Position numbers and translations under genes: made by a program | The notes under the pieces: model-generated | Told to the model about the DNA's origin: nothing | Database searches by the model: none | Seen by the model: only the letters and a program-made list of their open reading frames with translations | IMG/VR virus record: IMGVR_UViG_3300045988_058602 | Location: 90,765-154,764 of that record | DNA length: 64,000 bases | Source: a virus | Reading direction: 5' to 3' (one strand) | Shown: positions 1 through 64,000 of the stretch, in pieces | Position numbering within the stretch: the stretch's first letter is position 1 | How the letters are laid out: every line of letters begins with the position of its first letter

Positions 1-247
1 TTAAGACCAAGCCCTTCCTTGTCTAATATATCTATCCACTGGTTTTTCAAAAGCTCAGTGGGAACTACCACTAGTGCTCTAATAGTAGGATACTTGGATA
101 GAACAGCTTTTAGGCAATTGATTGCACATCGAGTCTTTCCAAAACCGGTACATGCTTCTATGGTTCCTTTTCCCTTATGTAATAACCAGGCTCTCTTACA
201 TTGCTCCTGCCGCTCATCACGAGTAACAGGAGTAAAGAGATCTTTCA
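1..247 (-). CDS. SF2 (DEAD/DEAH-like) helicase, N-terminal fragment running off the window start
   Basis: Reverse-strand translation MKDLFTPVTRDERQEQ...GTIEACTGFGKTRCAI contains a Walker A motif GFGKT; start ATG at 247-245. Confidence 0.55.
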
Positions 248-1111
248 TCAATCTATGTTCCTAGTGATGTCCCATCCTTTAAGTTCTGCAACCTTTTTGA
301 TTTCCTCCATCTTGTCCTTCCACTGTTTAGCCTGGTTTTCGCACTGATTCTGGAAGCGATACAAGACTTTGTTAGATAACAGTCTTAGTTGATCACTAGT
401 TAAGTTAGCGTATTTATCTCTTTTCAGTCTACACATAGATCTAAATTCAGCATAACTTAATCCAGTATCACAGATTTTTAAAGCTATAGAAGGATTCAAA
501 CGAAGTTCCTTACTTACTACTTCCAGTCTGTTGACAGCTTTTCCTGTTATTGGGTCTTTACGATACAAATCTTTTTGCATCTCTTGCTGGGTAAACCACA
601 AACCCATCTTAACAATAAAGTTAAGCGTTAAGTGAGAATTGTCGAATAGTCCCAGAGAATCAAGACAAGCATCCATAACTAAACTTACTGACACTTCTCT
701 AAATTCTACTGGAATACCATTAATAATATCCCCAATGGGATAAGTTTTAATGGTTTCATTAGTTAACACCTCTTTATTGTTCTGGATAATAGCCTTCAAG
801 TCTTCCAAACAGCGAGTATTGGTATATTGTTTTTCAGCTCTAAGCCATCTAATAAGAAGCTCAGCACGACATCTCTGAATTTGGTCAGACACTATGCCCA
901 ACAATGTTATACGACCCGGATTCTTAGTATCAGAATTGTATAACATTTGTTCACAATGGTTATAAAACCGTCTCAATTGGTCATAATCAGCGTCTACTAG
1001 TTTTACCTCTTCCTGGACCCCGTTTACTTTAGGACCTTTCCATACGTAACTATTGATGTCGTTTGCTTTATCATTTAAAGCTTCTTTCAGCTTATCTCCT
1101 AATACAGTCAT
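248..1111 (-). CDS. hypothetical protein (287 aa)
   Basis: Long intact ORF in the minus-strand operon; TGA stop. Confidence 0.5.
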   Translation of the reverse strand: MTVLGDKLKEALNDKANDINSYVWKGPKVNGVQEEVKLVDADYDQLRRFYNHCEQMLYNSDTKNPGRITLLGIVSDQIQRCRAELLIRWLRAEKQYTNTRCLEDLKAIIQNNKEVLTNETIKTYPIGDIINGIPVEFREVSVSLVMDACLDSLGLFDNSHLTLNFIVKMGLWFTQQEMQKDLYRKDPITGKAVNRLEVVSKELRLNPSIALKICDTGLSYAEFRSMCRLKRDKYANLTSDQLRLLSNKVLYRFQNQCENQAKQWKDKMEEIKKVAELKGWDITRNID

Positions 1112-1155
1112 AAATTATTCTTTAATAATATTCCATAATTCATCTTATTTTAATG

Positions 1156-1479
1156 TTAATCTAATAATATTTGCCCATTTTCAATCAACGGCTTTTCGTG
1201 AATAAACTTCAGGAAAATTATATTCGTTTCTTTATATGGAACAAAATCTTTACCATCGTACCACTTATCGATGCCTTCTTCTACATACCTCACAGTAACA
1301 TATCCGACATCTCCTAATTCCATAGAACACTGATTCCAGTTTGGGAACCTTACACACATTATATCTTTATAATCCAGATTATCATATTCAAATCTTTCAA
1401 AAACATAACTAGCATAGCCCATCCCGTCCTCATTTTTAGCAACAAATTTTACATGGTAAGTTACTTCTTTGGTTTCCAC
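1156..1479 (-). CDS. hypothetical protein (107 aa)
   Basis: Intact ORF, collinear operon; TAA stop. Confidence 0.45.
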   Translation of the reverse strand: METKEVTYHVKFVAKNEDGMGYASYVFERFEYDNLDYKDIMCVRFPNWNQCSMELGDVGYVTVRYVEEGIDKWYDGKDFVPYKETNIIFLKFIHEKPLIENGQILLD

Positions 1480-1670
1480 ACATCGAATGTATTAATATCC
1501 TCAAACATCTTGCAACCATAGGATGCAAAATCTCCTTGGAGCTTATCCATATTTTGGAGACATGGATAATTCTTACACCTAGTACAACTGCGTTCAGGAT
1601 GTTTATAGTGAAAACCATCTTTGTCCTTAAACATTATTTCAGTAATAGGCATAACAATATTAATACACAT
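1461..1670 (-). CDS. small Cys-rich protein (69 aa)
   Basis: ORF with a CxxC...C pattern; overlaps the alternative ORF 1436-1618. Confidence 0.3.
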   Translation of the reverse strand: MCINIVMPITEIMFKDKDGFHYKHPERSCTRCKNYPCLQNMDKLQGDFASYGCKMFEDINTFDVWKPKK

Positions 1671-2008
1671 GAACCAGCAGCTCCGTATTTTATAACGTTC
1701 TGCTTTCTCTTTAAAGACTTATTAAGACCTTCAATAGATCTATTTTTATCTTCGATTATGTTTCCATAATATAGTAACTGAACTCTGCGAACAGAATCCG
1801 TCCTTTCCCAACTCTTATTTATTAGTTCCAGATTAGTTATTTTGGTTTTCAATAACGGAACAGTCTCAGAAAGTTTCTGATGTTCAGCGAATATCAGATT
1901 CGCCGTCTTTAGCTGTTCTCCCGTTATTGTAACGGTCGATGTATTCTGAGAAGAAGCACAAATTGACGCTATCAGAACTAGACATAATAGTAGATACTTT
2001 CTCATCAT
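1634..2008 (-). CDS. secreted or lipoprotein-like protein (124 aa)
   Basis: N-terminal hydrophobic signal MMRKYLLLCLVLIASICASS. Confidence 0.45.
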   Translation of the reverse strand: MMRKYLLLCLVLIASICASSQNTSTVTITGEQLKTANLIFAEHQKLSETVPLLKTKITNLELINKSWERTDSVRRVQLLYYGNIIEDKNRSIEGLNKSLKRKQNVIKYGAAGSCVLILLCLLLK

Positions 2009-2207
2009 ACTTCTTGTCTATATATTCAATCTCCTTTACAATAGAATCATTAACTATAAAGATACTATCTCTAATAATAGAATCTCGTACAATTTCTTGC
2101 ACGTCTACTATAGGTAAGTCAATGTGGTCCCTCCTAGAAGATAGTAAGTATATAATTAATAATCCCATTAGTATGATTGTAATATAACAGAGCTTAACCT
2201 TGTTCAT
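1884..2207 (-). CDS. small membrane protein (107 aa)
   Basis: N-terminal TM helix; overlaps the previous ORF by 125 nt, so one of the two starts is probably shorter. Confidence 0.35.
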   Translation of the reverse strand: MNKVKLCYITIILMGLLIIYLLSSRRDHIDLPIVDVQEIVRDSIIRDSIFIVNDSIVKEIEYIDKKYDEKVSTIMSSSDSVNLCFFSEYIDRYNNGRTAKDGESDIR

Positions 2208-2781
2208 TTAACTCAATGCCCATCGCCTTAGCCTTCTCTACAAGCTCGACGCATTTAGCAACATCTACGCTTCCGCTTTTAGCAGCATTGAATATTTCTT
2301 TTTCAGAACCGTTCAAATCCTCTATTTCTTTCTTGACTGCTTCTTTTTTATCAAAGCGGGCTTTCATCTGGTTATATCCTTTGATGATTCGTTCAGGGTT
2401 TTCTTTAATAAACCCTATTTCTTGTTTCAAGAATGCCTTAACCAGAGTCTTGTTAATTACACCTCTAGACTTAGTGTAGATAGTAGGACACTTAGGATCA
2501 TGTAAAGCCTTATTATAGGCGTTAGCTTTTCCTCTCTCCTTATCAAACTCGTCAGTTGGGTGACATACACTGATACCTACAGATACTACTCTGCAAACTT
2601 CTGCATAGTCCGGATCGTCTACACAAATATAGCCGTCTTCACTTGCCCATCCAACTGAAAGTTTGTAGTCATCTTCACTTTCTTCTGGAGACTGACTCAG
2701 AGCACACGCTACAATCTTATGTTCCTTACCCTTGAAATCTACAAATGAGTCAATCATGTACTCAATCACATCCTGTTTCAT
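2194..2781 (-). CDS. hypothetical protein (195 aa)
   Basis: Intact ORF. Confidence 0.5.
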   Translation of the reverse strand: MKQDVIEYMIDSFVDFKGKEHKIVACALSQSPEESEDDYKLSVGWASEDGYICVDDPDYAEVCRVVSVGISVCHPTDEFDKERGKANAYNKALHDPKCPTIYTKSRGVINKTLVKAFLKQEIGFIKENPERIIKGYNQMKARFDKKEAVKKEIEDLNGSEKEIFNAAKSGSVDVAKCVELVEKAKAMGIELNEQG

Positions 2782-3043
2782 TTTCTACAATTTTAAAACC
2801 GTTATTAATTAGATATTCTTCTGGAGCAAACTGTAATTCAAAGAACCTTCTTAGTGAATAATTCTTTTTCTTTACAGAAAGATTTTTCTTTTTTATAGTA
2901 ATCGGTTTACTAGAAGAAAAGTATTTCTCCTCCATTAGAGCCGCTCCCCAACTCCAAATTTGATAAATCGAACTACAATAGATAAACTTATCATGTGTAT
3001 ATACAATTTGCTTATCCTTCTCGTAAGTCTTCCGTAAGGTCAT
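2762..3043 (-). CDS. hypothetical protein (93 aa)
   Basis: Intact ORF. Confidence 0.3.
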   Translation of the reverse strand: MTLRKTYEKDKQIVYTHDKFIYCSSIYQIWSWGAALMEEKYFSSSKPITIKKKNLSVKKKNYSLRRFFELQFAPEEYLINNGFKIVENETGCD

Positions 3044-3485
3044 TGTAAAACACTTTAATAGTTTTGAAAATAAATGAATTTTTTCTTGAATTATAGCAAT
3101 CGTTCCAGCTTCTACTCTGATAATGAGTTAAAAGTTCAGAGGCTTTTACTCCTGTATAAACATTTTTGCAGAAGCTACTATCGTCCTCACAGTCACAAGA
3201 GTTTATTGTATACTCTCCTATACCTATGGCATAATGCCAATGACTACCTATTATTTCGCTAAATTTACCTCCAAGAAAATAATCTTCATAGATTATTACT
3301 TTGAATTTAAATTTATCTCTACTAAGTAGTCTAGCTAAACAATATGCTATATAACAACAGCCTCCAGCATTAATGTCATACTCTTCATCCAGAAACTTAC
3401 AAAGCTTATTAAGCCTCTCCGCTAGAATTTCCTGCACTTCCGGTGATTTCGAGTTTAATCTCTTTTTTTGCTTTTTTAAACTCAT
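3012..3485 (-). CDS. hypothetical protein (157 aa)
   Basis: Intact ORF. Confidence 0.45.
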   Translation of the reverse strand: MSLKKQKKRLNSKSPEVQEILAERLNKLCKFLDEEYDINAGGCCYIAYCLARLLSRDKFKFKVIIYEDYFLGGKFSEIIGSHWHYAIGIGEYTINSCDCEDDSSFCKNVYTGVKASELLTHYQSRSWNDCYNSRKNSFIFKTIKVFYNDLTEDLREG

Positions 3486-3708
3486 CTAAGTACTGACCTA
3501 AAGTTATAATTTCATCTTTTCCGAATTTCTTTCTAGTTGCGTAGTTTATACAACGTTCTACAGCAGCCTCTAGTGAATAGCCATAGCCTTCCACTTTAAA
3601 TTCTTTTCTCGGATTTTTCCCTCCAATATCATATAGCAGCTCCAAGTCGAAACGAGGAGAAGCATCATTGATAGGGGTTAGCCTATAAAAGGAGCCTTCA
3701 ATTATCAT
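3409..3708 (-). CDS. hypothetical protein (99 aa)
   Basis: Intact ORF; overlaps the next by 77 nt. Confidence 0.4.
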   Translation of the reverse strand: MIIEGSFYRLTPINDASPRFDLELLYDIGGKNPRKEFKVEGYGYSLEAAVERCINYATRKKFGKDEIITLGQYLDEFKKAKKEIKLEITGSAGNSSGEA

Positions 3709-4075
3709 TTTCTATTTCTTTAATAAGATTTTCGATGAAGTCTGCTCTGTTCTGTATAGCTTCATATAGTTCATCTAGACTTTCAGCAATATAGATAGCA
3801 CAATAAGTATATTGGTTTATACACGGGACACTAAACTTATTTACATTATCCTTGTTCCAAGAATATAAACACCCAGTGCAATCTGGGTCTCCAGTCTCAT
3901 AACCGCATTCGTTGCATAAATAGCAATTTCTAAGACTCCCAAATCCAGTTATCCTAGATAACGCCTCATGCCAGCAATCATCGTCCTCATGCGCATTGCT
4001 TTCAAGTTCCTCTCTTGTAATACTTCTATACTTTTTTACAAGACGTCTTGCAGCGTCTAAATTCTTTATTTGCAT
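3698..4075 (-). CDS. Cys-rich putative zinc-binding protein (125 aa)
   Basis: Several CxxC pairs (CYLCNECGYETGDPDCTGC). Confidence 0.45.
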   Translation of the reverse strand: MQIKNLDAARRLVKKYRSITREELESNAHEDDDCWHEALSRITGFGSLRNCYLCNECGYETGDPDCTGCLYSWNKDNVNKFSVPCINQYTYCAIYIAESLDELYEAIQNRADFIENLIKEIENDN

Positions 4076-4878
4076 ACATCTATTACTGTTAAGTTATTAT
4101 TACTAGGCTGATATTCATAATCACAGTATGAATTAGTTATCGTAACATGATCAAAATTGTTACACAACTTTTTCAAGCCTTCTATATTTACAGCATGGCA
4201 AACTATAATCTCGAATCTATAGTTAGGATACTTTTCTTTAAGAACTTTAAGTTCTCCAAGGAATGTTCCTCCAGCATCGCACAAATCATCAATGAATACA
4301 AACGTAGAATAGTAACAATTTACATTTCTACCTATAGAGAATTCCTTGATTTTTCCAGTTTCTAAGTCTCTTGTCTTATTGAACACTAAATGTCCCCATA
4401 CCTTAGAGTACTCCCTGTATCTCTGATACGCTCCAGCATCAGGGAATACAACATTAGATTGTTGTGGTATATAGCTTCCATAATTCAATTCTTGACACCA
4501 ACATCTAGAACCTAGAAGATTCTTTGCTCTGTTAGAGTGAGCCTCTAAAATACAGACTGAACGATAGTTCATTCCATTTAAGATATTGCACACAATTTTC
4601 AGAGAAAATGGACGGTTAAAATCCATTACCCTATCCATACGCATAGACATTAGATAGGTAATAAATAAGTCCCACTCAATTTCTTGTCTGTCTAGAATAT
4701 CGCCAACTTGAGCTAACAGAAACAATTCTTCGGCAGAAGTAATTCTACACATAACCTTTACCGAATCTTTCCTATCAAATTCGTCTGGAAAACTTATTTG
4801 AGGCTCTCCGTCAGGGAATGTAGTGAGGTTATACTTAATCTCACTTTCATCCCAATTAATTAAGTTTAATAATTTCAT
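4066..4878 (-). CDS. PRPP-binding phosphoribosyltransferase-fold protein, ribose-phosphate pyrophosphokinase (Prs)-like
   Basis: Type I PRTase PRPP loop FIDDLCDAGGTF; located next to a NAMPT-like gene. Confidence 0.55.
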   Translation of the reverse strand: MKLLNLINWDESEIKYNLTTFPDGEPQISFPDEFDRKDSVKVMCRITSAEELFLLAQVGDILDRQEIEWDLFITYLMSMRMDRVMDFNRPFSLKIVCNILNGMNYRSVCILEAHSNRAKNLLGSRCWCQELNYGSYIPQQSNVVFPDAGAYQRYREYSKVWGHLVFNKTRDLETGKIKEFSIGRNVNCYYSTFVFIDDLCDAGGTFLGELKVLKEKYPNYRFEIIVCHAVNIEGLKKLCNNFDHVTITNSYCDYEYQPSNNNLTVIDVCK

Positions 4879-5347
4879 CTACGACATATTTTAAGATTTC
4901 ATAACTTTCTTCTAAGCCCGCCCTATCGTCTAGTAGAATATTGTAATAAGGCTTTCTAGAGTTCGGAAATAGTCTACTGCTTGTAAAAGGAGGTATAATC
5001 ATATCATTAATAAGATTTCCTATCCTCATTTGGACACACTCTACTTGTTTCTCTATAATTTTATTTTCGTTTTCCTCTGTAGAAAGTAAAATCATTTCAA
5101 AACCTAACATAGTACAACGTCTCAGTAGATTAATAACACAACTATAATCTCCTCCAGTATTATGATAGTCGAAGATAGTGTTATCAAAGTCGAAAGCGAC
5201 TATTAGCTTTCCGTATTTCTTATACTCTTCTAATAGTCGCTTCTTACAAGCCTCTTTTCCAAATGGATGGTTAAAACTTTCTATAAAGTCCTTCATTAAT
5301 TCGCTGTCTAATTTCTTTAAGAGTGTACTCCTTTTTAAGGACGCCAT
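4856..5347 (-). CDS. HAD-superfamily hydrolase-like protein (163 aa)
   Basis: Motif I FDFDNTI (DxDxT). Confidence 0.45.
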   Translation of the reverse strand: MASLKRSTLLKKLDSELMKDFIESFNHPFGKEACKKRLLEEYKKYGKLIVAFDFDNTIFDYHNTGGDYSCVINLLRRCTMLGFEMILLSTEENENKIIEKQVECVQMRIGNLINDMIIPPFTSSRLFPNSRKPYYNILLDDRAGLEESYEILKYVVDEIIKLN

Positions 5348-6833
5348 CTTCGAACACAGTCTCTAAACAGCCTCCACTTTCTACCTCAGGAGTTACTTGG
5401 TCTTCAGCATAGTAAACGCCATTAACGTCCTGATAGACAGCAATTAGACCTTTAAGAGAATTTTTAGTTCCATCATCTGTTTTAGGATGTTTGAATATTT
5501 CTTTCAATTCTCCATTAACTACACAAGCAGTAGCTTTGATTGCAAAGCCTAGACTATCTCTACTTGCATACTGATATGAGAATGAACCAACACCAAGAAC
5601 AAGATTACAAGCTGCCATGTGGGCATTCTCAAGTCTCATATAGATTTGCTTTTGACGTTCTAAAGTAATAGAATCTCCATACAATAAGCCTATCTTAGTG
5701 CTTGGATAACGGTAGTCCTTGGAAGTAGTATTCCAACCGAAGATCTTACCAAGCATATAGTATGCTCCGTAATATTGACCTTCTGATACTTCTACGTATT
5801 CTGCATCGTCATTAAACGGAGCATAACAGCAGTAGTATTTACCTTCCCTTATTCTTGTATTGAAATGAGGATTAGTTCTCAGACCACAAATAATATCTAC
5901 CGGGTCTCCACTATCGGGACGAATAACTACACGACCGTCACGAGCCATAATGTCTTTCTTCAACTTAGGAAGGAAGTTTTCAACAACATTCCAGAAATCC
6001 CAAGTATCAGACACTATGGAAACAAACCCAGTAGGATATAACTCATTAATGAGACGTTTATATGTTCCTAACTCGTCCTCTTCTCCTCCTGCACACATTA
6101 CCGAATGTTCAGTAGCCGGAACAGTAGCAGCAATCAATTCACTATCAGAATTAGCTCCATAATATTCTTCAAGAGCTGCAATAGCAGGAATAGTTTCACT
6201 TCCTACAAATGAAGTCATATGAGCCATACCAGAAATAACAGACGCTTCCAAACCAGCCATTCCTCTCATAGAGAAGTCATGACACAAGAAATCCAGGTTT
6301 ACATCCTCCGGAAATCCAGTATGTACTGAGTGTCTTTTGAGTTCTTTCTTATAGAGTCTTGCTCTAGTGGCAGAGGTACAAGGCATCCACAAAGTACAAC
6401 TAATCAAAGTCTCTAGATAATTAGTTAACCAAAAGAACTCTGGTTTCGTATTAGTAATAGTCATCATAGGAACTCTAATAGGACATACTGAACCTTCCGG
6501 CAACGCTTTAATACGAATAGGGAGATATCCTAAATCATACAAAGCCTCAATATGTCTATATCCCACGGACTCAATTCCAACGAAGTTGTGGACTCTCCGA
6601 TAAAACATTTCTATAGCTTTCTCTTTAGGCAATACAAAGAAATTCTTATTAAATTCGTCGATCAAATACTTTTTAATTAAATATTGGATTCCGAATACTA
6701 CAGAACCTTCGGTAGCTTCTGGAAAGTACTTGTTACTTCTCGGAGTCCAGTTACTATAAACTTGTTCAGTACCTTCTGGGTACATCCTGTGATGGCCTAA
6801 TTTGTAACCATCTGTTGCATTAATTATTTCCAT
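5271..6833 (-). CDS. nadV: nicotinamide phosphoribosyltransferase (NAMPT/NadV-like)
   Basis: 520 aa; N-terminus ATDGYKLGHHRMYPEGTEQVYS matches the conserved NAMPT N-terminus ATDSYK..H...YP. Confidence 0.8.
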   Translation of the reverse strand: MEIINATDGYKLGHHRMYPEGTEQVYSNWTPRSNKYFPEATEGSVVFGIQYLIKKYLIDEFNKNFFVLPKEKAIEMFYRRVHNFVGIESVGYRHIEALYDLGYLPIRIKALPEGSVCPIRVPMMTITNTKPEFFWLTNYLETLISCTLWMPCTSATRARLYKKELKRHSVHTGFPEDVNLDFLCHDFSMRGMAGLEASVISGMAHMTSFVGSETIPAIAALEEYYGANSDSELIAATVPATEHSVMCAGGEEDELGTYKRLINELYPTGFVSIVSDTWDFWNVVENFLPKLKKDIMARDGRVVIRPDSGDPVDIICGLRTNPHFNTRIREGKYYCCYAPFNDDAEYVEVSEGQYYGAYYMLGKIFGWNTTSKDYRYPSTKIGLLYGDSITLERQKQIYMRLENAHMAACNLVLGVGSFSYQYASRDSLGFAIKATACVVNGELKEIFKHPKTDDGTKNSLKGLIAVYQDVNGVYYAEDQVTPEVESGGCLETVFEDGVLKKEYTLKEIRQRINEGLYRKF

Positions 6834-6846
6834 TCTAAAAATTATT

Positions 6847-7353
6847 TTAATAACTAATTGTTAATAAACTCTTCATGTTTTTACCGACAGCTAAGTTCTT
6901 AAAACATTGAGTAATAAACTCTTTTGTCTCTGGATGAATCGCTCTAGGAGCGCTAATATATTTAATCCACCAGTTGTATTCTCCTTGGAAACTATTTCCA
7001 TTATATACCTTACCAGCGGCTAAATAATCACACACTAACTCTAATGCGTATTCTCTAGGGATTTTCACTGGGACTCCACCAGAATCTAATTGAGTTACCC
7101 AATATTCATAATGATGTGGATTCCTTCCTCTATGATGTAAATAGGACCTAGAATAGCCCAGAATTTCTTTCTCCTTATTTAATGGAGATGTGTTATCATC
7201 GTAAAATTTAACAGAGCGAGAAAATTCATACCATCCGAACTTAGATAAATCGTGCAAAATGCCCTGCCTGTATAGTCCTAATTGGAAGCAATAGTATGCA
7301 ACCCAGAACTTATGCCTTAGTATCCTTCTTAGATGCTTTAATATCCGAATCAT
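6847..7353 (-). CDS. HD-domain-like protein (168 aa)
   Basis: HDLSKF motif followed by a His-rich cluster HHRGRNPHH. Confidence 0.4.
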   Translation of the reverse strand: MIRILKHLRRILRHKFWVAYYCFQLGLYRQGILHDLSKFGWYEFSRSVKFYDDNTSPLNKEKEILGYSRSYLHHRGRNPHHYEYWVTQLDSGGVPVKIPREYALELVCDYLAAGKVYNGNSFQGEYNWWIKYISAPRAIHPETKEFITQCFKNLAVGKNMKSLLTISY

Positions 7354-7642
7354 ATAACGAATCTCCTAGGAAGTTAAGAATAGGGACATCTACTGTATAG
7401 TCTTCATTGTACACTGCAAATGCGTATACTACCCACGATGCTAGTGAGACACCTAAACCAAGCGGAGGGATAATCAAACTAGCTACAACAATAATAATAG
7501 TCCATCTAGGGATTTTTATTCTTGTAGCTTTAGAAGTTAACCAATTTACCTGGTAGGTGTAGTACAGACAGTAATATAGAAGTGCATAAAGTATAAGCCC
7601 TATGCCGTCGCATATTAAATACACAAATTTAAGATCTTCCAT
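7310..7642 (-). CDS. membrane protein (110 aa)
   Basis: Multiple hydrophobic helices. Confidence 0.4.
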   Translation of the reverse strand: MEDLKFVYLICDGIGLILYALLYYCLYYTYQVNWLTSKATRIKIPRWTIIIVVASLIIPPLGLGVSLASWVVYAFAVYNEDYTVDVPILNFLGDSLYDSDIKASKKDTKA

Positions 7643-7962
7643 ATCTTCTTTATAATTTTAGTCAGAAAATTTCTACCTCTTAACGTATACTTGTGAGTAT
7701 ATCCGTCATTTCTGTTAGGATTCCACAGAGCATGGATTGCATAGTATATATAGCCTACCATATATAATACTATATTCAAGACAGGGACAAATCCCAGAAC
7801 TATAATCATTAATACTGCCCAGATTGGAACCTTAATGTCATACTCTTCGTCTATGTTAGCATAGTTGCTACTATACCCGGTCCAATAAACCGTAACATGA
7901 GTATCTTTTAAGATAAGCACCGTGACGATTATCATCACAGTGCATATTATTAAGTACATCAT
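7615..7962 (-). CDS. membrane protein (115 aa)
   Basis: Multiple hydrophobic helices. Confidence 0.4.
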   Translation of the reverse strand: MMYLIICTVMIIVTVLILKDTHVTVYWTGYSSNYANIDEEYDIKVPIWAVLMIIVLGFVPVLNIVLYMVGYIYYAIHALWNPNRNDGYTHKYTLRGRNFLTKIIKKIWKILNLCI

Positions 7963-7964
7963 AG

Positions 7965-8789
7965 TTATTTTCCAGCTACATCCTTAAATAAGGTAGGAAC
8001 AGTACCATAAGTAGGCAGTTTTCCATCCCACTTCTCCACAAAATTCTGTTGTACAATCAATGCAGATAAGGAAGCTGCAATCTTTCTGTTATACTCAGCT
8101 TCTGCGTCTCCCTTAATTTTCAGAGCCTGAGCTGCTCCCTCTGCTTGGGCTACAGCCTTTTTAGCATTAGCTTCTACAGATTTAACCTCATTTTCTATCT
8201 TAAGAGCATCCTGCACCGCTTTATTTTTAGCATCAATAGCATCTACTAGTGTCTTAGGATATTGGAGACCAGAAGTTAGCTGCTCAAGTTGGAAGTTTTC
8301 GGCAAGTAATTCTTTGCTTAATCTATCTTCTATAGATTTCTCAAACTCTTCTCTTTTGCTAACTAATTCATCAGTAGTATAATTATTAAGTTGTATACGG
8401 AATGCGTTTTTAACATAGTTATATAATGTAGTATTTACGACATCAAGTATATTGTCTTTTCTGTATTTCTTAAATACCTCAGGTGACTTTCCATCAACTA
8501 TCTTAAGAGATATAGTAGGGTCAACAGTAAATGACGAACCATCCTTAGCATTAATAGAAAAAGCCTCATAGTCCACAGTAAGCACATAGGTTGGGTACTC
8601 ATATACAGCTGTGGTAATTGGATTATACCAAACAGCCCCCGTGACCAATGAGATGTCATCTACTCCTTTACCATCACCGTAAAGATTTACCTTGATTCCT
8701 TCATGTCCAGCGTCTACCCGCTCGTAGCCACAACTTGACAAACCAAATACCAGAGTTAATACACACAGAAACTTAATTATTGTCTTCAT
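7965..8789 (-). CDS. SPFH (band 7 / prohibitin-like) domain lipoprotein
   Basis: Lipoprotein signal ending LSSCG, then an SPFH-like core followed by an Ala/Lys/Glu coiled coil. Confidence 0.55.
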   Translation of the reverse strand: MKTIIKFLCVLTLVFGLSSCGYERVDAGHEGIKVNLYGDGKGVDDISLVTGAVWYNPITTAVYEYPTYVLTVDYEAFSINAKDGSSFTVDPTISLKIVDGKSPEVFKKYRKDNILDVVNTTLYNYVKNAFRIQLNNYTTDELVSKREEFEKSIEDRLSKELLAENFQLEQLTSGLQYPKTLVDAIDAKNKAVQDALKIENEVKSVEANAKKAVAQAEGAAQALKIKGDAEAEYNRKIAASLSALIVQQNFVEKWDGKLPTYGTVPTLFKDVAGK

Positions 8790-8985
8790 CTTTTTTATTT
8801 TTAAAATGTTTTTTGAAATGTTTAATAGTCCTATAGACTAGACTAGGAATTGCTATAAATAATAACAATAGTCCTCCAAGGTTTGCAACCCATAGGGACT
8901 GAGATAATAACCACAGTCCCATATTATAGGCTACAAAAACTAATACTATGGCAATAAATGCCTTAATTAGGTTTTTCTCGACCAT
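8773..8985 (-). CDS. small membrane protein (70 aa)
   Basis: Two TM helices. Confidence 0.35.
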   Translation of the reverse strand: MVEKNLIKAFIAIVLVFVAYNMGLWLLSQSLWVANLGGLLLLFIAIPSLVYRTIKHFKKHFKNKKDEDNN

Positions 8986-9226
8986 AAAATAATATATTCT
9001 CTATTGCTTTTCTTATTATACCACAGTAGTACACTATCCTCCGCAATATCTACATAAGGATCATAGTAGATATATGCGATGAATAGTAAGCATATAATTA
9101 TAAACGCAATCATAAATTACCGAGTTTTTACAGAACCTGGTCTAGTGGTAGCAGCTTGAAAATCCTTCCCTTGCTTATCCCACCATGCTTGCTTTGATTT
9201 CAACCAAGCTACTCTCTTCTTGTACT

Positions 9227-10243
9227 TCATTGCTCAGAAACTATTACAATTCTGTTAAATTCATTATCTCCAAAATCAGTAGTAACTCCACACCCCTTCA
9301 CGGTAAGTTTGTCTTCCGGAGCACCATAGTTAACTAGAGCCTTCTTCATAGATTCCGCTCTAGCATTAGCTAATTTGTTGTTGAAGTCAATAGGTCCCTC
9401 TTCAGAAGCATATCCCTCTATAACATATGACTTACCACTATTTGCTATGTAAGCTGCTAATTCGGACACAGCAACATTAGAGGTAGCAGATATTTCAGAG
9501 GAGTTTTGTAGGAATTGGATTTTAGGAGTAAGTAATTCTACCTTAGTAATTTCTATGGTATCTACCTTAACTACCTCAACAGGTTTGCGAGCCATAAGTT
9601 CATTATTCTTCTCTCTCAATTCATTAATAGACGCATTTAAGCTTTCTATTTCCGAATCATCATAAAGTTTCATAACTGGGAAATTCCCTTTGCTCGACTT
9701 AAATCTGTAAGTAGCTCCTACATAAACATTGACTTCTTGGTTTAATGGAGTAGTTTTAGGAAGTAGCATATATTCTGGGGTTATATTTAACGCCCACGTA
9801 TCAGTAATGTTGAAATTACATCTTACTGCACCACGCGCAGATACGTTATTATAGACGTATCCATAGGTATGATACCAACCTGCTCCTATAATCAATACTG
9901 GTTCAAACAGACGTCTATTGCCTTCATAGCCACATACCAGATTACTAAGATTGGTAGTAACATTAGCCGTAAGGTTGTGTGAATCAAAGAATGTCTTATT
10001 TCCCTGATTCATACCCGCTACCATGTCTAATTCTAGGCCAAAGATGGGTGTAATTTCTTTACCTACAGCAATATTCACCAGAATATCATTAGGTTCAGCC
10101 CAACTTCTCTGATTGTCCCAGACTGTAGTTCCAACATTACCGGAAATATACCAATTGTCTTTCAAACTTCCGGTTTCTACAACTTGTGCGCTTGCAAACG
10201 CACACATTAAACACAAACAAATAATACTAAAAATTTTCTTCAT
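9227..10243 (-). CDS. OmpA-family outer-membrane protein
   Basis: Signal peptide, beta-barrel-like N-terminal domain, and an OmpA C-terminal motif SYVIEGYASEEGP...NNKLANARAESMKKAL. Confidence 0.7.
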   Translation of the reverse strand: MKKIFSIICLCLMCAFASAQVVETGSLKDNWYISGNVGTTVWDNQRSWAEPNDILVNIAVGKEITPIFGLELDMVAGMNQGNKTFFDSHNLTANVTTNLSNLVCGYEGNRRLFEPVLIIGAGWYHTYGYVYNNVSARGAVRCNFNITDTWALNITPEYMLLPKTTPLNQEVNVYVGATYRFKSSKGNFPVMKLYDDSEIESLNASINELREKNNELMARKPVEVVKVDTIEITKVELLTPKIQFLQNSSEISATSNVAVSELAAYIANSGKSYVIEGYASEEGPIDFNNKLANARAESMKKALVNYGAPEDKLTVKGCGVTTDFGDNEFNRIVIVSEQ

Positions 10244-10261
10244 AATTACATTAATTAAAAT

Positions 10262-10696
10262 TTAATCCCACCAAGTTCTCATACGTTCAAACTTAAGTTT
10301 GTTGTACAAGTACCAGGCTTTTTCTCTTCTCAAAGAGTCTTGGAGAATAGGTTCGCTCCAATCGAGATCAGCAGCTTTAGGACGGAATCGTTTCCAATTC
10401 TTAATGTTTATGTGCCTATCTACAAATCCTTTAGACCTAGGTCTGAAATCACAGTGGTAGGCAGAATCTATCTCTAACACAATGTCCAAGAGTCCTAGTG
10501 CTAGTTTTAGATCCCTTTCAACAAATTCATTACCCTTAGCAATTCTAGATACTTTGAAGTATTCATACATTCTGATTAAGGCTTGCTTCTCTAGTGAGAG
10601 CACGAAACCATAATCAAACGGATAGAACTTCATAGCCTCTTTAATGAGCTTCTTGTTCTTACTCTTTCTTAGTTTCATATTCTTGACTTGCTTCAA
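10262..10696 (-). CDS. hypothetical protein (144 aa)
   Basis: Intact ORF. Confidence 0.45.
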   Translation of the reverse strand: MKQVKNMKLRKSKNKKLIKEAMKFYPFDYGFVLSLEKQALIRMYEYFKVSRIAKGNEFVERDLKLALGLLDIVLEIDSAYHCDFRPRSKGFVDRHINIKNWKRFRPKAADLDWSEPILQDSLRREKAWYLYNKLKFERMRTWWD

Positions 10697-11117
10697 CTGC
10701 TAATTTATCTGCGAGATTATTCATCTGAGAAAAGAAATCAGAATTGGAGGTATGTCCTTTTACCCAACAAAAGTTTATACTAGGACAGAATTTTTCTGCC
10801 TTTTCTAAAACCTTGTCATACAAATTCCATAGTTCCACATTCTTTTTCCTTTTCCATCCTTTAGTAGCACATCCTATAACGTACTGAGAATCTGAATAGA
10901 TAGTAAGAGATTTAAGTTGACTGCTTACTGCATTAAGGGCATATATTACTGCTAACAACTCACATTTGTTATTAGTAGTATTAGGAATCATTTTGCTAAA
11001 TTCATAGACTTTTTCTCCATCAATTACAAATACGACTCCTACCCCTCCAGTGTTTCTAGACGAACTAAAAGCTCCATCAGTGAAGACTTCTAGAACCTTA
11101 TTGGATTTCTCCATCAC
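10659..11117 (-). CDS. rnh: ribonuclease H
   Basis: RNase HI-like motifs VFTDGA...GVGVV, CELLAVIYAL, WVKGH. Confidence 0.7.
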   Translation of the reverse strand: MMEKSNKVLEVFTDGAFSSSRNTGGVGVVFVIDGEKVYEFSKMIPNTTNNKCELLAVIYALNAVSSQLKSLTIYSDSQYVIGCATKGWKRKKNVELWNLYDKVLEKAEKFCPSINFCWVKGHTSNSDFFSQMNNLADKLAVEASQEYETKKE

Positions 11118-11502
11118 GAGAATTTACTCTCATGTTAGTTCCTAGTAATATTGCAATCTTTATCAAATCATCATAATTATCACAAATTATATTTTCTAGA
11201 ATATAGTTCGCGTAATCCTTAATCTTAACTCTCTTACCTATAGCTCCGTATTTGTCATTTAACCATTTGATTTGAGGATTGAAATCCTCTAGCCCATCGG
11301 ATAGGTGTCTAAGAGCTTTCCTAATAGGAACTGGAAACCACATTTTCTCCCCTATCCAATCTAAATGACAATATCCAAAAGCAAAAGCTCTACTCAAATC
11401 TCTTTGAATAAACTCGTCTAACTCAAAGTTTCTCTCGTGTCTGCCCATTTCCTCAAAATCGTCTCTTAAGTCTAGGCAAAATACTTCGTTAAACTCAATC
11501 AT
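11098..11502 (-). CDS. hypothetical protein (134 aa)
   Basis: Intact ORF. Confidence 0.45.
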   Translation of the reverse strand: MIEFNEVFCLDLRDDFEEMGRHERNFELDEFIQRDLSRAFAFGYCHLDWIGEKMWFPVPIRKALRHLSDGLEDFNPQIKWLNDKYGAIGKRVKIKDYANYILENIICDNYDDLIKIAILLGTNMRVNSRDGEIQ

Positions 11503-11884
11503 CGCTCCAAGATCCTATAATGCAGTCTAACTCTAGTATACCGTATCTGTATATAGCCTTAAATGGTCCAGTAGCCATAAAAATCACAGGAGCTTTGCTA
11601 GTTTCCTTAACCTTCATAACACCCTTAAGTAACCTGCTAGCACAGTCTCTAAGTTCACTTATGTCAGGTATTTTATATATACTAGGTGCTACAAACATTT
11701 TCCAGGAGGACTTATCTATACAATTCCCCTCATCGTCATAGCTTCTTTTGCTCTTTTCCCAATTCATAAATTCGCGAACTCTGTCGAAATCAAAGTTCCT
11801 CATTATGTTCTCGTACTGAACATTTAGAGGAGGGGAATCACTGTAGTTGTTTGTTCTCTTCACTTTCATTTTTGTAACATTCAA
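11495..11884 (-). CDS. hypothetical protein (129 aa)
   Basis: Intact ORF. Confidence 0.45.
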   Translation of the reverse strand: MNVTKMKVKRTNNYSDSPPLNVQYENIMRNFDFDRVREFMNWEKSKRSYDDEGNCIDKSSWKMFVAPSIYKIPDISELRDCASRLLKGVMKVKETSKAPVIFMATGPFKAIYRYGILELDCIIGSWSDD

Positions 11885-12155
11885 TAAGACGTTGCAGATT
11901 TGAGAGTCTGTCAGGTTTTACACTGACAATTAACCCTCCCTTCCGCAAATTATAACTTAGTTTAATTCCGCAATGACTTAAGACATCTATGAAGTCTTTC
12001 AAAGCGTTTCCCTTTAAAACATTTCTGTAGACTAACTTCTGACCATCTTCATAACCTTTACGATAATATTCATTCGCAACATCAGAAATAAGCCATCGCT
12101 TAATAGGCGAAATCCTACTTAAGAGTTCATTGACTCTGGTTGCGATGAAATCCAT
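11838..12155 (-). CDS. hypothetical protein (105 aa)
   Basis: Intact ORF. Confidence 0.4.
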   Translation of the reverse strand: MDFIATRVNELLSRISPIKRWLISDVANEYYRKGYEDGQKLVYRNVLKGNALKDFIDVLSHCGIKLSYNLRKGGLIVSVKPDRLSNLQRLIECYKNESEENKQLQ

Positions 12156-12159
12156 ATTA

Positions 12160-12330
12160 CTGATTGATTACGAGGCTATCAACGCCTACAGTATCTACAG
12201 TATCTACACTTAATGTGTCCACAACTTCCTCAATGACTACAATAGAGTCATTCTCTGAGGTCTTAGTGTTTCCTGCACAAGCAGACATCAATGCAATCAT
12301 TCCGAAAAGCAATAGTACTTTCTTCATTTC
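12160..12330 (-). CDS. small lipoprotein (about 56 aa)
   Basis: Reverse translation MKKVLLLFGMIALMSACAGN... has a lipobox; not in the ORF track because it is under 60 aa. Confidence 0.3.
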
Positions 12331-12808
12331 CATTAGTTTTTAAAATTAATAACTTATCTATCAAAAAAAAGAGTGGTTCCAATATCTGTGCTTCACCAGA
12401 TATTTTCCCCACTCCCAATACTCCGAAGAGCTTGTACCGTTATTAGGTTGGCCAACCTCCCTTTTCATCTTGTTGAGAATTTGGGATAATAGTCACCAAG
12501 TTTAAAGATTACTTGTAACTGAAGCAAAGCTGAAATCCCGTTAAGGACTTCGTAACTCCTCCAACAACGTGGTTGGCGAGCTATTTTAGTAGGAAGCTAA
12601 CGCGCAGGCAAAGATAAAAGCAAAGTCTAAGACCTGACCGTACTAACAAAGACTAAGGCAAAGACTCTTATATATTATAAGAGTAATTTTTTTTTTTAAT
12701 TTTGCACAGTCAGCGAATGAGTTGTCAGAAATCCAGTGATTTCTAATAGCAATTATTTATATTCCTGTTAAGTATAAATTGTTAGCTTCCTACAGAAAAT
12801 CTTCTAAA

Positions 12809-13723
12809 TTACTTAGAAGAAGGATCGCCTTGTTTCTTAATCTCTTCGAAGATTCCTAGGAGATTCTTTGGCAAGGTAATTTTTAACTGTGAAATCCGCT
12901 CCTTTTCGGAGGTCTTCCAATTATTAAAGCGGCTTCTTAATTCTTGTATCTTAGAATTATATCTCTCATAATCAGCCTTAAATTCTGCAAGTCTTTCCTG
13001 ATATTCCTCTTCTCTAGTCATATCAATCTTATTCACAGTCTCTTTAAGTTCAGCTTTAAGAGCGTTTAATTCTTTCTCGTAGGAACGGTATATGTCTTGG
13101 AGAGACATAAACATATCATCTACCTTACTTACACTAATAGTAGGGTCTTGGTAATAGAGAATTAAATCTCTACCAGATCCTTCCTTATAGATAGGACAAT
13201 TCTCAGCGGCATGGACATCCTTTCTAGCCTTACTGAAAGCCCCTTTAGGATGGATATATTTACCATAAGTAGAAGCAAACGCTTCAAGTCTTAGATACTT
13301 GTTTCTCTTATTGGCATCCCATGAATCCATTACCTCTTTTTCATCCGCCTTAATAGGTGAATCTGGATATTGAGGTTGTTCTGGAATCTCAACATTGTTT
13401 TCTCTAGCCCATTTTTCGATAGAGCAAGCAGTAGTATAGGAAATCAATTCCTCCTTTTTCTTAATAGCCTCCCGCACCCAAGCACAGAAGCTATTCATTT
13501 CCGCTGACTTTTCTAAGTCGTCCTTAATAAAGTCTAGGGAAGTTTGACCTACTGTCATTAATTGCTTCTCCCCACCTCCTATAGAGGCTACAAACACTTG
13601 ATAGAACCTCACACTATTCAGACGCTCAGTAGCAGCCTGAATCATTTCCTGCGCAACATTAGCATAATAGTTAGCAGATGTAGAAGTCAATCCTTCGTTT
13701 CCAAAAAATACACTTTCTTTCAT
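12809..13723 (-). CDS. hypothetical coiled-coil protein (304 aa)
   Basis: Intact ORF. Confidence 0.5.
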   Translation of the reverse strand: MKESVFFGNEGLTSTSANYYANVAQEMIQAATERLNSVRFYQVFVASIGGGEKQLMTVGQTSLDFIKDDLEKSAEMNSFCAWVREAIKKKEELISYTTACSIEKWARENNVEIPEQPQYPDSPIKADEKEVMDSWDANKRNKYLRLEAFASTYGKYIHPKGAFSKARKDVHAAENCPIYKEGSGRDLILYYQDPTISVSKVDDMFMSLQDIYRSYEKELNALKAELKETVNKIDMTREEEYQERLAEFKADYERYNSKIQELRSRFNNWKTSEKERISQLKITLPKNLLGIFEEIKKQGDPSSK

Positions 13724-13926
13724 TTTGTTAACTTATCAATTACATTTACTATAGATTCTTCTCCAGCTATGAAACCAGCTCTATGAGCATTCATAATAAG
13801 TTTCTTCAAACTTTCTAGCTCCTCTTTTGACTTAAGAGTATTGCTAGTATAAATCTCTACTAGTTCTTTTATGTATCTTTCCATATCAAAACATTTTATA
13901 GTACCCGAAGTGGGACTCGAACCCAC
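13720..13926 (-). CDS. hypothetical protein (68 aa)
   Basis: Intact ORF; 5' end overlaps tRNA-Leu. Confidence 0.3.
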   Translation of the reverse strand: MGSSPTSGTIKCFDMERYIKELVEIYTSNTLKSKEELESLKKLIMNAHRAGFIAGEESIVNVIDKLTK

Positions 13927-13966
13927 ACGCCCTCAATGGGCATCAGAGCTTAAATCTGACGTGTCT
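13882..13966 (-). tRNA. tRNA-Leu(TAA), class II
   Basis: Manual fold: acceptor GCCCGGA, anticodon loop TTTAAGC, long variable arm, T-loop TTCGAGT. Confidence 0.7.
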
Positions 13967-14102
13967 ACCAATTCCACCATCCGGGCATATGGTAGCTATT
14001 CTCACGAACCGCTACCGAGAGATAATCCTAAAGTATCATTTTTCTAATCTTCTTACTAGATTAGTCTCCGAATTGTTAAATTCAAAGTTAAAAACTGTTA
14101 AC

Positions 14103-14414
14103 TTACTTAAACTGTAGACAGGTGTTAATAAACTTATCAACATCAGTTCCACAATCAATATAGTTAGGGGTAACTTTTTCAAAGTATCTTAGATTAGCTT
14201 CTGTGCCTATTAACCCAAGCTCTTCAAAATCGTAACCCTCTCCATGAATATCAAAGGGTAGTCCAGGACTGAATGTCAACCAGGCTACTCCTTCAAATTC
14301 GCAACAAATACAAACTGTCAACCCACTTTCTCTTAGTCTGTCTAAGATTTGTGGACTGACAGTCTTTAATACTACACACTCACCCGAGTTCGGCGAGTCT
14401 CCGTTTGATTTCAT
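14103..14414 (-). CDS. hypothetical protein (103 aa)
   Basis: Intact ORF. Confidence 0.4.
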   Translation of the reverse strand: MKSNGDSPNSGECVVLKTVSPQILDRLRESGLTVCICCEFEGVAWLTFSPGLPFDIHGEGYDFEELGLIGTEANLRYFEKVTPNYIDCGTDVDKFINTCLQFK

Positions 14415-14754
14415 CTTCGGACAAGCTTTCTAACTTCTCAGATTGTTTCTTAGCTAACAGTTCCGTCAGGCGAGCCTTTTCAGCAGCCTTATTCTTAGCT
14501 GTCTCTCTATCAGCCTTCTCTTTTAGCTTATCCGTTATAATCTCCTTCACAATATTGAACTTCAATTCAAGTTCGGTATTGCTGGGAGTATCATTAGTTA
14601 TGAAAGACTTTCTTGGACTTTTAGCTAGTTCCTCATCGTAAGAAACGGCTAATTTATCCAATACTGGCAGGCTCAAGTCCCACAAATCTTCTACACTCAG
14701 ATTACCTTTACTAGTTGCGAAACGCAACTTCATTTTTGACGCTTGTTTAAACAT
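14380..14754 (-). CDS. hypothetical protein (124 aa)
   Basis: Intact ORF, Lys/Glu-rich. Confidence 0.45.
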   Translation of the reverse strand: MFKQASKMKLRFATSKGNLSVEDLWDLSLPVLDKLAVSYDEELAKSPRKSFITNDTPSNTELELKFNIVKEIITDKLKEKADRETAKNKAAEKARLTELLAKKQSEKLESLSEDEIKRRLAELG

Positions 14755-14756
14755 AA

Positions 14757-16772
14757 TTAGAAAATGATTTTAAATGATTTATTATCAACTTTTACAACAA
14801 CATCATTGTGTGATGTGCTAGAAAATCCCAATCCACTCAACTGGTCATCACTGTACTCAGCTTTTGCTCTAGAACCAAGAGCTTCAAACACTCTTCTATG
14901 CTCCTTTTCAAGGTCAGCTCTCAGATATTCATTAAAGAAACCTCTAACAGGGTCTGGATTCTTGCATCCATCTATCATAAAGAACAGATGCTTGTTTCCT
15001 ATAGCGTTGCCTTCCCAATGATTAGGAGAGAACATAATACAAGAAACCTTCTGGAATTTCATTGTATCAATTCCCCACTCGTTAGTAGATTTGAACGATG
15101 TAGAACCCTCTTTAATAGTAGGAGTCATGGAAATGTTTCTTTGTCCATCAACATGGATACGAGCAACTTCAATGTATTCCTTGCTCAGAACTACTTTTCC
15201 ATACTGGAATTTGTGAAGTTCTCCATTAATCTCGATTTCCATTTCGAAACCAAAATCAATACTTTCCCTCTTATAGAAGTTATGCACTCTTACCACATAA
15301 TCTCCCGGTCTTAGTCTGCTAGGGTCTGTCCATATGATGTTCTCAACAGCATCTCTAGTTTTTCCGGAACCTGCATTCATGTCAACATCAAGAGTTCCTC
15401 CAGTATAACCAGTTTTGCTTCCATAATAGATTTCTCTTCCACCAGGTTCGGTTACATGAAGGTCAAGGTCATCATAGTTAAACCAGTGAAGAGAGCATCT
15501 CATGAAACCGTCTACATTTCCACCAGCAGCCTTTACCTTCTCCTTGAAGGAATCGGCTACAGAACCATTATAAACCCAAGCAAAGTTGTTATTCCACTTA
15601 AACAACTGTCCAGCATCCGGATTTTCAGGAGCAGTCAGAGTAACAAAGTTGGGAATATGTCTGTTCTCTACCAAGATAGAAACCTCCTTAGCTCCTGGAA
15701 GTACATTCTTGACAAAGGCATCAGCAGAAACTTCTTGGGCTTTGGTAAACTCTTTTGGATTTACTGTAGAAGTCTCAGAGAGCATATCAAACATTCCTCC
15801 CTTCATCTTTGCTCTAGTATCTCTATTTACGAATAGAACATCATTCACAGAAATATCTTCCACATGAGCATGACGACGAGGAAGTGCATCAGTAAGACCT
15901 AGCTCTTCTACCTTCTTCTGAGCGGCTTCAATTTGTTTCTTAGTAATAAGAGCAGTAGGTCTCTTATAGTTAGCAGGAGCCATGATGTTTTCATACGCTC
16001 TTACGGCTTTCTCCAGATCTACACCATTGCTTAGATCAATAAGTAAAGTTCCCATAGCCGTATTTCTAATCTTAGCTATAGGAGACTTAAAGTTTAACCA
16101 GCAATAGTTAGTTCTTACTTCTGGACTCAGAGTTTGAGCAGTAACTAGTGTTCTTCTAAATTCCTCCAAACTCTTCAAGAACTCTGCACCTCTATAGAGA
16201 TTATTTCCTTCTATAAGCTCAATAACAGTTTCAACTGCCTCCAGCTTAAGCTCGCTGATAGAGCGTTCAAATACCCCAGCTCTTGCTCTGACATCTCCCC
16301 TGTAACCGGCAGCAGAGTCAAAACCATGAACTCGCCTGTTGAACTTGAAGTTATTCGGAATAGTTACGTACAGATGTGTCCAAGTTCTAGTTGTTCCATC
16401 AGGGAGTAGTTGAACATTATGGTCACAACCATGAAATTCGTTCACATCTTGAATGAAGACATCTCCTATTCCAGCTTCCTTAACTAATTTAGCTAGAGCC
16501 TGTGCTGTTTTCTCGTATCCAGGAGTGTGCACATCATCCCAGAATGTTTTAGTCTTATATGTTTGAGGGTCAATCGCTACAACTTTACCATAATGCCGGA
16601 TAAAAGATTTACAGGCATTGCAGTTATGGTCTTGTCTAACGGTTTCATCTTCAAACGACAGAAGATAGCCCATCCAAAGGAGGTCTTTATCAACATTAGC
16701 AACAAACAGGTTTTCTGCAATCATATTATTGAAAGCAGCTTCTACATCTTTCTTAAAATTCTTAAATTCCAT
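14757..16772 (-). CDS. large uncharacterized protein (671 aa)
   Basis: Longest early ORF; no family recognised by eye. Confidence 0.6.
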   Translation of the reverse strand: MEFKNFKKDVEAAFNNMIAENLFVANVDKDLLWMGYLLSFEDETVRQDHNCNACKSFIRHYGKVVAIDPQTYKTKTFWDDVHTPGYEKTAQALAKLVKEAGIGDVFIQDVNEFHGCDHNVQLLPDGTTRTWTHLYVTIPNNFKFNRRVHGFDSAAGYRGDVRARAGVFERSISELKLEAVETVIELIEGNNLYRGAEFLKSLEEFRRTLVTAQTLSPEVRTNYCWLNFKSPIAKIRNTAMGTLLIDLSNGVDLEKAVRAYENIMAPANYKRPTALITKKQIEAAQKKVEELGLTDALPRRHAHVEDISVNDVLFVNRDTRAKMKGGMFDMLSETSTVNPKEFTKAQEVSADAFVKNVLPGAKEVSILVENRHIPNFVTLTAPENPDAGQLFKWNNNFAWVYNGSVADSFKEKVKAAGGNVDGFMRCSLHWFNYDDLDLHVTEPGGREIYYGSKTGYTGGTLDVDMNAGSGKTRDAVENIIWTDPSRLRPGDYVVRVHNFYKRESIDFGFEMEIEINGELHKFQYGKVVLSKEYIEVARIHVDGQRNISMTPTIKEGSTSFKSTNEWGIDTMKFQKVSCIMFSPNHWEGNAIGNKHLFFMIDGCKNPDPVRGFFNEYLRADLEKEHRRVFEALGSRAKAEYSDDQLSGLGFSSTSHNDVVVKVDNKSFKIIF

Positions 16773-16782
16773 TTTAAATCTA

Positions 16783-17004
16783 TTAAGTGTTCAACTTTTT
16801 GTTCATTTCTCCTTCTAAATTCCTAAGAGTTTCTATACTCTCCTCATAGAACTTATCCTTACCTAATTCACAGACTTTGTAATTAGATAATATTTGCTGG
16901 AATCGCAAATGTGGACTACATTCTATGATTTGAGCTAGTCTAGTTAAAATCTTAAAGTTAGCTTGTTTTCTAAGCTCAATAGCCTTTTCAATCTGGGCTT
17001 CCAT
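16783..17004 (-). CDS. hypothetical protein (73 aa)
   Basis: Intact ORF. Confidence 0.35.
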   Translation of the reverse strand: MEAQIEKAIELRKQANFKILTRLAQIIECSPHLRFQQILSNYKVCELGKDKFYEESIETLRNLEGEMNKKLNT

Positions 17005-17485
17005 ACTTGTTGATAATATCTAACTCTAATTCTTTAACCTTACTCTCATATAGAGAATCTTCGGCATATCCAATCCTATCTAGGAATCTATAATAGTCCT
17101 CTTCTGGATCGTACCTACTTAGAATAAATTGCTTATAAGCAAATACACAGCTTATCCAACTATCAAACTTGAAATAGGACATCGTTCTTGAATTATACAG
17201 TCCGAACAAATTATTGTTGTCCTTACAAAGTTTAGACTTGAAGTTACCAGATTCTAGAATAGCCTGAGCTGTTATGATAGCAGGACTTGGGAAATCATAG
17301 TGTTTAAGAGTATTATACAATACTTCCTCATTCACCTCCTCCATCAAATAGAATGGATGTTCCGGCATCAGCATAATTTTCTCCTCTGGAAACCTCGCAG
17401 AATATATCCAGTGGTGCAAGGAATAACCAGTTGCAAATCCGAATACAATACTAATCATTAAAATAATTAAAACTCTCTTTTTCAT
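16988..17485 (-). CDS. peptidoglycan hydrolase, N-acetylglucosaminidase-like, membrane-anchored
   Basis: N-terminal TM segment, then AQAILESGNF...NNLFGL, which resembles the glucosaminidase (LytD/FlgJ) signature. Confidence 0.55.
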   Translation of the reverse strand: MKKRVLIILMISIVFGFATGYSLHHWIYSARFPEEKIMLMPEHPFYLMEEVNEEVLYNTLKHYDFPSPAIITAQAILESGNFKSKLCKDNNNLFGLYNSRTMSYFKFDSWISCVFAYKQFILSRYDPEEDYYRFLDRIGYAEDSLYESKVKELELDIINKYGSPD

Positions 17486-17784
17486 ATCTCAATAGAATTA
17501 ATAAATCTTGCATCATTACATAGTTGATAAACAACTTTATCAAGTTCTGGGACATAGACTATATAATAGTAATCAAAGAATTGGTTATTATCTTCGAACC
17601 CTATAATTATCCCTTTATGTCCACTATCTACCACACAGTCTCTAAATAAATATTTTGAAATATCTTGGCGGATTCCGTCATGATTTATTACAGCCTGCAA
17701 TGCAGAAAGTCCGTAGTAAGATGTATTTACACCCCTTATCTCATGTCCAAGCAAATCTTTATCAAAAGGAGAACTTACTATCAT
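17482..17784 (-). CDS. hypothetical protein (100 aa)
   Basis: Intact ORF. Confidence 0.4.
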   Translation of the reverse strand: MIVSSPFDKDLLGHEIRGVNTSYYGLSALQAVINHDGIRQDISKYLFRDCVVDSGHKGIIIGFEDNNQFFDYYYIVYVPELDKVVYQLCNDARFINSIEI

Positions 17785-18104
17785 AACAATACTTTAGTTA
17801 GGTCCTCTACAGTTAGATTAGCTATCTTCGATAATTCACAGATTTGGTTTGAGAAATCTAGCCTTGTTTTAAGTTCTAAATCCCTCCATTGCCGTACCTC
17901 CTCTCGACTCTTTCTAAGTTCTTCTTGTAAGTAGGATATAGCCGCCCTTGCTGACTTTAATTGCTCTGTAGAACAAACGACAAAGTGCTTAGCTCCCTTC
18001 TTATTTGTAGAAGGAAGAGCGGCCTCAGCCTCTTCAATACTATCGAACTGTCCTAAGATAAAAGGAATATTATTACATTCCTTAATTAAATAGTACTTAC
18101 TCAT
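17781..18104 (-). CDS. hypothetical protein (107 aa)
   Basis: Intact ORF. Confidence 0.4.
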   Translation of the reverse strand: MSKYYLIKECNNIPFILGQFDSIEEAEAALPSTNKKGAKHFVVCSTEQLKSARAAISYLQEELRKSREEVRQWRDLELKTRLDFSNQICELSKIANLTVEDLTKVLL

Positions 18105-18321
18105 CTTTAATTCCTAGATAATCCTTTAATAATTGAATGTTTCCTTCTCTCAAATGCCGAATAAAAGCCTCCCTTTCTCTCTCAAATAGCAGAATTTTAC
18201 TCTCTAACAGGTCTATTCGTCTTTGTTGATTTTCCTCGTATTCTTCAATAGCGTCAGAAATTGCTTTAAGTATAGAAGATTCCTTCATAGCGCTACTCAT
18301 TGTAGAACTCTTCGTCCCCAT
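18097..18321 (-). CDS. hypothetical protein (74 aa)
   Basis: Intact ORF. Confidence 0.35.
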   Translation of the reverse strand: MGTKSSTMSSAMKESSILKAISDAIEEYEENQQRRIDLLESKILLFEREREAFIRHLREGNIQLLKDYLGIKDE

Positions 18322-18718
18322 TATCGTCGCCTATAGGATTCTCCCATCCGTACTTTACAGCAGTAGCCTTAAACAAAGGCAACCCATACATAGCATAATT
18401 CTCTTCAGGATAATTCTCTAAGCCCTCTTCTAGAACTTGATTCCATCTTAGTACCACGTAGAACATTAGGCTAGCTGAAATGCCTCTCTGGTCTAGAGCC
18501 TTCTCAAAACCAAACTCTACGTCAGACTTAAGTTGCTCTAGGATATTCCCTCTAGTCCATTCCTTAGGCTCTGGATAAGGCTCATCACCATCGTACTTGA
18601 AGCCTATTTTTTCTAACTGCTCTTCTGTTAAAAACTTTGCTAATCTAGAACCGAAACGGTCATCGAGAACTACGGCATAGTCTTTGTAATTGTCTAAAAT
18701 CTCATTTAACGTTTTCAT
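18293..18718 (-). CDS. hypothetical protein (141 aa)
   Basis: Intact ORF. Confidence 0.45.
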   Translation of the reverse strand: MKTLNEILDNYKDYAVVLDDRFGSRLAKFLTEEQLEKIGFKYDGDEPYPEPKEWTRGNILEQLKSDVEFGFEKALDQRGISASLMFYVVLRWNQVLEEGLENYPEENYAMYGLPLFKATAVKYGWENPIGDDNGDEEFYNE

Positions 18719-18721
18719 TTT

Positions 18722-19042
18722 TTACATATCTTTTAGGTAAATATTTTGAGGATATTCCCCGAATACTGATAGAGTTACAGCACAAATCCATACCCTGTCA
18801 TTGTAATTCTTACTTTTGCATAAGTAAGTTGCTCCACATTCATCCTCCTCAATTTTAGACAACGTTATCTTAGCTGCAGCTGGGTCAATCATCTGCAATC
18901 TAACAAACTTATTATCTAGAGAATCAAGAAGTTCATCTGCACCACCAACCATTGCTAGTTCCTCTGGTGTTCCGTCGTAATCTGGCCACCAATAGAACCA
19001 GACTCCTCCAACCTTTACAAACTCAAATGTTTTTCTCATCAA
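18722..19042 (-). CDS. hypothetical protein (106 aa)
   Basis: Intact ORF. Confidence 0.4.
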   Translation of the reverse strand: MMRKTFEFVKVGGVWFYWWPDYDGTPEELAMVGGADELLDSLDNKFVRLQMIDPAAAKITLSKIEEDECGATYLCKSKNYNDRVWICAVTLSVFGEYPQNIYLKDM

Positions 19043-19100
19043 TTATTAATTATATTAAACAAAAAATACCCCAACAACTTCCGCTGCTGGGGTACATAGT

Positions 19101-19170
19101 AACGCCAACGGGATTCGAACCCGTATGGCAGGCGTGAAAAGCCTGAATCCTAACCATTAGATGATGGCGC
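19101..19170 (-). tRNA. tRNA-Glu(TTC)
   Basis: Manual fold: anticodon stem CAGGC/GCCTG, loop TTTTCAC, T-loop TTCGAAT. Confidence 0.65.
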
Positions 19171-19174
19171 TATC

Positions 19175-19849
19175 CTACTGCACAATCAAGCTATAAGCTT
19201 CTTGCAACAGTTTAATAGTTGGAACCATACGGTTATCAACAACTATTATTTTATAAATGTTCAGAATTTCTTTGTAGGTTAAAGATGTACAAGTTAGAAA
19301 TATCTGCACATCTTCGTTTACAGAACCATTTGACAATCCCAAATCTACTTTAATCATACTGGGTAATGTTCCAATCTGAGAAATGTCCCAAGTAGATTTA
19401 GTTCTCCTGAAAACTTCCCGCTGTTTGGAAGTAAGTTGCTTTTCTTTCAATCTAGACTCAATAATAGTACCATCAAACGTTAACGAACCTCCATCGGTAT
19501 TACTATTATTTAATGCTAGCTGAATCTTCTGAACTGCAGAGTCTTTAGGTTTTGGCTTAAGTTGCACTCCTTCCTTCAAGCCCTTAATAATCTGCAATGA
19601 AGGAATAAAGTCTTTTATTTGAGTTGCATTCCACACAAGAAATTTTCCAGGACTATCTTTAACAGTAACTATATACTTAGTCCCTCCGTTCAATGGAATA
19701 ATCACTTGTAAGTCTGCATCACTCATTTTACTTAAATGGTCTGATACTCTAACTTTGACGTTTCCAATGACAAAGTAGCGAGAAACAGTTGTTTCCGCTT
19801 CGATAATCTCAGTAGCAGTTGCTACTAAATACTTTTCCAATCTAGTCAT
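19175..19849 (-). CDS. hypothetical protein (224 aa)
   Basis: Intact ORF. Confidence 0.5.
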   Translation of the reverse strand: MTRLEKYLVATATEIIEAETTVSRYFVIGNVKVRVSDHLSKMSDADLQVIIPLNGGTKYIVTVKDSPGKFLVWNATQIKDFIPSLQIIKGLKEGVQLKPKPKDSAVQKIQLALNNSNTDGGSLTFDGTIIESRLKEKQLTSKQREVFRRTKSTWDISQIGTLPSMIKVDLGLSNGSVNEDVQIFLTCTSLTYKEILNIYKIIVVDNRMVPTIKLLQEAYSLIVQ

Positions 19850-19876
19850 AAAAATTAATCTAATTTAATGGTTAAG

Positions 19877-19949
19877 ATCCCCCACTCGGATTCGAACCGA
19901 GGTCTCGAGATTACAAATCACGTGTTCTAACCAACTAAACTACAGGGGA
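19877..19949 (-). tRNA. tRNA-Thr(TGT)
   Basis: Manual fold: acceptor TCCCCTG/TGGGGGA, anticodon loop TTTGTAA, one U-U mismatch in the anticodon stem. Confidence 0.55.
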
Positions 19950-19995
19950 ATAAATGCCGAGACTGGGGGATTCGAACCCCAACCTTCACAGTGCC
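19950..19995 (-). pseudogene. tRNA 3'-half remnant (T-arm plus 3' acceptor strand only)
   Basis: GGGGTTCGAATCCCCC T-arm followed by AGTCTCGG, with no matching 5' half; lies between tRNA-Asp and tRNA-Thr. Confidence 0.35.
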
Positions 19996-20067
19996 GAGAG
20001 TACCAGACTCGAACTGGTGACCTTCGCATAGACAGTGCACTATTCTACCACTGAACTAACCCTCAGT
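19996..20067 (-). tRNA. tRNA-Asp(GTC)
   Basis: D-arm TAGTTCAGTGGTAGAATA and anticodon loop CTGTCTA fit the bacterial tRNA-Asp pattern; discriminator G73. Confidence 0.6.
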
Positions 20068-20076
20068 GTAACTGGA

Positions 20077-20628
20077 TTACTCCAGACTAATTAAACCCTT
20101 CTCTAACATAATATGGTGATTCGGACATAACCATACTAAATTATTCTCGTTGTTAATCTCCTTAATAAGAGTGTCTTCGTCAAATTCTAATATTCCTTTA
20201 AGATGATGTACTTCAAGTATTGCATCAAATTCATGATTATGACAATATTGACATACTTTCTCACGTTCGGAACTTTCTAATACTCTACGAGCATTAGTCC
20301 TTATTTCTTGACATTTAGATGATAAGTACTTCTGCCCAGATGTATAATAACCTAATGTTTTGTTACCAATTCCATTAAGTTCTTCCCAGCAACTACGACA
20401 CATTTCTGAATCTTTATGCTTAGGTTTACCACATCTAGGACATATCTTGTTTTCATCGTGCTTTATCCTACCTCTATTATTGTAAGAAGCAGCACACGAA
20501 TGACTACAAAACTGTTTCTTCCTCACATCTGCGACCCTCTGATTATCTAGTACTTCGATTACCTTACCACATTCCTTACAGTGGTTAGGATTCTCATAAT
20601 ACAATTTAAGAGATTGTTCTCGATTCAC
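20077..20628 (-). CDS. HNH endonuclease with Cys-rich zinc-finger region
   Basis: C-terminal HNH motif with histidines (EVHHLKG...LCPNHH) plus several CxxC pairs. Confidence 0.65.
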   Translation of the reverse strand: MNREQSLKLYYENPNHCKECGKVIEVLDNQRVADVRKKQFCSHSCAASYNNRGRIKHDENKICPRCGKPKHKDSEMCRSCWEELNGIGNKTLGYYTSGQKYLSSKCQEIRTNARRVLESSEREKVCQYCHNHEFDAILEVHHLKGILEFDEDTLIKEINNENNLVWLCPNHHIMLEKGLISLE

Positions 20629-20778
20629 AGATAAGTTTAATTAATTTTAATGACAGTGTGATATGCAAGCCATTACACCACAGCCTCGATATTTAATCCC
20701 AGTACCATATTTCTCTGAGGATTTTTACTTGTTGTTTGATTTGTTCAGAAATTTTCTACATATTATTTACAGTGTTAG

Positions 20779-20850
20779 TTGGGAAGGGCAGAGTTGAACT
20801 GCCGTCTAGAAATTATCAGTTTCTTGTTCTAACCGTTAAACTACATCCCA
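20779..20850 (-). tRNA. tRNA-Ile(GAT)
   Basis: Manual fold: anticodon stem AGAAA/TTTCT, loop CTGATAA, T-loop TTCAACT. Confidence 0.65.
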
Positions 20851-20876
20851 ATCGGTTGAACTATAGCCCTGTCATG

Positions 20877-21438
20877 TGGACCTAACGGGAGTCGAACCCG
20901 TGTCCAAACAACCCTTATTACAAGGATAACGTGCGTCTCATTTTTATTACATCAGCTAGTGAGTTCTAGCATTTAGATAGTTTTATTAGAAGAGCTGGAT
21001 TCTTTACAGTAGAGGTGAACCAGCAGTCCTCCTACTAACTAATTTACAAACTACCAAACTGGGGGGCTGACTAGAAGTCATTCTTCCACCACTCCATTTA
21101 CGTTGGAGAACGTCTATTTGTAGCCCATAGATAGGCAGTGGAGATTTCAGCTCTACTAACCTTTGGCTTTCAAGTTAATGCATCTAAGCTTCACTGTAAC
21201 CTGTAGGTACTATGATTCTTCCCCGAAGGTCTCGTTATAACACTTAGATACAAACCTCTTCTGTTTCTAGGTCTCCCCATTAACCCGACTTGATTAATAT
21301 TGTCTATTAATAAGTCAGCAGCTTAGGCTGCCATTCTTACAGGTGCAATTTCTGCAGTTATTTGTTTTCTTCGTTTAAAGAGATTGCGCTCTACACGTCC
21401 TTATAATTCGTAATCGCCTGTCAAATCCAAGTAGGCCC
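20877..21438 (-). ncRNA. ssrA: tmRNA (ssrA)-like gene
   Basis: 5' end GGGCCTACTTGGATTTGACAGGCG resembles the tmRNA 5' tRNA-like domain. The 3' end GGACACGGGTTCGACTCCCGTTAGGTCCA resembles the tmRNA T-arm and acceptor. The 5' GGGCCTA pairs with the 3' TAGGTCC. An internal candidate tag frame reads GCAGAAATTGCACCTGTAAGAATGGCAGCCTAA, i.e. AEIAPVRMAA followed by a stop. Confidence 0.6.
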
Positions 21439-21480
21439 ATGTTCCAGTTTATCTCTGATTAGAAAACTGGAGAAAAGAAA

Positions 21481-21738
21481 TTATAGCATTATAGTTGAGC
21501 CAGGAGGCAAAATTGTGACCTTACAAGTAAGCAAACGACGCGTATCCTCAACAGTAAACAGCTTAGGATAGCATAGACCGCTACGCCCACCAATGATAAT
21601 TAAAGCATCTCCGTACCTCTGAACTATAGTTCCAGGCTCCATTTCCTCGTCACAGAACCAATTTACAATCTCAGCTACATCTCCATCTTTCATATTTGTA
21701 AGATGTGTTGTGATTGTCTTATTAATTACTTTTGCCAT
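21481..21738 (-). CDS. hypothetical protein (85 aa)
   Basis: Intact ORF. Confidence 0.4.
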   Translation of the reverse strand: MAKVINKTITTHLTNMKDGDVAEIVNWFCDEEMEPGTIVQRYGDALIIIGGRSGLCYPKLFTVEDTRRLLTCKVTILPPGSTIML

Positions 21739-22300
21739 GTAAACACTGTTTTAATATTTCCTTAGTAACTACTCTATCAGCTTCTCTAGATAGCTTATCC
21801 AACTTTTCTAAGTCAAACTCGCTAGACTGGAACTTAAATTGAATCCAAGTTGGTTCACTAGGTCTATAGTCTAAATAAGTCTCACACTTATCAGTTCCCA
21901 AAACCTCATGCACCATAGCTAATATACGTTCACCAGCAGCTTTAGTTTTTACGAATCCAGATAAATCATATCCAACACCTCTAGAACTCCAGTATTCTCC
22001 TTCCTCTGGACGAATGTCTTTTGGTTCCCAATGCCAGGCAGAAACACCGGACCTAGGATGAGCAATACGATGAGCATACTCCATTACGGATTCCGAATTT
22101 GGATCAGAAGGATTCTCTGGATGAGAGCCATATTGCACTATGCCTTTTCCGTTATCACTTCTTATTTCGAATGTTAGTTTACAATGTCTGCAAGTTCCAG
22201 AGGTAACTCCTCCGCAAGAGAAACAACCACTGGTCACAGAATCACATCCACAATTAGGACAACCCCATTCCTTAAATTCTGAGAATAATATAGATAACAT
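21722..22300 (-). CDS. hypothetical Cys-rich protein (192 aa)
   Basis: Intact ORF; CPNCGC...CFSCGG...CRHC. Confidence 0.45.
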   Translation of the reverse strand: MLSILFSEFKEWGCPNCGCDSVTSGCFSCGGVTSGTCRHCKLTFEIRSDNGKGIVQYGSHPENPSDPNSESVMEYAHRIAHPRSGVSAWHWEPKDIRPEEGEYWSSRGVGYDLSGFVKTKAAGERILAMVHEVLGTDKCETYLDYRPSEPTWIQFKFQSSEFDLEKLDKLSREADRVVTKEILKQCLHGKSN

Positions 22301-22596
22301 TATTTATTAAGCTTAAATTCTACTTCCTTTAATACAACGTATCTCTTACCGTCTTCCTTCTGTTCTATACAACCATTGGCCTGTAGAAAATTAATTATGA
22401 AGTCCATAGGAATGTGGTAATTGTCAGTTACAAGCATACTGCCATCAATATGATAGCGTTCTTTTCTCTCTAATCTAGTGGGATTACCATTTATAGTAAT
22501 CTCACCAGAACATTCATTATCCTTATCTGGTTTAATTCCCTTTATGTAAATAGAATAACCAGCTTCAGCTAAATAAACTTGTTGTATTACACTCAT
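22300..22596 (-). CDS. hypothetical protein (98 aa)
   Basis: Intact ORF. Confidence 0.4.
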   Translation of the reverse strand: MSVIQQVYLAEAGYSIYIKGIKPDKDNECSGEITINGNPTRLERKERYHIDGSMLVTDNYHIPMDFIINFLQANGCIEQKEDGKRYVVLKEVEFKLNK

Positions 22597-23018
22597 AGTT
22601 TTGGAACATCAGAACGGTTATCATGATAGCCCTCGTCCCCAACAAGTTGGGCTAAACAACCGTGCATATAAGGAACAAGTTCGGGTTTCTCCTTATAACA
22701 CCTGTATAGCATCCAACTCATGCTCATAGAGTTTCCACTATGACCATTATCAAAGTACGGAAGTTTGTCTTTGATAGCCTCAATCAGCTCAAATAAGCTA
22801 GGATATTTCTCATAGAAGGCTTTACATTCCTCTAGACTCATTTCTTTGAAAAACTCGGTAAACGATAAGGCTTGCTTTATACAACCCATTTCATAACCAA
22901 ATAGGTCATTTTCTTCAAATGTACCATCACCAGCTTCAACGAACAAACGATTGAAACGTTCGATTCTCTCCTGAAATTCTTTCGGAAGAGATTCCTTTGT
23001 AAGATTCTTGAAATCCAT
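22593..23018 (-). CDS. hypothetical protein (141 aa)
   Basis: Intact ORF. Confidence 0.45.
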   Translation of the reverse strand: MDFKNLTKESLPKEFQERIERFNRLFVEAGDGTFEENDLFGYEMGCIKQALSFTEFFKEMSLEECKAFYEKYPSLFELIEAIKDKLPYFDNGHSGNSMSMSWMLYRCYKEKPELVPYMHGCLAQLVGDEGYHDNRSDVPKL

Positions 23019-23041
23019 AATCTAATTTTAATTGTTAAAAA

Positions 23042-23112
23042 TAACTTAGTAGCGGGAGTCGGATTCGAACCGACGACCTTCAGGTTATGAGCCTGACTAG
23101 CTACCTCTGCTA
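23042..23112 (-). tRNA. tRNA-Met(CAT), copy 1
   Basis: D-stem TAGC/GCTA, anticodon stem TCAGG/CCTGA, loop CTCATAA. Confidence 0.6.
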
Positions 23113-23125
23113 TCATCCCGCGATA

Positions 23126-23311
23126 TTACAAATGCTTTTTAATTAGTTTACAACGATTATACTCTCCTCCCCATCTAATAGGAAACTCTTTTTCCTTAGC
23201 CTCTTTATACTTCTCTGCCTGTTTCTTGTCTAAGAAGATTTGGCAATCAGTTTCATAATTTTGAGGAGCATTAGCTGGGTGATAATTTACTACAACTACA
23301 TATACTTTCAT
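23126..23311 (-). CDS. hypothetical protein (61 aa)
   Basis: Short intact ORF. Confidence 0.3.
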   Translation of the reverse strand: MKVYVVVVNYHPANAPQNYETDCQIFLDKKQAEKYKEAKEKEFPIRWGGEYNRCKLIKKHL

Positions 23312-23336
23312 AATTTTTTAAATAAAGTTTGTGGAC

Positions 23337-23404
23337 ACGCAGGGACTCGAACCCTATCTTCCGGTGTGCAAAACCAGCGCTCTAGCCATTTGAGCTAACG
23401 GCCC
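23337..23404 (-). tRNA. tRNA-Ala(TGC)-like, possibly defective
   Basis: 5' half GGGCCGTTAGCTCAAATGGCTAGAGCGCTGGTTTTGCACACCGG is a canonical Ala 5' half with the G3:U70 pair, but the 3' acceptor strand pairs at only 4 of 7 positions. Confidence 0.4.
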
Positions 23405-23931
23405 ATTTTTGGGATTTTCTTTTTAATTGGTGACATACCCATAAATTTCCACTGTTAAGATTCCATAACTTAACAACACCAGATAAGTTTTTTTTGTTTG
23501 AATCATGTTCTAGTAGCATAAGTTCGCAACCATGCTACTCTCTCAGTTCATCGACTATCGTGTCAGAAAAGGTCTTTATGATTCCGCAGGGACTGGCTTC
23601 AACTTAAACCCCGAATGGATTTTTACCTTGCCAGGTCAGGATATTATTACGTTTCTAGCACTCTGAATTGATTTAGCCTGTTTAATCTTATAATCACGAA
23701 CTACTTCTTTCATATAAGAGTTAAATTCCTTCATGTCTTTCCATGAAATCTCATTAGCTAGTTTTGGAGTTTGAAACATTTTGTACTTTTCTAATAGGTC
23801 TTTCATTTCTCTCTTTAGTTTTCAAAGCATTTTCACACGCTTGTTTCTTCATTACATATGGACAATCACAATTTCCACTGTAGTACCAACAACAATAATC
23901 ACACTGATGCATAATCTAATATAAGGTCAAT

Positions 23932-24003
23932 AGCTGGGGCACATGGACTCGAACCATGATTCTTTGATTAACAGTCAAAAGTTCTGACCTTTGAACTATA
24001 CCC
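23932..24003 (-). tRNA. tRNA-Asn(GTT)
   Basis: Acceptor TGGGGTA/TGCCCCA, anticodon loop CTGTTAA. Confidence 0.65.
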
Positions 24004-24249
24004 CAATAGTTAATTTTCTCCACGGGTGTAGATAAGTACCCCTTTGGTACTTACCTTTTAGTAGTATCTTTACTCTAGACCTCTGTAGGGAGGTGGAATA
24101 GTTCCAGAAACTAACCATGTATAGCTCTTAGAACTCTGTTCAAAATACCACTTAGCAGCTTTCTTCACAACATTAATTACTTTCTTCATAACATCAAAGT
24201 TTAAAATTGTTAATAATTAATCTAATTCAGAGCCACAAAAGGAGTTTCG

Positions 24250-24328
24250 TTGCGGAGGTAGGATTCGAACCGTTTATGACGATTTCTAGGTTATGAGCCT
24301 AGCGAGATGACCACTTCTCTACTCCACG
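24250..24328 (-). tRNA. tRNA with CAT anticodon (Met or Ile2-type), copy 2, with an aberrant T-stem
   Basis: Good D-arm GAGA/TCTC and anticodon arm CTAGG-CTCATAA-CCTAG, but poor T-stem pairing and an odd variable region. Confidence 0.4.
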
Positions 24329-24474
24329 ATATTGGTAGCCACTTTACATCCGCTACCCAGGGATGCCTCTATCACCAGTGAGGCACGGACTATTCTAACC
24401 GTATAGCACGACTGGTTGGTAACGTCTCCAGACACGGCATTTAGACTGAAAATGTCGAAACAGTGATTTAAAGA

Positions 24475-25110
24475 TTAAATAGGCTCTGGAAGATATTTCC
24501 AAATATAGCCATACTATGATTTGGTTTTATTCTTACAGCATCCTATAATATGACTCTATGCAGATTTATTGTCAGTAATTCCGTTATTAATTAACCATTC
24601 CTAAGCTTCTCTGGAACCAAAGAATACCTGTATAAAATTACCTGCTAAGTCATACTAAGCAATTAACTTTGCGTTACTTTTTCTAATTTTTATATTATTT
24701 GCCTTCAAAACTTTGTAAATAGTGTCTTTACAGCACCCTATTTTTTCTTGTATCTAAGAACTAGTATATCCCAATCTAGCTAATTCTACAATTTCACTAT
24801 GATTGTATAGAATAGTGCCATCTCCTCCTTTAGAGGCATTGTACCCATTAGAACCATAAGTTCCTAGCTCTTTTATCCAATAGATTTCTCTTTCAGATAA
24901 TTCAGAGTTACTATCTACATATTCCAATTCCTCTATCATAAAGTTCTCAACACCATACTTATTCATGGCATCATATAAAGGTCTTTTGTTGCATCTTTCT
25001 TTCTAAAAGTCATAACAATGTTCCTTCCAGCGCTCTTCTATAGAAGTAGTAGTTTTTCCTACGTATCGCTTGCTATTAATTAAATTTGTAATGCAATAAA
25101 TATATGCCAT
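24475..25110 (-). CDS. GIY-YIG homing endonuclease (I-TevI/Seg-like) with 6 in-frame TAG codons
   Basis: N-terminal YIYCITNLINSKRYVGKT is a GIY-(10 aa)-YIG motif, and the C-terminus YGYIWKY is typical of Seg-type endonucleases. A single 212-codon frame is uninterrupted by TAA or TGA but contains 6 TAGs. The ORF-track fragments 24754-24966 and 25003-25266 are pieces of this gene. Confidence 0.6.
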
Positions 25111-25131
25111 ATTTTTAAATTTAAAATTAGA

Positions 25132-25216
25132 ATCCGTGGAGGGATTCGAACCCTCATTAAAGATTTCTCTTTTCAGTTTTGCAGACTGATGGCTAAACCA
25201 TTCACCCACACGGATA
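25132..25216 (-). tRNA. class II tRNA (long variable arm) with anticodon GCA and U73
   Basis: Acceptor ATCCGTG/CACGGAT, anticodon stem TCAGT/ACTGA, loop CTGCAAA, variable-arm hairpin AAAGA-GAAA-TCTTT; unusual body for a Cys anticodon. Confidence 0.45.
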
Positions 25217-25519
25217 TTAAGATTTAAAGTACTTCTCTCTAAATGGGATATTAAATAATGAATCATTAATATCCTTATCAGTTATTTCCCTACCTAGAGC
25301 CTTCTCCGCACATTCGCTACAGATAAACACATGGTGGTCTGGATAATAATCTTTACCTCCCCCTTTGTAATAAGAGGAGAATTTCTTTGCAGCTTCTTTT
25401 TCAAAATTGGTTAGCTTAAAGTAATTTATTATCTTGTTCCAAACCTCATCAATAAACATTGGAGAGTTATGGTCTCCATAATAAAATTCTTTATTACATA
25501 CTGTACACTTTATTTTCAT
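25217..25519 (-). CDS. Cys-rich zinc-ribbon-like protein (100 aa)
   Basis: CTVCNKEF...FICSECAEKAL. Confidence 0.4.
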   Translation of the reverse strand: MKIKCTVCNKEFYYGDHNSPMFIDEVWNKIINYFKLTNFEKEAAKKFSSYYKGGGKDYYPDHHVFICSECAEKALGREITDKDINDSLFNIPFREKYFKS

Positions 25520-25523
25520 AAAA

Positions 25524-25595
25524 CTTAAATTTTGAGTAGGTAATGAGAATCGAACTCACATCCTCGGCATGGCAAGCCGATGCACTAACCATTGT
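25524..25595 (-). tRNA. tRNA-Gly(GCC)
   Basis: Perfect acceptor GTAGGTA/TACCTAC, anticodon loop TTGCCAT. Confidence 0.65.
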
Positions 25596-25600
25596 GCTAT

Positions 25601-25675
25601 ACCTACAAATGTGCAGATAGAGAGACTCGAACTCTCCCCTTCAGATTGGAAGTCTGACGTGCTCAAACCATTAAC
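25601..25675 (-). tRNA. tRNA-Gly(TCC)
   Basis: Acceptor GCAGATG/TATCTGC, anticodon stem TCAGA/TCTGA, loop CTTCCAA. Confidence 0.6.
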
Positions 25676-25722
25676 ACCACATCTGCATTACGGAGAGTTA
25701 TACGATACTCTCCTAAACGTTA

Positions 25723-26067
25723 CTACGAATGTAGTAATTCTTGGGCCTCAATTTCGCCAATTATTTTAGTAAGTGCGATCTTGAATGGATTTCCCTTGAT
25801 TTTGTCGAAGAGATTGGCATCGCGTACCTCCTCAACTTTGTCTGGAACATTCAATTTTCTTTTACCGTTGTCTACGGTTTTCCATGTGATAACTGTGCAA
25901 CGCTTAACGTCATAAACGCTGTCGTTGCGATCAACGAACACCTTGAAGAAGTTTCTTTTGTGCTTTACTACCTCAACTCTTTTGAAGTTTTTGATAGGTG
26001 CGTGCATTTTCAAGTCACATCTTCCATTAGCTAAGAAAATCAATTCTGCCATAATAATACTCTGCAT
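25723..26067 (-). CDS. hypothetical protein (114 aa)
   Basis: Intact ORF. Confidence 0.45.
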   Translation of the reverse strand: MQSIIMAELIFLANGRCDLKMHAPIKNFKRVEVVKHKRNFFKVFVDRNDSVYDVKRCTVITWKTVDNGKRKLNVPDKVEEVRDANLFDKIKGNPFKIALTKIIGEIEAQELLHS

Positions 26068-26170
26068 AGTCAGAGATTCAAAGTTAAACTATGTTAATTA
26101 CAGTGCTATTCCCTGTCAGTCATTTCATTTTTAAACCAGTTACTATTCTTCACCTTAAAACGAACAAAAG

Positions 26171-26572
26171 TTATATAGAAATATAGTTTTTTCCATATTT
26201 ACTAATAAAGCCATCAACCCAGTCTCTCATGTCCTGGTCAGAATCGAAGTAAATATACTCCGCATCCTTCTTAGAGAAGGTAATCTTCACAGAAGCCTTC
26301 ACGTAAACTTCCTTATCTTTAAGGAAATTATAACTCTCTAGAGCCTTCTCTATTTCACTTATACTGTATTTATGGTCATCAAATGACCATGGAGTCATCC
26401 AGTATTCTCTGTCTATATGCTTACTACGTCTCCACCAAAGAAATCCGACTTTCTTGTCGTATACTTCATGGTAATAATTCCAGTCTTCATCTCTATGGGC
26501 TGGACGAACATAGATTTTATTTATAGTCAGTACATTAATCAGTATATCTCTCTTCATATTCTTGAATCCCAT
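26171..26572 (-). CDS. hypothetical protein (133 aa)
   Basis: Intact ORF. Confidence 0.45.
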   Translation of the reverse strand: MGFKNMKRDILINVLTINKIYVRPAHRDEDWNYYHEVYDKKVGFLWWRRSKHIDREYWMTPWSFDDHKYSISEIEKALESYNFLKDKEVYVKASVKITFSKKDAEYIYFDSDQDMRDWVDGFISKYGKNYISI

Positions 26573-26899
26573 CTATTATTTGTTTTCTCGCATTTCTGCG
26601 ATCTTTTCTATTCTCTTTTTTGTATTCGTATTGCGTCATTTTACTTCTATAAGGAGAAGTACAGTTTTTTAGCATTTTAGCATACTTAGAACCATCTAGA
26701 AAATCTGTAATTGATTCACAAACTCTTAATGCTTTATTCCTAAAAATAGGAACATTGTATTTTACAGTAGCTTTAATTCCATTAACAGGAATATAGAATC
26801 GTCCACAAGAATCATAGACCTTTTTAGCCCTAGAAACCCACTTTCTTTTAGAAAGCTCTCTTCTTAATTTTCTGTCCATAGGCAAATAAATTAGTGTAG
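26535..26899 (-). CDS. hypothetical basic protein (about 120 aa)
   Basis: The ORF-track start at 26924 would overlap tRNA-Cys; the start was trimmed to avoid that. Confidence 0.35.
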
Positions 26900-26973
26900 A
26901 ATCTGGAGTGGGATTCGAACCCACGAAACACGGTTTTGCAGACCGTTCCCTTAGACCGCTCGGGCATCTAGAC
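26900..26973 (-). tRNA. tRNA-Cys(GCA)
   Basis: Anticodon stem ACGGT/ACCGT, loop CTGCAAA, U73 discriminator, T-loop TTCGAAT. Confidence 0.6.
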
Positions 26974-26998
26974 GTAATGGGAGACTAGCTCCCAATTC

Positions 26999-28414
26999 TT
27001 AAAACACTAGAGGATTATAACTACCTCTACGATACAAAGAAGGTTTACTGTTAGGGTCTCTAACCCAGTAGTAGTTAATAACGTTATCGTCCCTAGTAAC
27101 CACAATCCCCAATTTCTTGTCAATAGAGATAACTTCATCCCCATGAAAATCGTCTCCTACTTTCAAGCTTGAGAACTTGACATATGAGGACACATAGTTA
27201 TAAGATAGATTGTGGAAGTTATGCTGACGATATTCATAATACTCGTTAAGAGCTTTTCTCTCCTCGGCTGTGCAGTTATCCTCATCTTTAACCATAGGCT
27301 TAGGCAAGGGATTGTTAAATCTTTCAACAGCTTTAGAGAACTCTTTTACAGAGAACTTGTTTTTGTCAGATGTAACTTCGTAGGAATATGCATATCCTCT
27401 AATGCAGGAGTATTCATACTCATTAGTTACCACATTGAAGAATCCTTTTGCTCTTCTTAAACCTTCAATTCCGTGAATGTTTACTTCATTAACTATTGTC
27501 TTAAGAATATCAATGGTAGATATAGTTAAAGAATCAATGAAGTCGAGCAAATCTTGACGTGCTTCTGGAACTTGTAGAACATCGTCTAAGTATTCATTCA
27601 CAATCTTCAGGTCGAGATTTCCAAACTCCTTGACATAACGAATGCGAGACGGGCGTCCAATCATGTTATCGTTAACGGTCATTTCGTTCGTAGTCAGCAA
27701 GAATACCTTGCGATAACCGGAATTATATACTCCATCCATAATTTGGAGAATAGTGGAGTCAGACTCATTGAAGTTCTTCTCAAACTCATCCAAGAATAGG
27801 ATACAGTCATTTTCGATACTTGAAAGAAATTCAATCATGCTTTGATTAGCATCTCCCATATCTTTTACTATGATGATAGGAAGGTTTAACTTGTTCGCCA
27901 ATTCCTTAGCTGTAACTGTCTTTCCAGTACCCTTCGTACCAGTCAGCATAATTCCCATGTTATCGGAAGTAGCATGATAAGTCTTAATTACGTGGTTAAT
28001 AAACTCCTCTTGCAAACCATACATTTTGTACGGGAATACAAACTTGTCGGTATGTCTTTCAAGATGAAAGCCGTTCCTAGTTAGGCAAATGTTGTAAATA
28101 CCTACTGGTAGAGTCTTCTCTACCTTGTAATCTGGGCTTACCTGACTGTAGATATTTCCAGAATACATCCAAACTTTGTTCATTTTTTCGTCTTCTAAAA
28201 TGTTATTTAATACAGATGCTTGTCTAATGCATCCAACTAATTGATTAGCTATTGATTCAATAGCTTCTTCGTCGTCTGTCTCCTTGGAGAGTCTCTCTAC
28301 GAACCACTTCTTGGAACGTTCAATCACTTGTTCATCAGTCTCACTTTCTTGAATAGTGTTTCCGAACTCATGATAAATACTAGTAAGCTTAGCTTCTAAT
28401 TCTTCCTGTGTCAT
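26999..28414 (-). CDS. AAA+ ATPase-domain protein (471 aa)
   Basis: Walker A GTKGTGKT and Walker B-like ILFLDEFE. Confidence 0.6.
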   Translation of the reverse strand: MTQEELEAKLTSIYHEFGNTIQESETDEQVIERSKKWFVERLSKETDDEEAIESIANQLVGCIRQASVLNNILEDEKMNKVWMYSGNIYSQVSPDYKVEKTLPVGIYNICLTRNGFHLERHTDKFVFPYKMYGLQEEFINHVIKTYHATSDNMGIMLTGTKGTGKTVTAKELANKLNLPIIIVKDMGDANQSMIEFLSSIENDCILFLDEFEKNFNESDSTILQIMDGVYNSGYRKVFLLTTNEMTVNDNMIGRPSRIRYVKEFGNLDLKIVNEYLDDVLQVPEARQDLLDFIDSLTISTIDILKTIVNEVNIHGIEGLRRAKGFFNVVTNEYEYSCIRGYAYSYEVTSDKNKFSVKEFSKAVERFNNPLPKPMVKDEDNCTAEERKALNEYYEYRQHNFHNLSYNYVSSYVKFSSLKVGDDFHGDEVISIDKKLGIVVTRDDNVINYYWVRDPNSKPSLYRRGSYNPLVF

Positions 28415-28594
28415 TAGTACTAATCATTATTATCTTTAATTAGGTTGCGAGCTTTGTCCATCCCAGACTCATAAGCTTCTACAACATACTGTATAGCAGT
28501 TTTTGAATCAATTTGATTCATGGAATTGCTATTTTCTACCAAATCTTGAATAATCTCACTTAACTCTGGCATATTTTTAATAAAATAAAGGTTG

Positions 28595-28675
28595 TAGGGT
28601 AGGTGAGACTCGAACTCACACGCCCGAAGGCACTAGATCCTAAGTCTAGCGCGTCTACCATTCCGCCACTACCCC
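28595..28675 (-). tRNA. tRNA-Leu(TAG), class II
   Basis: Anticodon stem CTAGA/TCTAG, loop CTTAGGA, variable arm TGCCTTCGGGCGT. Confidence 0.65.
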
Positions 28676-28680
28676 AACAG

Positions 28681-29181
28681 TTATAGTTCTATATTCTTTA
28701 TCTTAGGAGCTATATTAACCATTTCTCTATAATAATTACGTATTTTCTCAAATGCCTCATCAGGTATTATACTACAGTCAATTACTGATCTGTCATATAA
28801 CATATTACCAGGAAACCAGGCTATGTTTAGCATTCTCTGTTTAGAGTAAGTAATTCTGGTTTCTTTGGAGTCAATATAGACCTCATAGCAATCTTCGTTT
28901 ACCATACAAGAGTTGCCAAACTCTTTTGTTAGTTGGAAGTACATAAAAGAGTAATTATTGAAGTTAATTCTAAAACACTTCCCTACGTAGCTTTTAAACA
29001 GCTCTTCTCTTTTTTCCTCTTCCCTCCTTTTAGTATCTCTTCTTTCCTGTTCTTCTCTGTCTAGGTAATCACAATATTCCTGCAATGAACAGCCGGGATG
29101 CTTCTTAGCATATACTTTCATAGGATTTTCATTCCACATATCATACCATTTTAAGTTGCCCGTATACATCAAACCCTGCAA
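28681..29181 (-). CDS. hypothetical protein (166 aa)
   Basis: Intact ORF. Confidence 0.45.
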   Translation of the reverse strand: MQGLMYTGNLKWYDMWNENPMKVYAKKHPGCSLQEYCDYLDREEQERRDTKRREEEKREELFKSYVGKCFRINFNNYSFMYFQLTKEFGNSCMVNEDCYEVYIDSKETRITYSKQRMLNIAWFPGNMLYDRSVIDCSIIPDEAFEKIRNYYREMVNIAPKIKNIEL

Positions 29182-29563
29182 TAGGAATCCAGGTTACAAT
29201 ACTATTACTGTCTACTGGCTTTCCTCCCTTAATAGTGCAAACAGTAATATGAGGGTTGGCATTTGCACAAGGTAACTGTGGATCTCCAATAGTAACTCTG
29301 AAAGCTATAGCTTTATCAGAAAAGCCAATTCCGTCAATTGTTATACGATGCATTTCAAATGGGCCTCTTCTAATATATCCTCTTAAGGCTTCAAATATCT
29401 CTTCATCACCTTGACTACTATGAAGCAAGGTACAATGGTCTAGATACAGAGTACTCCCTCTTTGGAACACCAAATTAGATACAATAGGGTTATCAATGAT
29501 AACTCTCAAAAGTGCATTTCTATCTTTCTCAGAAAGAAATAATCCAAAATACTGATATTTCAT
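29141..29563 (-). CDS. 2H phosphoesterase superfamily protein (LigT / cyclic phosphodiesterase-like)
   Basis: Two H-x-T/S-x motifs: DHCTLLHS and NPHITVCT. Confidence 0.5.
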   Translation of the reverse strand: MKYQYFGLFLSEKDRNALLRVIIDNPIVSNLVFQRGSTLYLDHCTLLHSSQGDEEIFEALRGYIRRGPFEMHRITIDGIGFSDKAIAFRVTIGDPQLPCANANPHITVCTIKGGKPVDSNSIVTWIPIAGFDVYGQLKMV

Positions 29564-29583
29564 ATTTTCTACATTTTAGTTAG

Positions 29584-29657
29584 TGGGCCTGGCCGGGATT
29601 GAACCGACGACCTTGACATTATGAGTGTCCTGCTCTAACCGACTGAGCTACAGGCCC
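29584..29657 (-). tRNA. tRNA-Met(CAT), copy 3
   Basis: GGGCCTGTAGCTCAGTCGGTTAGAGCAGGACACTCATAATGTC..., T-loop TTCAATC. Confidence 0.65.
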
Positions 29658-29669
29658 TAAATAGGTTTC

Positions 29670-29948
29670 TTATTCTCTTTCTAATAAATCCTCTTCATAA
29701 ACGTATTCTACTAATAATTCATCATTTCCGAATACCATTATTTGTAGTACTACAAGTTTACGTGTAGAGTTTTTAGTTAGCCTAGGAGAATCAGAGAGTA
29801 CACACTCAGACATTGGAGACCTAGCATGAAATCTAACAAAATTACTTCTAGGATGAGACCTCTGAATTATTCCAGTACTAGGTGCATTAAGAGATACTTT
29901 ACTTGTAATATCTCCAATATTAAAAGAAGTTACGTTAAGCATAAGCAC
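29670..29948 (-). CDS. hypothetical protein (92 aa)
   Basis: Intact ORF. Confidence 0.35.
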   Translation of the reverse strand: MLMLNVTSFNIGDITSKVSLNAPSTGIIQRSHPRSNFVRFHARSPMSECVLSDSPRLTKNSTRKLVVLQIMVFGNDELLVEYVYEEDLLERE

Positions 29949-30144
29949 TTATTGATTTACACTTAAATATTACAGTTTTACCAATGATATCGTCAGGCTT
30001 TATATTGAACCTAGCGAACTCTTGGATTAGTTTCTCCATGTCCTTCTCAGAATATGTTTCTCCAATAACTCTCATATTATCTAGAGAAGTTTGGAAGTTC
30101 TTTAGTAATTCTGTAAGTAAACAGCCATTAATTATTACTTTCAT
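29935..30144 (-). CDS. hypothetical protein (69 aa)
   Basis: Intact ORF. Confidence 0.35.
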   Translation of the reverse strand: MKVIINGCLLTELLKNFQTSLDNMRVIGETYSEKDMEKLIQEFARFNIKPDDIIGKTVIFKCKSISAYA

Positions 30145-30463
30145 TTCACTACAATTTGTTCTTCAGATTTTAATTTAGCTGGAGCATCAAAATGTAACTT
30201 ACCACATCTTACACACCAACAAACTCCAAATGAATTTTCTCTCACTTTACATCTGCCTTTCTCACAGATTTTAACTACTTTTCTGTAATTCTCCTTATCC
30301 ATAATTATATAATTTAGAAATACAGCCTTACTACCCCTATGTTCCTAGTTATTCTTTAGCTAGCTTTAGATTATTACTAGGTAATACCGCAACGGATTTA
30401 TTCAGCTGACTTTACCGCCTCTTGGTATGCAAGGCTAGGTCTCCCTAGCGAAGCTGTATTTAG

Positions 30464-30535
30464 TTGGGCTACCAGGACTCGAACCTGGACTCTCAGAACC
30501 AAAATCTGATGTGACTACCATTACACCATAGCCCA
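30464..30535 (-). tRNA. tRNA-Gln(TTG)
   Basis: U1-A72 acceptor TGGGCTA/TAGCCCA, D-arm TGGTGTAATGGTAG, anticodon loop TTTTGGT. Confidence 0.65.
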
Positions 30536-30598
30536 GTTTAGCTTAACTATTCTCTCGAACCGTTAAGCCCATATTTACCATGAAAAACACACAATGCG

Positions 30599-30675
30599 TG
30601 GGACGAGGCAGGATCGAACTGCCGCTATCGTCCTGGATTTTCAGTCCAGCGCTCTACCAACTGAGCTATCGTCCC
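30599..30675 (-). tRNA. tRNA-Phe(GAA)
   Basis: GGGACGATAGCTCAGTTGGTAGAGCGCTGGACTGAAAATCCAG..., perfect acceptor. Confidence 0.65.
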
Positions 30676-30681
30676 ATGTAA

Positions 30682-30921
30682 TTAGATACTCAAATCTAAT
30701 ACATTTTTGTTCCACCAGTTAGTTAAATCTTGTAAAGAAAACTTAAATACAGTTTCAAAGTCTTCTACAGAAACAACTTCCTCTCCTATCTCTCCAGCCC
30801 ACATCCAACATGCTTTTGTCTCTTCTAAGGAAATGGGTTCTTCCGTAAGCCATGTATCATGCAGTAACATATCCATGAATGGCTTATGTAGTGATGCAAA
30901 TATTCTAATCTTCTCTTCCAT
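30682..30921 (-). CDS. hypothetical protein (79 aa)
   Basis: Intact ORF. Confidence 0.4.
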   Translation of the reverse strand: MEEKIRIFASLHKPFMDMLLHDTWLTEEPISLEETKACWMWAGEIGEEVVSVEDFETVFKFSLQDLTNWWNKNVLDLSI

Positions 30922-30938
30922 AACAATGTTTATTTAAG

Positions 30939-31023
30939 CGGAGGCAGCTGGATTCGAACCAGCGGGACCCGAAGGCCCTCCGTCTTAGCAGGACGGTGGT
31001 TTAAGCCACTCACCCATACCTCC
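30939..31023 (-). tRNA. tRNA-Ser(GCT), class II
   Basis: Anticodon stem CCGTC/GACGG, loop CTGCTAA, variable arm GGGCCTTCGGGTCCC. Confidence 0.65.
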
Positions 31024-31084
31024 AGATTGCAAAGGGGCTTTTGTTATACTTTACTAGAGAATTGTAAAGCCCCTTTGCTATGAA

Positions 31085-32893
31085 TTACTTCACTTCTTCA
31101 AACTCAGTTGTTTTGCTTTCAATCTGATTCTTTCCCAGTACACTCTTAACAGTGTCTGCGAAAGGAATCGAGCGAAGCAGGTCAAATGCAGGATTCAAAC
31201 TTTCAGCTGTTTTAGCCATGAAATTACCAGCGGTATTCTCGTTACCATAAACAGTAACCTGTCCAAGGTGAACGTGTTCAAACATCTGAGCAGATGCTTC
31301 TGCAATACCTGTCAACTGGTCAACTGTCTTGTACTGAACCACCATTTCAGGAGTCAAGCCAGATTCAATCATCTTCTGGACTGCCAGAGCAGGAGCCATT
31401 TCAATAGCCTGGACTTTATCAGCCTCAGCCATCAAAGATGCTCTCTTACCCTCAGCTTCAGCAAGCAGTTTCTTTCTTGTACCTTCAGCTTCGGCTTCTA
31501 GCTGCAACTTTGTAGCATTCGCTTTAGCTTCTGCTTCTTTCAGAATTTCAGCAGCCTTAGCTTCTGCTTCAAGTACAGCTTTCTGCTTAACAGCTTCTGC
31601 TTCAATCGTGATACGTTCCTTCTCCTTTTGAGCAGGAACAATCGTCTCAGCATGAAGCTTAGCTTCCATAGCCAATGCAGCTGCTTCGTTTACTTCCAGT
31701 TGCTTTTCTTGCTTAGTTTTCTCGATAGTCATTTGAGCTTCTACCTTAGAAGTTCCTGCTACCTTTTCAGCTTCAGCCTTAGCTTTCTCGGCCTCTCCCT
31801 TAGCTTTAGAGACTTCAATTGTGGCATTTTGTTCTGCCACTCCTGCAATCTTATCAGCTTCAGCTGCCTTTACACGCTTGTCTGACTCATACTTAGCAAC
31901 TGCAGCTTCCTGTTCGTTAATTGCCTTTTGCGTCTCAGCTTCCTGTTTTTGTTTAGCCTGAGCAATACGAGTTTGTTTCTCTGCTTCTGCTTCTGCTTTC
32001 TTAGAGTCAGCTTCTGCTTTAGCCTTAGCTACATTAGCCTCAGCCAGTGATTCAGACTCTGCTCTGTTAGAATCGGCTTCTGCTTGAGCTTTAGCTATAG
32101 CTGAAATTTTCTCAGCTTCTGCTTTAGCTTTCTCTGATTCCGCTGCAGTATTAGCTTTAGCAATATTGGCAGCTTGTTCAGCTTTCTGATTAGCAATACC
32201 TGATTGCTTATTCTTCTCAGCTTCTGCAAGTTTGATTTCCTTCTCCTGGTTAATCTCTGCCACACGAACCTCTTGCTCTTGTCTAGTCTGAGCAACAGTA
32301 GTTTCACGCTCTTTCTCAGCGTCTGCTACAGCAATTTCACGTTGCTTGTTGGTTTCTGCAATCTGAATATCTCCTTTCTTTTTCTCTTCTGCAATGTCAG
32401 CCTGTGCCTGAGCAAGAGCTTTAGTTGCAGCTTTCTGACCTAGATTCTTGATATAGTTTGCATCATCCGAAATATCGGCATTGTTAATGTTGATAATACT
32501 GAAACCTACCTTATTCAACTCGGTCTCAATATTCTCCTTAGCTTTGCCGATAAACTTGATTCTGTCAGCGTTAATTTCCTCAATCGTCATCGTAGCCATC
32601 AAGCTTCTCACTTCACCAATGAGAATATCCTTGATTTGGTCTGAGATTTCAGAAGTTTTAGCTGTTAAGAATCTACTTGCAGCATTTTGCATTAATGTTT
32701 GAGTAGTTCCGATACCAGTGGTCAATGTTACAGGAATAGTTACCTTAATCATTTGACTGGAAACACCAGTAACATTTACTTGAATTTGGATAGGTTTCAA
32801 GGACATTTTAGCCCAGTCTTGAATTACTGGCATTACGAATGTACCTCCACCATGAATGATTTTGGACGGCAGCATCAAATGGAATAATCCCAT
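31085..32893 (-). CDS. flotillin-like SPFH-domain protein with a long Ala/Glu/Lys coiled coil
   Basis: 602 aa with an N-terminal band-7-like core and about 300 aa of AEAEK-type repeats. Confidence 0.65.
   Translation of the reverse strand: MGLFHLMLPSKIIHGGGTFVMPVIQDWAKMSLKPIQIQVNVTGVSSQMIKVTIPVTLTTGIGTTQTLMQNAASRFLTAKTSEISDQIKDILIGEVRSLMATMTIEEINADRIKFIGKAKENIETELNKVGFSIININNADISDDANYIKNLGQKAATKALAQAQADIAEEKKKGDIQIAETNKQREIAVADAEKERETTVAQTRQEQEVRVAEINQEKEIKLAEAEKNKQSGIANQKAEQAANIAKANTAAESEKAKAEAEKISAIAKAQAEADSNRAESESLAEANVAKAKAEADSKKAEAEAEKQTRIAQAKQKQEAETQKAINEQEAAVAKYESDKRVKAAEADKIAGVAEQNATIEVSKAKGEAEKAKAEAEKVAGTSKVEAQMTIEKTKQEKQLEVNEAAALAMEAKLHAETIVPAQKEKERITIEAEAVKQKAVLEAEAKAAEILKEAEAKANATKLQLEAEAEGTRKKLLAEAEGKRASLMAEADKVQAIEMAPALAVQKMIESGLTPEMVVQYKTVDQLTGIAEASAQMFEHVHLGQVTVYGNENTAGNFMAKTAESLNPAFDLLRSIPFADTVKSVLGKNQIESKTTEFEEVK
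31440..32460 (-). repeat. intragenic degenerate tandem repeat (gcttctgcttcagc-like units) encoding the flotillin coiled coil
   Basis: Visible periodic GCTTCTGC/AGCTTT units on the plus strand. Confidence 0.5.
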
Positions 32894-33011
32894 CTCTGGT
32901 ATTCCTAGTAGCTTCTAGTTCACTAGTTGGACCTGAACAACTGAACAGTAGTATAAGTCCTAACGAAATGATTGTTAACTTTTTCATAATCTAATTTATT
33001 AATTAAAATAG

Positions 33012-33084
33012 CATAGGATAAAGGATTCGAACCCTTACTTTCGGTTTTGGAGACCGACGTGCTAACCGTTAACACTAATCCTAT
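33012..33084 (-). tRNA. tRNA-Trp(CCA)
   Basis: Perfect acceptor ATAGGAT/ATCCTAT, anticodon loop CTCCAAA. Confidence 0.65.
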
Positions 33085-33090
33085 AGATTG

Positions 33091-33181
33091 AGGAGGCAGT
33101 GGGACTCCAACCCACACATCGCTGTTACACGATTACTGGCAGTTTTCAAGACTGCTGCCTTAGCAATTAGGCTTATACCTC
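33091..33181 (-). tRNA. tRNA-Ser(TGA), class II
   Basis: Anticodon stem GCAGT/ACTGC, loop CTTGAAA, about 22-nt variable arm, T-loop TTGGAGT. Confidence 0.55.
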
Positions 33182-33183
33182 CA

Positions 33184-33369
33184 TTATAATGAAACCTTAT
33201 ATTTATCCCAATCACTGGTTAATGTCAAGGCTCCTTTAACATTTATTTCACTTGAGGGAATCTCATACATGTCCCCAGTTATAACTACTACAAATACTAC
33301 ATCACAAGTAGAATTATCAAAATGTCTAATCTTAGAATCTCCAGATGAACCTCCGCAATTCTTCAACAA
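33184..33369 (-). CDS. hypothetical protein (61 aa)
   Basis: Short ORF. Confidence 0.3.
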   Translation of the reverse strand: MLKNCGGSSGDSKIRHFDNSTCDVVFVVVITGDMYEIPSSEINVKGALTLTSDWDKYKVSL

Positions 33370-33737
33370 GACTTCATAATTTCCACTCTTTACCTAATGT
33401 TGAGTAGTTTTAACTGATACTCTCTTCAAACCCTCTTTATCTACTACAATGTCATATTTCTATGTATCATTCAAGGGAATTAGGACCGGAATGCAATGAG
33501 CAGTATAGTATGCTATAGCTCTTCCTAGTCCTAAATTTCCTTGATGAGATTTATACTAACTTTCCCAAGCGTTCATTTTTACAAAATTTGTATTAGATTT
33601 TCATCTTTACGATTACATTAAACCTGACTCTGCCACCCTTCCAAAAGCTAGTCTTACGACTAGCCAAGAATCATACAAAGAAGCACTAATACACAGAATA
33701 TAGCTAGAATACACCAGCCTATAGCCTGGACTGCTCC

Positions 33738-34217
33738 TCAGCCAAATATACAAATCATTGAAGCTATGAAGAACACTGCTCCTCCGACTACACTTATCCA
33801 ACCTCCAGCATCCTCATCGTTTTTAGATAGCTTGCCTCGACCAGTTAGAAGCATAAATAAGGATATTCCTAATAGGAGTATGCCTACTATAACTCCAGCT
33901 ATTTCTTTGTAAAGAAGTTTCCATACTACAATAGTTATTGCTGTCTGCCCTAGACTAGAATCTGCTATTCTTATAGCGGAATCTTCTACTGCTTTCAAGG
34001 TTTCATTAACTGCTACGCCAATTTCCTTGCCAAGATTTGCATACTCAGAAACTTCCTTGATTTCGCCTTTTACAGCTTTCTCTGTAGTAAGTTTCTCAAT
34101 TTGAGTCTTAGTTTCTCCAGGCAACTTATCATAGTCTTCTTGTGAGATAGTTATCTGAGAAAAAGCTGCTACGCTCATCCAGAGCATAGCAAACATAAGT
34201 ATAAAGAATTTCTTCAT
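33738..34217 (-). CDS. membrane protein with signal peptide (159 aa)
   Basis: Signal peptide MKKFFILMFAMLWMSVAAFS plus C-terminal TM helices. Confidence 0.45.
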   Translation of the reverse strand: MKKFFILMFAMLWMSVAAFSQITISQEDYDKLPGETKTQIEKLTTEKAVKGEIKEVSEYANLGKEIGVAVNETLKAVEDSAIRIADSSLGQTAITIVVWKLLYKEIAGVIVGILLLGISLFMLLTGRGKLSKNDEDAGGWISVVGGAVFFIASMICIFG

Positions 34218-34532
34218 TTAATCTTTGATTCTTAATTGTTCAACCGAAATGTAAAGTCTGTCTGCAACTTCTTTTAGAGTGAGCTCTACTATTGGTTTTC
34301 CTTCCCAGACGAGCTGTCTATCTCCAATCTCTAGTTTACGAGCCTCACGTGGATATGTACGGTCGTACACCCTAGTTATCCTCCACATTTCTGCATCCTC
34401 TACTGGGCACCAGTGATCTACTCCACAAAGGCACAGGCCGCTTGTACTTCCAACTACAAGACATAACTCACCACAGTACTCTACCAACATTCCAGACTTA
34501 ATGTCTTCTTTTCTCAAGTATTTCTTATTCAT
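34218..34532 (-). CDS. hypothetical protein (104 aa)
   Basis: Intact ORF. Confidence 0.45.
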   Translation of the reverse strand: MNKKYLRKEDIKSGMLVEYCGELCLVVGSTSGLCLCGVDHWCPVEDAEMWRITRVYDRTYPREARKLEIGDRQLVWEGKPIVELTLKEVADRLYISVEQLRIKD

Positions 34533-34544
34533 TTTTTTAGAATT

Positions 34545-35105
34545 TTAGTCTAACCATTCAAATTCTTCACCCTTGAAATGTCTTGCAAAACAAGCATCGA
34601 ACACTAGCTTTCCAAACTGGGTTGATACGTATTTGGCAATTTCTTCAGATTTGCACGCAAGCATCCCGACAAAGGAACCGGCATGGCCGACGCCACTGTC
34701 AGAATCGAAAGAGCCGAGACCCGCATCGCCGCCAATAAGCGCGCAGCCGCCTACCAACGCGAATTTCTCGCCCTGATAACGGAAGTGACCAATGACCTCT
34801 GCATCCTTCGGAACTGATTTCATTCTAAAGAAGCGAACCCAAGGATACCATACAGTTCCAGTCAGCAGATTGAACTTGTGCTTTTCGTTCAGCGCATCCA
34901 GAATTGTTTGCAACTTAGCTAGAGCCTTTACAGATTCAGTGTAATGGATTTCACTATTAAATAAGTACCCAAGATAGTCTCTAGCGTCCTCATAGGTCTT
35001 TATTCGTCCCATAATATTCTCTGGAACAATTTCAACATTACCTGTTTTGGCATTGTAGATAGGCTTGTAGCCATCTGGACATTCAATTTCAATAGTTCTT
35101 TTCAT
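34545..35105 (-). CDS. remote DGR target protein (186 aa) carrying a second variable repeat
   Basis: aa 116-148 GGCALIGGDAGLGSFDSDSGVGHAGSFVGML parallel the tail-fibre VR peptide GGGANYGGGAGLGSFDSSNGVGGAFSYVGF. Confidence 0.6.
   Translation of the reverse strand: MKRTIEIECPDGYKPIYNAKTGNVEIVPENIMGRIKTYEDARDYLGYLFNSEIHYTESVKALAKLQTILDALNEKHKFNLLTGTVWYPWVRFFRMKSVPKDAEVIGHFRYQGEKFALVGGCALIGGDAGLGSFDSDSGVGHAGSFVGMLACKSEEIAKYVSTQFGKLVFDACFARHFKGEEFEWLD
34659..34760 (-). repeat. DGR variable repeat 2 (VR2, remote, opposite strand)
   Basis: GC-rich island. Its reverse complement ggtaggcggctgcgcgcttattggcggcgatgcgggtctcggctctttcgattctgacagtggcgtcggccatgccggttcctttgtcggg aligns to the TR. Mismatches fall almost only where the TR has A. 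Confidence 0.75.
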
Positions 35106-35134
35106 TTGTTATAATATTTAATAAAACATGATTA

Positions 35135-35208
35135 GGGTGTTATAGCGGACTCGAACCGCTGACCTCTACAGCCACAATGTAGCGTTCTGCCAACTGAACT
35201 AATAACAC
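35135..35208 (-). tRNA. tRNA-His(GTG) with an extra 5' G-1
   Basis: G-1 then GTGTTAT/ATAACAC; anticodon stem CTACA/TGTAG, loop TTGTGGC; C73. Confidence 0.65.
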
Positions 35209-35215
35209 CATCAAA

Positions 35216-35665
35216 TTATTTAAGTAATGGCGATAACTTTTTACCAAGAATCTTTACCGCCTTCTGCGCATCAGCCACAGTTTTGAAATAAACAACACCT
35301 GGATATTTTACATTCTGATGCATACCAACATATACTCCTTTTATATCGGTTTCTGTCTTCCCAGATAGAGAAGAACCTCTTCCAAGGAAATAGCCGTTGT
35401 TACTCTCCGTTTTATTCCAACCGTTGTTTAAGTAATTAGCTACTATTTGTAGACAAATTAGAGACTTAGTTTGCTCTGATGCCCCTAAAGGTAAAAATAG
35501 CACATCCCAATTCTTTTCAGATTCTAATATTTCTCCAAGAGAAGGGACTAGAACTTCTTCACTAAATGCAGTAAGAGCTAACTTTTTCAAGTCTTCATTA
35601 CCACTCTCATACCATTTACGTGCCTGTTCTAAAGTTACTTCAAGGCAAGCTTTTGTTTTATTCAT
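35216..35665 (-). CDS. hypothetical protein (149 aa)
   Basis: Intact ORF. Confidence 0.45.
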   Translation of the reverse strand: MNKTKACLEVTLEQARKWYESGNEDLKKLALTAFSEEVLVPSLGEILESEKNWDVLFLPLGASEQTKSLICLQIVANYLNNGWNKTESNNGYFLGRGSSLSGKTETDIKGVYVGMHQNVKYPGVVYFKTVADAQKAVKILGKKLSPLLK

Positions 35666-35666
35666 T

Positions 35667-35909
35667 TTATTTATTAGTTTTTAATGGACACCAATCTGGA
35701 ATTAATACCTTTTCATAAGGTCTTAACATTCCTTCAATTAATTTATTAGCCTCTTTACAGAATGCTTTCTCGTCATCATCATTGAACCAGTCGTCAGGAT
35801 CTGGGTCAGGATAGATTCTGCAGTTAGGACATTCTCTACACTGCTTAATTTCTTTTTGGAATACTACACTAGTACCAGATTTCTGGCAAGTATCCTTCTC
35901 CGTACTCAT
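35667..35909 (-). CDS. Cys-rich small protein (80 aa)
   Basis: CQKSG...CRECPNC...WCP. Confidence 0.4.
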   Translation of the reverse strand: MSTEKDTCQKSGTSVVFQKEIKQCRECPNCRIYPDPDPDDWFNDDDEKAFCKEANKLIEGMLRPYEKVLIPDWCPLKTNK

Positions 35910-36139
35910 AATTTGTCATTTTGTAATTTTGTAATTTCTTTAAATTCGTTTATAACTGTTTTTATAAATGGTTTAATATCAAATAATAGTATTACAATAA
36001 CAAATATAGTATTTATTACTGGTAATGCCATTATTGCGAGTCTTCTAACTGTAACAAATCGTTCATTTACTGCCATATAAAGGCCAACTATGTACGTGCT
36101 TATTACGTATATAAATGCTGAATATACAAATATCATCAT
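35906..36139 (-). CDS. small membrane protein (77 aa)
   Basis: Two TM helices. Confidence 0.35.
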   Translation of the reverse strand: MMIFVYSAFIYVISTYIVGLYMAVNERFVTVRRLAIMALPVINTIFVIVILLFDIKPFIKTVINEFKEITKLQNDKL

Positions 36140-36157
36140 AATATATTGAAATTAGTG

Positions 36158-36241
36158 TGGGATTGGGAGGACTCGAACCTCCAGTCTCAAAAGAGAGCAG
36201 ATTTACAGTCTGCGCGGCTACCAATTACCGGTTACAATCCC
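36158..36241 (-). tRNA. tRNA-Tyr(GTA), class II, copy 1
   Basis: Acceptor GGGATTG/CAATCCC, anticodon stem GCAGA/TCTGC, loop CTGTAAA, variable hairpin TCTC-TTTT-GAGA. Confidence 0.6.
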
Positions 36242-36454
36242 GAATCGACCTAGTAGAGAACCCTGGTTTCCTCATTTAAATATGACTAACCTATATGCAG
36301 TGGGTATACATATTTCTAAAATCCATATCCTAGGTCTCGCTAATAGGGTTTTATTCATAGATAGATTGATAATAATCTATCCAATAGTCTGCCTGCATAT
36401 CTTCGAAGATTTCTTTGAGTTCTTCATCAGATAGCCCTTCATATTTGTCTTCCA

Positions 36455-36826
36455 TTATATCTTTCTCCTATTAAATAGTCTAAAATATTCGTCAGAATAT
36501 ACGCTGCATAAGTCCTTATACTTTTTTGGCATAGGATAATCAAAGTCATCAAATGCAGACTCTTTAATAAATCCATCATGTAGAGCCATATTTGCTGTGG
36601 TAACAGCAATATTACAATTACGCTCCTTTCCCCAGTCAACAATGTTACTCATAACACTATTAAAGTATTCTGTATCATTATCTACTTGGAGATAGATTTC
36701 CACTCTGCAAATTGCAGGATTTTTGAATCCTTGTCTACCTTGTCTAAGAGTTATCTTAGATACGAAATTCAAGTCTAGCAAATCTGCTATTCTATCCTTA
36801 GCTACAATTCTAGAAATTCTTATCAT
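36455..36826 (-). CDS. hypothetical protein (123 aa)
   Basis: Intact ORF. Confidence 0.4.
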   Translation of the reverse strand: MIRISRIVAKDRIADLLDLNFVSKITLRQGRQGFKNPAICRVEIYLQVDNDTEYFNSVMSNIVDWGKERNCNIAVTTANMALHDGFIKESAFDDFDYPMPKKYKDLCSVYSDEYFRLFNRRKI

Positions 36827-36853
36827 CTTTTGGTAAGTTATTTTACATAATTG

Positions 36854-36937
36854 TGGGATAGGTAGGATTCGAACCTACTAAGCCTAAAGGCAACGGATTT
36901 ACAGTCCGTCCCAACTCTCCATCGTTGGCGCTATCCC
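36854..36937 (-). tRNA. tRNA-Tyr(GTA)-like, class II, copy 2
   Basis: Acceptor GGGATAG/CTATCCC, anticodon stem ACGGA/TCCGT, loop CTGTAAA, unusual 5-bp D-stem. Confidence 0.5.
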
Positions 36938-37149
36938 ATAAAGCAATTAACAGATTTGTTCTAATTAACATAGCTACTACAATTCTTCCTCTTGGCACCC
37001 CAAGTCCTCTAGTAGCTAATAGCCGCACTAGTGCGTGGTAACAATTTTAAGGGAACTCACCTCTGTTAATTGGAGTAATCAGGGATTCATCTAAAAGGCA
37101 CCCTACAGTCCTAATTGCTGTACTAATAGTGAATGTTGATTACTTCTTG

Positions 37150-37222
37150 TCTGGATAGCAGGACTCGAACCTGCGGTCTCTACATCCCAAATGTAGCATC
37201 TTACCAACTCGACTATACCCAG
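37150..37222 (-). tRNA. tRNA-Pro(TGG)
   Basis: Anticodon stem CTACA/TGTAG, loop TTTGGGA, T-loop TTCGAGT. Confidence 0.6.
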
Positions 37223-37375
37223 ATGCAAACACGTGTTTCACAACAAATGTTTACTAGCGGAATAAAAGAAAAAGACTTCCCTATTAATAGGGAATTATTT
37301 CTCTATCTTAGAGAAAGTATAATTTAATCTTTCTATAGATATGATGCAATCTTTTGCAAAGTTTATACCTTTTGT

Positions 37376-37588
37376 CTAATTATTAGCTGGAGGTTCCTCC
37401 CTAATAGTAATAGAATTTCTATTAGCAACATCACATTCTGGAAATATATAGATGTTATGAAGGTCGCAACATATCATAATATCTATTTCATCCTCGTTGT
37501 ATTTGTGAACGGTCCCTTTGTTATAATTATTACTTGTTAAACTAAAGTTCAACGAGTTATTTACAGTTTTACTCGCAGTAGTTTTCAC
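37376..37588 (-). CDS. hypothetical protein (70 aa)
   Basis: Short ORF. Confidence 0.3.
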   Translation of the reverse strand: MKTTASKTVNNSLNFSLTSNNYNKGTVHKYNEDEIDIMICCDLHNIYIFPECDVANRNSITIREEPPANN

Positions 37589-37777
37589 CTAAGTTCTGTA
37601 AAACTTGTTATTATAATATATAACAAAATCAAATGGTAGATTGTCAGACATTGGTAATAAAATATCTAATCCATATTTTGATAATTCACCAATGGCTATA
37701 CGCTCTCCTATTTCTCCGAGCTACTTTTTGTTTCTTAATTCGTCTACATTTATCATAGCTTAATTATTTAAAGTTGG

Positions 37778-37848
37778 TTCTCCCTAAGAGAGTCGAACTC
37801 TTGTCTTTCGATTAAAAGTCGAAAGCTCTACCGTTGAGCTAAGGGAGA
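37778..37848 (-). tRNA. tRNA-Lys(TTT)
   Basis: Perfect acceptor TCTCCCT/AGGGAGA, anticodon stem TTCGA/TCGAA, loop CTTTTAA. Confidence 0.65.
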
Positions 37849-37855
37849 ATAATAG

Positions 37856-37927
37856 TCTTTCCTTCCAGATTCGAACTGGAATTATCTGTTTAGAAGACAG
37901 AGGTTCTATCCATTGAACTAAGGAAAG
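37856..37927 (-). tRNA. tRNA-Arg(TCT)
   Basis: Acceptor CTTTCCT/AGGAAAG, D-stem GTTC/GAAC, anticodon stem TCTGT/ACAGA, loop CTTCTAA. Confidence 0.6.
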
Positions 37928-37989
37928 GATAACTAAGAGTTTGCCTACTATTATATAGTATAATCTAGATTTCTCTTAGTTAAGAATTG

Positions 37990-47187: not shown

Positions 47188-48102
47188 ATGGACAAAAGTA
47201 AAATTACAAAACAAAATGGGAACATAGCTTTCGAGGAGGAGGCTCATATTTATTATGATGTTACAGAGCCTGAACAGAAATTTATATCTGTGACGACTTT
47301 AATACATTCTTTCACCCAACCCTTTGACAAAGAGTTCTGGTCAGCCTATAAAGCATTAGAGAAACTTCTGTCTAAAGAAGATTGGGCTATTGAGAAAAAG
47401 TCATTACTGAATACTAAGAAATTTGACAAAGTTCTACTTGAGCTTCATAACATTACAGAAGACGAGTTTAATAAGGAACAACAAGCTATCTTAGATGCGT
47501 GGGATTTAGAGAATAGGAACTCTTGCGAAAGAGGAACTAAGATTCATGCAGATTTAGAAAACTCTTTTTACAAAAAGAAGAAGAACATAGACCTTAGTAA
47601 ATATCAAATAGGTGGTAAGTTTGAGTGTGTAAAAGACCATAATGAATTAGATTTAGAGAATGGGGTATATCCTGAGTATTTAATATCTAGAGTATCGGAA
47701 GATGGAAAACTTAGAATAGCTGGACAAATCGACCTACTAGTTAAAAGAGGTAATAAGATAATTATAGGAGACTGGAAAACTAATAAGAAGATAGAAACCA
47801 AGAGTTTCTTTAATTCTAAAACCAAATCATCAGTTAAGATGAAATATCCTCTAAATAATTTAGATGATGTTAATTATTGGCATTATGCACTTCAATTAAG
47901 TACTTACGCCTGGATGATACAAAAAAAGAATCCGGAGTTTGAGATTGAAGATTTAGTATTAGTTCACTTTGATCATAGTGATAATATGACAGTATATCAT
48001 CTACCTTACCTAAAAGATGAAGTAATTAGAATGCTATTGTTTTATAAAAAAGAATCTGTACTAGCTGAAAACAAAAGAAAACGTCAACGTATTGAATATT
48101 AA
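47188..48102 (+). CDS. PD-(D/E)XK nuclease of the RecB/Cas4/YqaJ exonuclease family
   Basis: GQIDLLVKRG...IIGDWKTNKK (D...DWK) and QLSTYAWM (QxxxY) motifs. Confidence 0.6.
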   Translation: MDKSKITKQNGNIAFEEEAHIYYDVTEPEQKFISVTTLIHSFTQPFDKEFWSAYKALEKLLSKEDWAIEKKSLLNTKKFDKVLLELHNITEDEFNKEQQAILDAWDLENRNSCERGTKIHADLENSFYKKKKNIDLSKYQIGGKFECVKDHNELDLENGVYPEYLISRVSEDGKLRIAGQIDLLVKRGNKIIIGDWKTNKKIETKSFFNSKTKSSVKMKYPLNNLDDVNYWHYALQLSTYAWMIQKKNPEFEIEDLVLVHFDHSDNMTVYHLPYLKDEVIRMLLFYKKESVLAENKRKRQRIEY

Positions 48103-48104
48103 TT

Positions 48105-48320
48105 ATGACATTAGAAGAAATTGAAGAACGGTGGAAAATATGTAGACGATGTCCTATATGCGACCAAGATAATGGATTATGTAATGGAAATTTATATCTA
48201 AATCCAAAAAATAATGATATAAGTATAGGACCAAAAGAAGGTTATATAAAAGGATGCGGATGTCTACTAGAGAAGAAGATTCCAAACGAGAAAAAACATT
48301 GTCCTGCAGGGAAATGGTAA
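48105..48320 (+). CDS. Cys-rich zinc-finger protein (71 aa)
   Basis: CRRCPICDQDNGLCNG...CGC...HCP. Confidence 0.4.
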   Translation: MTLEEIEERWKICRRCPICDQDNGLCNGNLYLNPKNNDISIGPKEGYIKGCGCLLEKKIPNEKKHCPAGKW

Positions 48321-48637
48321 TGTACGGAACTCCCGTGCTGTATAGACCCGATAAGGCTTATGTACTTACTTATCAGGAAACAAAAGAAGAAAGTAGAGAA
48401 GATATGACAGAAAAATGGATTAAGGCAATATTTACTAAGCCTCTAACAATATTAAAGAGTATATATTTTAATATATTCGGAATAAATCAAGATTTAGCAA
48501 CCAAGAGATTAAAGATTTGTAATACTTGTCCTCACAAGTTATATACTTCTGTTGGAGAAGTATGTGAGGAATGTGGTTGTATATTAGAGAATAAAACTAG
48601 AATAGAAGATGAACATTGTGATTTATGTAAATGGTAA
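48254..48637 (+). CDS. Cys-rich zinc-finger protein (127 aa)
   Basis: CNTCPHK...CEECGC...HCDLC; overlaps the previous ORF in another frame. Confidence 0.4.
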   Translation: MRMSTREEDSKREKTLSCREMVMYGTPVLYRPDKAYVLTYQETKEESREDMTEKWIKAIFTKPLTILKSIYFNIFGINQDLATKRLKICNTCPHKLYTSVGEVCEECGCILENKTRIEDEHCDLCKW

Positions 48638-48645
48638 AATGAATT

Positions 48646-49371
48646 ATGGAAAATTTAAGAACAGAATTAAACAGTAACGAGAAACTAGCCTTATCTTTGA
48701 CCGGAATGGAAGGAACAGGAGAACACTTTATTTTAAATGGTGAAGCTGCAGATAAGACATTACTTAGAGAGAAACAAGAAAGATTTAATACAGCGGTAGA
48801 TGAAATAAAAGATAAATTCTCAAAACATAATAAAGCTTTAGAGGATTATGCTAATTCATTATCAGAAGATATGAATGGTGTAGAGATTATGCCTATGTAT
48901 GGGTATGCTCTTATCAAGCCGTTTGAACAGAACCCATTCCAAAAAATTAAGACTACTAAATCAGGATTAATTACAGACTTAGGAGGGTTTGCTCCAACAT
49001 ACAAGTCTAACGAGACTGGAGAAATTGAGGAAGAACAACAGTTTATCAAGGTAGGTACTGTAGTAGAGGTAGGCCACAAGTGTGAGTTCTTAAAGCCTGG
49101 TGATATTGTATTCTATACTATAGCTAGTGAATGTATGGTTCCATTTTACAAACTAGGATTCGTAGTAGTTAATGAGAATAGAATCATGGCTGTAGTTAAT
49201 GAGAAACTAACTGAAAGGAGAGACCAAATTAAGCAATCTCAAGACTGTATAAATGTAGATATAGATAAGATCCCAAAAGAGCTTGGAGATAGCTTACCTG
49301 AGAGAATAAAGAATTGGATGGAATACAAAAAGATAGGAATTAATTTACTTAGAGAGGATGGAAACAATTGA
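48646..49371 (+). CDS. hypothetical protein (241 aa)
   Basis: Intact standard-code ORF. Confidence 0.5.
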   Translation: MENLRTELNSNEKLALSLTGMEGTGEHFILNGEAADKTLLREKQERFNTAVDEIKDKFSKHNKALEDYANSLSEDMNGVEIMPMYGYALIKPFEQNPFQKIKTTKSGLITDLGGFAPTYKSNETGEIEEEQQFIKVGTVVEVGHKCEFLKPGDIVFYTIASECMVPFYKLGFVVVNENRIMAVVNEKLTERRDQIKQSQDCINVDIDKIPKELGDSLPERIKNWMEYKKIGINLLREDGNN

Positions 49372-49426
49372 TGAGAAAGTTTATTTCAAACCTGGGGATT
49401 GTGTTACTTTACGGTAGTGTAAGGTA

Positions 49427-49579
49427 ATGCATTCTCCAGTAATGCTTGTTCTGAGAAGGGAATCAGCATTATTTAAAGATAACCAGGGATTGCGCGGACT
49501 TAGATGTAGATGGTTTACTGATTCTGGACTGATGCAAGAAGCAGTATTTAATACAAAAGACTTAATTAAAGTAGAAGAA
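49427..49579 (+). CDS. small protein (50 aa)
   Basis: MHSPVMLVLRRESALF...; ends TAA 2 nt before the next ATG. Confidence 0.3.
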
Positions 49580-49581
49580 TA

Positions 49582-50796
49582 ATGGCGAAAATACAATTTG
49601 ATCCAGAGTTAATGTAGCATATCAAGACTATATATGGAGACGCAGAGTTAGACGGAAGAACTTTACAACAGTTGCATTAGACTTGGCAAAGTAATCCGAA
49701 CTCTATTAGAAATACTGCATAGTAGAAGAAAAGAAGTGCTGTGCCAGCTATACAACAAAAACCTATATTAGGATTAAAGCCGTCTACTCCTACTATTCCT
49801 AAGAAAATAAATGCACCTTAGCAACAAATTCAAAACGACGACTTAAGAGGAGTCTAGGGGTTTGGTACAGCATTTAGAGAAGCCAGAAAGAGAGGACTAA
49901 CTCAATTCAAATGGGGGAAAGGAGTGTATGGAACATAGTTAGCTAATGGAAAGAAAGCAACAGTAGAGGTAGGAACTCCAGTAATGAATAATCCCTATGT
50001 TACATATAGTCAAGACGGAAAAAGAGCTACTACGTACCAAAATCAAGTAGACTAGGAAACTGGAGAGCATACTGGAACTATCCAAGAACAATGGATAAAG
50101 CCGCCTACAACTAATATGTATGGGCAGAAACTAACTCCAGAATAGCTCAAAAATTAGAGAAGTTGGGAACATATACCAAAGGCAACTGCTAGATAGCAAC
50201 GAGTTAAATATCAACAAGGAGGAGCAATGGCTAATTAGGAAGAATTACAAAAAGCATTTATGGCATACTTAATACAGGATGCCGCAGCACAAGGAATACA
50301 ATTACAATCTGAGTAGGATTTAGAACAATATGCTCAGCAATTAGGAGAAGACGGAATTAAAGCCAAATACCAGGAATTTATGCAAAAAATGCAAGGTGGA
50401 GTTATGGCTAGATTAGGAGCTAAGCTTGAGTACTATAAAAAATTAAAAGGAGTTTGCCCAGAAGGGGAAGAACTTGTTTATTTTAAACAAGGAGGTAGAA
50501 TTTGTAAAGCCTGCCAGAAAGCTTAGAAAGGTGCTAAGGTAAAAGGTAACGAGGTAGACAAATTTAAGAAAGGAAGAGCACAGTATAAGAAAGATATGAA
50601 ATCAGCGAAAGATGAAGCTTCCAGAGATTCTATATCTATTAATAAATATAATGATTAGGAAACCATGTCTAATAAAGGACATAAAGGAAACTTCCAAAAG
50701 GGAAAATGGGTTCCTGATAGAAAGCAATATACTAAAAAGGATGCTTGTGGCTCTAAAATGAAAGTAAGCAAGTGTGGCTCTAAAATGAAGAAGTAA
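49582..50796 (+). CDS. late protein (404 aa), TAG-recoded, Gln-rich
   Basis: Single frame from ATG 49582 to TAA 50794 with about 20 in-frame TAGs and no TAA or TGA. Confidence 0.55.
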
Positions 50797-50829
50797 GAAA
50801 AGATTGTCGAATGTTAATGATTAATGATT

Positions 50830-51390
50830 ATGAATGTATTTAACTATAACACTTTAACTAAATAGTTAGAAATAAATGAACCAGAGATTCTTCTAGTTAA
50901 AGAGTTTAAAGCTTTACTGCAAAGAGATAAATCTGTGGAAAAGGATAGAGCAATTAGAGAACTATCATACATTTATTTAGCTATTGATTGGAAGAGTCCG
51001 TATAGCTAGTACTCTGAATATGAAAGGCACGATGAAGCAATTAATGATTCTGGATTAACAGAATCAGAATTTAATGATCCGATATTTAGGGAAGCATGTA
51101 GAAAATATAGAGCATTATAGGACTCAAATAAATCAATTAAATTATTAGAAGCTGCTAGAAGAGCTGCTGACTAGTTTATTGATTACTTCGATACTATTGT
51201 AGACTTAAATGAACGTGACACTAATGGAAAGCCAGTATTCTCTGCTGAGAAAGTAATGAAGGAAATGGCTAGCCTTCATAAAGTTCACGAAGAATTAATT
51301 ACATTAGAAGATGAGGTTAAAAAAGAACTTACTGAATAGTCTACCGTTAGAGGAGGGGCTACAGATGGTTTTGATCCTGGAGAATTTTAA
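50830..51390 (+). CDS. putative small terminase / DNA-packaging accessory protein (186 aa), TAG-recoded
   Basis: Frame ATG 50830 to TAA 51388 with 6 in-frame TAGs; the call rests on its position directly upstream of TerL. Confidence 0.4.
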
Positions 51391-51392
51391 TT

Positions 51393-53753
51393 ATGCCAAG
51401 AAAGAAAAAGATATTACCTGATGAACTATAGACTATAGTAGATTAGGTAAGAGAAAAAGAACATAAAGAAGATGCTGTAGAGGCAAGAGAGCTAGTATAG
51501 AAAATAAGAGAAGAAAGGGTCAAAAGTGCAGACTATTGGGATGTCAAGAAAGGAGACAAGATAGATGTTTTTGACCCTACTTTGTCTTATGAGATAACTG
51601 GCTATAGACCTATTGATGAAACGCATGGTTTGGACTTTAATCCCGAATGGTTCACCGAAACCAGAGAAGTATACAGAAAGACTGGGAAGTATTGTCCCTA
51701 CTTAAAAGACAGTAAGAGATACAATGAATTTTGGAAAGAGTAGTACAGAAGATGTAAATATGGAATGACAGTTAATGGTTATACTATTACTGGAGATAAC
51801 TATTTCTTCTTAAATTTCTATTAGCTTCCTATTATTGATGATAATAAAGCATCCGGTGAAGGAACTAATAGTGACTTCCCTATATTCTTTGCATCCCATT
51901 ACATGTTCTTCCATTACTTACAAATGGCTAGAGTACTACATAGACATGCAGCTTTAATGAAGGCTCGTTCAATCGGATTCTCAGAAATAAATGCCTCACT
52001 ATCCGCTCGTATGTATTCTGTAATTAGAAGAAGTAGAGTAATGATTACTTGCTTTAATGATACCTTCCTTAAAGGTACATTTAGTAAGTTTGATAATGCT
52101 CTAACATTTTTAAATACTTGCACAGGTGGAGGATTCTTTAAGCTTCGTCTAATTGACCAGGATTTAAGAAAGAAGTCTGGTAAGTAGGTTAAAGTAAACG
52201 GATAGTTTGAAGATGTTGGATTTAAATCAGAAGTAGTAGGAATAAATGGAGCTAAACCATCTAATATTCGTGGAGACCGTGTTGACTTATTAATATATGA
52301 CGAAGCAGGGTCTTGGCCAGGATTAGATACTGCTGTGGTACAAGGACAAGAACTTTGTGAAGTCTAGGGTAAGCCTCGTGGAACAATGTTGTTTGGAGGT
52401 ACTGGTGGTGATATGGGTGCTCCATTAGCAGGTCTTAAAAAGATTTACTATAATCCAAAAGCTTACAAAGTTCTTCCCTTTAGACATAATTATACTCAAG
52501 ATGGGACTACTATTGAGAGTGGATTCTTTATTCCATATTTTGTACAGTCTTTGAACTCCGAATACATGGATCATAGAGGCGTATGTAATACCGTAGAATA
52601 TAAGAAGTATCTGTAGGAAGAAAGAGATAATCTATTAGCAGTACCCGATGACTATTTAAAGAAGTGTGCTGAACGTTGTTGGAATGCAGAAGAAGCCTTC
52701 AATCTAGAAGGTGTTAACAAGTTTAACAAAATTCTTATTTCTGATCAATTAGCTAATATAAGACTAAAGAAAATAGGTCCCAGACCAGAATGTGGTTATA
52801 TAGATTACTTCTATAAAAATAATAAACACACTGCTGATAACATTGATGGATTTAAGTGGATTCCTAATACTAAGGGAAAGGTAAAGATTCTGGAACATCC
52901 AGTATGGTCTGACCTATATAAGGAGTAGATGGATAAACTTAGATAGGAAGCAGAGGAAAGAGGAGAGGAATTTGAAGCACCTGTATATAAAGAAATGCAT
53001 AATCTTTATATTGCAGGAATAGACGGTATTGATATAGGAGCTAATTAGACCTCGAAGGAAACTAAAGATCCTTCTGACTTCTGTATAACTATTAAGAGAA
53101 GGGCATTTGGTATGAGTGAGCCATAGTATGTAGCAATGTATAAGGACAGACCTGGAGACATTCGAGAGGCTTACAAAATAGCTATGTGTTTACTTAGATA
53201 CTACAACTGTAAGGTAAATATAGAAGCAACTCGTGTTGGTATGATTACCTGGGCTAGAGAAAAGAAATGTTTGAATTACTTTATGAAACGTCCTAGAGCT
53301 ACTCTTACTGATGTTAAAAATGGAACTACTAAATAGTATGGAACTCCAGCTACTAAAACTATTATAGAACAACACACTGATCTAACTGCTGCGTTTGTGG
53401 AAGATTATTGTCATACTATATGGTTTGAAGAAATGTTGGAATAGCTTACTGGATATAATGACGAGAATAAAGGTAAGTTCGATATTATAGCAGCTATGGG
53501 TATGACAGAATTAGCAGATGAAGAGTTGTCTGGAAGATAGCCTATAGTTGTGGAAAAAGAAGTTGAATTGTTCAGGGATTTTGGTTATTATTACGATGAG
53601 AGAGGAATAAAAAGATTTGGAGTTATACCAACTAGCGAAACTCCAGAATTAAATATGCAAGACGATGAATACGATGACCCATACAGAATTGAAACAAGTG
53701 ATCCTAGAGTATATGAGAGACTTATACCAAATGGAATATATAGGCGGACTTGA
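51393..53753 (+). CDS. terL: terminase large subunit (TerL), TAG-recoded
   Basis: Frame from ATG 51393 to TGA 53751 joins the ORF-track fragments 51903, 52386, 53136 and 53550. It contains an ATPase Walker B motif DLLIYDEAGSW and a nuclease motif IAGIDGIDIG, with about 17 in-frame TAGs. Confidence 0.75.
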
Positions 53754-54009
53754 GATTGAGGATTTGAATCCAGTTGGTTACAAAATATCTTTTAACTTTG
53801 ACAGGTCTGAGATGCCATTAGTAATCATAGCTGATTTACCCGATGATGAATTTCTGCCTTTTATTAAAGAAGAATTAAGAAGTAGGAAGTTATAGAGAGT
53901 TAAGTATTATAACGCCACTAAGCTTCCTCCAGAACAACATAATACATGTTATGAAAGAGAAAGAATTGATAGACAAAACAAACGAGGCTATTGCGGAACT
54001 TGTGTATGA
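53665..54009 (+). CDS. possible small overlapping ORF (114 aa) with 1 TAG
   Basis: Alternative frame overlapping the TerL 3' end and the portal 5' end; uncertain. Confidence 0.2.
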
Positions 54010-56125
54010 TAAATATGAGCTTTAGAAAGCTTATAATTATTATAATGGTAAAAGAGATCCAGAATAGTTTCGCTATCTTGAAGAGAATTTTGGAATAGGC
54101 AGTCCTACATCAGTAGAATTTACACCACTACTTAAGAAGCATGTAGATGCTTTAGTAGGGGAATATCTAGGAACTCCAATACTCCCGAAAGTCTCTTGCA
54201 AAGATTCAGATACTATCAGTAATATAACCAGAGAAAAATAGCTAGAGATAACTAAAGGAATAGTTAAGTTTTTAAAAGATCACTTAAGTAATGCTATCTT
54301 AAGCTTTATTGACGGAAAAGATATTACTGATAAAGCTGTAAAGACTCAGCTAGATAAGGTTATATAGGATATTGATTAGTCATTCATTTCTCAGTATGAA
54401 ATTGCTGCGCAGAACATTATTCACTACCTAATGCAATCTAGGGAAACTGATCTTATTACTAAGTTGCGGTAGTTATTAACTGACTTACTAATTACTGGAT
54501 ACACATTCTTTAGAGTAAAGTCTTCTTTCTCCGGAACTAATGTGGAGATAGAGGTTCTTAACCCATTAAATACGTTTGTTGATAGAAATCCAGAATCTCC
54601 ATATGTCAAGAAATCATATAGAGTTGTTATTAGAAAATGGATGAGTAAAAGCCAAATACTAGCTAAGTATGGTAAAGAAATATCTAGGGAAGACTTAAAG
54701 AGGTTAAAAGATGAATGGAGAGCAGATGATTCTGCTGCCGTATACAGAAGAGTTTATGGAGATGTTTGTACAGTGGTTAATGAAGATCAAAATCATGAAA
54801 CCATTCCTGGGTATCCAGATAATGAATATAGTGCTCATAGATTTTAGTTAATTCCGGTCTACGATGTAGAGTGGATAGAGACTGATGATGATTTCAAAAT
54901 GCAGAGATACAATACTATAAGGATAGGAGAGGAAATCTATATTCTTAGAGGATTAGACAAGACTGCAATGAGGTCTAAAGACGATCCTAACTCTTGTTCA
55001 TTATCAGTAAATGGAGTTTATTTTCTAAATCGTTCTCAGTAGCCATATTCTTTAATACTTAAGTGTGCACATCTACAGGATAGATATGACTTACTTAACT
55101 ATTACAGAGACAACTTGATAGCTAATAGTGGAACCTCAGGAGTTATTATGGATATGTCATTACTTCCTACTAACTTAGGAGTACATTGGCCAGAAAGAGT
55201 ATAGAAATGGCTAGCTTATAAAAAAGCTGGTATTCAGTGGGTTGATACTACTTAGGAGGGTAGAAATGACAATGGAAACGCTCCTTTAAATACTATCTTT
55301 AATGGATTTGATGACACCCTTAAAGCGTAGGCTGTATAGGCTATTGAGTTAGCTATTCAATCAGTAGAATAGACTACATCATCTATAACTGGAGTATTTA
55401 GGGAAAGACTTAATGGAATAGAGACTCATGATGCTGTAACTAATATTAAGCAAGGAGTCGCTAACTCTTATATAGTAACTAAACACTATTTCCAACAAAT
55501 GGACTTGATAACTTGTGAAATATTATTAGATAGTCTTAATTAGGCTAAAGTAACTTACAAGAAAGGGTTAACTGGAACTATTATATTGGGAGATAAGTAT
55601 TAGTAGATATTTACTGCCCTTCCTGAATATTTCACAATGACTGATTTTGACATTCATATAACCTCCAGCACTGAAGTTATGGAAGATTTATAGACTATTA
55701 AAGCTATGATTCCGGAGTTCCTTAAGAGTTAGCAAATGGATGCTGGTATAGTTTTTGAAGCATTAACAGCTAAGAGTTTGACAGACTTAAAGTACAAGGT
55801 TAAAAAAGCTATGCAGGTTTAGAAAGAAGAGAACAATCAATTACAATAGTTGTAGTAGAAGTTGGAAGAAACTTCATAGCAAGCACAACAACTACAATAG
55901 GAATTGGAGAAAGCTTAGTAGAAAATAGAAAGGCTAGACGAACAAAAACTTGGACTAGAACAGTAGAAGATGCAACTAGAGTATAAGGTTAATTGGCTTA
56001 AAGCTCAGTCTGATTCTACTTACAAAGATAGACAAATGGATATTGAAGAGAAGAGAACTGAAATAGAGTTAGCATAGCTTCATGACGGAAATCCATATAA
56101 CGATAAAGTAAGACAAATACATTAA
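53951..56125 (+). CDS. portal protein (724 aa), TAG-recoded
   Basis: Frame ATG 53951 to TAA 56123 includes the fragment 54542-54847. N-terminal AYNYYNGKRDPEQF resembles the portal YYxGxQ motif. The C-terminal coiled coil becomes Gln-rich when TAG is read as Q. Confidence 0.6.
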
Positions 56126-56126
56126 T

Positions 56127-56996
56127 ATGGCTACAGCAGGTACAATAGTATATAATAAAGATTAGCAACAAATATATCCCATTTCTCATGCAGAGGTGGT
56201 AATTAGTAATGCTTCTGGAAGTAAGTCAGATGTAGAAGACAACCTTGTAAAATTATGGAAAAAGGTCTCAGAACTAAGTGGGGACTCGGAAGCAGCTAGT
56301 AATATCATGGTAGTAGTTACTTATTGTAAAACAAATACCAAAGATGAATCCGAAGTAAAAAAGTTGTCAACATGGAGTGATATTTTTGAACTACCAGACT
56401 CAGAAAGACCGTATGTTTGGAAGAAAACTCTATACACGTATAAAGGAGACACTGCTAAACTTAATGAGATTTACGAAATTGTTGCTACAGATATTGCTGA
56501 GAAAATTCAGAATATCTATATTGCAAGATCAACTGGGGTTGCACCAGTTATTACTTATCCAATACTAAAGGATGGATATGGAGATCCTATATTAGACTCT
56601 GAAGGAAATACTTAGGAAGATTTGACTGCCTTTGACAATAAATTACCAGAAGGCTGGTCAGAAACTCCAGTTAGTATTGGTCCAGCTACTCCATATGTAT
56701 TTATATCAACACGTAAGAGAGTAGAAGGATTATGGAAAAGATATTCTGAACCAGCTCAATACGGTAGGTGGGCATTTGACAGTTAGTTAGAGTTACGATA
56801 TACCATTACTTCTGGAGATAAACCAGCTGTTAATACTACAAGTGACGATCCTGGAAGTTAGTGGTCTAGCGATACTCCAGATAATTTTACTGGAAAAATG
56901 TGGATGATTACTGCAACATCAGTAAACGGAGTATTGAATAGTGATGAAAATAACGTTAGATGGCACGGTCCTCATTTGATGTCAATTATACAATAA
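56127..56996 (+). CDS. structural protein (289 aa), TAG-recoded
   Basis: Frame includes the fragment 56196-56615 and has 4 in-frame TAGs; TAA stop overlaps the next ATG (TAATGG). Confidence 0.5.
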
Positions 56997-57727
56997 TGGA
57001 ATTTAGTATTGATATACATACCCAGATTACTGGGGAAATAACTATTGAAGACTTCTCTAAAGAATATGGATAGTATATTGATGAAGATTTAGAAGTAGTA
57101 ACTTCTTACGACTCTTATAAGTATAGTGAGAGTGCTACTCTAAATACTATCATCAAGGTAAGTATAGGGGATGCCACACTAATAGATGTCCTTTTAAATG
57201 ACCATACAGAAGATTTAGATTCATGTACATTTAAAGTAAAAGAGGATGGATATTATGTGGTAGATCATATAATACTTCCTAATATGAAGTGGTATGAAAA
57301 TTCATCTGATGAATATAAGGAATACTACGAAACTATCTATGTTACAGATGGGGAGAAACTATATAAAGAAGTAGAAGGAGAGTTAGAAGAGTGTACGGTA
57401 AAGGAAATTCTAGAAAGAAACATAGAAGGCACTACTATCAAGAAGTGTAAGGTAGATGTATTCTTTACAGGGAATTTGCAATAGTGCTATATTAATTATT
57501 GTAAAAAATTATTTGACGGACTCCTAAATAAATGTGTTACCAATGAACATGAGGCAGATATTTTTGCCAGAGATTTTATTTGGATGACTCTCAACATTAT
57601 AGATTATTTAATAGGCTTTAAACAATTCATGGAAGCTGAAAGATTGCTAGCAATGTTCCGCACTTGTGGAGGATTCTGCAATACTCGCCATCATGGACAT
57701 AAACATATAAGTTGTGGATGCTCTTAA
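56996..57727 (+). CDS. hypothetical late protein (243 aa), TAG-recoded, Cys/His-rich C-terminus
   Basis: Frame includes the fragment 57257-57484; ends CGGFCNTRHHGHKHISCGCS then TAA. Confidence 0.5.
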
Positions 57728-57882
57728 AAGAAAGGCTATTAAAAGGTATGAAGAGTTTCTTGGAAGAATTAAGAAAGGATATAGACCAGATTATCAAGAT
57801 ATTTTGAATTTAATCTGTTTTATTAATCTACCTGTAAAACTAGATAATCACGAATTTATTAAATAGCAACTATTAAATCATA

Positions 57883-59469
57883 ATGATACAGCCTATTTAC
57901 ACTTCGGTAAGCAATGCTGACATAAAGCCTTGTGGAAAGAAAGGACATTTAATAAAAAGTGAGCCTATACCACTTCTGAGAGATAATTACTTAGGAGAAT
58001 ATAGAACAGAACTAGAAAGAGCTAAGGTTAGAAAAAACTTAGGAATTGCTGATGAGTAGAGTCTTCTTTGGGGAAACATTAGTGGAACTATAGAGGCCTA
58101 GAAAGACTTAGTTTAGTATATTGAACAAAAATGGACATATACTAGCGATGTTGCAGAGAATATTAACACTGTAAAAGATGCATTAGACTATGCATTGTTT
58201 TTTATTAGTTAGTATGAGGCTAATACTGAGGAAATAGAAGAGATAAAGGTTGATATAAGTAATATTAGGACTAGCATTTAGGTATTAGGAGAAGATCTAA
58301 AAAGAGAGATTGATACTAATAGGGAAGGACTAAATAACTTGTCTTAGGATATAGTTGAAATTAATTAGGCAATATCTAATATCAATGCTGCTATAGAAAA
58401 TATAGACGTTGATAAGAACATTCTTAATTGGATTAAAAACAATCTTTAGAACTCTAAGACTGTAGAGATAAAGGAAGATAATACTATAGAAGTTATTCTT
58501 TCTAAGCAGGATGATAATGCTATTCATTTAATTGAATAGGAATTACCTCCTGCAGAAGAAGGGGAACCTTCTACTATAACTCTTCCAGGAATCTATGTAA
58601 AGAATCTAGAACCTTAGTTAGAAGAAGCTTAGAAATCTATAGAAGAAGTATAGAAAGCTTAGGAAGAGACTAATGAAAAAGTTAGTACTAATAGTGAGAG
58701 TATTACAAATATTTAGACTAGTCTAGAAACTATAGCTACCTATTAGACAGAACTTCCGGATGATACAACTTCTACTGTTATAGAAGGTACTACTGTTGAA
58801 AAATTAAAAGGAAAACCATTTAATGAAATCATAGATACTTTACTATTCCCAACAGTAGTCAGAGATTTAATATATCCATAGTTGTATTATAGCTTTACTT
58901 CCCAAATTGTGGAAGTAGGAACCGCATTACTAAACCCAACCTTAACTTTCGTAAAAAATGATGCAGGAGAAGAAACTGACAGAGAAGAAGTTATTACTTA
59001 TAACGGTTCTCCTATAGAGTCTGCTACATATGATTCTATTGGAGTTTATACTCATTCTGGTACAGTAAACTATGCTGCTGGAGAATACCTAGTAAACAAT
59101 AAGGGAGAAATCACGGATAAGAGGGTAGAAGCTGGTTCTATATCAGCAACTGCACAAGTAACAGCTACTTATCCTTGGTATTCCGGAAATACTGATGGGC
59201 TAATAAAATAGTCTTTAGTTCCATTTAATTAGGCTTCTGGCACTATTACATTTTCGTTAAGCGGTAGGGCTATTATAAAACTACCAGGAAGTAATACTCA
59301 GCTAAATTCCTTCACAGTAGATGGAGGATTGGGATATTTGAATGTCGATCTGAATGGTTGGGAAGCTTCTACTGAACAAATAAATGGATTCCCATATAAA
59401 GTATGGACTAAGAAGGATACCTACTCTTCAGCACTACCTCACCAAATTAACTTTATTCTATCACAATAA
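57883..59469 (+). CDS. tail/structural protein with coiled coil (528 aa), TAG-recoded
   Basis: Frame includes the fragment 58882-59211 and about 20 in-frame TAGs; TAA overlaps the next ATG. Confidence 0.5.
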
Positions 59470-61337
59470 TGGCATTTAAATATACAGGTGATGCTACCCT
59501 AGGTGTTGGTTTAACCGTAGAAACTCCGAAGCCTCTGGATAATAGAACAGTAGTTGATAACCTAGAGGAGCTATATTCTATTCCAGAGAAATATGCTTAT
59601 TAGGGCATGACCGTATCTAATATAGATAACGGAAATATTTATATGCTTATTGATAAGTCTAAGATTAAATATAAAGAAGGATGGAAAGCGTCTTATGAAT
59701 CTATTCAGATAATAGCTTGTACAGAAGCTGAATATAAAGAATGGTCTGCTAATACTACAGAAGATTTTAAACCAATAGATGAGAATAAAACATATCTTCA
59801 CGCTGAAACATATTATTATATATATGAGGACAGCCTAGACGATAATTAGTTTTACCTATCAGCAGAATGGGGTAAGAAAATAGAAGAGTAGTTAAAGCAG
59901 AAAGCTCTTAATACTACAGTTGTATAGATTAGAAATGATTTAGACTAGACTATTTAGAATCTTTCTAAGTATGCAACATTAGAAGAATTAACTGCTAATT
60001 ATGCTCCTAAGGCGGACCTAGATTTGGAAGATCCAGAATCCCTTTTATCTAAAGCTCTGTCTAACCACTATACTAAACAGGAAACAGATGATATATTTGT
60101 TACTAAGGAAAGTCTTAGAGGGGAAGGAATAGAAGGAGATGATTTCGTCTTTGTTACTAAAAAGCAATATGACGAAGATTAGTAGGCTATCTAGAGCGAA
60201 TTAGATAAGACTTTAAAAGTAGATGGAGATGGTTCTCTGGAAAGTATTACTGTGGGACAGATAAAATCTCCAGTGATTGAAGGAGAGGATTAGCTAGTAG
60301 TAGATGTTAAATCAGACGGATTGTTTGTTGGAGAAGATCAATTTGCTATGATGTCTGATGTCCCAAATTTAGTTACATTAACTGAAGAGGAATATTTAAA
60401 ACTGGTAGAAGATGGTACTCTAGAACCTGACACATACTATTATGTGTATGACGTGACAAATGACGCTAAAGTCTATATTACTAAAGAGTATCTAGATTAG
60501 AATTACCATACTACTCATTAGTATTAGTCATGGGTAGCTACCAACTACTACTCAAAATCTCAGATTGATGAGATAGTTGCTGGTTTACAGAAACTTGGGA
60601 GCTACGTTACTACAGAAGATATTAAAGCATATTACACTAGTCAATAGGTAGATGAAAAGTTTCTTACAAAAGAGAATGCTCAATCTACATACGCTACCTA
60701 GTAGTCATTAACGGAGCTGTCTGGATAGATAGCAGAAGAGTATGTAACAAAGGATAGTTTGAGAGGAGATTCTCCCGAGACTGGTGATGATGACTTTATA
60801 TTTGTTACTTAGAATAAATATCAATAGGATTAGACTGCTGCTTCCCAAGAATTTAATACTAAGCTATTAAAATCAGAATAGATAGAAACTTCTGACATTA
60901 CTATTTAGAAAATTGTAGAAAAAGAAGTACAATAGGGAACAACTGAAGAAAGTCCAGGAGATATAGTAATAGAGCAAACTATTGAAAGCTCTATTAATCT
61001 TACTACTGAAGATAATAGGTTATTAGCATCAGGTAAACAAGTTGCTCTTATTGAAGAAGTTCCAAAATTAGTATGTTTACCCTAGACTGATTATGATAAC
61101 CTAGTTGAAAATAATAAGACAGAGAACGATACTTATTACTGTACTTACGGAGAAAAAGATATATAGGATACAGGATATGTTAGAAGCGAATATCTTACTG
61201 AAAAGTACTATACTAAAGCAGAGGTAGAAGCTTTGATACAGGAAGCTGTAAGCGAATTATAGAAAAAGATAGATGCAATATAGCCTGGTTCGGGCAGTGC
61301 ATCAGTAGATGAATCAAATGAACAATTAATATTTTAA
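59469..61337 (+). CDS. tail fibre/structural protein (622 aa), TAG-recoded
   Basis: Frame includes the fragment 59607-59849 and about 35 in-frame TAGs; TAA at 61335. Confidence 0.5.
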
Positions 61338-61342
61338 ACAAG

Positions 61343-61552
61343 ATGGGAACAATTTATATTGACGGACAGTTTAAAAGCTCTGCTAAGCCTGTAAAAGTTG
61401 TTAGTGGTAGTGTAGGAGGGTCTGGAGTAGATCCTGATACTCTCAAGAACTATGCTACTAAAGCAGAACTTCAGAAAGCTGTTGAGGACTTAACTGCTTC
61501 CATAGAAGGAATAGATCATGATGTAGTTGAAGAAACTTTAATAATATAGTAA
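61343..61552 (+). CDS. small late protein (69 aa)
   Basis: The ORF-track fragment ends at TAG; the real stop is the TAA immediately after it. Confidence 0.4.
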
Positions 61553-61553
61553 T

Positions 61554-63374
61554 ATGGCAGCTATCAAATCTATAAAGGTAGGAGAAATTACATACGACTT
61601 AAAGGCTACTTATGATGGTTCTGGCAACAATATTGCCGAGACCTATGCTAAATCTAGTGCTATTCCGACTAAAGTATCATAGTTAAGTAATGATAAAAAC
61701 TACCTAACAGAACATTAGGACATTAGTGGTTTAGCAACTAAAGAATAGATAGACGAAAAAGTAGACAAGGAATTAGGAAAAGGTCTTTCCGAAGCTAATT
61801 ATACTGAATTAGAAAAATAGAAGCTTTAGGGTGTAGAAGATGGTGCAAATAATTATGAACACCCAACTACAGCCGGATACAAACATATTCCCTCTGGAGG
61901 AGCAGCAGGATAGATTTTAACTTATTCTAATGATGGTACTGCTCAATGGGCAGATTCTAGCACTAAGTTAGATTAGCAATTCTAGGCACTTAATGAGGCT
62001 TGGGAAGAACTTCAGAAAGCTTAGCAAAATTTAGATAGTTAGGTAACAGCTATGACTAGTAACGCAGATCTTTACTCCTATGGAGTAGAATGGGATATAA
62101 CTGTATCTTCTCCGGTTCTCACCAGAATTGGAAACCCGTTACTGCATAAATCACTTCCTATTCAGTCTGCTTATAGGGGATGCGTAGCCAATGGAGCTAA
62201 TATAAACTATTTCTTACATCCAGATAATTGGGCTTATAAGGAAGACGGTACTACTCCCTCTGTGCTTGATGGTAGTGAAGGAACTGTTAGGGTTAACACT
62301 CCTAAGTTCTATGGTAAGTCTGGTTCCAATGGAAATAAAAGATGGGTAAGAGAATCAACTGTTAAGATAGACGACTCTTGGGTTGAAATACCGGAATTGT
62401 TAATTGATGCATATAGAAGCACAGTTGATACTACAGTATCTGCAACTCCAAAGGCTGTATCAGTAGTTAATACTACTACAGCATTTAGAGGAGGTGGAAA
62501 TAGAGCATAGTTCGACGAGTACTTGACTACTGAGCTGGAGACTAAAGATATTTTCAGAAGCGACTTAGGAAAACCAAGAACGAATATTTCCAGAGCCACA
62601 ATGAGAACTTATGCTACAAACGCAGGTTCTGAATTACTATGTTACGAATATTACAAGTGGATATTCTACTGGAATTATGTAATAGAATATGCTAACTTTA
62701 ACTCTTAGGCTACATATGAGGCAGAGCTTACTGCTGATGGCTATCATTAGGGAGGTCTTGGGCCCGGAGTTACGGATTGGAGTAATTCTGACACAAGTTG
62801 GTCTGGATATAACGGAACTTATCCTCTTACTCCATGCGGTCACTGTAACGATATTGGTAATTTCACAGGAGTTAAAGATTTAGTTATCCCAGGATGCACT
62901 GCAACAGATGGAACTAGTACAGTGGCTACTCATACTTTTAAAGTACCTCGTTGGAGAGGCTTTGATAATCCATTTGGAGACATTTGGACAAACCTAGATG
63001 GAGTAGTTATTCAAAGAACTGCAGCGAATGAAATAAGTAGTGTATATACTACCACAGATAAAGCGGAGTTTACTGACGTAATTGGCAACAAGACTATAGC
63101 CGGATACGAGGTAGCACAAGATGGATACATTAAAGAGTTTGATTTAGGAGAGACAGCGGAGATTATACCATCTTCTTGTACTGGAGCTTCAATTACTACT
63201 TATATGTGTGACTACCACTATTGTAACGCTAGCTCTACAGCGCTTCGCACGCTGCGGGTGGGCGGCGGCGCGAATTATGGCGGCGGGGCGGGTCTCGGCT
63301 CTTTCGATTCTAGCAATGGCGTCGGCGGTGCCTTTTCCTATGTCGGGTTCAGGACTCTAAATAGAGTATCTTAA
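61554..63374 (+). CDS. tail fibre protein with a C-terminal FGE/C-type-lectin-like variable domain (606 aa), TAG-recoded; primary DGR target
   Basis: One frame joins the fragments 62052, 62523 and 62922. The tail-fibre motif SGGAAG(Q)ILTYSNDGTAQW is present, with the Q encoded by TAG. The C-terminus ...RTLRVGGGANYGGGAGLGSFDSSNGVGGAFSYVGFR is encoded by VR1. Confidence 0.65.
63242..63349 (+). repeat. DGR variable repeat 1 (VR1)
   Basis: GC-rich island ctgcgggtgggcggcggcgcgaattatggcggcggggcgggtctcggctctttcgattctagcaatggcgtcggcggtgccttttcctatgtcgggtt aligns to the TR; nearly every mismatch is at a TR adenine. Confidence 0.8.
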
Positions 63375-63444
63375 GATATAAAAATATAAAAAATCAGTTT
63401 AGATAATAAACTGTAGGATATTACTTCTAAAAACCGTTGATTGG

Positions 63445-63552
63445 CAAAAAAGAACTGCTAGTAGGCAGCAACGCGAATAATGGCAGCAATGCAGGTCTCA
63501 GCTATTTCAATTCTAACAATGACGTCAGCAATGCCAATTCCAATGTCGAGTT
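63445..63552 (+). repeat. DGR template repeat (TR)
   Basis: ctgctagtaggcagcaacgcgaataatggcagcaatgcaggtctcagctatttcaattctaacaatgacgtcagcaatgccaattccaatgtcgagtt is rich in AAT, AAC and AGC codons in the VR reading frame, and no TR codon can mutate to a stop by A-to-N change. Confidence 0.8.
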
Positions 63553-63749
63553 ATTATATATTTAGAAACAATTTTAATTTTTACCTTATTTAGTTTGCTA
63601 AGTAATATCCTTGCCTCTAGGCAAAAAATAACGTAGTGTTGAATGAAGGGTGTTAGTAGGTTATCTCGAACGCTTCCGATGAAATATATAAAAAATTGAA
63701 ACGTGTAGGACATTTGCACGAAAGGGTGTATGATTTATGGAACATCGAA

Positions 63750-64000
63750 ATGGCTGATGATAGAGCCAGAAAAAATAAATCTGTTCGATGTGGAATTAAG
63801 CAACATGATAAAAATAGATTAAAAGAAAATAAGGAATTATCCCACAAACTAAGGGACCTAATTTATCAGACGTCTGAATATAGTACTTTCATAATATATG
63901 AACCTAAGGGAAGATTAATCTTTAGACTTCCATACTATCCTGATAGAATAACTCATCATGCGATAATGAATATTATGGAGCCTATATGGACTAAAATATT
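63750..64000 (+). CDS. DGR reverse transcriptase, 5' partial (continues beyond the window)
   Basis: MADDRARKNKSVRCGIKQHDKNRL...GRLIFRLPYYPDRITHHAIMNIMEPIW has the RT domain-1 pattern P..DR..HHA....EP, and it starts about 200 bp downstream of the TR. Confidence 0.65.
   Translation, partial: MADDRARKNKSVRCGIKQHDKNRLKENKELSHKLRDLIYQTSEYSTFIIYEPKGRLIFRLPYYPDRITHHAIMNIMEPIWTKI

Follow-up and report, generated by a model that had tools for sequence, protein, structure and literature searches.

A probable NARP1 NAD+-reconstitution operon with a predicted HAD-family phosphatase gene in an uncultured human-gut phage

NAD+ depletion is among the most common anti-phage strategies of bacteria. Host defences such as SIR2, TIR, SEFIR and others cleave NAD+ into ADP-ribose (ADPR) and nicotinamide, and the NARP1 pathway rebuilds it in two steps: Adps first pyrophosphorylates ADPR at its 1'' position with the beta,gamma-pyrophosphate group of ATP, yielding ADPR-PP, and Namat then converts ADPR-PP and nicotinamide to NAD+ and PPi (Osterman et al., 2024, bioRxiv 10.1101/2024.02.11.579819). 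Structures have been solved for Namat (9W5X/9W5W; PMC12774641) and for the Adps of ICP1 (PMC13586617). In the NARP1-AP operon, a Macro-domain ADPR-1''P phosphatase, Adpp, is encoded between Adps and Namat (Osterman et al., 2026, bioRxiv 10.64898/2026.01.28.702374).

The window analysed here, a stretch of 64,000 nucleotides from an uncultured human-gut phage with a genome of ~190 kb (IMG/VR record IMGVR_UViG_3300045988_058602), contains three ORFs on the minus strand between positions 4066 and 6833, and we consider it probable that this locus is a NARP1 NAD+-reconstitution operon joined by a HAD-family phosphatase. A first-pass annotation had placed a NAMPT homolog and a Prs-like protein here with another gene between them, and both the three ORFs and profile matches far beyond chance were recovered. 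The first gene of the cassette (5271..6833, 520 aa) encodes the NAMPT-like protein, a predicted Namat (nicotinamide ADPR-transferase), with the N-terminus MEIINATDGYKLGHHRMYPEG as quoted at the first pass. It is followed by the gene of a predicted capless (C0) HAD-superfamily phosphatase (4856..5296, 146 aa) and, as the last gene, by that of the Prs-like protein, a predicted Adps (PRPS-like ADPR-pyrophosphate synthetase; 4066..4878, 270 aa), so that Namat lies two genes upstream of Adps and, thus, within 10 genes of it. The middle ORF is open up to 5347 (5347..4856), but its start is probably M18 at 5296, since homologues have 142-146 aa. With this start the ORFs overlap head to tail by 26 nt (Namat/HAD) and 23 nt (HAD/Adps), and all three end with TAA. 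Comparison with related phages indicated purifying selection on all three genes (dN/dS 0.03-0.25). The cassette is located in the part of the genome that uses the standard code, while the late genes of the same genome are TAG-recoded, which would fit early expression of the cassette. Scanning of positions 3000-9500 for promoters and terminators gave near-background counts, with Bacteroidota promoters being outside the models used, and revealed no minus-strand terminator inside the cassette.

The Prs-like protein matched the profiles phrog_619 (E 5e-53) and TIGR01251 (E 3e-16), the latter, however, far below its cut-off of 113 bits: the window protein reached 59 bits, the validated Adps of ICP1 98 bits and the Megatron protein 84 bits, compared to 423 bits for E. 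coli Prs. Like the validated Adps, it fell under the cut-off of every Prs model (TIGR01251, NF002320). In a small distance-based tree (neighbour-joining rather than maximum likelihood, 26 sequences) it nested with the biochemically validated Adps of Bas63, SPbetaL1 and ICP1, separated with 98% bootstrap from class I and archaeal class III Prs. Clustering with housekeeping Prs, the outcome named at the first pass as speaking against NAD+ reconstitution, was hence not observed. The key residues of ICP1 Adps were largely recovered in the alignment (F18, R87, H121, D161, K185, D212/D213, C215, D216 and F221, corresponding to F21, R80, H114, D147, K168, D197/D198, C200, D201 and F206 in the window protein), including the catalytic lysine of the beta-hairpin (K185 in ICP1, K162 in SPbetaL1, K168 here) and the acceptor residues R80, H114, D147, D197 and D198. 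The adenine-stacking F92 of ICP1 Adps is replaced by M85, and the PP loop, AGGT, is nearer to TGGT of Prs than to GAAS of ICP1 Adps (C215-D-G-A-A-S). According to the alignment, the C-terminal alpha11-alpha12 module of Prs is missing, as it is from ICP1 Adps, giving 270 aa compared to 315 aa for E. coli Prs. Judged by profile scores, tree, catalytic and acceptor residues and C-terminus, the Prs-like protein is very probably an Adps, distinct from real Prs. A relative from phage cr126_1, 46% identical to the window protein, is listed as Namat-associated (Table S1 of Osterman et al., 2024, bioRxiv 10.1101/2024.02.11.579819).

The NAMPT-like protein matched the NAPRTase Pfam family (E 1e-32), NAMPT_N (E 5e-10) and NCBIfam NF006629 (520 bits). 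Its best match among solved structures was SPbetaL1 Namat (9W5X/9W5W) with 502 bits (E 1e-149), as opposed to ~220 bits for mammalian Nampt, including human (222), and ~200 bits for Xanthomonas Nampt (202). The published consensus of the Namat adenine-clamp motif SCH is GS-X-phi-X-phi-X-phi-TRD, where X is aromatic. The window protein fits this consensus at G416-S-F-S-Y-Q-Y-A-S-R-D426 (GSFSYQYASRD), with serine in place of threonine before RD and with F418 and Y422 aligned to F392 and Y396 of SPbetaL1. In the second clamp element, SCL, K35-Y36 stands opposite R40-V41 of SPbetaL1 and represents the variant of Bas63 (K-W) and ICP1 (K38-Y39). Of the reference catalytic core (F189, D215, R306), the phenylalanine and the arginine are kept as F187 and R305; D215 is conservatively replaced by E213, and this glutamate is fixed across the whole clade of Bacteroidota phages. 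A 38-aa insertion follows DIICGL. By the structure-match scores, the protein stands nearer to solved Namat than true Nampt does and, by sequence, is assigned as Namat.

Both proteins could in principle also act in classical salvage, in which the Prs-like protein would produce PRPP from ribose-5-phosphate, the NAMPT-like protein would join PRPP and nicotinamide to NMN, the host would complete NAD+ with its own enzymes, and the HAD protein would be a generic sugar-phosphate or nucleotide phosphatase. This corresponds to the database names that annotation pipelines assign automatically ('ribose-phosphate pyrophosphokinase' for the former and 'nicotinamide phosphoribosyl transferase' for the latter), and housekeeping Prs (TIGR01251) and NadV/Nampt do belong to the same two superfamilies; the same names, however, proved wrong for Bas63, SPbetaL1 and ICP1. 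The NAMPT-like protein also passes NF006629 ('nicotinate phosphoribosyltransferase'), and E. coli Prs (193 bits) and the window protein (181 bits) score much alike with phrog_619. Neither model was retained as a discriminator, as NF006629 accepts validated Namat alike and phrog_619 does not separate Adps from Prs. SPbetaL1 Namat still makes NMN from PRPP in vitro, and the Prs-like PP loop would also suit a role in salvage. Against this stand the scores under all Prs cut-offs, the placement in the Adps clade, the loss of the C-terminal regulatory helices and the adenine clamp, which Nampt lacks. In addition, no nucleotidyltransferase/Nmnat, NUDIX or NARP3-type NadR/PnuC domain was detected among the 74 ORFs scanned at 1-49 kb of the window, so that the cassette also differs from NARP2 (Nampt and Nmnat), having no NatV-like Nmnat partner in this range. 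We thus regard classical salvage as very unlikely. The first-pass annotation had favoured the Adps/Namat type of NAD+ reconstitution but held that sequence alone cannot separate it from NadV plus PRPP synthase; profile scores, tree and motifs do separate the two, and the Namat-specific SCH motif and the proximity to solved Namat support reconstitution. The core of the cassette is, on these grounds, very probably NARP1, a known anti-defence pathway, although M85 and the Prs-like PP loop in Adps and E213 in Namat speak against it.

Compared to described NARP1, the window cassette has both core genes present, adjacent and co-oriented, an Adps of the validated clade with catalytic lysine and acceptor residues, and a Namat with the SCH/SCL adenine clamp. 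It differs in that Namat comes first and Adps last, with a third gene wedged between them, and in the features of its lineage, namely the exchanges F92 to M85 in Adps and D215 to E213 in Namat and the 38-aa Namat insertion. The nearest annotated relatives (cr126_1, DAC15, Lak and Megatron) are already contained in Tables S1 and S2 of the original description (bioRxiv 10.1101/2024.02.11.579819). The assignment of the core is ordinary on its own.

The HAD-like protein matched phrog_1238 (E 5e-15) but no Pfam or NCBIfam family; its relatives reach PF00702 only at E values of at least 0.003, and the window sequence resembles no solved HAD significantly (E 0.14). Nevertheless, motifs I (DxDxT/V), II (S/T), III (K) and IV (DD) are invariant across the family alignment, the fold is Rossmannoid, and a confident structure model matched HAD and Pnkp-phosphatase folds, bearing out the HAD-type hydrolase proposed at the first pass. 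The database name of phrog_1238, 'phosphoheptose isomerase', is misleading and is corrected by this assignment. Fold, motifs and genomic context together suggest that the middle gene product is a Mg2+-dependent aspartyl-phosphatase.

The nearest characterised structural relatives of the HAD protein are T4 Pnkp, which acts on nucleic-acid 3' ends, and BT_0820 (PDB 2OBB), whose function is unknown. The window protein shares with BT_0820 and the C-terminal domain of T4 Pnkp the capless Rossmannoid core, DxDxT and the K...DDR arrangement, but has an extra N-terminal helix with invariant R20 and Y25. T4 Pnkp ranks second among the structural matches, relatives of the HAD protein weakly match phrog_415 ('polynucleotide kinase'), and the window contains, besides 27 tRNAs, a small ORF resembling 2H phosphoesterases, all of which would suit a Pnkp-type polynucleotide 3'-phosphatase for RNA or tRNA repair whose position merely reflects inherited synteny without function. 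However, the HAD protein stands alone with 146 aa, no kinase domain is fused to it or encoded next to it, and its context is NAD+ reconstitution and not end-healing. Inherited synteny is also an inadequate explanation for an association with NARP1 that holds over three gene orders and in phage families without other shared synteny, making a role in RNA repair highly improbable.

The gene orders in question are Namat>HAD>Adps, Adps>HAD>Namat and Adps>Namat>HAD, and the HAD gene accompanies both Namat and Adps in 75 of 81 phage loci and in 8 of 9 loci from the genome collection. These loci are not independent samples, as most of those from IMG/VR come from one metagenome project and close relatives of the window phage. 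The lineages with HAD and NARP1 include Crassvirales, Lak megaphages, Bacillus Herelleviridae and the genome of a Flavobacteriaceae isolate, the crAss-like and Lak phages being from the human gut as well. Four loci have no detected NARP1 gene, three of which end at the contig edge directly after HAD; at locus L079, none is detectable up to 6 kb away. In Lak phages, HAD is located beside Adps, with a Namat homologue ~220 kb away. Conversely, Namat directly abuts Adps and HAD is absent in crAss-like phage cr85_1, indicating a presence/absence polymorphism in a fixed slot. The HAD phosphatase was found in 82 of ~1,400 Adps-carrying phage records, which include 54 of the 84 Adps-carrying records from Bacillus phages. 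A count of pairs with a fused Namat+HAD query (86 records at a coverage of at least 80%) was discarded as unclean, since HAD alone gave 82 records, 15 of them Lak phages with distant Namat. DUF5662 was considered as a general fourth NARP1 gene and rejected: apart from one case in which it separates HAD from Adps (L072), it accompanies the cassette only in the lineage of the window phage, where it flanks Namat. The crAss-like, Lak and Bacillus cassettes lack it, it also turns up where NARP1 is missing (L089), and no more than 10 phage records carry it. The HAD gene recurs as a partner of NARP1 in several unrelated phage groups. No publication linking a HAD protein to NARP1 was found in the full texts and supplements searched, which cover few subscription journals.

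The closest parallel to this arrangement is NARP1-AP, likewise built of three genes, of which one encodes a small phosphatase-type protein and lies between the two NARP1 genes or beside them; in three relatives of the window cassette (L074, L080 and L081), even the order Adps>phosphatase>Namat is the same, with HAD as the phosphatase. The host phyla of the HAD-carrying phages also appear among the listed carriers of aRES, the RES-type NAD+ degraders, which include Bacteroidetes (among them B. thetaiotaomicron and Prevotella) and B. cereus (bioRxiv 10.64898/2026.01.28.702374). The accessory protein of the window, however, has the HAD fold of a DxDxT aspartyl-phosphatase and not that of Macro/Poa1p, which implies a different catalytic mechanism, and HAD and Adpp have no detectable homology. 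No Adpp-like Macro protein was found in the window (no Macro Pfam match among the 74 ORFs, no similarity to four Adpp sequences by tblastn or HMM) or, by a small local HMM, in the 81 HAD-carrying phage loci. The published Macro list contains no phages of Bacteroides, Prevotella or B. cereus and no Lak, cr126 or Megatron phages (bioRxiv 10.64898/2026.01.28.702374), this exclusivity of Macro and HAD being based on word searches of a supplementary table and the small local HMM and not on a full census. With no Macro and a HAD fold instead, the window cassette therefore falls outside NARP1-AP as defined and may at most be a functional analogue.

By homology to the established family, Adps and Namat of the window phage would catalyse the same two reactions as in NARP1. 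The HAD phosphatase may remove a phosphate from a phosphorylated ADPR that Adps cannot use, and thereby widen or protect the ADPR supply; from fold, motifs and context, we lean towards such an ADPR-derived phosphoester feeding NARP1 as its substrate. The first candidate would be ADPR-1''-phosphate, the product of aRES, in which case HAD would be a non-homologous analogue of Adpp; that it acts specifically on ADPR-1''P is less likely than not. A second candidate would be ADPR-1'',2''-cyclic phosphate or its monoester, arising from spontaneous breakdown of the labile ADPR-PP, and HAD phosphatases of the T4 Pnkp type heal cyclic phosphates. Third, 2'-phospho-ADPR, released when NADases cleave NADP+, might be used.

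It is rather unlikely, in our view, that the NARP1 core is correctly assigned but HAD acts on a substrate other than an ADPR derivative, otherwise supporting or accompanying the pathway. It might hydrolyse the PPi that Namat releases and so pull this reaction forward, but inorganic pyrophosphatase is already abundant in cells. It might dephosphorylate an alarm nucleotide, for instance m6dAMP, which triggers the NAD+-cleaving Metis; the products of Metis, AMP and NMN, are however of no use to NARP1, so that pairing an anti-Metis enzyme with NARP1 in particular has no obvious benefit. An NADP+ or nucleotide phosphatase adjusting pools would be a further option. All of these are countered by the position of HAD in the exact slot of the ADPR-1''P phosphatase in NARP1-AP and by the absence of Macro.

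Returning to phosphorylated ADPR as the substrate, HAD could also found another class of phosphatases associated with NARP1, without homology to the first, that prefers phospho-ADPR species other than ADPR-1''P (for example a 2''/3''-phosphate, the cyclic phosphate or 2'-phospho-ADPR), which we consider unlikely. If true, the phage hosts (Bacteroidales and the Bacillus cereus group) would use undescribed NAD(P)+-degrading defence chemistry or, alternatively, the phages would run a 'metabolite repair' step for unstable ADPR-PP. Each accessory gene of NARP1 has so far revealed a new layer of conflict: RyDEP exposed the cleavage of cyclic ADPR signals, and the Macro-domain Adpp exposed aRES and ADPR-1''P. 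The HAD phosphatase is a candidate for the next such layer, and may either have converged on the activity of an ADPR-1''P phosphatase or point to another breakdown product of NAD+.

At 4066-6833 the first-pass annotation had placed an NAD+ salvage or reconstitution cassette, and three minus-strand ORFs are present there: a NAMPT-like gene (6833..5271, 520 aa), a small middle ORF (5347..4856) and a Prs-like gene (4878..4066, 270 aa). As homologues of the small ORF comprise only 142-146 aa, it is most likely translated from M18 (5296). Counted from there, head-to-tail overlaps of 26 and 23 nt connect the three genes, each of which ends in TAA. A scan for minus-strand terminator-like sites, in itself weak evidence, identified none within the cassette, and dN/dS values of 0.03-0.25 against related phages indicate purifying selection on the three genes.

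In NARP1, a phage NAD+ rebuilding pathway, Adps converts ADPR to ADPR-PP, from which Namat forms NAD+ with nicotinamide. Pfam and NCBIfam assigned the NAMPT-like protein no more finely than ‘NAPRTase/NAMPT’. Among solved structures, the top match (502 bits) was 9W5X/9W5W, the SPbetaL1 Namat (PMC12774641), with mammalian and Xanthomonas Nampt scoring about 220 and 200 bits, respectively. The ‘selectivity clamp’ is a Namat-only feature of two elements: the SCH motif GS-X-phi-X-phi-X-phi-TRD, in which an aromatic X stacks on the adenine of ADPR-PP, and the SCL loop, which carries either Arg or a Lys/Tyr that precedes a stacking residue (PMC12774641). In the window protein, SCH reads G416-SFSYQYASRD-426, in which F418 and Y422 align with F392 and Y396 of SPbetaL1, and K35-Y36 occupies the position of SPbetaL1 R40, resembling ICP1 (K-Y) and Bas63 (K-W). 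The catalytic core retains F187 and R305; at the D215 position it has E213, a residue fixed across the entire Bacteroidota-phage clade and thus a lineage trait rather than decay. Directly after the conserved DIICGL lies a 38-aa insertion (RTNPHFNTRIREGKYYCCYAPFNDDAEYVEVSEGQYY; residues 318-355, window 5780-5893, minus strand), which is common to the phage's lineage, partially resembles an insertion in locus L080 and is absent from the SPbetaL1, ICP1 and crAss-like Namats compared. By its clamp, the NAMPT-like gene is a predicted Namat.

The Prs-like protein scored 59 bits against TIGR01251 (cut-off 113), compared to 98 for ICP1 Adps, which is validated structurally and biochemically (PMC13586617), 84 for the Megatron protein and 423 for E. 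coli Prs. A neighbor-joining tree was built from 26 sequences, comprising validated Adps (Bas63, SPbetaL1, ICP1), other phage or prophage Adps, and Prs (five bacterial and two archaeal class III). The window protein grouped with all other Adps in one clade (98% bootstrap), within which it fell in a Bacteroidota-phage subclade (100%), sister of the SPbetaL1/Megatron group (73%). The functional residues of ICP1 Adps correspond to F21, R80, H114, D147, K168, D197, D198, C200, D201 and F206; the window protein differs in having M85 at the F92 position and AGGT as PP loop, and, compared to Prs, it lacks the C-terminal extension. As query against GenBank phages, it recovered essentially the same ~1,400 records as ICP1 Adps. 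The cr126_1 protein (46% identical) and those of DAC15, Lak and Megatron are included in Table S1 of Osterman et al. (2024; bioRxiv 10.1101/2024.02.11.579819), mostly marked as Namat-associated. The clustering with housekeeping Prs that would have spoken against NAD+ reconstitution was thus not observed, and the Prs-like gene is, on sequence grounds, an Adps.

From the Namat and Adps identities, the core of the cassette is very probably NARP1, in line with the reconstitution pathway suspected earlier. Among 74 window ORFs, neither an Nmnat (NARP2) nor a PnuC/NadR (NARP3) domain was identified. The core adds one more case to a known pathway, with its closest relatives already catalogued.

The window derives from an uncultured human-gut phage, whose sole GenBank relative is the fragment MT836666 (84% nucleotide identity). 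Cassettes 98-100% identical occur on IMG/VR and MAG contigs of 185-193 kb, one binned as Bacteroides sp. TAG recoding of late genes is known in gut phages, and the plus-strand late-gene block from ~44.7 kb (44696-64000) is TAG-recoded: the standard code yields only tiny ORFs, reading through TAG ORFs of 408-792 aa. With TAG as Gln, the terminase large subunit (51375-53753, plus; E 8e-63; 16 in-frame TAGs) and the portal protein (53879-56125, plus; E 2e-47; 28 in-frame TAGs) were identified. The block is headed by a suppressor tRNA with anticodon CTA (44696-44768, plus), and another tRNA, with anticodon TTA (41439-41509, minus), lies upstream; in total, 27 tRNAs occur between 13.9 and 44.8 kb. 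The cassette lies inside a standard-code block, and this location, its TAA stops and the lack of in-frame TAG are consistent with early expression. Nearby on the minus strand are two SPFH/Band-7 proteins (7965-8789, 31085-32893) and an OmpA-like outer-membrane protein with a beta-barrel domain (9227-10243); in the crAss-like phage cr126_1 a Band-7 gene likewise follows the cassette. About 22 kb from the cassette, adjoining an AAA ATPase gene (27002-28414), a 140-aa ORF (29144-29563, minus) with two H-x-T motifs (HCTL at 43, HITV at 105) is the probable source of a Pfam tRNA_lig_CPD match (2H cyclic phosphodiesterase, E 1e-7) in a bulk scan, and might act on RNA ends or ADPR cyclic phosphate.

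The middle gene product had no Pfam or NCBIfam match and matched phrog_1238, whose label ‘phosphoheptose isomerase’ is misleading. Across 41 homologues, D36-x-D38-x-T40, K115 and D123-D124 are invariant, exactly the HAD phosphatase motifs, with a Ser/Thr after strand 2. Together with a confident AF2 model (pLDDT 92.9), this supports the initial prediction of a HAD-type hydrolase. The protein has no cap domain; capless HAD proteins are suited to bulky substrates.

Namat and Adps were both adjacent to the HAD gene in 73 of 79 IMG/VR loci, in both GenBank examples (cr126_1, Megatron) and in eight of nine loci of the genome collection, which covers the isolate Tamlana haliotis (L097); the remaining collection locus is cut short but has Adps. 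Phylogenetically, the sample is non-independent, since many IMG/VR loci stem from one project. Of the six other IMG/VR loci, two are Lak-like with HAD>Adps only, three reach the contig end immediately past HAD, and in one (L079) NARP1 genes were undetected within 6 kb. Namat>HAD>Adps is one of three gene orders, besides Adps>HAD>Namat (L074, L080, L081) and Adps>Namat>HAD (Megatron, L098). Carriers include the ~190 kb gut-phage group of the window, Crassvirales, Lak megaphages and Bacillus Herelleviridae, with no synteny in common beyond the cassette. Among GenBank phages, 82 records carry the HAD (54 of them Bacillus), and 84 Bacillus records carry Adps. In the crAss-like phage cr85_1 Namat directly abuts Adps, indicating a fixed insertion slot that the HAD may or may not occupy. 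No mention of a HAD protein tied to NARP1 was found in the literature searched; the embedded phosphatase is a recurrent, previously undescribed NARP1 companion.

In Lak megaphages (also loci L076 and L077), the HAD tracks Adps, not Namat: it adjoins Adps, with the Namat homologue ~220 kb away (in MK250025, HAD 416136-416543, Adps 416630-417439, Namat-like 192881-194374). In Bacillus phage Crookii (KU847400; 151914-153791) a single tblastn alignment covers Namat and HAD, and in a few database proteins (P0115, P0050, P0057, P0061) the HAD region is joined to a NAMPT_N or AAA domain; natural fusion or erroneous gene calling may account for both. Among closely related phages (L007-L053) cassette divergence is mosaic, with Namat 90-97%, HAD 66-92% and Adps 66-83% identical to the window; HAD and Adps vary independently (L010, 73% and 66%; L025, 66% and 81%), which suggests allele shuffling via recombination within the operon.

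A phosphatase also lies between Adps and Namat in the NARP1-AP operon, where the Macro-domain enzyme Adpp converts ADPR-1''P, a product of RES-type NAD+ degraders that NARP1 cannot use, to ADPR (Osterman et al., 2026; bioRxiv 10.64898/2026.01.28.702374). No Adpp-like Macro was present in the window or in 81 HAD-carrying phage loci, and the published Macro-neighbour list contains no Bacteroides, Prevotella, B. cereus, Lak, cr126 or Megatron phages; the aRES table includes Bacteroidetes, among them B. thetaiotaomicron and Prevotella, and B. cereus (Osterman et al., 2026). The simplest reading, by analogy, is that the HAD would be an analogue of Adpp without homology to it. Equally compatible with the chemistry would be ADPR-1'',2''-cyclic phosphate and 2'-phospho-ADPR from NADP+ cleavage. 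Cyclic phosphates are reportedly healed by T4 Pnkp-type HADs, as described by Das and Shuman. The ADPR cyclic phosphate accumulates through ADPR-PP breakdown (Osterman et al., 2024). That the HAD acts on some phospho-ADPR feeding NARP1 is slightly favored, while ADPR-1''P specifically, the substrate of an Adpp analogue, is only a tentative candidate. The recurrent HAD makes the cassette a variant worth simple biochemical testing.

Follow-up and report, generated by a model that had tools for sequence, protein, structure and literature searches.

A long one-piece tmRNA gene in the tRNA array of a TAG-recoded crAss-like gut phage

INTRODUCTION

A stretch of roughly 560 nucleotides embedded in the tRNA array of a gut phage raises the question of whether it encodes a tmRNA (ssrA), and what such an RNA could do for a phage that gives a stop codon a new meaning. 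The stretch lies in a window of 64 kb, by which we mean the whole 64,000 nucleotides of phage DNA analyzed here. The carrier is a crAss-like phage of the human gut with a genome of approximately 181 to 192 kb, in which TAG is a sense codon in the late genes; it probably belongs to the crAss-like Zeta group. That phages can carry a tmRNA is not new (PMC1475703; PMC7162821; PMC9004378), and a survey with ARAGORN found a tmRNA in 2.3% of 18,146 phage genomes (PMC9004378), so that the word uncommon, used of them in a sequence-only reading of this DNA, is fair. Among the papers that could be searched, none reports a tmRNA from crAss-like phages.

RESULTS

The window was searched with Infernal, as that reading had advised, and the Rfam tmRNA model RF00023 matched 20874..21438 on the minus strand over its full length (model positions 1-374 of 374), scoring 69.3 bits against a gathering threshold of 47, with E-values of 6.6e-25 in the search of the whole 64-kb window and 9.3e-27 in a local search. 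This match lies far beyond chance. Together with the sequence itself, it places the gene at 20877..21438 on the minus strand, 562 nt to the discriminator A, with GGGCCTACTTGGATTTGACAGGCG from 21438 onward and GGACACGGGTTCGACTCCCGTTAGGTCCA closing at 20877. The stretch had been described as ORF-free, and no ORF of at least 30 amino acids was present on any strand from 20886 to 21480. The phage gene does not encode CCA, CAT being directly 3' of the discriminator A; because CCA is likewise unencoded in 26 of the 27 tRNAs of the window and in Bacteroides ssrA, its post-transcriptional addition is expected. A two-piece (circularly permuted) tmRNA was rejected, since RF04321 gave only 23.0 and 18.6 bits against a gathering threshold of 47, and so was a group I intron as the source of the extra length, since 20700-21600 contained no match to an intron family at E up to 1; in the cmscan alignment, the extra length is split among several inserts (12, 28, 32, and 144 nt). 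A scan for sigma-70 promoters and terminators gave nothing that exceeded the shuffle expectation, the sole "terminator" being the hairpin at the tag stop. The 5' leader contains an inverted repeat read from the sequence, CCAGTTT...AAACTGG (21444..21470, minus strand); it lies 5 nt before the mature RNA begins and is a possible processing or terminator element.

Relatives of the gene make up a family of 52 distinct sequences, 513-596 nt in length and differing by up to about 30%, on 88 IMG/VR phage contigs. Seven other members score 56-99 bits with RF00023, and the member L074 scores 91 bits. When 26 sequences were aligned, 99.1% of cells were paired across 74 pairs; changes on both sides were seen at 9 pairs compared to 3.5 ± 0.7 after shuffling (0 of 500 shuffles reached 9), and slid controls were at most 47% paired. 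The only matches of the tmRNA in a blastn search of 50,697 GenBank phage records were two fragments of this phage, both unannotated, so these records offered no annotated relative to compare. A scan with a degenerate pattern of the 5' end gave mostly chance matches, plus L074 and eight unrelated phage tmRNAs.

The two ends of the gene had been proposed to pair as an acceptor stem, and the sequence bears this out. The 5' strand GGGCCUA (nt 1-7; 21432..21438, minus strand, as for all elements of the RNA below) pairs with UAGGUCC (nt 555-561), which together with the discriminator A (nt 562) occupies 20877..20884. Covariation supports this 7-bp stem as well, given that it is 100% paired with 3 compensatory pairs among the 52 relatives, and G3:U70 is invariant (52/52). 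A D-loop-like motif, UGGAUUUGAC (nt 10-19; 21420..21429), also occurs in Bacteroides and Prevotella ssrA. The 5' strand of the long helix P2 (nt 19-46, comprising P2a, P2b, and P2c; 21393..21420) has its covariation-supported partners at nt 505-534 (20905..20934); pairing among the 52 sequences is 97.8% in P2a and 100% in P2b and P2c, with 4 compensatory pairs in P2a and 5 in P2b; in A3, P2 is 100% paired. The T arm, ACGGG-UUCGACU-CCCGU (nt 538-554; 20885..20901), has a loop of the GUUCGAnUC type and is 100% paired, and compensatory change is found at 4 of its 5 pairs in the same set. The pseudoknot PK1, which is important in E. coli, is here reduced (nt 47-60; 21379..21392) to an invariant 4-bp stem, AGAG/CUCU, with the loop CGCAAU, and its second helix has 2 bp at most in the window variant. 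Where the PK1 hairpin is longer, as it is in 18 relatives, the loop and downstream triplets covary, as GUA/UAC in 12, GCA/UGC in 4, and a single U:G case.

The tag frame (21323..21355, minus strand) starts at the resume codon GCA (21355-21353), encodes AEIAPVRMAA, and stops at UAA (21325-21323), its codons being GCA GAA ATT GCA CCT GTA AGA ATG GCA GCC TAA. The context AAAUAACU-GCA...GCC-UAA is A-rich and of the AUAA type, and the tag has a hydrophobic ending, ..AA. The stop-codon hairpin (nt 109-120) and helix 5 (nt 123-152), together at 21287..21330, carry compensatory changes, for example, A-U to G-C in 10 sequences. Relatives brought the number of tag variants to 11, all of 9-10 amino acids, in frame, and with the stop in the same hairpin: AEIAPVRMAA, ATYSEVRMAA, AAYSEVRMAA, AERSDVRMAA, AERSDYRMAA, AERSEYRMAA, AEIDYNRMAA, ANNSVRLAA, GNTEVRMAA, GNTVYRMVA, and GETEGFRMAA. 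The tag had been read from the sequence with the remark that it ends in MAA rather than LAA; it is confirmed, and RMAA turns out to be the family norm, with one member ending in RLAA. While the N-terminal part varies freely, the ending is (R)MAA or LAA in 10 of the 11 variants and MVA in the other. Changes in the frame include a synonymous GCC to GCG and a swap of UAA to UGA, and the stops across relatives are UAA or UGA, never UAG. Altogether, the covariance-model match, the compensatory changes in the helices of 26 and 52 relatives, and the tag frame kept through 11 variants support a phage-borne tmRNA in one piece, and 21438..20877 on the minus strand is confirmed as a real gene of this kind.

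Downstream of helix 5 lies an expanded "pseudoknot" domain (nt 153-500; 20939..21286, minus strand), 348 nt of multiple helices at about twice the host-type size, in which cmscan places inserts of 42 and 157 nt. Its center is a variable cassette of approximately 260 nt (nt 187-448; 20991..21252), delimited by blastn and alignments, which is swapped and unalignable between genomes whose flanks are 94-99.6% identical (blastn, window versus L025 and L011). Cassette types nevertheless have internal anchors in common, i.e., UUAGUA..CUGA, CUCCA/UGGAG, and GUGGUGGA, and therefore resemble divergent versions of a single domain more than separate inserts. A long-range helix joins GGAGA (nt 163-167; 21272..21276) to UCUCC (nt 295-299; 21140..21144) and is supported by the covariation of an insertion, as GGAGAA occurs with UUCUC(C/U) in 18/18 sequences and GGAGA with UCUCC in 33/33. 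A second, between GUUUGGUAGUUU (nt 380-391; 21048..21059) and nt 457-468 (20971..20982), is likewise supported by covariation, the pair at G385 being GU in 27 sequences, GC in 13, and AU in 12. The terminal hairpin GCUAG/CUAGC (nt 469-484; 20955..20970), with 2 compensatory pairs, precedes the 3' strand of P2. Neither RNAalifold nor per-type MFE folds nor an all-against-all covariation screen revealed a convincing H-type pseudoknot (PK2-4) in nt 153-500, and the same three analyses gave several hairpins and the two long-range helices with covariation support; a CUCA/UGAG hairpin-loop pairing and GUGGUGG partners are possible, though too G/U-rich or too invariant to judge. In the extra sequence, no Rfam family matched at E up to 1 except for a chance-level miRNA match, and the folding z-score of the cassette by itself was -1.0 (single sequence). 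A literature search for RAGATH-14 found nothing. The sequence-only reading had taken pseudoknots and a resume codon as the marks of a genuine tmRNA fold. The resume codon GCA is present, whereas PK1 is reduced and convincing H-type pseudoknots are lacking downstream; since bona fide tmRNAs vary in PK2-4 and can do without them (PMC3985003), the demand for pseudoknots was too strict.

Comparison with the ssrA of predicted hosts had also been suggested, and it gave agreement in architecture and motifs but not in length, tag, or pseudoknot domain. The ssrA genes of Bacteroides xylanisolvens (L246:674-1067) and Prevotella (L222) share with the phage gene the acceptor G3:U70, the T arm, and P2, and Bacteroidota ssrA and the phage tmRNA both have a hairpin upstream of the tag, a tag of 9-10 amino acids that closes with AA, and a stop codon within helix 5. 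The motif UGGAUUUGACAG is common to Bacteroides/Prevotella ssrA and the phage family; the Bacteroides/Prevotella acceptor, GGGCUUG/CAGGUCC, is that of the family member L168; and the context AAUUUUA..U-GGC-xAx-ACU of Bacteroides/Prevotella ssrA equals that of the family members that resume at Gly. On the other hand, 95 Bacteroidota ssrA genes span 365-424 nt, those of Bacteroides and Prevotella 394-398 nt, so that the phage gene exceeds the 394 nt of its likely hosts' ssrA by about 170 nt; the host tag is GETNYALAA (bioRxiv 10.1101/2025.03.18.644028) versus AEIAPVRMAA and its relatives in phage; and the phage PK1 is truncated in the window variant, with a pseudoknot domain that is about doubled and mosaic. 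Identity between the window gene and Bacteroides/Prevotella ssrA is 38-43% in the first 160 nt and 49-55% in the last 125 nt, and the 3' ends differ, with ACGGG...CCCGTTAGGTCCA in the window and GAGGG...CCCTCCAGCTCCA in Bacteroides/Prevotella. Judged by these sequence features, the most likely ancestor of the phage gene is a Bacteroidota ssrA, with a later expansion of the pseudoknot domain.

The position claimed for the gene, inside a tRNA cluster, holds: tRNA-Ile(GAU) (20778..20850, minus strand) lies 26 nt downstream on the same strand, and the tmRNA is co-oriented with 25 of the 27 tRNA genes of the window and with the phage ORFs. The array belongs to the standard-code (early/middle) block. 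An amber suppressor tRNA(CUA) (44696..44768, plus strand) opens the TAG-recoded late block, in which TerL and portal are located; treating TAG as sense increases the ORF coverage there (44-64 kb) from 0.34 to 0.92. The context of the tmRNA gene is unchanged across the 88 IMG/VR contigs and metagenome contigs of 181-191 kb, and the index of the assembly collection lists a neighboring protein in 2888 blocks; by blastn, the phage genome is mosaic throughout. SmpB was found neither in the 64-kb window nor in the family loci (precomputed Pfam hits and tblastn). A tblastn search with an approximate E. coli SmpB query matched only on the unrelated contig L042, and an IMG/VR scan with the SmpB profile gave none on family contigs among the best 80 matches listed. 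Among the genes called in the window, including those in the roughly 10 kb to either side of the tmRNA gene, none belonged to an integrase family.

ARAGORN is the tmRNA caller of virome pipelines, and it too had been proposed as a check. It made no call on the window gene, including in a local run with -m; it recovered 94 of 95 Bacteroidota ssrA genes compared to 3 of the 52 phage family members. Two long phage tmRNAs outside the family, L067:352-865 and L134:6490-7004 (511-512 nt; RF00023, 81 and 79.5 bits), were also missed. As other Rfam-positive tmRNAs of more than 500 nt escape the program while host genes are found, the miss reflects a program limit for long tmRNAs and does not count against the gene, and the 2.3% cited above is probably an underestimate, given the 49 of 52 family members and the unrelated family of about 511 nt that ARAGORN missed. 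Six further IMG/VR phage tmRNAs are 321-405 nt long.

DISCUSSION

We consider it very probable that the locus is a functional phage-encoded tmRNA in one piece, descended from a Bacteroidota ssrA and acting in ribosome rescue. From the sequence features, we infer that rescue would proceed via host SmpB and AlaRS. The tmRNA would be transcribed together with the tRNAs, cut at its 5' end by RNase P, trimmed at its 3' end, and given CCA by a CCA-adding enzyme; host AlaRS would charge it with alanine via G3:U70, and host SmpB and EF-Tu would deliver it to ribosomes stalled at the 3' ends of mRNAs. Because SmpB was found neither in the window nor in the family loci, the host protein would have to serve the phage RNA despite the diverged tRNA-like domain. 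Translation would then resume at GCA, add A-AEIAPVRMAA, and stop at UAA, whereupon the ribosome would be released and the conserved ...RMAA end would mark the product for host proteases. The likely benefit is added rescue capacity where host mRNA decay yields many non-stop complexes; more speculatively, UAG read-through by the phage amber suppressor may enlarge the rescue load.

Other explanations of the locus have to be weighed against this one. The truncated PK1, the heavily rearranged, mosaic pseudoknot domain, the failure of ARAGORN's structural rules on the phage tmRNA, and the lack of a phage SmpB in the window and family loci could all be signs of an inert passenger, i.e., a decaying copy of host ssrA with no part in trans-translation. 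We regard this as very improbable, for purifying selection is clear: G3:U70 is invariant, compensatory changes occur in the acceptor, P2, helix 5, and the T arm, and the tag frame, its length, and its stop are kept across 11 variants that include a synonymous change and a stop-codon swap. A copy in decay would not keep these features across 52 sequences with up to about 30% divergence. That the gene is instead a remnant or tool of site-specific integration, an attP-type ssrA fragment, is barely credible. The 3' ends of ssrA genes are common attB sites, and GGACGAGGGTTCGA of L074 recurs in the T arm of Bacteroides ssrA; prophage ssrA fragments are also well known (PMC9004378). Yet the gene is complete, possessing a 5' half, a tag, and a P2 of its own, the 3' end in the window is not identical to that of Bacteroides/Prevotella ssrA, and the called genes of the window include no integrase.

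Two further readings accept a working RNA. In one, the cassette would be a separate module (regulatory, protein-binding, or anti-defense) grafted into the dispensable pseudoknot domain, in keeping with its replacement between otherwise near-identical flanks, with a domain twice the host size that is bracketed by covarying long-range helices, and with the riboswitch embedded in the tmRNA of phage Melnitz (PMC9004378). We think this unlikely, as the cassette has neither an Rfam match above chance nor a folding z-score beyond -1.0, its shared anchors suggest diverged alleles of one domain, and the whole phage genome is mosaic anyway. In the other, the phage tmRNA would be a competitor that sequesters host SmpB, or that swaps the GETNYALAA degron for ...RMAA and so alters the fate of tagged proteins (spared or passed to another protease), blunting the trans-translation-dependent host response. 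RMAA is conserved yet unlike ALAA of the host, position -4 being a charged Arg, the N-terminal part of the tag is free to vary, and the window and family loci yielded no SmpB. Known SsrA degrons, however, have as their core the final AA and a hydrophobic residue at -3; both persist here, and RLAA is the ending in one member. We regard this role as quite improbable.

The preferred reading, a tmRNA that acts in ribosome rescue, leads to the question of recoding. The sequence-only reading had suggested that the tmRNA rescues ribosomes stalled by read-through, which is reasonable in that TAG is recoded here and suppressor tRNAs create SsrA substrates (Ueda 2002, as cited in PMC3985003). The link between tmRNA and recoding is plausible but circumstantial, as other phage tmRNAs lie beside tRNA arrays without a suppressor tRNA in the stretch examined. 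It may even be, although we offer this tentatively and with more doubt than confidence, that the tmRNA belongs to a code-switch toolkit: once tRNA(CUA), and possibly tRNA(UUA), is on, UAG-ending mRNAs of the host and of early phage genes would be overrun to their 3' ends, and a high-capacity tmRNA with a non-UAG tag stop and a phage-specific ...RMAA degron would recycle the ribosomes and destroy the read-through products, with the cassette tuning or protecting the tmRNA. If this were true, ribosome rescue would be a so far unrecognized requirement of stop-codon recoding in phages.

The known gene repertoire of a very widespread, approximately 185-kb TAG-recoded lineage of crAss-like gut phages now includes an RNA for translation rescue, and with it the link from stop-codon recoding to ribosome rescue becomes concrete enough to test. 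A blind spot of annotation is exposed as well, in that ARAGORN misses long phage tmRNAs that Infernal with RF00023 recovers. For work on what a tmRNA tolerates, the family supplies naturally occurring sets of tag variants and pseudoknot-domain cassettes; it leaves the definition of tmRNA unaltered.

COMPARISON WITH KNOWN SYSTEMS

Complete one-piece tmRNAs of large, lytic-type phages are known from mycobacteriophage cluster C (Bxz1), Stenotrophomonas phage Marzo, and huge phages, where they usually adjoin the tRNA array and presumably keep translation going during infection (PMC1475703, PMC8928761, PMC7162821). Those one-piece tmRNAs are of ordinary length and detected by ARAGORN, whereas the present gene is about 560 nt long and resides in a crAss-like, TAG-recoded phage; some huge phages carry SmpB (PMC7162821), whereas none was found here in the 64 kb examined. 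The tmRNAs of L067 and L134 resemble the present family in exceeding 500 nt and escaping ARAGORN, but they start with GGGGGUGCCUGGAUUUGACAGG, lack the core AGACCUAGAAACAGAAGAGGU, and form a different sequence family on a contig of about 43 kb. The OM43 phage Melnitz has a two-piece tmRNA with an embedded glutamine riboswitch, discussed as sustaining hijacked translation or recycling amino acids (PMC9004378). Melnitz and the present phage thus both carry RNA beyond the canonical tmRNA parts; in Melnitz the tmRNA is circularly permuted and the extra element is a recognized riboswitch, while here the tmRNA is in one piece and its extra sequence is without an Rfam match.

A one-piece tmRNA gene in the phage tRNA cluster

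A sequence-only reading had described a tmRNA (ssrA)-like gene on the minus strand at 20877-21438, and its description proved exact to the base. The gene reads GGGCCTACTTGGATTTGACAGGCG from 21438 and terminates with GGACACGGGTTCGACTCCCGTTAGGTCCA at 20877, with an internal tag frame (21355-21323, minus strand) of GCA GAA ATT GCA CCT GTA AGA ATG GCA GCC TAA; no ORF of at least 30 codons was found on either strand at 20886-21480. Of the checks proposed in that reading, Infernal with the one-piece Rfam model RF00023 gave a match over the full model length at 20874-21438 (minus strand), scoring 69.3 bits (gathering score, 47) with an E value of 6.6e-25 in the whole-window search and 9.3e-27 in a local search, and ARAGORN reported no tmRNA, even in a local run with the -m option. 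The permuted-tmRNA model scored 23 bits, far under threshold, and no Rfam family other than tmRNA accounted for the region. Altogether, the tmRNA gene is confirmed, and its reading as a phage tmRNA is supported by the RF00023 match, compensatory base pairs, and a conserved tag frame.

With tmRNA nucleotide i numbered as window position 21439 - i, the acceptor stem pairs nt 1-7 (GGGCCUA) with nt 555-561 (UAGGUCC), contains G3:U70, and is directly followed by the discriminator A562; no CCA is encoded. The motif UGGAUUUGAC (nt 10-19) leads into P2 (nt 19-46 with nt 505-534), and a 4-bp hairpin (nt 47-60) occupies the expected place of PK1. The GCA resume codon (nt 84-86), downstream of the context AAAUAACU, opens the tag AEIAPVRMAA, whose UAA stop (nt 114-116) lies inside a small hairpin. 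Helix 5 (nt 123-152), a large structured domain (nt 153-500), and the T arm (nt 538-554) complete the molecule. In the cmscan alignment, the excess over the 374-position model consists of four inserts: helix 5 has approximately 12 nt in its loop and is followed by another 28 nt, and the "PK2" hairpin and the "PK3" region contain 32 and 144 nt, respectively.

Base pairing and the tag frame are conserved among relatives

The exact 3' 29-mer of the gene was present in 33 IMG/VR contigs of ~45 to 270 kb, which yielded 22 distinct full-length sequences of 518 to 577 nt. Addition of a degenerate 5' pattern, which gained the more distant member L074, and of an invariant internal 21-mer, AGACCTAGAAACAGAAGAGGT, found in 88 IMG/VR contigs, brought the family to 52 distinct full-length sequences of 513 to 596 nt. 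All eight members tested against Rfam scored above the gathering score (56 to 99 bits). An alignment of 26 sequences showed 99.1% pairing for a structure with 11 helices and 74 pairs, and pairing fell to 36 to 47% when partners were slid by 1 to 3 columns. Nine pairs were changed on both sides, compared to 3.5 ± 0.7 in shuffles (0 of 500 reached 9), a control that overstates significance because the sequences are related; more weight belongs to the slid control and to the pattern seen helix by helix. Across all 52 sequences, G3:U70 was invariant, the acceptor stem was 100% paired with 3 compensatory pairs, and the T arm was 100% paired with compensatory changes in 4 of its 5 pairs; P2a, P2b, and the upper part of helix 5 had 4, 5, and 4 compensatory pairs, respectively. 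The acceptor stem, P2, T arm, and helix 5 are the defining tmRNA helices.

Eleven tag peptides occur in the family: AEIAPVRMAA, ATYSEVRMAA, AAYSEVRMAA, AERSDVRMAA, AERSDYRMAA, AERSEYRMAA, AEIDYNRMAA, ANNSVRLAA, GNTEVRMAA, GNTVYRMVA, and GETEGFRMAA. Each has 9 or 10 residues, starts at a GCN or GGN resume codon downstream of an A/U-rich context, ends in a hydrophobic residue followed by AA (VA in one), and stops at one common structural position. One lineage carries a synonymous GCC-to-GCG change along with UAA to UGA, and the stop hairpin covaries, CAGC becoming UAGC where its partner GCUG becomes GCUA. These patterns indicate conservation of the tag as a coding frame. No family member used UAG as the tag stop, which is consistent with a UAG-decoding phage but is weak evidence, since tmRNA tags usually end at UAA in any case.

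The expanded domain contains a cassette-like center

No assignment of canonical PK2-4 was reached in the window tmRNA. As PK2-4 are dispensable in vitro and lineage variable (review, PMC3985003), the noncanonical form is no argument against tmRNA membership. A long-range helix joins GGAGA (nt 163-167) to UCUCC (nt 295-299), with insertion covariation: GGAGAA accompanied UUCUC(C/U) in 18/18 sequences, and GGAGA accompanied UCUCC in 33/33. A second pairs nt 380-391 with nt 457-468, and one of its pairs occurs as GU, GC, or AU. Among the conserved hairpins are UUAG..CUGA; CUCCA/UGGAG, which is CCUACUUU/AAAGUAGG in another cassette type; UGAC-UUCG-GUCA, with GACC/GGUC in others; and a terminal GCUAG/CUAGC. 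A second PK1 helix has support in the 18 relatives having a longer hairpin, whose loop GUA/GCA covaries with downstream UAC/UGC; the window variant gave no support for this helix.

When the window was compared with L025 or L011, two loci carrying family members, flank identity was 97% and 94 to 99.6% (94 to 99.6% over the flanking 2.5 kb), whereas tmRNA nt 187-448, the central ~260 nt at 20991-21252 (minus strand), could not be aligned at an E value of 1e-10. Unalignable between near-identical flanks, the center behaves as an exchangeable cassette in an otherwise mosaic genome, a swapped element within a structured RNA gene. The folding energy of the cassette alone was unremarkable (z = -1.0), and no Rfam family matched it.

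The carrier is a TAG-recoded phage

In the plus-strand block at 44 to 64 kb, TAG read-through lifted ORF coverage from 0.34 to 0.92, and no other codon reassignment gave a comparable rise. This late structural block (44000-64000, plus strand), readable only with TAG as a sense codon (4 to 28 in-frame TAGs per gene), encodes the large terminase (51393-53753), the portal protein (53951-56125), and tail-like genes. The carrier is thus a phage. Its terminase shares 26% identity with Crassvirales terminases and 44 to 46% with those of unannotated human-gut phage contigs, and contigs with the tmRNA-neighboring genes span 181 to 191 kb. Its size, gut origin, large set of tRNAs, and recoded late genes point to probable membership in the Zeta group of crAss-like phages, of 145 to 192 kb (PMC7886860; PMC12386605).

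In the minus-strand early block, which follows the standard code, the tmRNA sits among 25 tRNA genes of the same orientation, with tRNA-Ile 26 nt downstream; like the tmRNA, 26 of the 27 tRNA genes in the window lack an encoded CCA. An amber suppressor tRNA(CUA) (44696-44768, plus strand) stands at the start of the late block. A tRNA(UUA) with an ochre-type suppressor anticodon (41439-41509, minus strand; 57 bits as tRNA) lies 27 nt from an upstream RAGATH-14 RNA (41536-41742, minus strand; 156.6 bits, gathering score 149.1), of which no mention was found in the literature searched. If active, tRNA(UUA) would read UAA, the tmRNA tag stop and the commonest stop of the phage (early-block ORFs of at least 100 codons: TAA, 34; TGA, 16; TAG, 4). 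Rfam also detected a tRNA at 23332-23404 (minus strand, 39.5 bits) missing from the ARAGORN list. The Cys (86 nt, 25130-25215), Met (80 nt, 24249-24328), and Phe (78 nt, 30598-30675) tRNA genes, all on the minus strand, are oversized for their type, possibly because of insertions or atypical arms; a richness in introns is reported for Zeta crAss-like phages. Early-block genes at approximately 5271-6833, 9227-10243, and 28681-29181 (minus strand) and their neighbors encode nicotinamide phosphoribosyltransferase, an OmpA-like outer-membrane protein, Band_7 proteins, a GIY-YIG nuclease, RNase H, and a tRNA-ligase CPD-domain protein with a possible role in tRNA repair.

Proposed function

The gene model, conservation, and phage location come from this analysis; from established tmRNA biology, we infer the following steps. 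RNase P and 3' processing would be followed by CCA addition, and G3:U70 would direct alanylation. SmpB and EF-Tu would deliver the tmRNA to ribosomes whose A site is empty, where translation would resume at GCA, add A-AEIAPVRMAA, and terminate at UAA, with the tagged product passing to proteolysis. No SmpB gene was found among genes called over ~58 kb of the window or by tblastn in all fetched loci and in the window itself, which covers all but ~120 kb of the genome; the tmRNA likely relies on host SmpB. SmpB genes are common in IMG/VR "viral" contigs (at least 429 confirmed matches, contigs up to 373 kb, loci L328-L407 among them), some of which may be prophage-flanking host DNA.

The sequence-only reading had suggested a possible rescue of ribosomes stalled by read-through or recoding conflicts. 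This idea has a published basis, since PMC3985003, citing Ueda 2002, describes nonsense-suppressor tRNAs causing read-through to mRNA ends with SsrA-tagged products, and PMC6207430 describes a need for ribosome rescue in cells without UAG termination. A role specifically in recoding is conceivable though rather unlikely, and it is safer to propose that the tmRNA helps in a general way to keep ribosomes available in the infected cell. Phage tmRNAs also exist where no recoding is apparent, for example, in mycobacteriophages. In the fetched stretches of six other tmRNA-bearing IMG/VR phage contigs, no suppressor tRNA was seen, and four of the six had tRNA arrays beside the tmRNA.

Comparison with known tmRNAs

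Phage tmRNAs as such are already well documented: a 2006 study of 30 mycobacteriophages found three (PMC1475703), ARAGORN detected tmRNA in 402 of 18,146 phage genomes (PMC9004378), and huge phages carry tmRNA together with SmpB (PMC7162821). For crAss-like phages, no mention of tmRNA was found in the literature searched outside methods sections, and Zeta-group and recoding papers (including PMC7886860 and PMC12386605) did not mention tmRNA. The lineage, the size and cassette structure, and the misses by ARAGORN appear to be new. ARAGORN, in use by essentially every virome pipeline, recovered 94 of 95 Bacteroidota host ssrA genes and 3 of 52 family members, those three with a wrong tag; long phage tmRNAs may be systematically undercounted. 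It also missed an unrelated phage tmRNA family of 511 to 512 nt (L067:352-865, 81 bits; L134:6490-7004, 79.5 bits). Among other RNAs, GOLLD lies ~1 to 3 kb from 405-nt tmRNAs in two contigs (L056:9321-9735, L109:2405-2810), RAGATH-34 lies near the family tmRNA in three (L074:147-254, L153:6283-6387, L191:4815-4912), and a RAGATH-1 hammerhead lies near a phage tmRNA at L168:444-516. What the gene offers is an annotation of practical use and a hypothesis that can be tested; it is no new kind of system.

A back-translated tag pattern matched at least 120 Bacteroidota genomes among the matches listed, from which 95 ssrA genes of 365 to 424 nt (mode, 394 nt) were extracted. Compared to host-type ssrA, the window tmRNA is 38 to 43% identical over the first 160 nt and 49 to 55% over the last 125 nt, PK1 is shortened in its subfamily, and the phage downstream domain is approximately twice as long. 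The tag is AEIAPVRMAA rather than the native Bacteroides GETNYALAA, which in B. thetaiotaomicron is a strong degron (bioRxiv 10.1101/2025.03.18.644028). The two groups share the motif UGGAUUUGACAG, the absence of encoded CCA, and, with Gly-resume family members, the AAUUUUA..U-GGC-xAx-ACU context; the acceptor GGGCUUG/CAGGUCC of some Bacteroides is that of family member L168. These shared features make it likely that the phage tmRNA descended from Bacteroidota ssrA.

Follow-up and report, generated by a model that had tools for sequence, protein, structure and literature searches.

An intact GIY-YIG homing endonuclease gene with six in-frame TAG codons in the tRNA cluster of a phage resembling Zeta-type crAss-like phages

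In phage T4, SegB is a free-standing GIY-YIG homing endonuclease encoded between tRNA genes, and its translation is delayed to late times, as has also been documented for I-TevI and mobE in T-even phages (PMC2988022). In T4, a hairpin in the RNA sequesters the ribosome-binding site and a late promoter is used. For Agate phages, a group I intron endonuclease located in an early gene was found to be recoded with TGA, and the stops were proposed to block its production until late (Borges et al., bioRxiv 10.1101/2021.08.26.457843). In crAss-like phages, whole blocks of genes are recoded under code 15, in which TAG is reassigned to Gln (Yutin 2021, PMC7886860; Peters 2022, PMC9523058; Mgcod preprint, 10.1101/2022.06.29.495998), and in some of them the incorporation of Gln at UAG was shown by proteomics (Peters et al. 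2022, PMC9523058).

The DNA analysed here, referred to as the window, is a stretch of 64,000 nucleotides from a virus genome (IMG/VR record IMGVR_UViG_3300045988_058602, positions 90,765 to 154,764). The phage resembles the large crAss-like gut phages of the Zeta type; its placement in the Zeta group is based on its size, its number of tRNA genes and its recoding, following PMC7886860, and not on phylogeny. Its terminase matches Crassvirales distantly (26%), and the other matches are unannotated human-gut contigs. As in the code-15 crAss-like phages, there is a suppressor tRNA-CTA, a TAG-free (dual-coded) early block and a set of TAG-rich late genes, with the code switch at the strand switch, and both the genome size and the mobile-element load are of the Zeta type. 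The TAG-free block holds tRNA and metabolism genes and is called early from gene content only, while the heavily recoded block is structural; as a pair, the two labels derive from what the genes encode, how they are laid out on the strands and where TAG is avoided. The code-15 literature describes contiguous recoded blocks, whereas here single genes inside the dual-coded block are written in the late code. The main one is a free-standing homing endonuclease gene (HEG, Table 1). As in Agate, a homing endonuclease within a standard-code early region prefers the reassigned stop codon. The Agate case, however, involves TGA to Trp and an intron-encoded enzyme, whereas ours involves TAG to Gln in a gene lying free between tRNA genes of a Zeta-type crAss-like phage, and the pattern covers three nuclease folds (GIY-YIG, PD-(D/E)XK and HNH) and several lineages.

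Table 1. Features of the window discussed in the text (window coordinates).
Feature	Position	Strand	Remarks
Free-standing GIY-YIG HEG	24475..25110	-	211 codons + TAA; six in-frame TAG (read as Gln)
TAG codon 36 of HEG	25003-25005
TAG codon 119 of HEG	24754-24756
TAG codon 152 of HEG	24655-24657
TAG codon 170 of HEG	24601-24603
TAG codon 185 of HEG	24556-24558
TAG codon 199 of HEG	24514-24516
Presence/absence cassette, 1,061 nt	24467..25527	-	Zn-ribbon ORF + divergent tRNA-Cys + HEG
Zinc-ribbon ORF, 100 aa	25217..25519	-	TAG-free; 5' end of cassette
tRNA-Cys(GCA), 86 nt	25130..25215	-	long variable arm; part of cassette; Rfam tRNA, 56 bits
tRNA-Met	24249..24328	-	downstream of HEG
HNH endonuclease ORF	20077..20640	-	no TAG; in tRNA cluster
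PD-(D/E)XK endonuclease (PF11645, I-Ssp6803I-type)	33184..33576	-	E=6e-10; TAG codons 7, 39, 61
Second PD-(D/E)XK endonuclease (PF11645)	37295..37756	-	E=2e-23; TAG codons 12, 56, 127
tRNA-Gln(UUG)	30463..30535	-	closest relative of the suppressor tRNA in the window
CTA-anticodon (amber suppressor) tRNA	44696..44768	+	Rfam 66 bits
TAG-recoded late/structural block (terminase, portal, tail)	49582..63374	+	2-28 TAGs per gene

An earlier note on this DNA, made from the letters and an ORF list, had pointed to a minus-strand frame with six TAGs but no TAA or TGA as improbable by chance, and this holds. The 211 sense codons contain no internal TAA or TGA and no frameshift, the probability of 211 random codons of this strand lacking TAA and TGA being about 1e-5, and the two remaining frames contain 8 and 22 such codons. 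The gene lies between tRNA-Cys and tRNA-Met, inside a cluster of 27 tRNA genes, and its ORF begins 19 nt past the end of tRNA-Cys. A database protein with 99% identity to the product (P0001) has a 52-residue N-terminal extension over the tRNA; since this extension is disordered in the AF2 model, the ATG at 25110 is supported as the start. The likeness to the T4 seg genes of tRNA clusters, also claimed in the note, applies to the layout, which is that of segB: a free-standing GIY-YIG gene between tRNA genes, variably present among relatives. This likeness is positional, as in a tblastn search of 50,697 phage records I-TevI was the only T4-type match (residues 4-104, 37% identity) and thus the best T4 sequence match, restricted to the catalytic domain.

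The GIY-YIG N-terminus recognised by eye was recovered with Pfam (PF01541, E=6e-13, 49.3 bits against a cut-off of 22.6, residues 1-91), and a match to PHROG 314 ("homing endonuclease") spans residues 1-206, with all six TAGs included. Against the PDB, the I-TevI structures 1MK0/1LN0 were retrieved with an E-value of about 1e-9 (1.4e-9). The two catalytic domains are 34-37% identical, and the catalytic residues are all conserved, with Y5, Y16, R27, H31, E75 and N91 aligning with I-TevI Tyr6, Tyr17, Arg27, His31, Glu75 and Asn90; these six positions are invariant across 65 homologues. The AF2 model, made on P0001 and compared by Foldseek, is confident over the protein (211 aa), with a pLDDT of 77-92 in the GIY-YIG domain, and its top match is again I-TevI 1MK0/1LN0 (TM 0.83-0.84, rmsd 2.0-2.9 A, probability 1.0), followed by I-HmuI (probability 0.99). 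Both enzymes are modular (catalytic domain, linker, DNA-binding part). The predicted layout here comprises the catalytic domain, a linker (low pLDDT, model residues 146-153), a helical HTH-like segment with weak Pfam HTH matches (protein residues 105-138) and a C-terminal DNA-binding module. This last module, a beta-alpha-beta unit with a pLDDT of 96-97, is unlike that of I-TevI and resembles a module common to HNH HEGs such as I-KsaI (residues 150-205, 48% identity with HNH HEGs), and no zinc finger was detected in the protein. More than 1,000 homologues were found, mostly of 209-214 aa, and the gene is under purifying selection, with a dN/dS of 0.09-0.33 against copies that are 51-73% identical. 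Taken together, the sequence data point to an intact, mobile, free-standing homing endonuclease gene of the I-TevI type.

I-TevI is the td intron endonuclease of T4, whereas the gene studied here is not intron-borne as far as Rfam can tell: no group I or group II intron was matched at the gathering threshold in the whole window or at E<=1 in 24100-25400, and the scans near the gene returned tRNAs only. In the 146-nt spacer 3' of the gene there is no fold signal (z=0.04 versus shuffles). An intron-borne gene was rejected on these grounds for introns close enough to be recognised by Rfam. The promoter and terminator scans gave counts not clearly above shuffles, with a sigma-70 consensus unsuited to the Bacteroidota/crAss system, and the apparent terminators were tRNA arms.

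The gene is part of a cassette that is missing in many close relatives with flanks 98-100% identical (L105, L107, L109, L119, L120 and others). In these five, homology ends at about 25528-25534 and restarts at 24466, with a downstream identity of 98-100%. In place of the cassette, relatives without the HEG have about 158 nt comprising an odd tRNA and a 75-nt tRNA-Cys, followed in the L105 type of junction by tcactgtttcgac.... The cassette is thus variably present at an otherwise conserved locus and is, on these comparative grounds, a mobile element. The intergenic site by tRNA-Met also hosts other HEGs in relatives, namely a second GIY-YIG gene in L007 and an HNH gene in L008.

TAG had been proposed to be read as sense, which is borne out, and in this phage it most probably stands for Gln, because TAG, CAA and CAG interchange at the invariant Gln152 and because, among the tRNAs of the window, it is tRNA-Gln that the CTA tRNA resembles most. 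Position 152 is Q in 120/120 proteins, and among 20 distinct recoded copies its codon is TAG in 6, CAA in 7 and CAG in 6; in TAG-free homologues, Q is found in 3/5. At position 119, Q occurs in 107/120 proteins, and the recoded copies have TAG (8) or CAG (4), while codon 36 is TAG in 9 and CAA or CAG in 4. Among homologues, Q is the most frequent residue at codons 36 and 170; codons 185 and 199 align with K/S/N and Ala and not with Gln. The Gln-like suppressor tRNA is located where the plus-strand block begins, surrounded by TAG-free genes and upstream of the recoded block; with tRNA-Gln(UUG) it shares U1-A72, A73 and both the D and the T arm.

Using the structural block as the reference for late-type codon usage, the TAG share of CAA+CAG+TAG was 1/215 in ordinary early genes, 110/207 in late genes and 12/16 in three endonuclease genes (Fisher p=6e-16 versus early, p=0.12 versus late). 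A gene of 211 codons would be expected to contain 0.03 TAGs with early-gene usage and 6.3 with late-gene usage; the GIY-YIG gene has six. It was thought to be the sole recoded gene of the early region, but this is wrong, since the two PD-(D/E)XK genes carry three in-frame TAGs each. The stop codon of the first abuts tRNA-Ser(TGA), and the second begins 18 nt after tRNA-Lys. I-Ssp6803I, the founding member of PF11645, is also tRNA-associated, being located inside a tRNA intron. The two genes share its Pfam family and its association with tRNAs, but they are free-standing between tRNA genes, and their nuclease role is predicted from sequence. Across 86 ORFs of the window and about 400 of relatives, no other early ORF with a supported frame has interior TAGs. 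Apparent interior TAGs, for example in L001 8932-9543 and in window ORFs 16783-17067, 7965-8966 and 6847-7407, are artefacts of 5' extensions upstream of the real start, and ORFs 23271-23519, 23754-23957 and 19865-20029 were rejected as artefacts that overlap tRNA genes. Among the endonuclease genes, recoding is frequent and not obligatory: recoded GIY-YIG, PD-(D/E)XK and HNH genes occur in the window and its relatives, but two HNH types are TAG-free, distant GIY-YIG copies with 0 TAG lie inside heavily recoded blocks (L085, L074), and the HNH ORF of the tRNA cluster is an exception in the window.

The explanation that we consider best, and fairly probable, is that the gene encodes a functional, mobile I-TevI-type homing endonuclease whose translation depends on the suppressor and is restricted to late times. 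In the surrounding block, TAG is all but absent from ordinary genes, and the HEG has it at the late-gene rate. As the first TAG (codon 36) precedes the catalytic Glu75, decoding by the host would release a peptide of 35 residues. The full-length enzyme would have to await efficient reading of TAG by the Gln-type CTA suppressor tRNA, presumably the same condition under which the terminase, portal and tail genes yield protein. Such a gate would be a counterpart of the control in T-even phages, where hairpins hold back the translation of I-TevI, segB and mobE until late, with stop-codon recoding in place of the hairpin and late promoter of T4; its benefit may be that no cleavage occurs before replication, or that toxicity is limited. 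We infer the suppressor dependence in vivo, the late timing and any adaptive value of the arrangement from these patterns. A point against a late gate is that the phage may produce the suppressor tRNA from the outset of infection.

The adaptive part of this explanation has to be weighed against neutral drift, since a TAG usage indistinguishable from that of late genes would also be expected under relaxed selection on early translation. In such a case, HEGs would not be needed early, TAGs would drift, through CAA/CAG-to-TAG changes and TAGs arising from GAG or AAG, to the equilibrium of any gene that is dispensable until the code switches, and the suppressor dependence would be a by-product and not a regulatory design; we regard this as rather unlikely, though the strongest of the alternatives. 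It is favoured by the endonuclease TAG share (75% versus 53% in late genes, the p=0.12 given above), by the wide variation of TAG positions between HEG alleles, by TAG-free alleles of the same PD-(D/E)XK gene in which CAA replaces TAG (one has 0 TAG and 4 CAA), and by the TAG-free HNH ORF, which is kept in nearly all relatives and behaves like a core gene. However, all 20 distinct GIY-YIG copies of the phage group are recoded, with 2-6 TAGs among TAG-free neighbours, and in each of the 12 distinct TAG patterns the first TAG falls at or before codon 36 and precedes the catalytic Glu (P about 1e-4, a value that ignores shared ancestry and stems from only six distinct first positions). In addition, the other early ORFs have no interior TAGs, though many small ones are presumably dispensable too, and single-gene recoded islands recur in four more distant lineages (including the independent L056/L036, L059 and L034).

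A further possibility is that the codon usage was imported, the HEG family circulating within code-15 phages alone, perhaps by way of late regions, so that the TAGs would record its history and say nothing about where the gene now lies. Family copies do occur at different sites, such as the 79%-identical one that L092, L107 and L120 carry upstream of the AAA gene, the L002 allele is chimeric, identity around the cassette is mosaic (97%, where most of the other aligned segments have about 78-82%), and remote homologues whose context seems to be standard-code are free of TAG. Yet the TAGs are old and held in place, with codons 36 and 119 being TAG even in alleles only 60-73% identical, and three unrelated nuclease folds behave in the same way. 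Import is compatible with late-restricted translation and not exclusive of it, and on its own we hold it to be unlikely. No TGA-recoded replicate was found: where homologues lacked a covering ORF, neither TGA nor TAG stood in frame and the causes were trivial. Less likely still, the TAGs could attenuate dose and not set timing, with competition between suppression and RF1 at six sites keeping the yield of a potentially toxic nuclease very low throughout infection. HEGs are classically held at low levels by several mechanisms (PMC2988022), and beside the six TAGs per 211 codons here, the L056 copy has up to nine; but the abundant structural proteins have 13-28 TAGs each, so suppression must be efficient when those proteins are made, and the TAG density of the HEG is that of late genes. 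Finally, a decaying pseudogene or two independent ORF fragments with genuine nonsense mutations, as the seven pieces of the frame under table 11 might suggest and as the earlier note had named as its own refutation, is highly improbable and refuted as far as sequence analysis can, given a single open frame with homology unbroken across every TAG, intact catalytic residues, a dN/dS of 0.09-0.3, the alternation of TAG with CAA/CAG at Gln152, identical TAG patterns in more than 28 contigs and a confident full-length structure model.

Late gating had been put forward before, by Borges et al. for the intron endonuclease recoded with TGA; the present result extends this idea and does not establish it. 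The early-block genes written in the late code are homing endonucleases only, a class for which delayed translation is documented in T4, and such recoded islands inside a TAG-free block provide a natural internal control for code switching as a translation timer. Suppressor-dependent late translation is directly testable through TAG-to-CAG swaps in one small gene. For genome annotation, a block-based code assignment (Mgcod with its 5-kb windows, or table 11 for the early block) would fragment such genes or call them pseudogenes, and mobile elements in crAss-like genomes would thus be undercounted. More tentatively, and with more doubt than for the single gene, stop-codon recoding might be a general and convergent late gate for selfish nucleases of three unrelated folds in code-15 phages. 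If true, these nucleases would stay silent until the suppressor tRNA is active, a control functionally equivalent to that of I-TevI, segB and mobE by hairpin and late promoter in T4, and they would stay within the gene pool of code-15 phages and have no activity once moved into standard-code phages or the host.

The minus-strand frame of the homing endonuclease gene (HEG) comprises 211 sense codons followed by TAA, with six in-frame TAGs (codons 36, 119, 152, 170, 185, and 199) and neither TAA nor TGA in its interior, as the earlier note had read it; the remaining two frames contain 8 and 22 such stops. By the trinucleotide frequencies of the strand, 211 codons would lack TAA/TGA with a probability of ~1e-5. 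With its location within a cluster of 27 tRNA genes (tRNA-Cys 19 nt upstream, tRNA-Met 146 nt downstream), the frame is real rather than a product of chance. In an AlphaFold2 model, made on a database protein 99% identical to the HEG product, the 211 residues are confidently predicted and the 52 residues that extend upstream across the tRNA gene are disordered, which favours the ATG at 25110 as the probable start.

The Pfam GIY-YIG domain matches residues 1-91 (E=6e-13, over the curated cut-off) and PHROG 314 ("homing endonuclease") spans residues 1-206, thus homology is unbroken across the six TAGs. The catalytic domain aligns to I-TevI (PDB 1MK0/1LN0, E=1.4e-9), whose catalytic positions are occupied by Y5, Y16, R27, H31, E75, and N91, unchanged throughout 65 homologues, and I-TevI also ranks first in the Foldseek search (TM 0.83-0.84, probability 1.0), with the HNH endonuclease I-HmuI, matched in its DNA-binding part, in fourth place. 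The proposed GIY-YIG N-terminus holds. In the C-terminus, previously described as Seg/I-TevI-like, the last 55 residues, including YGYIWKY, share 48% identity with a module of staphylococcal-phage HNH homing endonucleases; shuffling of modules in this way is typical of homing endonucleases. Rfam scans and a fold check of the 3' spacer detected no intron around the gene, which is therefore considered free-standing. Judged from sequence, we count its product as a new I-TevI/Seg-type GIY-YIG homing endonuclease; the likeness to T4 segB is one of position in a tRNA cluster. Chimeric alleles in three relatives indicate probable domain shuffling inside the family.

The window (GC 36%) changes coding strand at ~44 kb. 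From 49.6 kb on, plus-strand genes carry 2-28 in-frame TAGs apiece as sense codons (large terminase 16, portal 28; a tail protein also lies in this block), and 82 minus-strand ORFs are nearly devoid of them. The latter block encodes tRNAs, nicotinamide phosphoribosyltransferase, RNase H, an AAA ATPase, and Band-7 proteins; we refer to it as early, and to the structural block as late, solely from the genes they hold and their strand layout. Identity of the terminase to Crassvirales terminases is ~26%, near-identical contigs measure 146 kb, and related IMG/VR contigs 94-193 kb. Since Yutin et al. 2021 (PMC7886860) describe comparable size, tRNA load, late-gene TAG recoding, and mobile-element load for the crAss-like Zeta group, the phage is provisionally assigned to it. 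Several genes appear to end in TAG with TAA or TGA close behind, which suggests that TAG may still terminate translation in the early block and that the second stop serves as a back-up under suppression, an arrangement similar to one reported in Zeta phages (PMC12386605). By its anticodon, one tRNA would suppress TAA, yet TAA is the main stop of the phage. The tRNA cluster may also encode a tmRNA-like gene.

Features in the window and in loci fetched from related phage contigs (L-names; locus-internal coordinates)
Feature	Coordinates (strand)	Details
HEG, GIY-YIG	24475-25110 (-)	
Cassette	24467-25527 (-)	1,061 nt; 100-aa zinc-ribbon ORF, divergent 86-nt tRNA-Cys, HEG
tRNA-Cys(GCA), cassette	25130-25215 (-)	Long variable arm; differs from the 75-nt copy and from the junction tRNA-Cys of HEG-less relatives
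tRNA-Cys(GCA)	26899-26973 (-)	75 nt
PD-(D/E)XK gene	33184-33576 (-)	PF11645, I-Ssp6803I family, E=6e-10; packed against tRNA gene
PD-(D/E)XK gene	37295-37756 (-)	PF11645, I-Ssp6803I family, E=2e-23; packed against tRNA gene
HNH gene	20077-20640 (-)	
tRNA, CTA anticodon	44696-44768	
tRNA, TTA anticodon	41439-41509 (-)	
RAGATH-14 RNA (RF03145)	41536-41742 (-)	156.6 bits, over gathering; 27 nt upstream of TTA-anticodon tRNA
tmRNA match (RF00023)	20874-21438 (-)	Full model, 69 bits (gathering 47); no ARAGORN call
Additional tRNA	23332-23404 (-)	Rfam 39.5 bits; missed by ARAGORN
TAG-bearing ORF	23271-23603	Spurious, because of the additional tRNA
TAG, then TAA/TGA within 0-10 codons	18266-18718, 19157-19849, 28414-28572, 39057-39236, 43364-43831 (-)	
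Same	25720-26067 (-)	Tandem TAG-TAA
TAG, then TAA/TGA within 0-10 codons	61343-61552 (+)	
Segments ~97-98% identical to L001	17480-20689, 21253-26111	71-82% in adjoining segments
396-aa ORF, L028	6103-7293 (+)	Seven in-frame TAGs, no Pfam match; stretch otherwise mostly TAG-free
Distant GIY-YIG homologues	L085 10001-10792; L074 9929-10810	No TAG, 9-11 CAA/CAG; within blocks where several neighbours have 5-18 TAGs (inverse pattern)
Chimeric HEG alleles	L002 10001-10798; L106, L116 ~13117-13361	N-terminal half near-identical to the window HEG, C-terminal DNA-binding half replaced
Candidate tRNA, L105	12759-12840 (+)	ARAGORN, 82 nt, unusual ACT anticodon ("Ser"); at HEG cassette position

Among 120 aligned database homologues, Gln is found at codon 152 in 120/120 and at codon 119 in 107/120, against 50/120 and 43/120 at codons 36 and 170. 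Because database proteins could themselves be code 15 translations (TAG read as Gln), codons were also counted in the DNA of 20 distinct TAG-bearing HEG copies from the fetched loci. Codon 152 is TAG in 6, CAA in 7, and CAG in 6 of these (Gln in 3/5 TAG-free homologues), codon 119 is TAG in 8 and CAG in 4, and codon 36 is TAG in 9 and CAA/CAG in 4. At the positions of codons 185 and 199, homologues have K/S/N and Ala. The tRNA with a CTA anticodon is closest, within the window, to tRNA-Gln(UUG), with the D and T arms, U1-A72, and A73 in common, and is located where the plus-strand block begins, amid TAG-free genes and upstream of the recoded structural genes. From the alignments, the codon counts, and this tRNA, we infer that TAG means glutamine.

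The HEG had been presented as the sole recoded gene of the early region, which proved incorrect. In an unbiased ORF table of the window, three minus-strand ORFs have at least three interior TAGs: the HEG and two PD-(D/E)XK endonuclease genes with three each. TAG accounts for 12/16 Gln-type codons in the three endonuclease genes, 1/215 in 50 ordinary early genes, and 110/207 in late genes (Fisher, p=6e-16 versus early, 0.12 versus late). A Pfam scan of 86 TAG-free early and middle ORFs revealed no further GIY-YIG or PF11645 genes and a single HNH gene, which lacks TAG, occurs in nearly all relatives, and so behaves like a fixed gene. Within the phage group, every distinct GIY-YIG copy carries 2-6 TAGs and has neighbours that carry none; a 291-aa GIY-YIG gene of L003, more divergent, has 8. 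The island pattern is repeated in four more distant lineages at 38-42% identity (9 TAGs in L056/L036, adjoining a CTA tRNA; 7 in L059; 4 in L034, beside a tRNA cluster). Exceptions are one PD-(D/E)XK allele with 0 TAG and 4 CAA, and a 211-aa HNH without TAG. The remaining seemingly recoded early ORFs in relatives were discarded as 5'-extension artefacts, except for the L028 ORF, the only recoded non-endonuclease ORF among the early neighbourhoods checked.

Compared with copies 51-73% identical, the HEG has a dN/dS of 0.09-0.33, with dS near saturation in some pairs, and the exact six-TAG allele is present in 29 fetched loci, a count that pools three near-identical DNA variants. When loci are anchored on the AAA ATPase gene close by, the HEG is missing from about a dozen relatives. 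In five (L105, L107, L109, L119, and L120), window homology ends at ~25528-25534 and restarts at 24466, eight bases past the HEG stop codon, with 98-100% identity downstream; in L105, a 75-nt tRNA-Cys directly adjoins the spacer. The cassette stands in place of ~158 nt. Its region is 97% identical to L001, with most remaining aligned segments at ~71-82%, a mosaic that indicates apparent recent recombination around the tRNA/HEG region. At the adjacent intergenic site, L007 carries a further GIY-YIG gene and L008 an HNH gene. Such presence/absence, mosaic identity, and neighbour insertions are the traces expected from a free-standing homing endonuclease with co-conversion of flanks, consistent with putative homing.

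At the sequence level, the intact enzyme is shown to need TAG read as Gln, in a block whose ordinary genes are nearly TAG-free and in a phage with a Gln-type suppressor tRNA. With TAG as a stop, translation would halt at codon 36, ahead of Glu75, and full-length enzyme would be produced only in the decoding state that permits late-gene translation. The first TAG falls at or before codon 36 in 12/12 distinct family patterns (P ~1e-4 under uniform placement, a significance inflated by shared ancestry). The same logic was put forward by Borges et al. (bioRxiv 10.1101/2021.08.26.457843) for Agate phages, in which an intron within an early gene encodes a TGA-recoded endonuclease, and the proposed gating parallels that of T-even phages, where I-TevI, I-TevII, I-TevIII, segB, and mobE are translated late via hairpins (PMC2988022). 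The arrangement may be selected, or it may follow neutrally from endonucleases being unneeded early; the late-like TAG frequency of these genes and the existence of TAG-free alleles are both compatible with the neutral reading.

Block-wise TAG recoding in crAss-like phages was already known (PMC7886860; PMC9523058; Mgcod preprint 10.1101/2022.06.29.495998), and the TGA case of Borges et al. is the one prior description of an early-region endonuclease that is recoded. New here are a TAG-recoded counterpart that stands free in the tRNA cluster of a Zeta-like crAss phage, and the single-gene late-code islands that endonucleases with three different folds form across several lineages. The main practical consequence concerns annotation, as recoded endonuclease genes are fragmented by table 11 (TAG read as stop) or by window-based code calling.

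Follow-up and report, generated by a model that had tools for sequence, protein, structure and literature searches.

Can a single phage diversity-generating retroelement (DGR) rewrite a gene that lies 28.7 kb from its template, on the opposite strand and outside the recoded part of the genome? The question is raised by a stretch of 64,000 nucleotides from IMG/VR record IMGVR_UViG_3300045988_058602 (positions 90,765 to 154,764), which we refer to as the window. According to the original prediction, made from the sequence alone, a small minus-strand gene in the window contains a second variable repeat, derived from the template repeat (TR) of a DGR cassette at the far end. Below, VR1 is the variable repeat beside the cassette and VR2 is the remote copy. 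We asked what carries VR2, where the gene sits and whether the repeat is still rewritten.

The DGR cassette and its fibre-like target

A 98-nt direct repeat lies close to the reverse transcriptase (RT) gene. The two copies, both on the plus strand and 203 nt apart, are VR1 (63252–63349) and the TR (63455–63552). The TR is non-coding and A-rich; its in-frame reading is LLVGSNANNGSNAGLSYFNSNNDVSNANSNVELL. VR1 differs from the TR at 24 positions, 22 of which are TR adenines. Between contigs, VR1 also varies at adenine sites. The repeat forms the C-terminus of a tail-fibre-like protein of about 606 amino acids, encoded on the plus strand at 61554–63374. This long reading frame is interrupted by TAG, with at least 12 in-frame TAG codons read as sense. 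It is closed by the upstream repeat copy and ends ...LRVGGGANYGGGAGLGSFDSSNGVGGAFSYVGFRTLNRVS. The orthologous frame has 609 codons when TAG is taken as sense. Position, size and the literature point to a structural protein. By analogy with Zeta crAss-like phages (PMC12386605), the VR1 target would be a tail fibre with a C-lectin. By sequence, the VR1 domain had no matches in Pfam, in NCBIfam or in phmmer and hmmsearch comparisons with the PDB.

The RT gene is represented by its 5′ part (63696–64000, plus strand) and runs off the window. Its start codon is uncertain, within 63651–63696. About 100 N-terminal amino acids are present and their translation contains FIIYEPKGRLIFRLPYYPDRITHHA. The window's own RT was read up to the window end, and the remainder was examined in an intact ortholog (L041) that is 98% identical over the window's part. 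This ortholog has about 400 amino acids and matches RVT_1 (E = 4.5e-20). It contains the motifs IGNYLSQ, of the GxxxSQ type, and YADD. The glutamine of the DGR-specific motif is encoded by a TAG codon.

A spacer separates the TR from the RT gene (63553–63695, plus strand). It contains a conserved hairpin and an A-run at 63609–63631, and similar elements occur 3′ of the TR in distant cassettes. These may have a priming-RNA role, by analogy with the spacer RNA of BPP-1. Folding of the TR-spacer region gave a stability not above that of shuffled sequences (z = +1.5). No gene for an accessory variability determinant (Avd) or an HRDC protein lies between VR1 and the TR, where there is no room for one. 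Similarly, none was found within about 1.5 kb 3′ of the orthologous RT, and the ORFs there had no Pfam match.

The remote repeat differs from the template only at adenines

VR2 is 92 nt long and occupies 34665–34756 on the minus strand. It aligns with TR positions 63459–63550. There are 23 mismatches in the 92 nt and all 23 are at TR adenines. Hence, 23 of 30 TR adenines are changed in VR2, compared with none of the 62 other bases (Fisher p = 7e-16). The original prediction had placed the repeat at 34659–34760, with nearly all mismatches at adenines. The locus and the adenine bias were correct, while the span was a few bases too wide and "nearly all" should read "all". In a repeat search, the longest inverted repeat of the window paired 34665–34755 with 63257–63347, in VR1. 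We also searched with a pattern in which each TR adenine could be any base. This matched exactly three sites in the window, namely the TR, VR1 and VR2, and nothing in 100 shuffles. At 64%, the G+C content of VR2 exceeds the 36% of the window. VR1 and VR2 differ from one another at 17 positions, of which 15 are TR-adenine sites.

As proposed, VR2 lies inside an ORF of 186 codons (34545–35105, minus strand), the translation of which contains GGCALIGGDAGLGSFDSDSGVGHAGSFVGML. The repeat encodes residues 117–148 and 38 residues follow it, in good agreement with a predicted C-terminal extension of about 40. The prediction of a remote repeat on the opposite strand, about 28.5 kb away, was similarly accurate; the distance to the TR is about 28.7 kb. 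A single reading frame is common to the TR, VR1 and VR2. In this frame, the TR adenines fall in ten AAY codons, in TAT, GAC and GAG, and in five AGC codons. No change of adenine to another base in the TR can produce a stop codon. Approximately 1e16 protein variants are possible (about 1.9e16 by enumeration).

The VR2 target and its predicted fold

The VR2 target is translated in the standard code and belongs to phage family PHROG 11581, of unknown function (E = 5.5e-14, residues 25–176). The protein had no match in Pfam or NCBIfam, and 88 family members had no match in Pfam. Likewise, the family profile matched nothing relevant among PDB sequences. An exhaustive search (E ≤ 1e-3) returned 207 family representatives at 50% identity, most of 180–210 amino acids. 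Using the family alignment (A2), hmmsearch recovered the 186-amino acid protein with E = 1.8e-60. The family pattern is YYP...G..Y.LVGG.A..G..AGLG.F.S..GVG.....VG.L.CKS.EIA.H.SKYFGKLIF.A.Y....W. In the 186-amino acid protein, the 38 residues that follow the VR are predicted to form two helices and a strand, and this region ranks with the best-conserved ones of the family.

A partial paralogue adjoins the VR2 gene (35216–35665, minus strand). It has the N-terminal helical module of the family and no VR domain. The relationship was detected by hhalign (probability 93% over 69 columns) and by hmmsearch (E = 2.9e-12). In INPHARED, there was no DNA match to the 33–37 kb region and no tblastn match to the 186-amino acid protein. 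Separately, an unannotated 25.5-kb fragment in INPHARED (MT836666.1) is a 95% match to another gene of the window.

We modelled the protein with AlphaFold (AF2) using 87 diverse family members. The model had a pLDDT of 93.4 and a pTM of 0.86. A model made with 55 close homologues only had a pLDDT of 47.6 and was discarded. Briefly, the predicted order is an N-terminal hairpin, helices, a sheet that includes the VR strands, and then two helices and a terminal strand. The VR elements are strands 113–124, 132–134 and 139–141 and helix 144–148. Compared with solved structures in the PDB, C-type lectins included, the model had no neighbour. In BFVD, its structural neighbours are uncharacterised and come from crAss-like phages and from other uncultured tailed phages. 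A C-type-lectin fold had been suggested for the VR2 target but was not found; the predicted fold, with a pLDDT of 93, is without a solved neighbour.

The features that define CLec-type variable proteins (such as Mtd, TvpA, TaqVP and AvpA) were also not found in the 186-amino acid protein. These are a CLec- or FGE-like fold, a VR at the extreme C-terminus, and either membership of FGE-sulfatase, DUF1566, Lectin_C or similar families or homology to solved variable proteins. When the families of the VR2 and VR1 targets were compared profile to profile, only 33–38 residues of the VR aligned. Hence, the two targets appear to be unrelated scaffolds that share just the cassette overwritten by the TR.

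The non-lectin fold is a prediction of the model, and a circularly permuted lectin could escape such searches. The alternative is that the VR2 domain has a C-type lectin fold, highly diverged or with its order circularly permuted, and that the protein is an ordinary CLec variable protein. The same TR overwrites VR1 and VR2, so both fold around the same framework residues. Furthermore, new CLec variants are still being found, according to Roux et al. (PMC8144416). In the model, the helices come after the VR and not before it, and a permuted arrangement of this kind might evade structure searches. Set beside these points are the high-confidence model with no lectin neighbour and the alignment of the two target families across the VR only. 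We regard a disguised lectin as a possibility to be taken seriously, if somewhat doubtful, and favour a scaffold of another type.

Genomic setting and probable role of the VR2 gene

The window has 27 tRNA genes by ARAGORN and 28 tRNA matches in Rfam. With one exception, the tRNAs lie at 13.9–41.5 kb on the minus strand. A suppressor tRNA with anticodon CTA was identified by both ARAGORN and Rfam on the plus strand (44696–44768). The minus-strand block at 1–44 kb is open under the standard code, with an ORF coverage of 0.76. In the plus-strand block at 44.8–64 kb, ORF coverage increases from 0.40 to 0.89 when TAG is sense. The assignment of the VR2 gene to a standard-code region was therefore sound, since its block is open without TAG recoding. 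The RT and the VR1 target are recoded and therefore need the suppressor tRNA; the VR2 gene does not. Genes of the minus-strand block include those for NAMPT, an AAA ATPase and a protein with a tRNA-ligase CPD domain. An exonuclease gene is on the plus strand at 47188–48102.

Several features match those of Zeta crAss-like phages (PMC12386605). These are contigs of 185–192 kb, the tRNA load, amber recoding and a fibre-TR-RT cassette without Avd. On such genome features, the phage probably belongs to the Zeta crAss-like group, with TAG recoded. Epsilon crAss-like phages have genomes of 144–159 kb, 6 tRNAs and an RT of the GxxxSP type (PMC11054128). We rejected this identity given the tRNA count of at least 27, contigs of about 185–190 kb and the GxxxSQ RT found here.

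Position, strand and genetic code are the grounds for describing the VR2 gene as early and non-structural. The description of its product as ligand-binding is by analogy. An alternative is that the protein is a component of the virion or of adsorption, such as an accessory receptor-binding or decoration protein, with VR2 still a true DGR target. The great majority of phage DGR targets are proteins that bind receptors (PMC10743442, PMC8144416). In addition, the framework is common to VR1 and VR2, and the two could form similar binding surfaces. However, the gene is in the minus-strand standard-code block, with tRNAs and the genes for NAMPT, the AAA ATPase and the tRNA-ligase domain. Roughly 10 kb separates the VR2 gene from the beginning of the TAG-recoded plus-strand block, in which the fibre gene lies. 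The protein is small, at 186 amino acids, and from its sequence has no signal peptide and no fibre-like N-terminus. There is also a precedent for a distal non-structural target in Quimbyvirus (PMC8008677). A virion role is thus unlikely in our view. The neighbourhood of the VR2 gene comprises tRNA genes and genes for replication or metabolism. Most probably, the 186-amino acid protein is a diversified binder with an early intracellular role in the following infection, such as host takeover or counter-defence.

VR2 varies at adenine sites among relatives

We searched for homologues of the VR2 target and recovered 832 at E ≤ 1e-3. The best 120 of these, with 86–94% identity, were used to calculate column entropy; most were the sole members of their 90%-identity clusters. 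Ten residues (121, 123, 124, 127, 134, 136, 137, 141, 143 and 145) had entropies of 3.1–3.6 bits and 11–15 residue types. In the 120 homologues, these ten hypervariable residues are those encoded by the ten AAY codons. Residue 132 was chiefly Y, S, F or C in 118 of the 120, as predicted for a change of TAT to TNT. Similarly, residues 120, 126, 131 and 140 were G, S or C, as predicted for a change of AGC to NGC. Other positions of the protein were mostly invariant or nearly so. The exceptions were a two-allele segment at residues 48–61 and three positions near the C-terminus.

The same comparison was made with DNA. Among IMG/VR contigs, 39 had the VR2 gene and 80 had related RTs. In most contigs of the window's group, all 98 positions of the TR are the same. 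When each VR2 was aligned with its own TR (about 30 contigs), 15–29 adenines differed and usually no other site did. Across 32 alignable VR2 copies, the mean entropy was 1.27 bits at adenine sites versus 0.02 bits at non-adenine sites.

The rate of change was assessed against flanking DNA. Flank identity was taken from blastn alignments; an ungapped comparison of 6.5-kb flanks was misled by indels. Contig pairs with 5–6 kb flanks that were 98–99% identical differed in VR2 at 11–22 of 30 adenine sites and at 0–0.2 of 62 non-adenine sites. Divergence at adenine sites of VR2 was equally saturated at every level of flank divergence. One IMG/VR pair with 99.9% identical flanks (L028 and L029) had identical VR2 sequences. 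The window and two further contigs (L203 and L204) have essentially identical flanks and the same VR2, and the exact window sequence recurs in independent assemblies. Hence, turnover is not extremely fast. These comparisons suggest replacement of VR2 much faster than by ordinary substitution, though not in every generation.

Rare variants of the TR can be followed into its copies. The TRs of contigs 065173 and 061465 carry four synonymous C>T variants, all of which recur in both VR1 and VR2. In contig 059915, both VRs share with the TR a T>C variant that lies close to the TR 5′ end. The transferred markers span TR positions 8 to 93 of 98. Hence, copying extends over practically all of the 92-nt homology. 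Large contigs (185–192 kb) contain exactly the TR and VR1 pair plus one remote copy. A hidden second TR is therefore unlikely.

The same small-protein family is targeted in a distant phage group. Here, the RT is about 72% identical and the TR differs at many non-adenine positions. The remote VRs of this group are in one or two paralogues of the family, with mismatches at adenines only over 72–97 nt. Contig 106556 has two family paralogues with VRs in addition to VR1, making three targets. This distribution suggests that the PHROG 11581-type family is a recurrent remote DGR target. The family is targeted under a different TR; hence, the TR and remote targets have apparently co-evolved, which argues for maintained function.

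VR2 as a live target

A further explanation is that VR2 is a decayed relic of a VR/TR cassette, no longer rewritten, and that its similarity to the TR is historical. VR2 lies on the opposite strand at a great distance from the cassette, and no IMH or hairpin is recognisable at its 3′ end. Moreover, VR2 of contig 058615 is out of step with the TR. It has non-adenine mismatches, a 3-nt deletion and none of the TR markers, suggesting that copies can escape or decay. However, a relic would gather substitutions at all bases, whereas the non-adenine sites of VR2 are essentially invariant and the adenine sites are saturated. The rare non-adenine variants of the TR are present in VR2 too. The reading frame is intact in 832 homologues, and the association is kept in the divergent phage group despite its different TR. 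We consider it very improbable that VR2 is a relic.

The absence of an IMH-like element at the 3′ end had been put forward as a sign of a non-functional copy. We searched for such an element and found none of the BPP-1 type (a GC-rich 14-mer) at the 3′ end of either VR1 or VR2. Hairpins were limited to a weak 5-bp stem at VR1, with none at VR2 and nothing common to both. The search did identify one difference from the TR that VR2 has in common with VR1. Both VRs end in GTCGGG compared with GTCGAG in the TR, and this applies to 32 of 32 VR2 copies and to the VR1 copies examined. Homology between VR and TR stops 1–4 nt after GTCGGG, which was the only VR-specific 3′ feature seen. Because VR1 is also without an IMH, its absence at VR2 is not evidence of decay.

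Weakest is the proposal that similarity and variation result not from retrohoming but from DNA exchange, in which VR1 and VR2 or the genomes of co-infecting phages recombined or underwent gene conversion, or that the assemblies are chimeric. Short identical runs are common to the repeats, and the breaks of several contigs fall at VR2 or at the TR/VR1 pair. However, conversion would homogenise VR1 and VR2, which differ in every contig (at 15 adenine sites here), and the differences are polarised against TR adenines. VR2 is set in frame in coding sequence that is unique and conserved, across 39 contigs and hundreds of proteins, and independent assemblies agree on the exact window sequence. We consider this explanation extremely improbable.

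Comparisons between genomes thus point to VR2 as a live target and not a relic. The central claim of the original prediction, that one DGR feeds a second and remote VR, is supported by four observations. These are adenine-specific variation in homologues, change in VR2 that outpaces its flanks, TR markers in VR2, and a single TR. They carry far more weight than the match in one genome. Taken as a whole, the best explanation is that the only DGR of the phage has a true second target in VR2, which it rewrote recently. We hold this with high confidence on the comparative data.

A proposed model for mutagenesis in trans

For the chemistry of retrohoming, the timing of expression, the place of the protein in the cell and its role in binding, we infer the following. 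The TR (63455–63552) would be transcribed together with the spacer. The RT, which is TAG-recoded and hence probably made late, would copy the TR to cDNA and misincorporate opposite adenines. This cDNA would replace the homologous 92–98 nt at VR1, in the tip of the fibre-like protein, 200 bp upstream. Acting in trans, it would also replace VR2, on the opposite strand at a distance of 28.7 kb. At VR2, the ten AAY codons and a few single-adenine codons would be randomised, and the framework of Gly, Ala, Leu, Phe, Ser and Val residues would stay fixed.

A fuller proposal is offered tentatively and is, in our view, less likely than not. In this proposal, the 186-amino acid protein is an unrecognised DGR scaffold with a small, phage-only, non-CLec fold, its VR internal and set against conserved C-terminal helices. 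One or two remote targets of this type would be used across divergent Zeta crAss-like phages. The late, TAG-recoded RT would diversify a standard-code gene whose translation could precede the action of the suppressor tRNA. Each burst would thereby yield progeny pre-armed with varied intracellular binders, directed for instance at variable host targets in defence or takeover, as well as with varied fibre tips.

There are several implications. Catalogued DGR VR regions are almost all C-type lectin, and the 186-amino acid family is a candidate for a second natural scaffold for programmed variation. Such a scaffold bears on protein engineering and on the constraints that apply to DGR targets. In crAss-like gut phages, which are abundant, DGR diversification would extend from adsorption to a probable intracellular step of infection. 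PHROG 11581 is also flagged as a possible player in phage-host conflict. The genetic code divides the system into a recoded RT and fibre gene on one side and a standard-code target on the other, which allows a direct test of when mutagenesis occurs relative to when the target is used. This split, like the target family and its seemingly non-lectin scaffold, appears to be undescribed. Finally, the putative retrohoming over 28.7 kb in trans, with no BPP-1-type IMH, hairpin or Avd, offers a natural system in which to define the minimal target-recognition sequence.

Comparison with known DGR systems

The DGR of Bordetella phage BPP-1 (Mtd/TR/Avd/bRT) is the experimental paradigm. Like BPP-1, the phage described here has a TR-VR pair, adenine-specific mutagenesis at AAY codons and a one-way flow from TR to VR. 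In both, the RT adjoins the TR with a spacer between. In contrast, BPP-1 diversifies one target only, which adjoins its cassette and has its VR at the C-terminus, in a CLec fold. It also has a GC-rich IMH with a 3′ hairpin, and Avd. None of these three sets of features was found at VR2, and VR1 likewise has no such IMH or hairpin.

Approximately 13% of prokaryotic DGRs have two targets (PMC10743442). In the survey of Roux et al., annotated VR regions were "systematically" lectin, and remote targets went undetected by design (PMC8144416). The tentaclin DGRs nd4 and nd12 (PMC10743442) resemble our system in that one TR serves two proteins of different topology, with one VR not at the C-terminus. 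However, both tentaclin targets are in the cassette, are C-lectin and are presumed to be receptor-binding. The Treponema denticola and Stenotrophomonas DGRs, as they are cited in PMC10743442, act in trans on VRs that lie apart from the RT, and one TR serves several paralogous targets. Our distant phage group also has two paralogous remote targets. Going by the same citation, those DGRs are cellular elements with CLec surface or lipoproteins as targets, whereas ours is in a lytic-type phage genome with an uncharacterised scaffold.

The closest cassettes are those of Zeta crAss-like phages (PMC12386605). Common features are a genome of 155–190 kb, a tRNA block, a CTA suppressor tRNA and amber recoding. 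The order is also the same, with a fibre gene that has a C-terminal VR, then the TR, then the RT. The RTs contain amber codons and the GxxxSQ motif, and most cassettes are without Avd. In contrast, the targets described there are tail fibres only, with extra TR-VR pairs in Lera and ct1yV3. Hence, a remote target in Zeta crAss-like phages appears to be undescribed.

Quimbyvirus, of the candidate "Quimbyviridae", provides the nearest precedent for two targets (Benler et al. 2021, PMC8008677). It has two VRs, one in a structural gene near the RT and the other distal, on the opposite strand and in a presumably non-structural gene. The same arrangement was found here, with one TR, a VR beside the RT, and a second VR far off on the other strand. 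A structural plus a distal target for one DGR is already known from Quimbyvirus; hence, the architecture of our system is not new in kind. The likeness extends to a tRNA ligase near the distal Quimbyvirus target and to adenine-specific variation, shown there from near-identical genomes (PMC8008677). The differences concern the targets, the RT and the phage genome. Both Quimbyvirus targets are annotated as C-type lectin, whereas the remote target here is without a detectable lectin fold or family. The Quimbyvirus RT is split by frameshifts; here, in a crAss-like phage of about 185–190 kb, the RT and fibre target are TAG-recoded and the remote target is written in the standard code.

Base spectrum at variable adenines and a possible context effect

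The base spectrum of two variable repeats was compared across 32 related contigs. These are the remote repeat VR2 (34665-34756, minus strand) and VR1 (63252-63349, plus strand), which lies at the C-terminus of the fibre-like gene. In the VR copies, any of the four bases occurs at the adenines of AAY codons. A single adenine that precedes a G behaves differently: G is present in approximately 85-100% of copies, and T or C almost never. Two of these G-biased positions are synonymous: GTA>GTG has 27 G and 5 A, and GCA>GCG has 31 G and 1 A. Two explanations are suggested by this bias: the misincorporation spectrum may vary with sequence context, or selection may act on the nucleotides themselves.

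One contig, IMGVR_UViG_3300045988_058615 (loci L034 and L070), has a VR2 that is out of step with the template repeat (TR). Here, VR2 carries a 3-nt deletion and its mismatches include sites other than adenine. Moreover, C is retained at three of the four positions where the TR has C>T markers. Unlike VR2, VR1 of this contig is in step with the TR. This VR2 may represent a remote target that has escaped or is in decay.

Contig ends also coincide with the variable loci. Several IMG/VR contigs (L044, L048, L050, L057 and L060) end no more than a few hundred bases from the TR/VR1 pair, and the first base of contig 055634 (L039, L123) falls exactly at VR2. These ends fit a picture in which assembly broke at VR loci that are repeated or polymorphic, and are only a weak hint of within-sample heterogeneity.

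The TR and the reverse transcriptase (RT) gene are separated by a spacer containing a hairpin and A-run (63609-63631, plus strand; CCTTGCCTCTAGGCAAAAAATAA). Similar elements lie 3' of the TR in the distant cassettes L092, L105, L107 and L111. The hairpin and A-run may be part of the RNA used for priming by the diversity-generating retroelement (DGR).

The VR2 protein family and additional targets

Directly upstream of the VR2 gene is a 149-aa ORF (35216-35665, minus strand) with no VR domain. Its N-terminal helical module, LEQARKWYESGNEDLKKLALTAFSEE, is common to many members of the VR2 small-protein family, which looks modular. In contig IMGVR_UViG_3300045988_106556, two paralogues of this family bear VRs (L197:1077-1676 and L198:1209-1784). 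VR1 and both remote VRs match one TR, with mismatches in the remote copies confined to adenines over 72-97 nt. The phage group of this contig is more distant, and its TR is a different one; loci L183 and L199 are also concerned.

Genetic code and RNA genes

A suppressor tRNA(CTA) gene (44696-44768, plus strand) marks the switch from the minus-strand standard-code block to the TAG-recoded plus-strand block (44.8-64 kb). In the orthologous RT (L041:2501-3720), the DGR signature motif IGNYLSQ owes its glutamine to a TAG codon. Within the standard-code block, ARAGORN identifies a tRNA with anticodon TTA (41439-41509, minus strand; 'tRNA-Stop'). Judged by its anticodon, the predicted target would be the TAA stop codon. 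This tRNA immediately adjoins a RAGATH-14 RNA in the same block (41536-41742, minus strand; Rfam, 156.6 bits). Rfam also matches a tmRNA in the phage genome (20874-21438, minus strand), for which ARAGORN made no call. The match is to the full model and scores 69.3 bits, against a gathering score of 47.

Genes downstream of VR2

A 602-aa ORF (31085-32893, minus strand) contains three degenerate repeats (31952-32170, minus strand) with 66-nt spacing and 68-70% identity. The ORF has no match in PHROG. Downstream of the VR2 gene, at a distance of approximately 5.5 kb, is a gene encoding a tRNA-ligase CPD domain (~29141-29563, minus strand; L203:13543-13965). In Quimbyvirus, too, the distal DGR target has a tRNA ligase as its neighbour (PMC8008677).

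Follow-up and report, generated by a model that had tools for sequence, protein, structure and literature searches.

The packaging, portal and tail genes of a large crAss-like phage of the gut are very probably written in genetic code 15, with TAG read as glutamine, and together with phage-encoded glutamine suppressor tRNAs they would form a translational lock on late functions. We consider this the best explanation for a window of 64 kb (IMG/VR record IMGVR_UViG_3300045988_058602, positions 90,765 to 154,764), which represents part of a roughly 180–190 kb genome. Coordinates below are those of the window, and its main features are collected in Table 1.

A late module legible with TAG as a sense codon

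Stop-to-stop open reading frames of at least 100 amino acids cover 25.8% of positions 49582–63374 under translation table 11 and 97.2% when TAG is sense; the corresponding values are 33% with TGA as sense and 63% with TAA as sense. In 100 dinucleotide-preserving shuffles read with TAG as sense, coverage averaged 20.7% and never exceeded 35.1%, and the longest frame free of TAA and TGA averaged 149 codons (maximum 209), against 792 codons in the real sequence. The 11 plus-strand genes between 49358 and 63374 carry 130 TAG codons in their coding frames and not one TAA or TGA; in the other two forward frames all three stop types occur. TAG makes up 2.9% of late codons and, beside 118 CAA or CAG codons, 52% of the 248 late glutamine codons. 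The true stops of these genes are TAA (ten) and TGA (one), and at 49582 and 59469 the stop of one gene and the start of the next overlap as TAATG.

The central claim of a preliminary description of this DNA, that the late module can be read only if TAG is sense, is thus borne out by the stop counts and by the gain in density from table 11 to table 15. Its coordinates for the terminase large subunit (TerL) and portal genes are correct, and the overlaps and motifs to which it drew attention are present: GGAAGqILTYSNDGTAQW in the tail protein at 61554–63374 and QqLqqK...QQLQqELEKAqqK in the portal C terminus (q = TAG). Ten of the 28 portal TAGs fall within the final 100 codons. The block begins earlier than described, at 49358 rather than 49582, with a small gene that has a single TAG; 47 of 52 relatives share this TAG and two have CAA or CAG instead. 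The suggestion that lysis-like genes are recoded is unsupported, as no lysis gene could be identified among the profile matches of the block proteins.

Pfam gave no significant matches for TerL, the portal and most late proteins, so that PHROGs were needed; for the product of 49582–50796 neither search returned a match. The TerL, portal and tail-protein PHROG matches extend across TAG sites, and full-length TerL homologues exist at 72–87% identity. The fibre-like gene contains an internal repeat (60138/60789), and the variable region of a diversity-generating retroelement (DGR; 63257–63347) forms the 3′ end of the last gene of the block. For annotation the consequence is practical: table 11 fragments the 14-kb module and misses TerL, portal and tail genes, all of which table 15 recovers.

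Table 1. Recoded genes, standard-code neighbours and tRNA genes of the window
Feature	Coordinates	Strand	In-frame TAG	Remarks
GIY-YIG homing-endonuclease-type gene	24475-25110	-	6	PF01541, 6e-13; between tRNA genes
tRNA-Gln(UUG)	30463-30535	-		ARAGORN; ordinary phage tRNA, comparison for the suppressor
PD-(D/E)XK endonuclease (PDDEXK_5) gene	33184-33576	-	3	PF11645, 6e-10
PD-(D/E)XK endonuclease (PDDEXK_5) gene	37295-37756	-	3	PF11645, 2e-23
Predicted second suppressor tRNA, UUA anticodon	41439-41509	-		ARAGORN; Rfam, 57.3 bits
133-aa gene	44156-44557	+	4	upstream of the CUA tRNA
Predicted suppressor tRNA, CUA (amber) anticodon, Gln-type	44696-44768	+		ARAGORN; Rfam, 66.3 bits
Standard-code genes between CUA tRNA and recoded block	45009-49371	+	0
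Small gene	46076-46468	-	2	phrog_15610
Small gene	46465-46656	-	1
Small gene	46732-47073	-	1
Exonuclease	47188-48102	+		PHROG, 9e-23; standard code
GroES-like protein	48646-49371	+		PHROG co-chaperonin GroES, 6e-6; standard code
Small gene	49358-49582	+	1	first of the block
404-aa Gln/Lys-rich protein	49582-50796	+	15
188-aa protein	50824-51390	+	5	phrog_16390 (unknown function)
TerL, 786 aa	51393-53753	+	16	phrog_6681, 8e-63; TGA stop
Portal protein, 724 aa	53951-56125	+	28	phrog_6547, 2e-47
289-aa protein	56127-56996	+	4	function unknown
255-aa protein	56960-57727	+	2	function unknown
528-aa coiled-coil tail-like protein	57883-59469	+	18	weak phrog_788 tail match
622-aa repetitive fibre-like protein	59469-61337	+	27
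Small gene, 69 codons	61343-61552	+	penultimate codon
Tail protein/fibre, 606 aa	61554-63374	+	13	phrog_5302 tail protein, 5e-79

Suppressor tRNAs

ARAGORN predicts 27 tRNA genes in the window and Rfam one more. Among them are two predicted suppressors, on opposite strands, with CUA and UUA anticodons; the label 'Pyl' given to the former is one that ARAGORN applies to any CTA anticodon. Within the window the closest match to tRNA(CUA) is tRNA-Gln(UUG), with 71% identity and a shared U1–A72, G2–C71 and D-arm. Almost every relative scanned has this tRNA with a CTA anticodon, and its acceptor and anticodon stems show compensatory changes among them. Orthologues of the second suppressor, whose stems also show compensatory changes among relatives, carry CTA in most cases, TTA in the relative L007 and CTG (glutamine) in L048. 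By sequence comparison, both predicted suppressor tRNAs are shown to be present, conserved and glutamine-like.

A conserved RAGATH-14 RNA precedes the second suppressor gene by 26 nt, a fixed pairing; the literature that we searched makes no mention of RAGATH-14. A phage tmRNA is encoded in the same window.

Recoded and standard-code genes

Outside the block, 71 genes contain 319 CAA or CAG codons and not a single internal TAG, a difference from the late genes with Fisher P ~ 1e-58. The exceptions to the late-gene restriction are three homing-endonuclease genes and four small genes (Table 1). The TAG sites of the 133-aa gene are kept in 14–34 of 46 relatives, and those of the three minus-strand small genes (46076–47073) are conserved in 18–33; by eye, the product of the first of these three has hydrophobic stretches and a membrane-spanning look. 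The three are nested within the span 45009–49371, whose plus-strand genes have TAG-free orthologues in almost all of the roughly 52 relatives. Gene by gene, the division into recoded and standard-code genes is preserved (20–52 relatives). The earlier view that recoding is confined to late genes and that long minus-strand genes lack TAG therefore holds for most genes and fails for the GIY-YIG gene, the two PD-(D/E)XK genes and several small genes.

With TAG as sense, all 82 called genes stop at TAA or TGA (TAA in 58), in agreement with the description; wherever a gene may end at TAG, a TAA or TGA follows within 10 codons. Where that account went too far was in excluding TAG stops from the minus strand. 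Six minus-strand genes (starts 18266, 19157, 25720, 28414, 39057 and 43364) have a TAG 1–10 codons ahead of TAA or TGA and may terminate there, with the later stop as a back-up. One of them, 43364–43831, has its TAG where the paralogue 42291–42749 ends, which suggests that TAG can act as a stop there.

The minus-strand block holds tRNAs, NAD-salvage genes, an SPFH gene, an OmpA-like gene and an AAA ATPase, and from this gene content we infer that it is early. Scans for sigma-70-type promoters, terminators and the Bacteroidetes −7 motif TAnnTTTG found no enrichment over shuffles.

A translational lock and what else the recoding might do

We propose that packaging, portal and tail genes would be written in code 15, with UAG providing just over half of their glutamine codons. 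The tRNA(CUA), apparently derived from tRNA-Gln, would decode UAG; it would presumably be charged by the host glutaminyl-tRNA synthetase and would need to prevail over host release factor 1 at this codon. The second suppressor probably backs up the first, as UUA could wobble-pair with UAG. Most other genes, including the minus-strand block of tRNAs and auxiliary metabolism and the plus-strand exonuclease and GroES-like genes, have no internal TAG and should be readable by the unmodified translation system of what is probably a standard-code host. Full-length TerL, portal, tail proteins and homing endonucleases would then appear only after suppressor tRNA has built up. The interleaving of recoded and standard-code genes weakens this timing model slightly: 44156–44557 is found upstream of the CUA tRNA gene, three recoded genes are located at 46–47 kb and the tRNA block includes homing-endonuclease genes.

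The recoding might be real and yet serve mainly another end, in that suppressor tRNAs would harm host expression, defence proteins included, through stop read-through. Phage genes would be shielded by avoiding TAG stops or by back-up stops, and in-frame TAG in late genes would be a tolerated by-product. We judge this unlikely, although it is the strongest of the alternatives. It has been put forward as a hypothesis (PMC7886860 and PMC12386605), and it fits the back-up stops described above, the presence of two suppressors, one with a broadened UUA anticodon, and the retention of suppressor tRNAs in related Zeta phages without in-frame recoding (PMC12386605). Yet a neutral by-product is not expected to take up half of late glutamine codons and none in 71 other genes, nor to leave a split conserved gene by gene. 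Host damage and a timing role are not mutually exclusive.

It is considerably less probable that code 15 operates throughout infection in the phage, and possibly in the host, with no switch and with the TAG-free genes reflecting recent acquisition or codon bias. TAG-bearing genes are indeed scattered over both strands, but a uniform code does not sit well with 0 internal TAG codons beside 319 for glutamine in one set of genes and 130 of 248 in the other, or with the apparent stop in 43364–43831. A phage in a code-15 host would also have no need of its own suppressor tRNAs, and published cases infect standard-code hosts (bioRxiv 10.1101/2021.08.26.457843). A uniform code 15 was considered and rejected on the uneven use of TAG.

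Glutamine at TAG

We aligned the window codon by codon with 54 related loci (53 IMG/VR contigs and L001). Opposite 128 aligned TAG sites of the window, the relatives carry TAG 2,418 times, CAA 1,008, CAG 330, GAA 174 and GAG 85. Because CAA is two substitutions away from TAG, mutational proximity does not explain its excess. In the reverse direction, 76 of 114 CAA or CAG sites of the window (67%) are TAG in at least one relative, compared with 15% or less for other residues (Glu 14%, Lys 11%). The portal of L052, an orthologue without TAG, has glutamine opposite 17 of the 28 portal TAG sites. A protein alignment of 120 TerL homologues has glutamine as the commonest residue at 13 of 16 TAG sites, and at 12 sites at least 110 of the 120 carry it, but these counts are partly circular, as the proteins were themselves called with TAG as glutamine (L001 under table 11 does not yield its database protein); the codon-level analysis replaced them for this reason. 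Distant standard-code TerLs (MT835470, cr1_1 and ProJPt-Bp1) show no glutamine at most TAG sites when aligned codon by codon, and they do not settle which residue TAG encodes, as the sites are no longer conserved at 25–44% identity. The DNA-level comparison supports TAG as a predicted glutamine codon of the structural module, as the preliminary description had proposed, and metaproteomics has found glutamine at TAG in two other crAss-like phages (PMC9523058).

That TAG is instead read as glutamate, lysine, tyrosine or pyrrolysine seems to us highly improbable. Glutamate and lysine codons are the next commonest at TAG sites and ARAGORN prints 'Pyl', but CAA and CAG outnumber GAA and GAG opposite TAG by about 5:1, the reverse test separates glutamine from glutamate and lysine, and the order Q > E > K is the usual exchange pattern of glutamine itself. 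The suppressor tRNA resembles tRNA-Gln, the second suppressor reads CUG in L048, and a scan of proteins from part of the window's genes revealed no pyl genes. With the glutamine exchanges and the metaproteomic result in related phages (PMC9523058), pyrrolysine was considered and rejected. Pseudogenes or sequencing and assembly errors would account for the fragmentation under table 11 and nothing beyond it, and they are refuted to the point of a negligible chance by the codon alignment, by a single stop type in frame 130 times, by over 50 independent contigs that share the genes and many of their TAG sites, and by full-length TerL, portal and tail homology across TAG sites.

A possible step towards ochre read-through

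The second suppressor allows a further scenario, to which we assign little probability. Its anticodon may have moved from CUG (glutamine) through CUA (amber) to UUA in this lineage. The resulting tRNA would be functional and, late in infection, would cause regulated, partial read-through of TAG and TAA alike; RAGATH-14 would control or process it, and the tmRNA would deal with ribosomes running off the ends of messages. If true, the phage would be moving towards ochre reassignment, and TAA is the stop codon of 58 of the 82 called genes here. We know of no ochre reassignment in phages. In no conserved gene was an in-frame TAA found, and there is no sign of TAA recoding, because the late genes match their orthologues in length; BLAST of TAA-spanning open reading frames against relatives discriminates poorly, since closely related DNA also matches where a frame is non-coding. 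On a simpler view, the UUA tRNA acts as a back-up amber suppressor through wobble.

Comparison with known systems

In tblastn searches the TerL matches Crassvirales terminases (cr1_1, ProJPt-Bp1 and others) at 25–29% identity over about 80% of the protein (E values 1e-30 to 1e-37), and by its sequence the window is that of a large crAss-like phage of the order Crassvirales. A megablast search of INPHARED phages with the 13.8-kb block gave no match, and the comparisons therefore drew on IMG/VR and the protein database. Membership of the Zeta group is most likely, because the 178–195 kb contigs of the relatives, the tRNA number, GC content, DGR and amber suppression match Table 1 of PMC12386605, in which amber-suppressing Zeta genomes have 176–189 kb, 23–27 tRNAs, a tRNA-CTA and a DGR. 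The likeness to that amber clade (ctHMy13, ctoVY1, cthgQ11 and 3717_85572; PMC12386605) lies in a GC content of about 35% here, tRNA-CTA, amber suppression and the DGR; the difference is that the table lists CTA suppressors only, whereas the second suppressor here is TTA.

Late-gene recoding of TAG to glutamine has been described in crAss-like phages (Yutin et al. 2021, PMC7886860; Borges et al., bioRxiv 10.1101/2021.08.26.457843; Peters et al. 2022, PMC9523058). The shared features are TAG in TerL, portal and tail genes, a restriction mostly to structural genes, tRNA(CUA), low GC, a preference for TAA stops and the assignment of TAG to glutamine, and nothing essential differs. The preliminary description was right to see the published crAss-like and Lak pattern, but the late confinement that it took for a departure is part of that pattern (PMC7886860; bioRxiv 10.1101/2021.08.26.457843). 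The recoding is therefore correct but already known, a documented code-15 feature of crAss-like phages, and the window adds one more clean example of their code-switch strategy and no new principle. Where it departs from the published cases is in its second suppressor tRNA, encoded on the opposite strand to the first, and in a few small and homing-endonuclease genes that are recoded outside the structural block; recoded homing-endonuclease reading frames have been reported in Agate phages (bioRxiv 10.1101/2021.08.26.457843). Specialists may find interest in the CUG/CUA/UUA anticodon series, the RAGATH-14 pairing and TAG in free-standing homing-endonuclease genes.

Phages that read TGA as tryptophan (code 4; Lera and other Zeta, Agate and Jade) follow the same logic, pairing a suppressor tRNA and recoded structural genes with early genes in the standard code, but with another stop codon and another amino acid. 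Lak megaphages, an unrelated lineage with genomes above 540 kb, also reassign TAG in structural and lysis genes and are gut phages of Bacteroidota. Some of them encode release factor 2 (bioRxiv 10.1101/2021.08.26.457843). Pyrrolysine decoding resembles this case in using a CUA-anticodon tRNA for UAG. It requires the pylTSBCD genes and a structurally atypical tRNA, whereas the tRNA here folds as a normal glutamine-like cloverleaf, and TAG is frequent and exchanges with CAA and CAG.

Read-through of TAG in the late genes

Stop-to-stop open reading frames (ORFs) of at least 100 amino acids cover 25.8% of the region 49582–63374 under the standard bacterial code (table 11) and 97.2% when TAG is read as sense, compared with 33% for TGA and 63% for TAA. 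Across 100 shuffles of the region that preserved dinucleotides, coverage with TAG as sense averaged 20.7% (maximum 35.1%), and the longest frame free of TAA and TGA, which spans 792 codons in the real sequence, averaged 149 codons (maximum 209). A codon-usage score trained on the long ORFs of the window and applied through the region selects a single plus-strand frame per gene, with TAG as the sole in-frame stop inside genes; the few TAA or TGA codons in the selected frame occur only in scoring windows that span gene boundaries. The eleven plus-strand genes at 49358–63374 contain 130 in-frame TAG codons and no in-frame TAA or TGA, all three stops are present in their other two forward frames, and ten of the eleven terminate in TAA and one (the terminase large subunit, TerL) in TGA. 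These results confirm the preliminary description, which had held that TAG alone interrupts the late module and had suggested comparing coding density between the two codes; its coordinates for TerL and portal are correct, and both peptide motifs that it quoted were found in the translations. The region requires table 15 (TAG read as Gln) for annotation.

PHROG profile matches run across the TAG sites of TerL, the portal and two tail proteins, and no significant Pfam match was found for any of these four. Thousands of TerL relatives are present in the database; the nearest are full-length and 72–87% identical, and their contigs reach 195 kb. In tblastn comparisons with annotated phages, Crassvirales terminases share 25–29% identity and an unannotated human-gut phage 44%. 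Some recoded genes had been described as lysis-like, and we could assign no gene of the block to lysis.

Some relatives have a longer TerL. The database homologue P0003 (1131 amino acids) contains PF05204, PF05203 and PF14528 (intein, homing endonuclease), and TerL matches in three related loci (L035, L048 and L053) extend over 2.7–3.5 kb versus 2.36 kb; the window TerL is without an intein-type insertion. The fibre-like gene has an internal repeat (60138–60182 and 60789–60833; peptide motif DDFxFVT.K.Y..D), in which TAG of one copy faces AAA, CAA and GAA in the other.

Coordinates of the main features, with supporting matches where available
Feature	Position	Strand	Details
NAMPT-like phosphoribosyltransferase	5271–6833	−	Among tRNA-region auxiliary genes
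SPFH proteins	7965–8789, 31085–32893	−	
OmpA-like protein	9227–10243	−	
tmRNA	20874–21438	−	Rfam RF00023, 69.3 bits; 565 nt, large insertions; missed by ARAGORN
GIY-YIG gene	24475–25110	−	6 TAG; free-standing, among tRNA genes
AAA ATPase	26999–28414	−	
PDDEXK_5 endonuclease gene	33184–33576	−	3 TAG; free-standing, among tRNA genes
PDDEXK_5 endonuclease gene	37295–37756	−	3 TAG; free-standing, among tRNA genes
DGR variable region 2	34665–34755	−	In gene 34545–35105 (−), 28 kb away
Radical-SAM protein	37990–38949	−	
Second suppressor tRNA (anticodon TTA)	41439–41509	−	57.3 bits
RAGATH-14 RNA	41536–41742	−	Rfam RF03145; 26 nt upstream of UUA tRNA, same strand
Recoded gene	44156–44557	+	4 TAG
tRNA(CUA) suppressor	44696–44768	+	66.3 bits as tRNA
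Three recoded genes	46076–47073	−	2, 1 and 1 TAG
TerL	51393–53753	+	phrog_6681, 8e-63
Portal	53951–56125	+	phrog_6547, 2e-47
Tail protein (weak match)	57883–59469	+	PHROG, 4.5e-4
Fibre-like gene	59469–61337	+	
Tail protein	61554–63374	+	phrog_5302, 5e-79
DGR variable region 1	63257–63347	+	3′ end of tail protein gene 61554–63374
DGR template repeat	~63453–63552	+	

The end of the block carries a diversity-generating retroelement (DGR). Within the repeat core, its template and both variable regions differ at template adenines only. An ORF that by eye resembles a reverse transcriptase starts at about 63.69 kb (plus strand) and continues past the window end.

TAG corresponds to glutamine in codon alignments

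In a protein alignment of TerL with 120 homologues, glutamine is the most frequent residue at 13 of the 16 TAG sites and is present in at least 110 homologues at 12 sites. This comparison is partly circular, because TAG had already been read as glutamine when the database proteins were translated: for L001, a related locus with 21 TAG codons in TerL, translation with table 11 does not give the database protein. The analysis was therefore moved to the codon level, with nine late genes aligned with their orthologues from L001 and from 53 contigs of IMG/VR. All 128 window TAG sites in these genes were aligned; they face TAG (2418), CAA (1008), CAG (330), GAA (174), GAG (85) and then minor others. 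Two substitutions separate CAA from TAG, and mutational proximity therefore does not explain the excess of CAA. Conversely, of the 114 window sites with CAA or CAG, 76 (67%) are occupied by TAG in one or more relatives; the corresponding shares are 15% for His, 14% for Glu and 11% for Lys, and every other residue has a smaller one. The TerL and portal genes of one relative, L052, are without TAG, and its portal has glutamine at 17 of the 28 TAG sites. More distant standard-code TerL homologues carried no information on TAG identity in the codon comparison. The residue opposite TAG in homologues, which had been proposed as a check on the glutamine assignment, is thus mainly encoded by CAA or CAG across the 54 loci wherever the codon is not TAG itself. 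The interpretation of TAG as glutamine is supported, and at the level of codon alignments TAG specifies glutamine in the late genes.

TAG usage in the rest of the window

When genes were called simply from TAG-sense ORFs with a codon-usage score, 71 genes outside the block (leaving out seven TAG-bearing genes) had 319 CAA or CAG codons and no internal TAG, versus 118 CAA or CAG and 130 TAG codons in the late genes (Fisher p ~1e-58). The nine TAG codons in the extended ORFs of the 71 genes fall either within the first 21 codons, probably ahead of where translation truly starts, or within the last 1–10 codons. TAG-free minus-strand genes include those for NAD-salvage enzymes, two SPFH proteins, an OmpA-like protein, an AAA ATPase and a radical-SAM protein; on the plus strand, genes for an exonuclease and a GroES-like protein, which separate the CUA tRNA from the recoded block, are among them. 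The standard-code plus-strand genes are TAG-free in about 52 relatives.

The seven TAG-bearing genes comprise three for endonucleases, in which TAG accounts for 12 of 17 glutamine codons of the called ORFs, and four others (at 44156–44557 and 46076–47073) with TAG sites conserved in 14–34 relatives. A TAG lies 1–10 codons before TAA or TGA in six minus-strand genes (18266–18718, 19157–19849, 25720–26067, 28414–28572, 39057–39236 and 43364–43831). The first TAG of the last falls where its paralogue (42291–42749) ends, and therefore TAG may terminate translation at that point, followed by a back-up stop. All six may end in this way, an arrangement described for Zeta phages (PMC12386605). The preliminary description had confined recoding to late and lysis-like genes, which agrees with the 71 TAG-free genes but not with the seven outside the block. 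It had also considered the long early minus-strand genes free of internal TAG, as most minus-strand genes are, except the three endonuclease genes and the three at 46076–47073, and had reported that none of about 15 checked ends in TAG; TAA or TGA stops do lie downstream, although six genes may stop at TAG.

Suppressor tRNAs and neighbouring RNAs

The window has 27 tRNA genes identified by ARAGORN and one more by Rfam (23332–23404), and two are suppressors. A dense array at 13901–37927 (minus strand) holds 25 of the ARAGORN genes and the Rfam-only one, amid small ORFs and auxiliary genes. The nearest in-window relative of tRNA(CUA) is tRNA-Gln(UUG) (30463–30535), with U1–A72, G2–C71, the D-arm and the A73 discriminator in common; its CTA anticodon is kept in almost all related loci, with compensatory stem changes. 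For the second suppressor, most orthologues (among L001, L005, L007, L011, L014–L023, L028–L031, L039, L043, L048 and L053) carry the anticodon CTA, whereas L007 has TTA and L048 has CTG, that of an ordinary Gln tRNA. In L021, the loop matches the TTA form and the anticodon stem has a 1-nt deletion, and the loop of L030 is aberrant. These anticodons, together with compensatory changes in the stems among relatives, argue for descent from a glutamine tRNA. A UUA anticodon can pair with UAG by wobble. The ochre-type anticodon is of note because most genes in the genome end in TAA. Scans of the larger genes in the window, which is about one third of the genome, revealed neither a release factor nor a synthetase.

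RAGATH-14 and the second suppressor are also adjacent in L005 (1719–1890), L007 (2061–2267) and L014 (1245–1418); in every locus with a detection, the RNA scores 157–173 bits and lies 26–55 nt upstream of the tRNA. In L036, the second suppressor is absent and a RAGATH-1 hammerhead ribozyme occurs instead (772–850). We found no mention of RAGATH-14 in the literature searched, or of a tmRNA in the crAss-like genome literature compared. The tag frame of the tmRNA, read by eye from the alignment, would be AEIAPVRMAA followed by UAA. Further work might be worthwhile only on the pairing of RAGATH-14 with the suppressor and on the CUG/CUA/UUA anticodon series.

A model for the recoding

What is observed in the window and its relatives is the codon pattern, the glutamine identity of TAG, the tRNAs and a conserved split between gene sets, and the published code-switch model is the best-supported account of them. 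The translation system of a standard-code host would read the standard-code genes while glutamine-type suppressor tRNAs of the phage, presumably charged by host GlnRS, build up; only then, in competition with RF1, would full translation of the structural, packaging and endonuclease genes that contain TAG become possible. The suppressors have also been proposed to sabotage the host through stop read-through, with phage genes shielded by back-up stops (PMC7886860, PMC12386605), a purpose that is compatible with the data and not exclusive of the code switch. Another amino acid at TAG, a uniform code 15, and pseudogenes or artefacts are contradicted by the codon alignments, the TAG distribution, the paralogue end and the conserved split.

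Comparison with known phages

TAG read as Gln or TGA read as Trp was reported by Yutin et al. (2021) for 243 crAss-like phages (PMC7886860), and metaproteomics confirmed code 15 for a pair of crAss-like phages (Peters et al. 2022; PMC9523058). The model of late-gene and lysis timing is that of Borges et al., who also noted recoded homing-endonuclease ORFs (bioRxiv 10.1101/2021.08.26.457843). The DGR, RAGATH-14 and tmRNA are known in kind, and DGRs are listed for the amber-suppressing Zeta clade. The genomes tabulated for that clade (176–189 kb, 23–27 tRNAs, GC ~35%, tRNA-CTA and DGR; PMC12386605) match the window and its relatives in all of these features, which suggests that the phage belongs to the Zeta group. 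Three IMG/VR contigs (L023, L024 and L042) are ~97% nucleotide-identical to the window over ~19–20 kb. One contig with 97% identity is IMGVR_UViG_3300045988_066445 (178,602 bp). Given the earlier published cases, the fit to the Zeta table and these near-identical contigs, the recoding finding is correct but already known.
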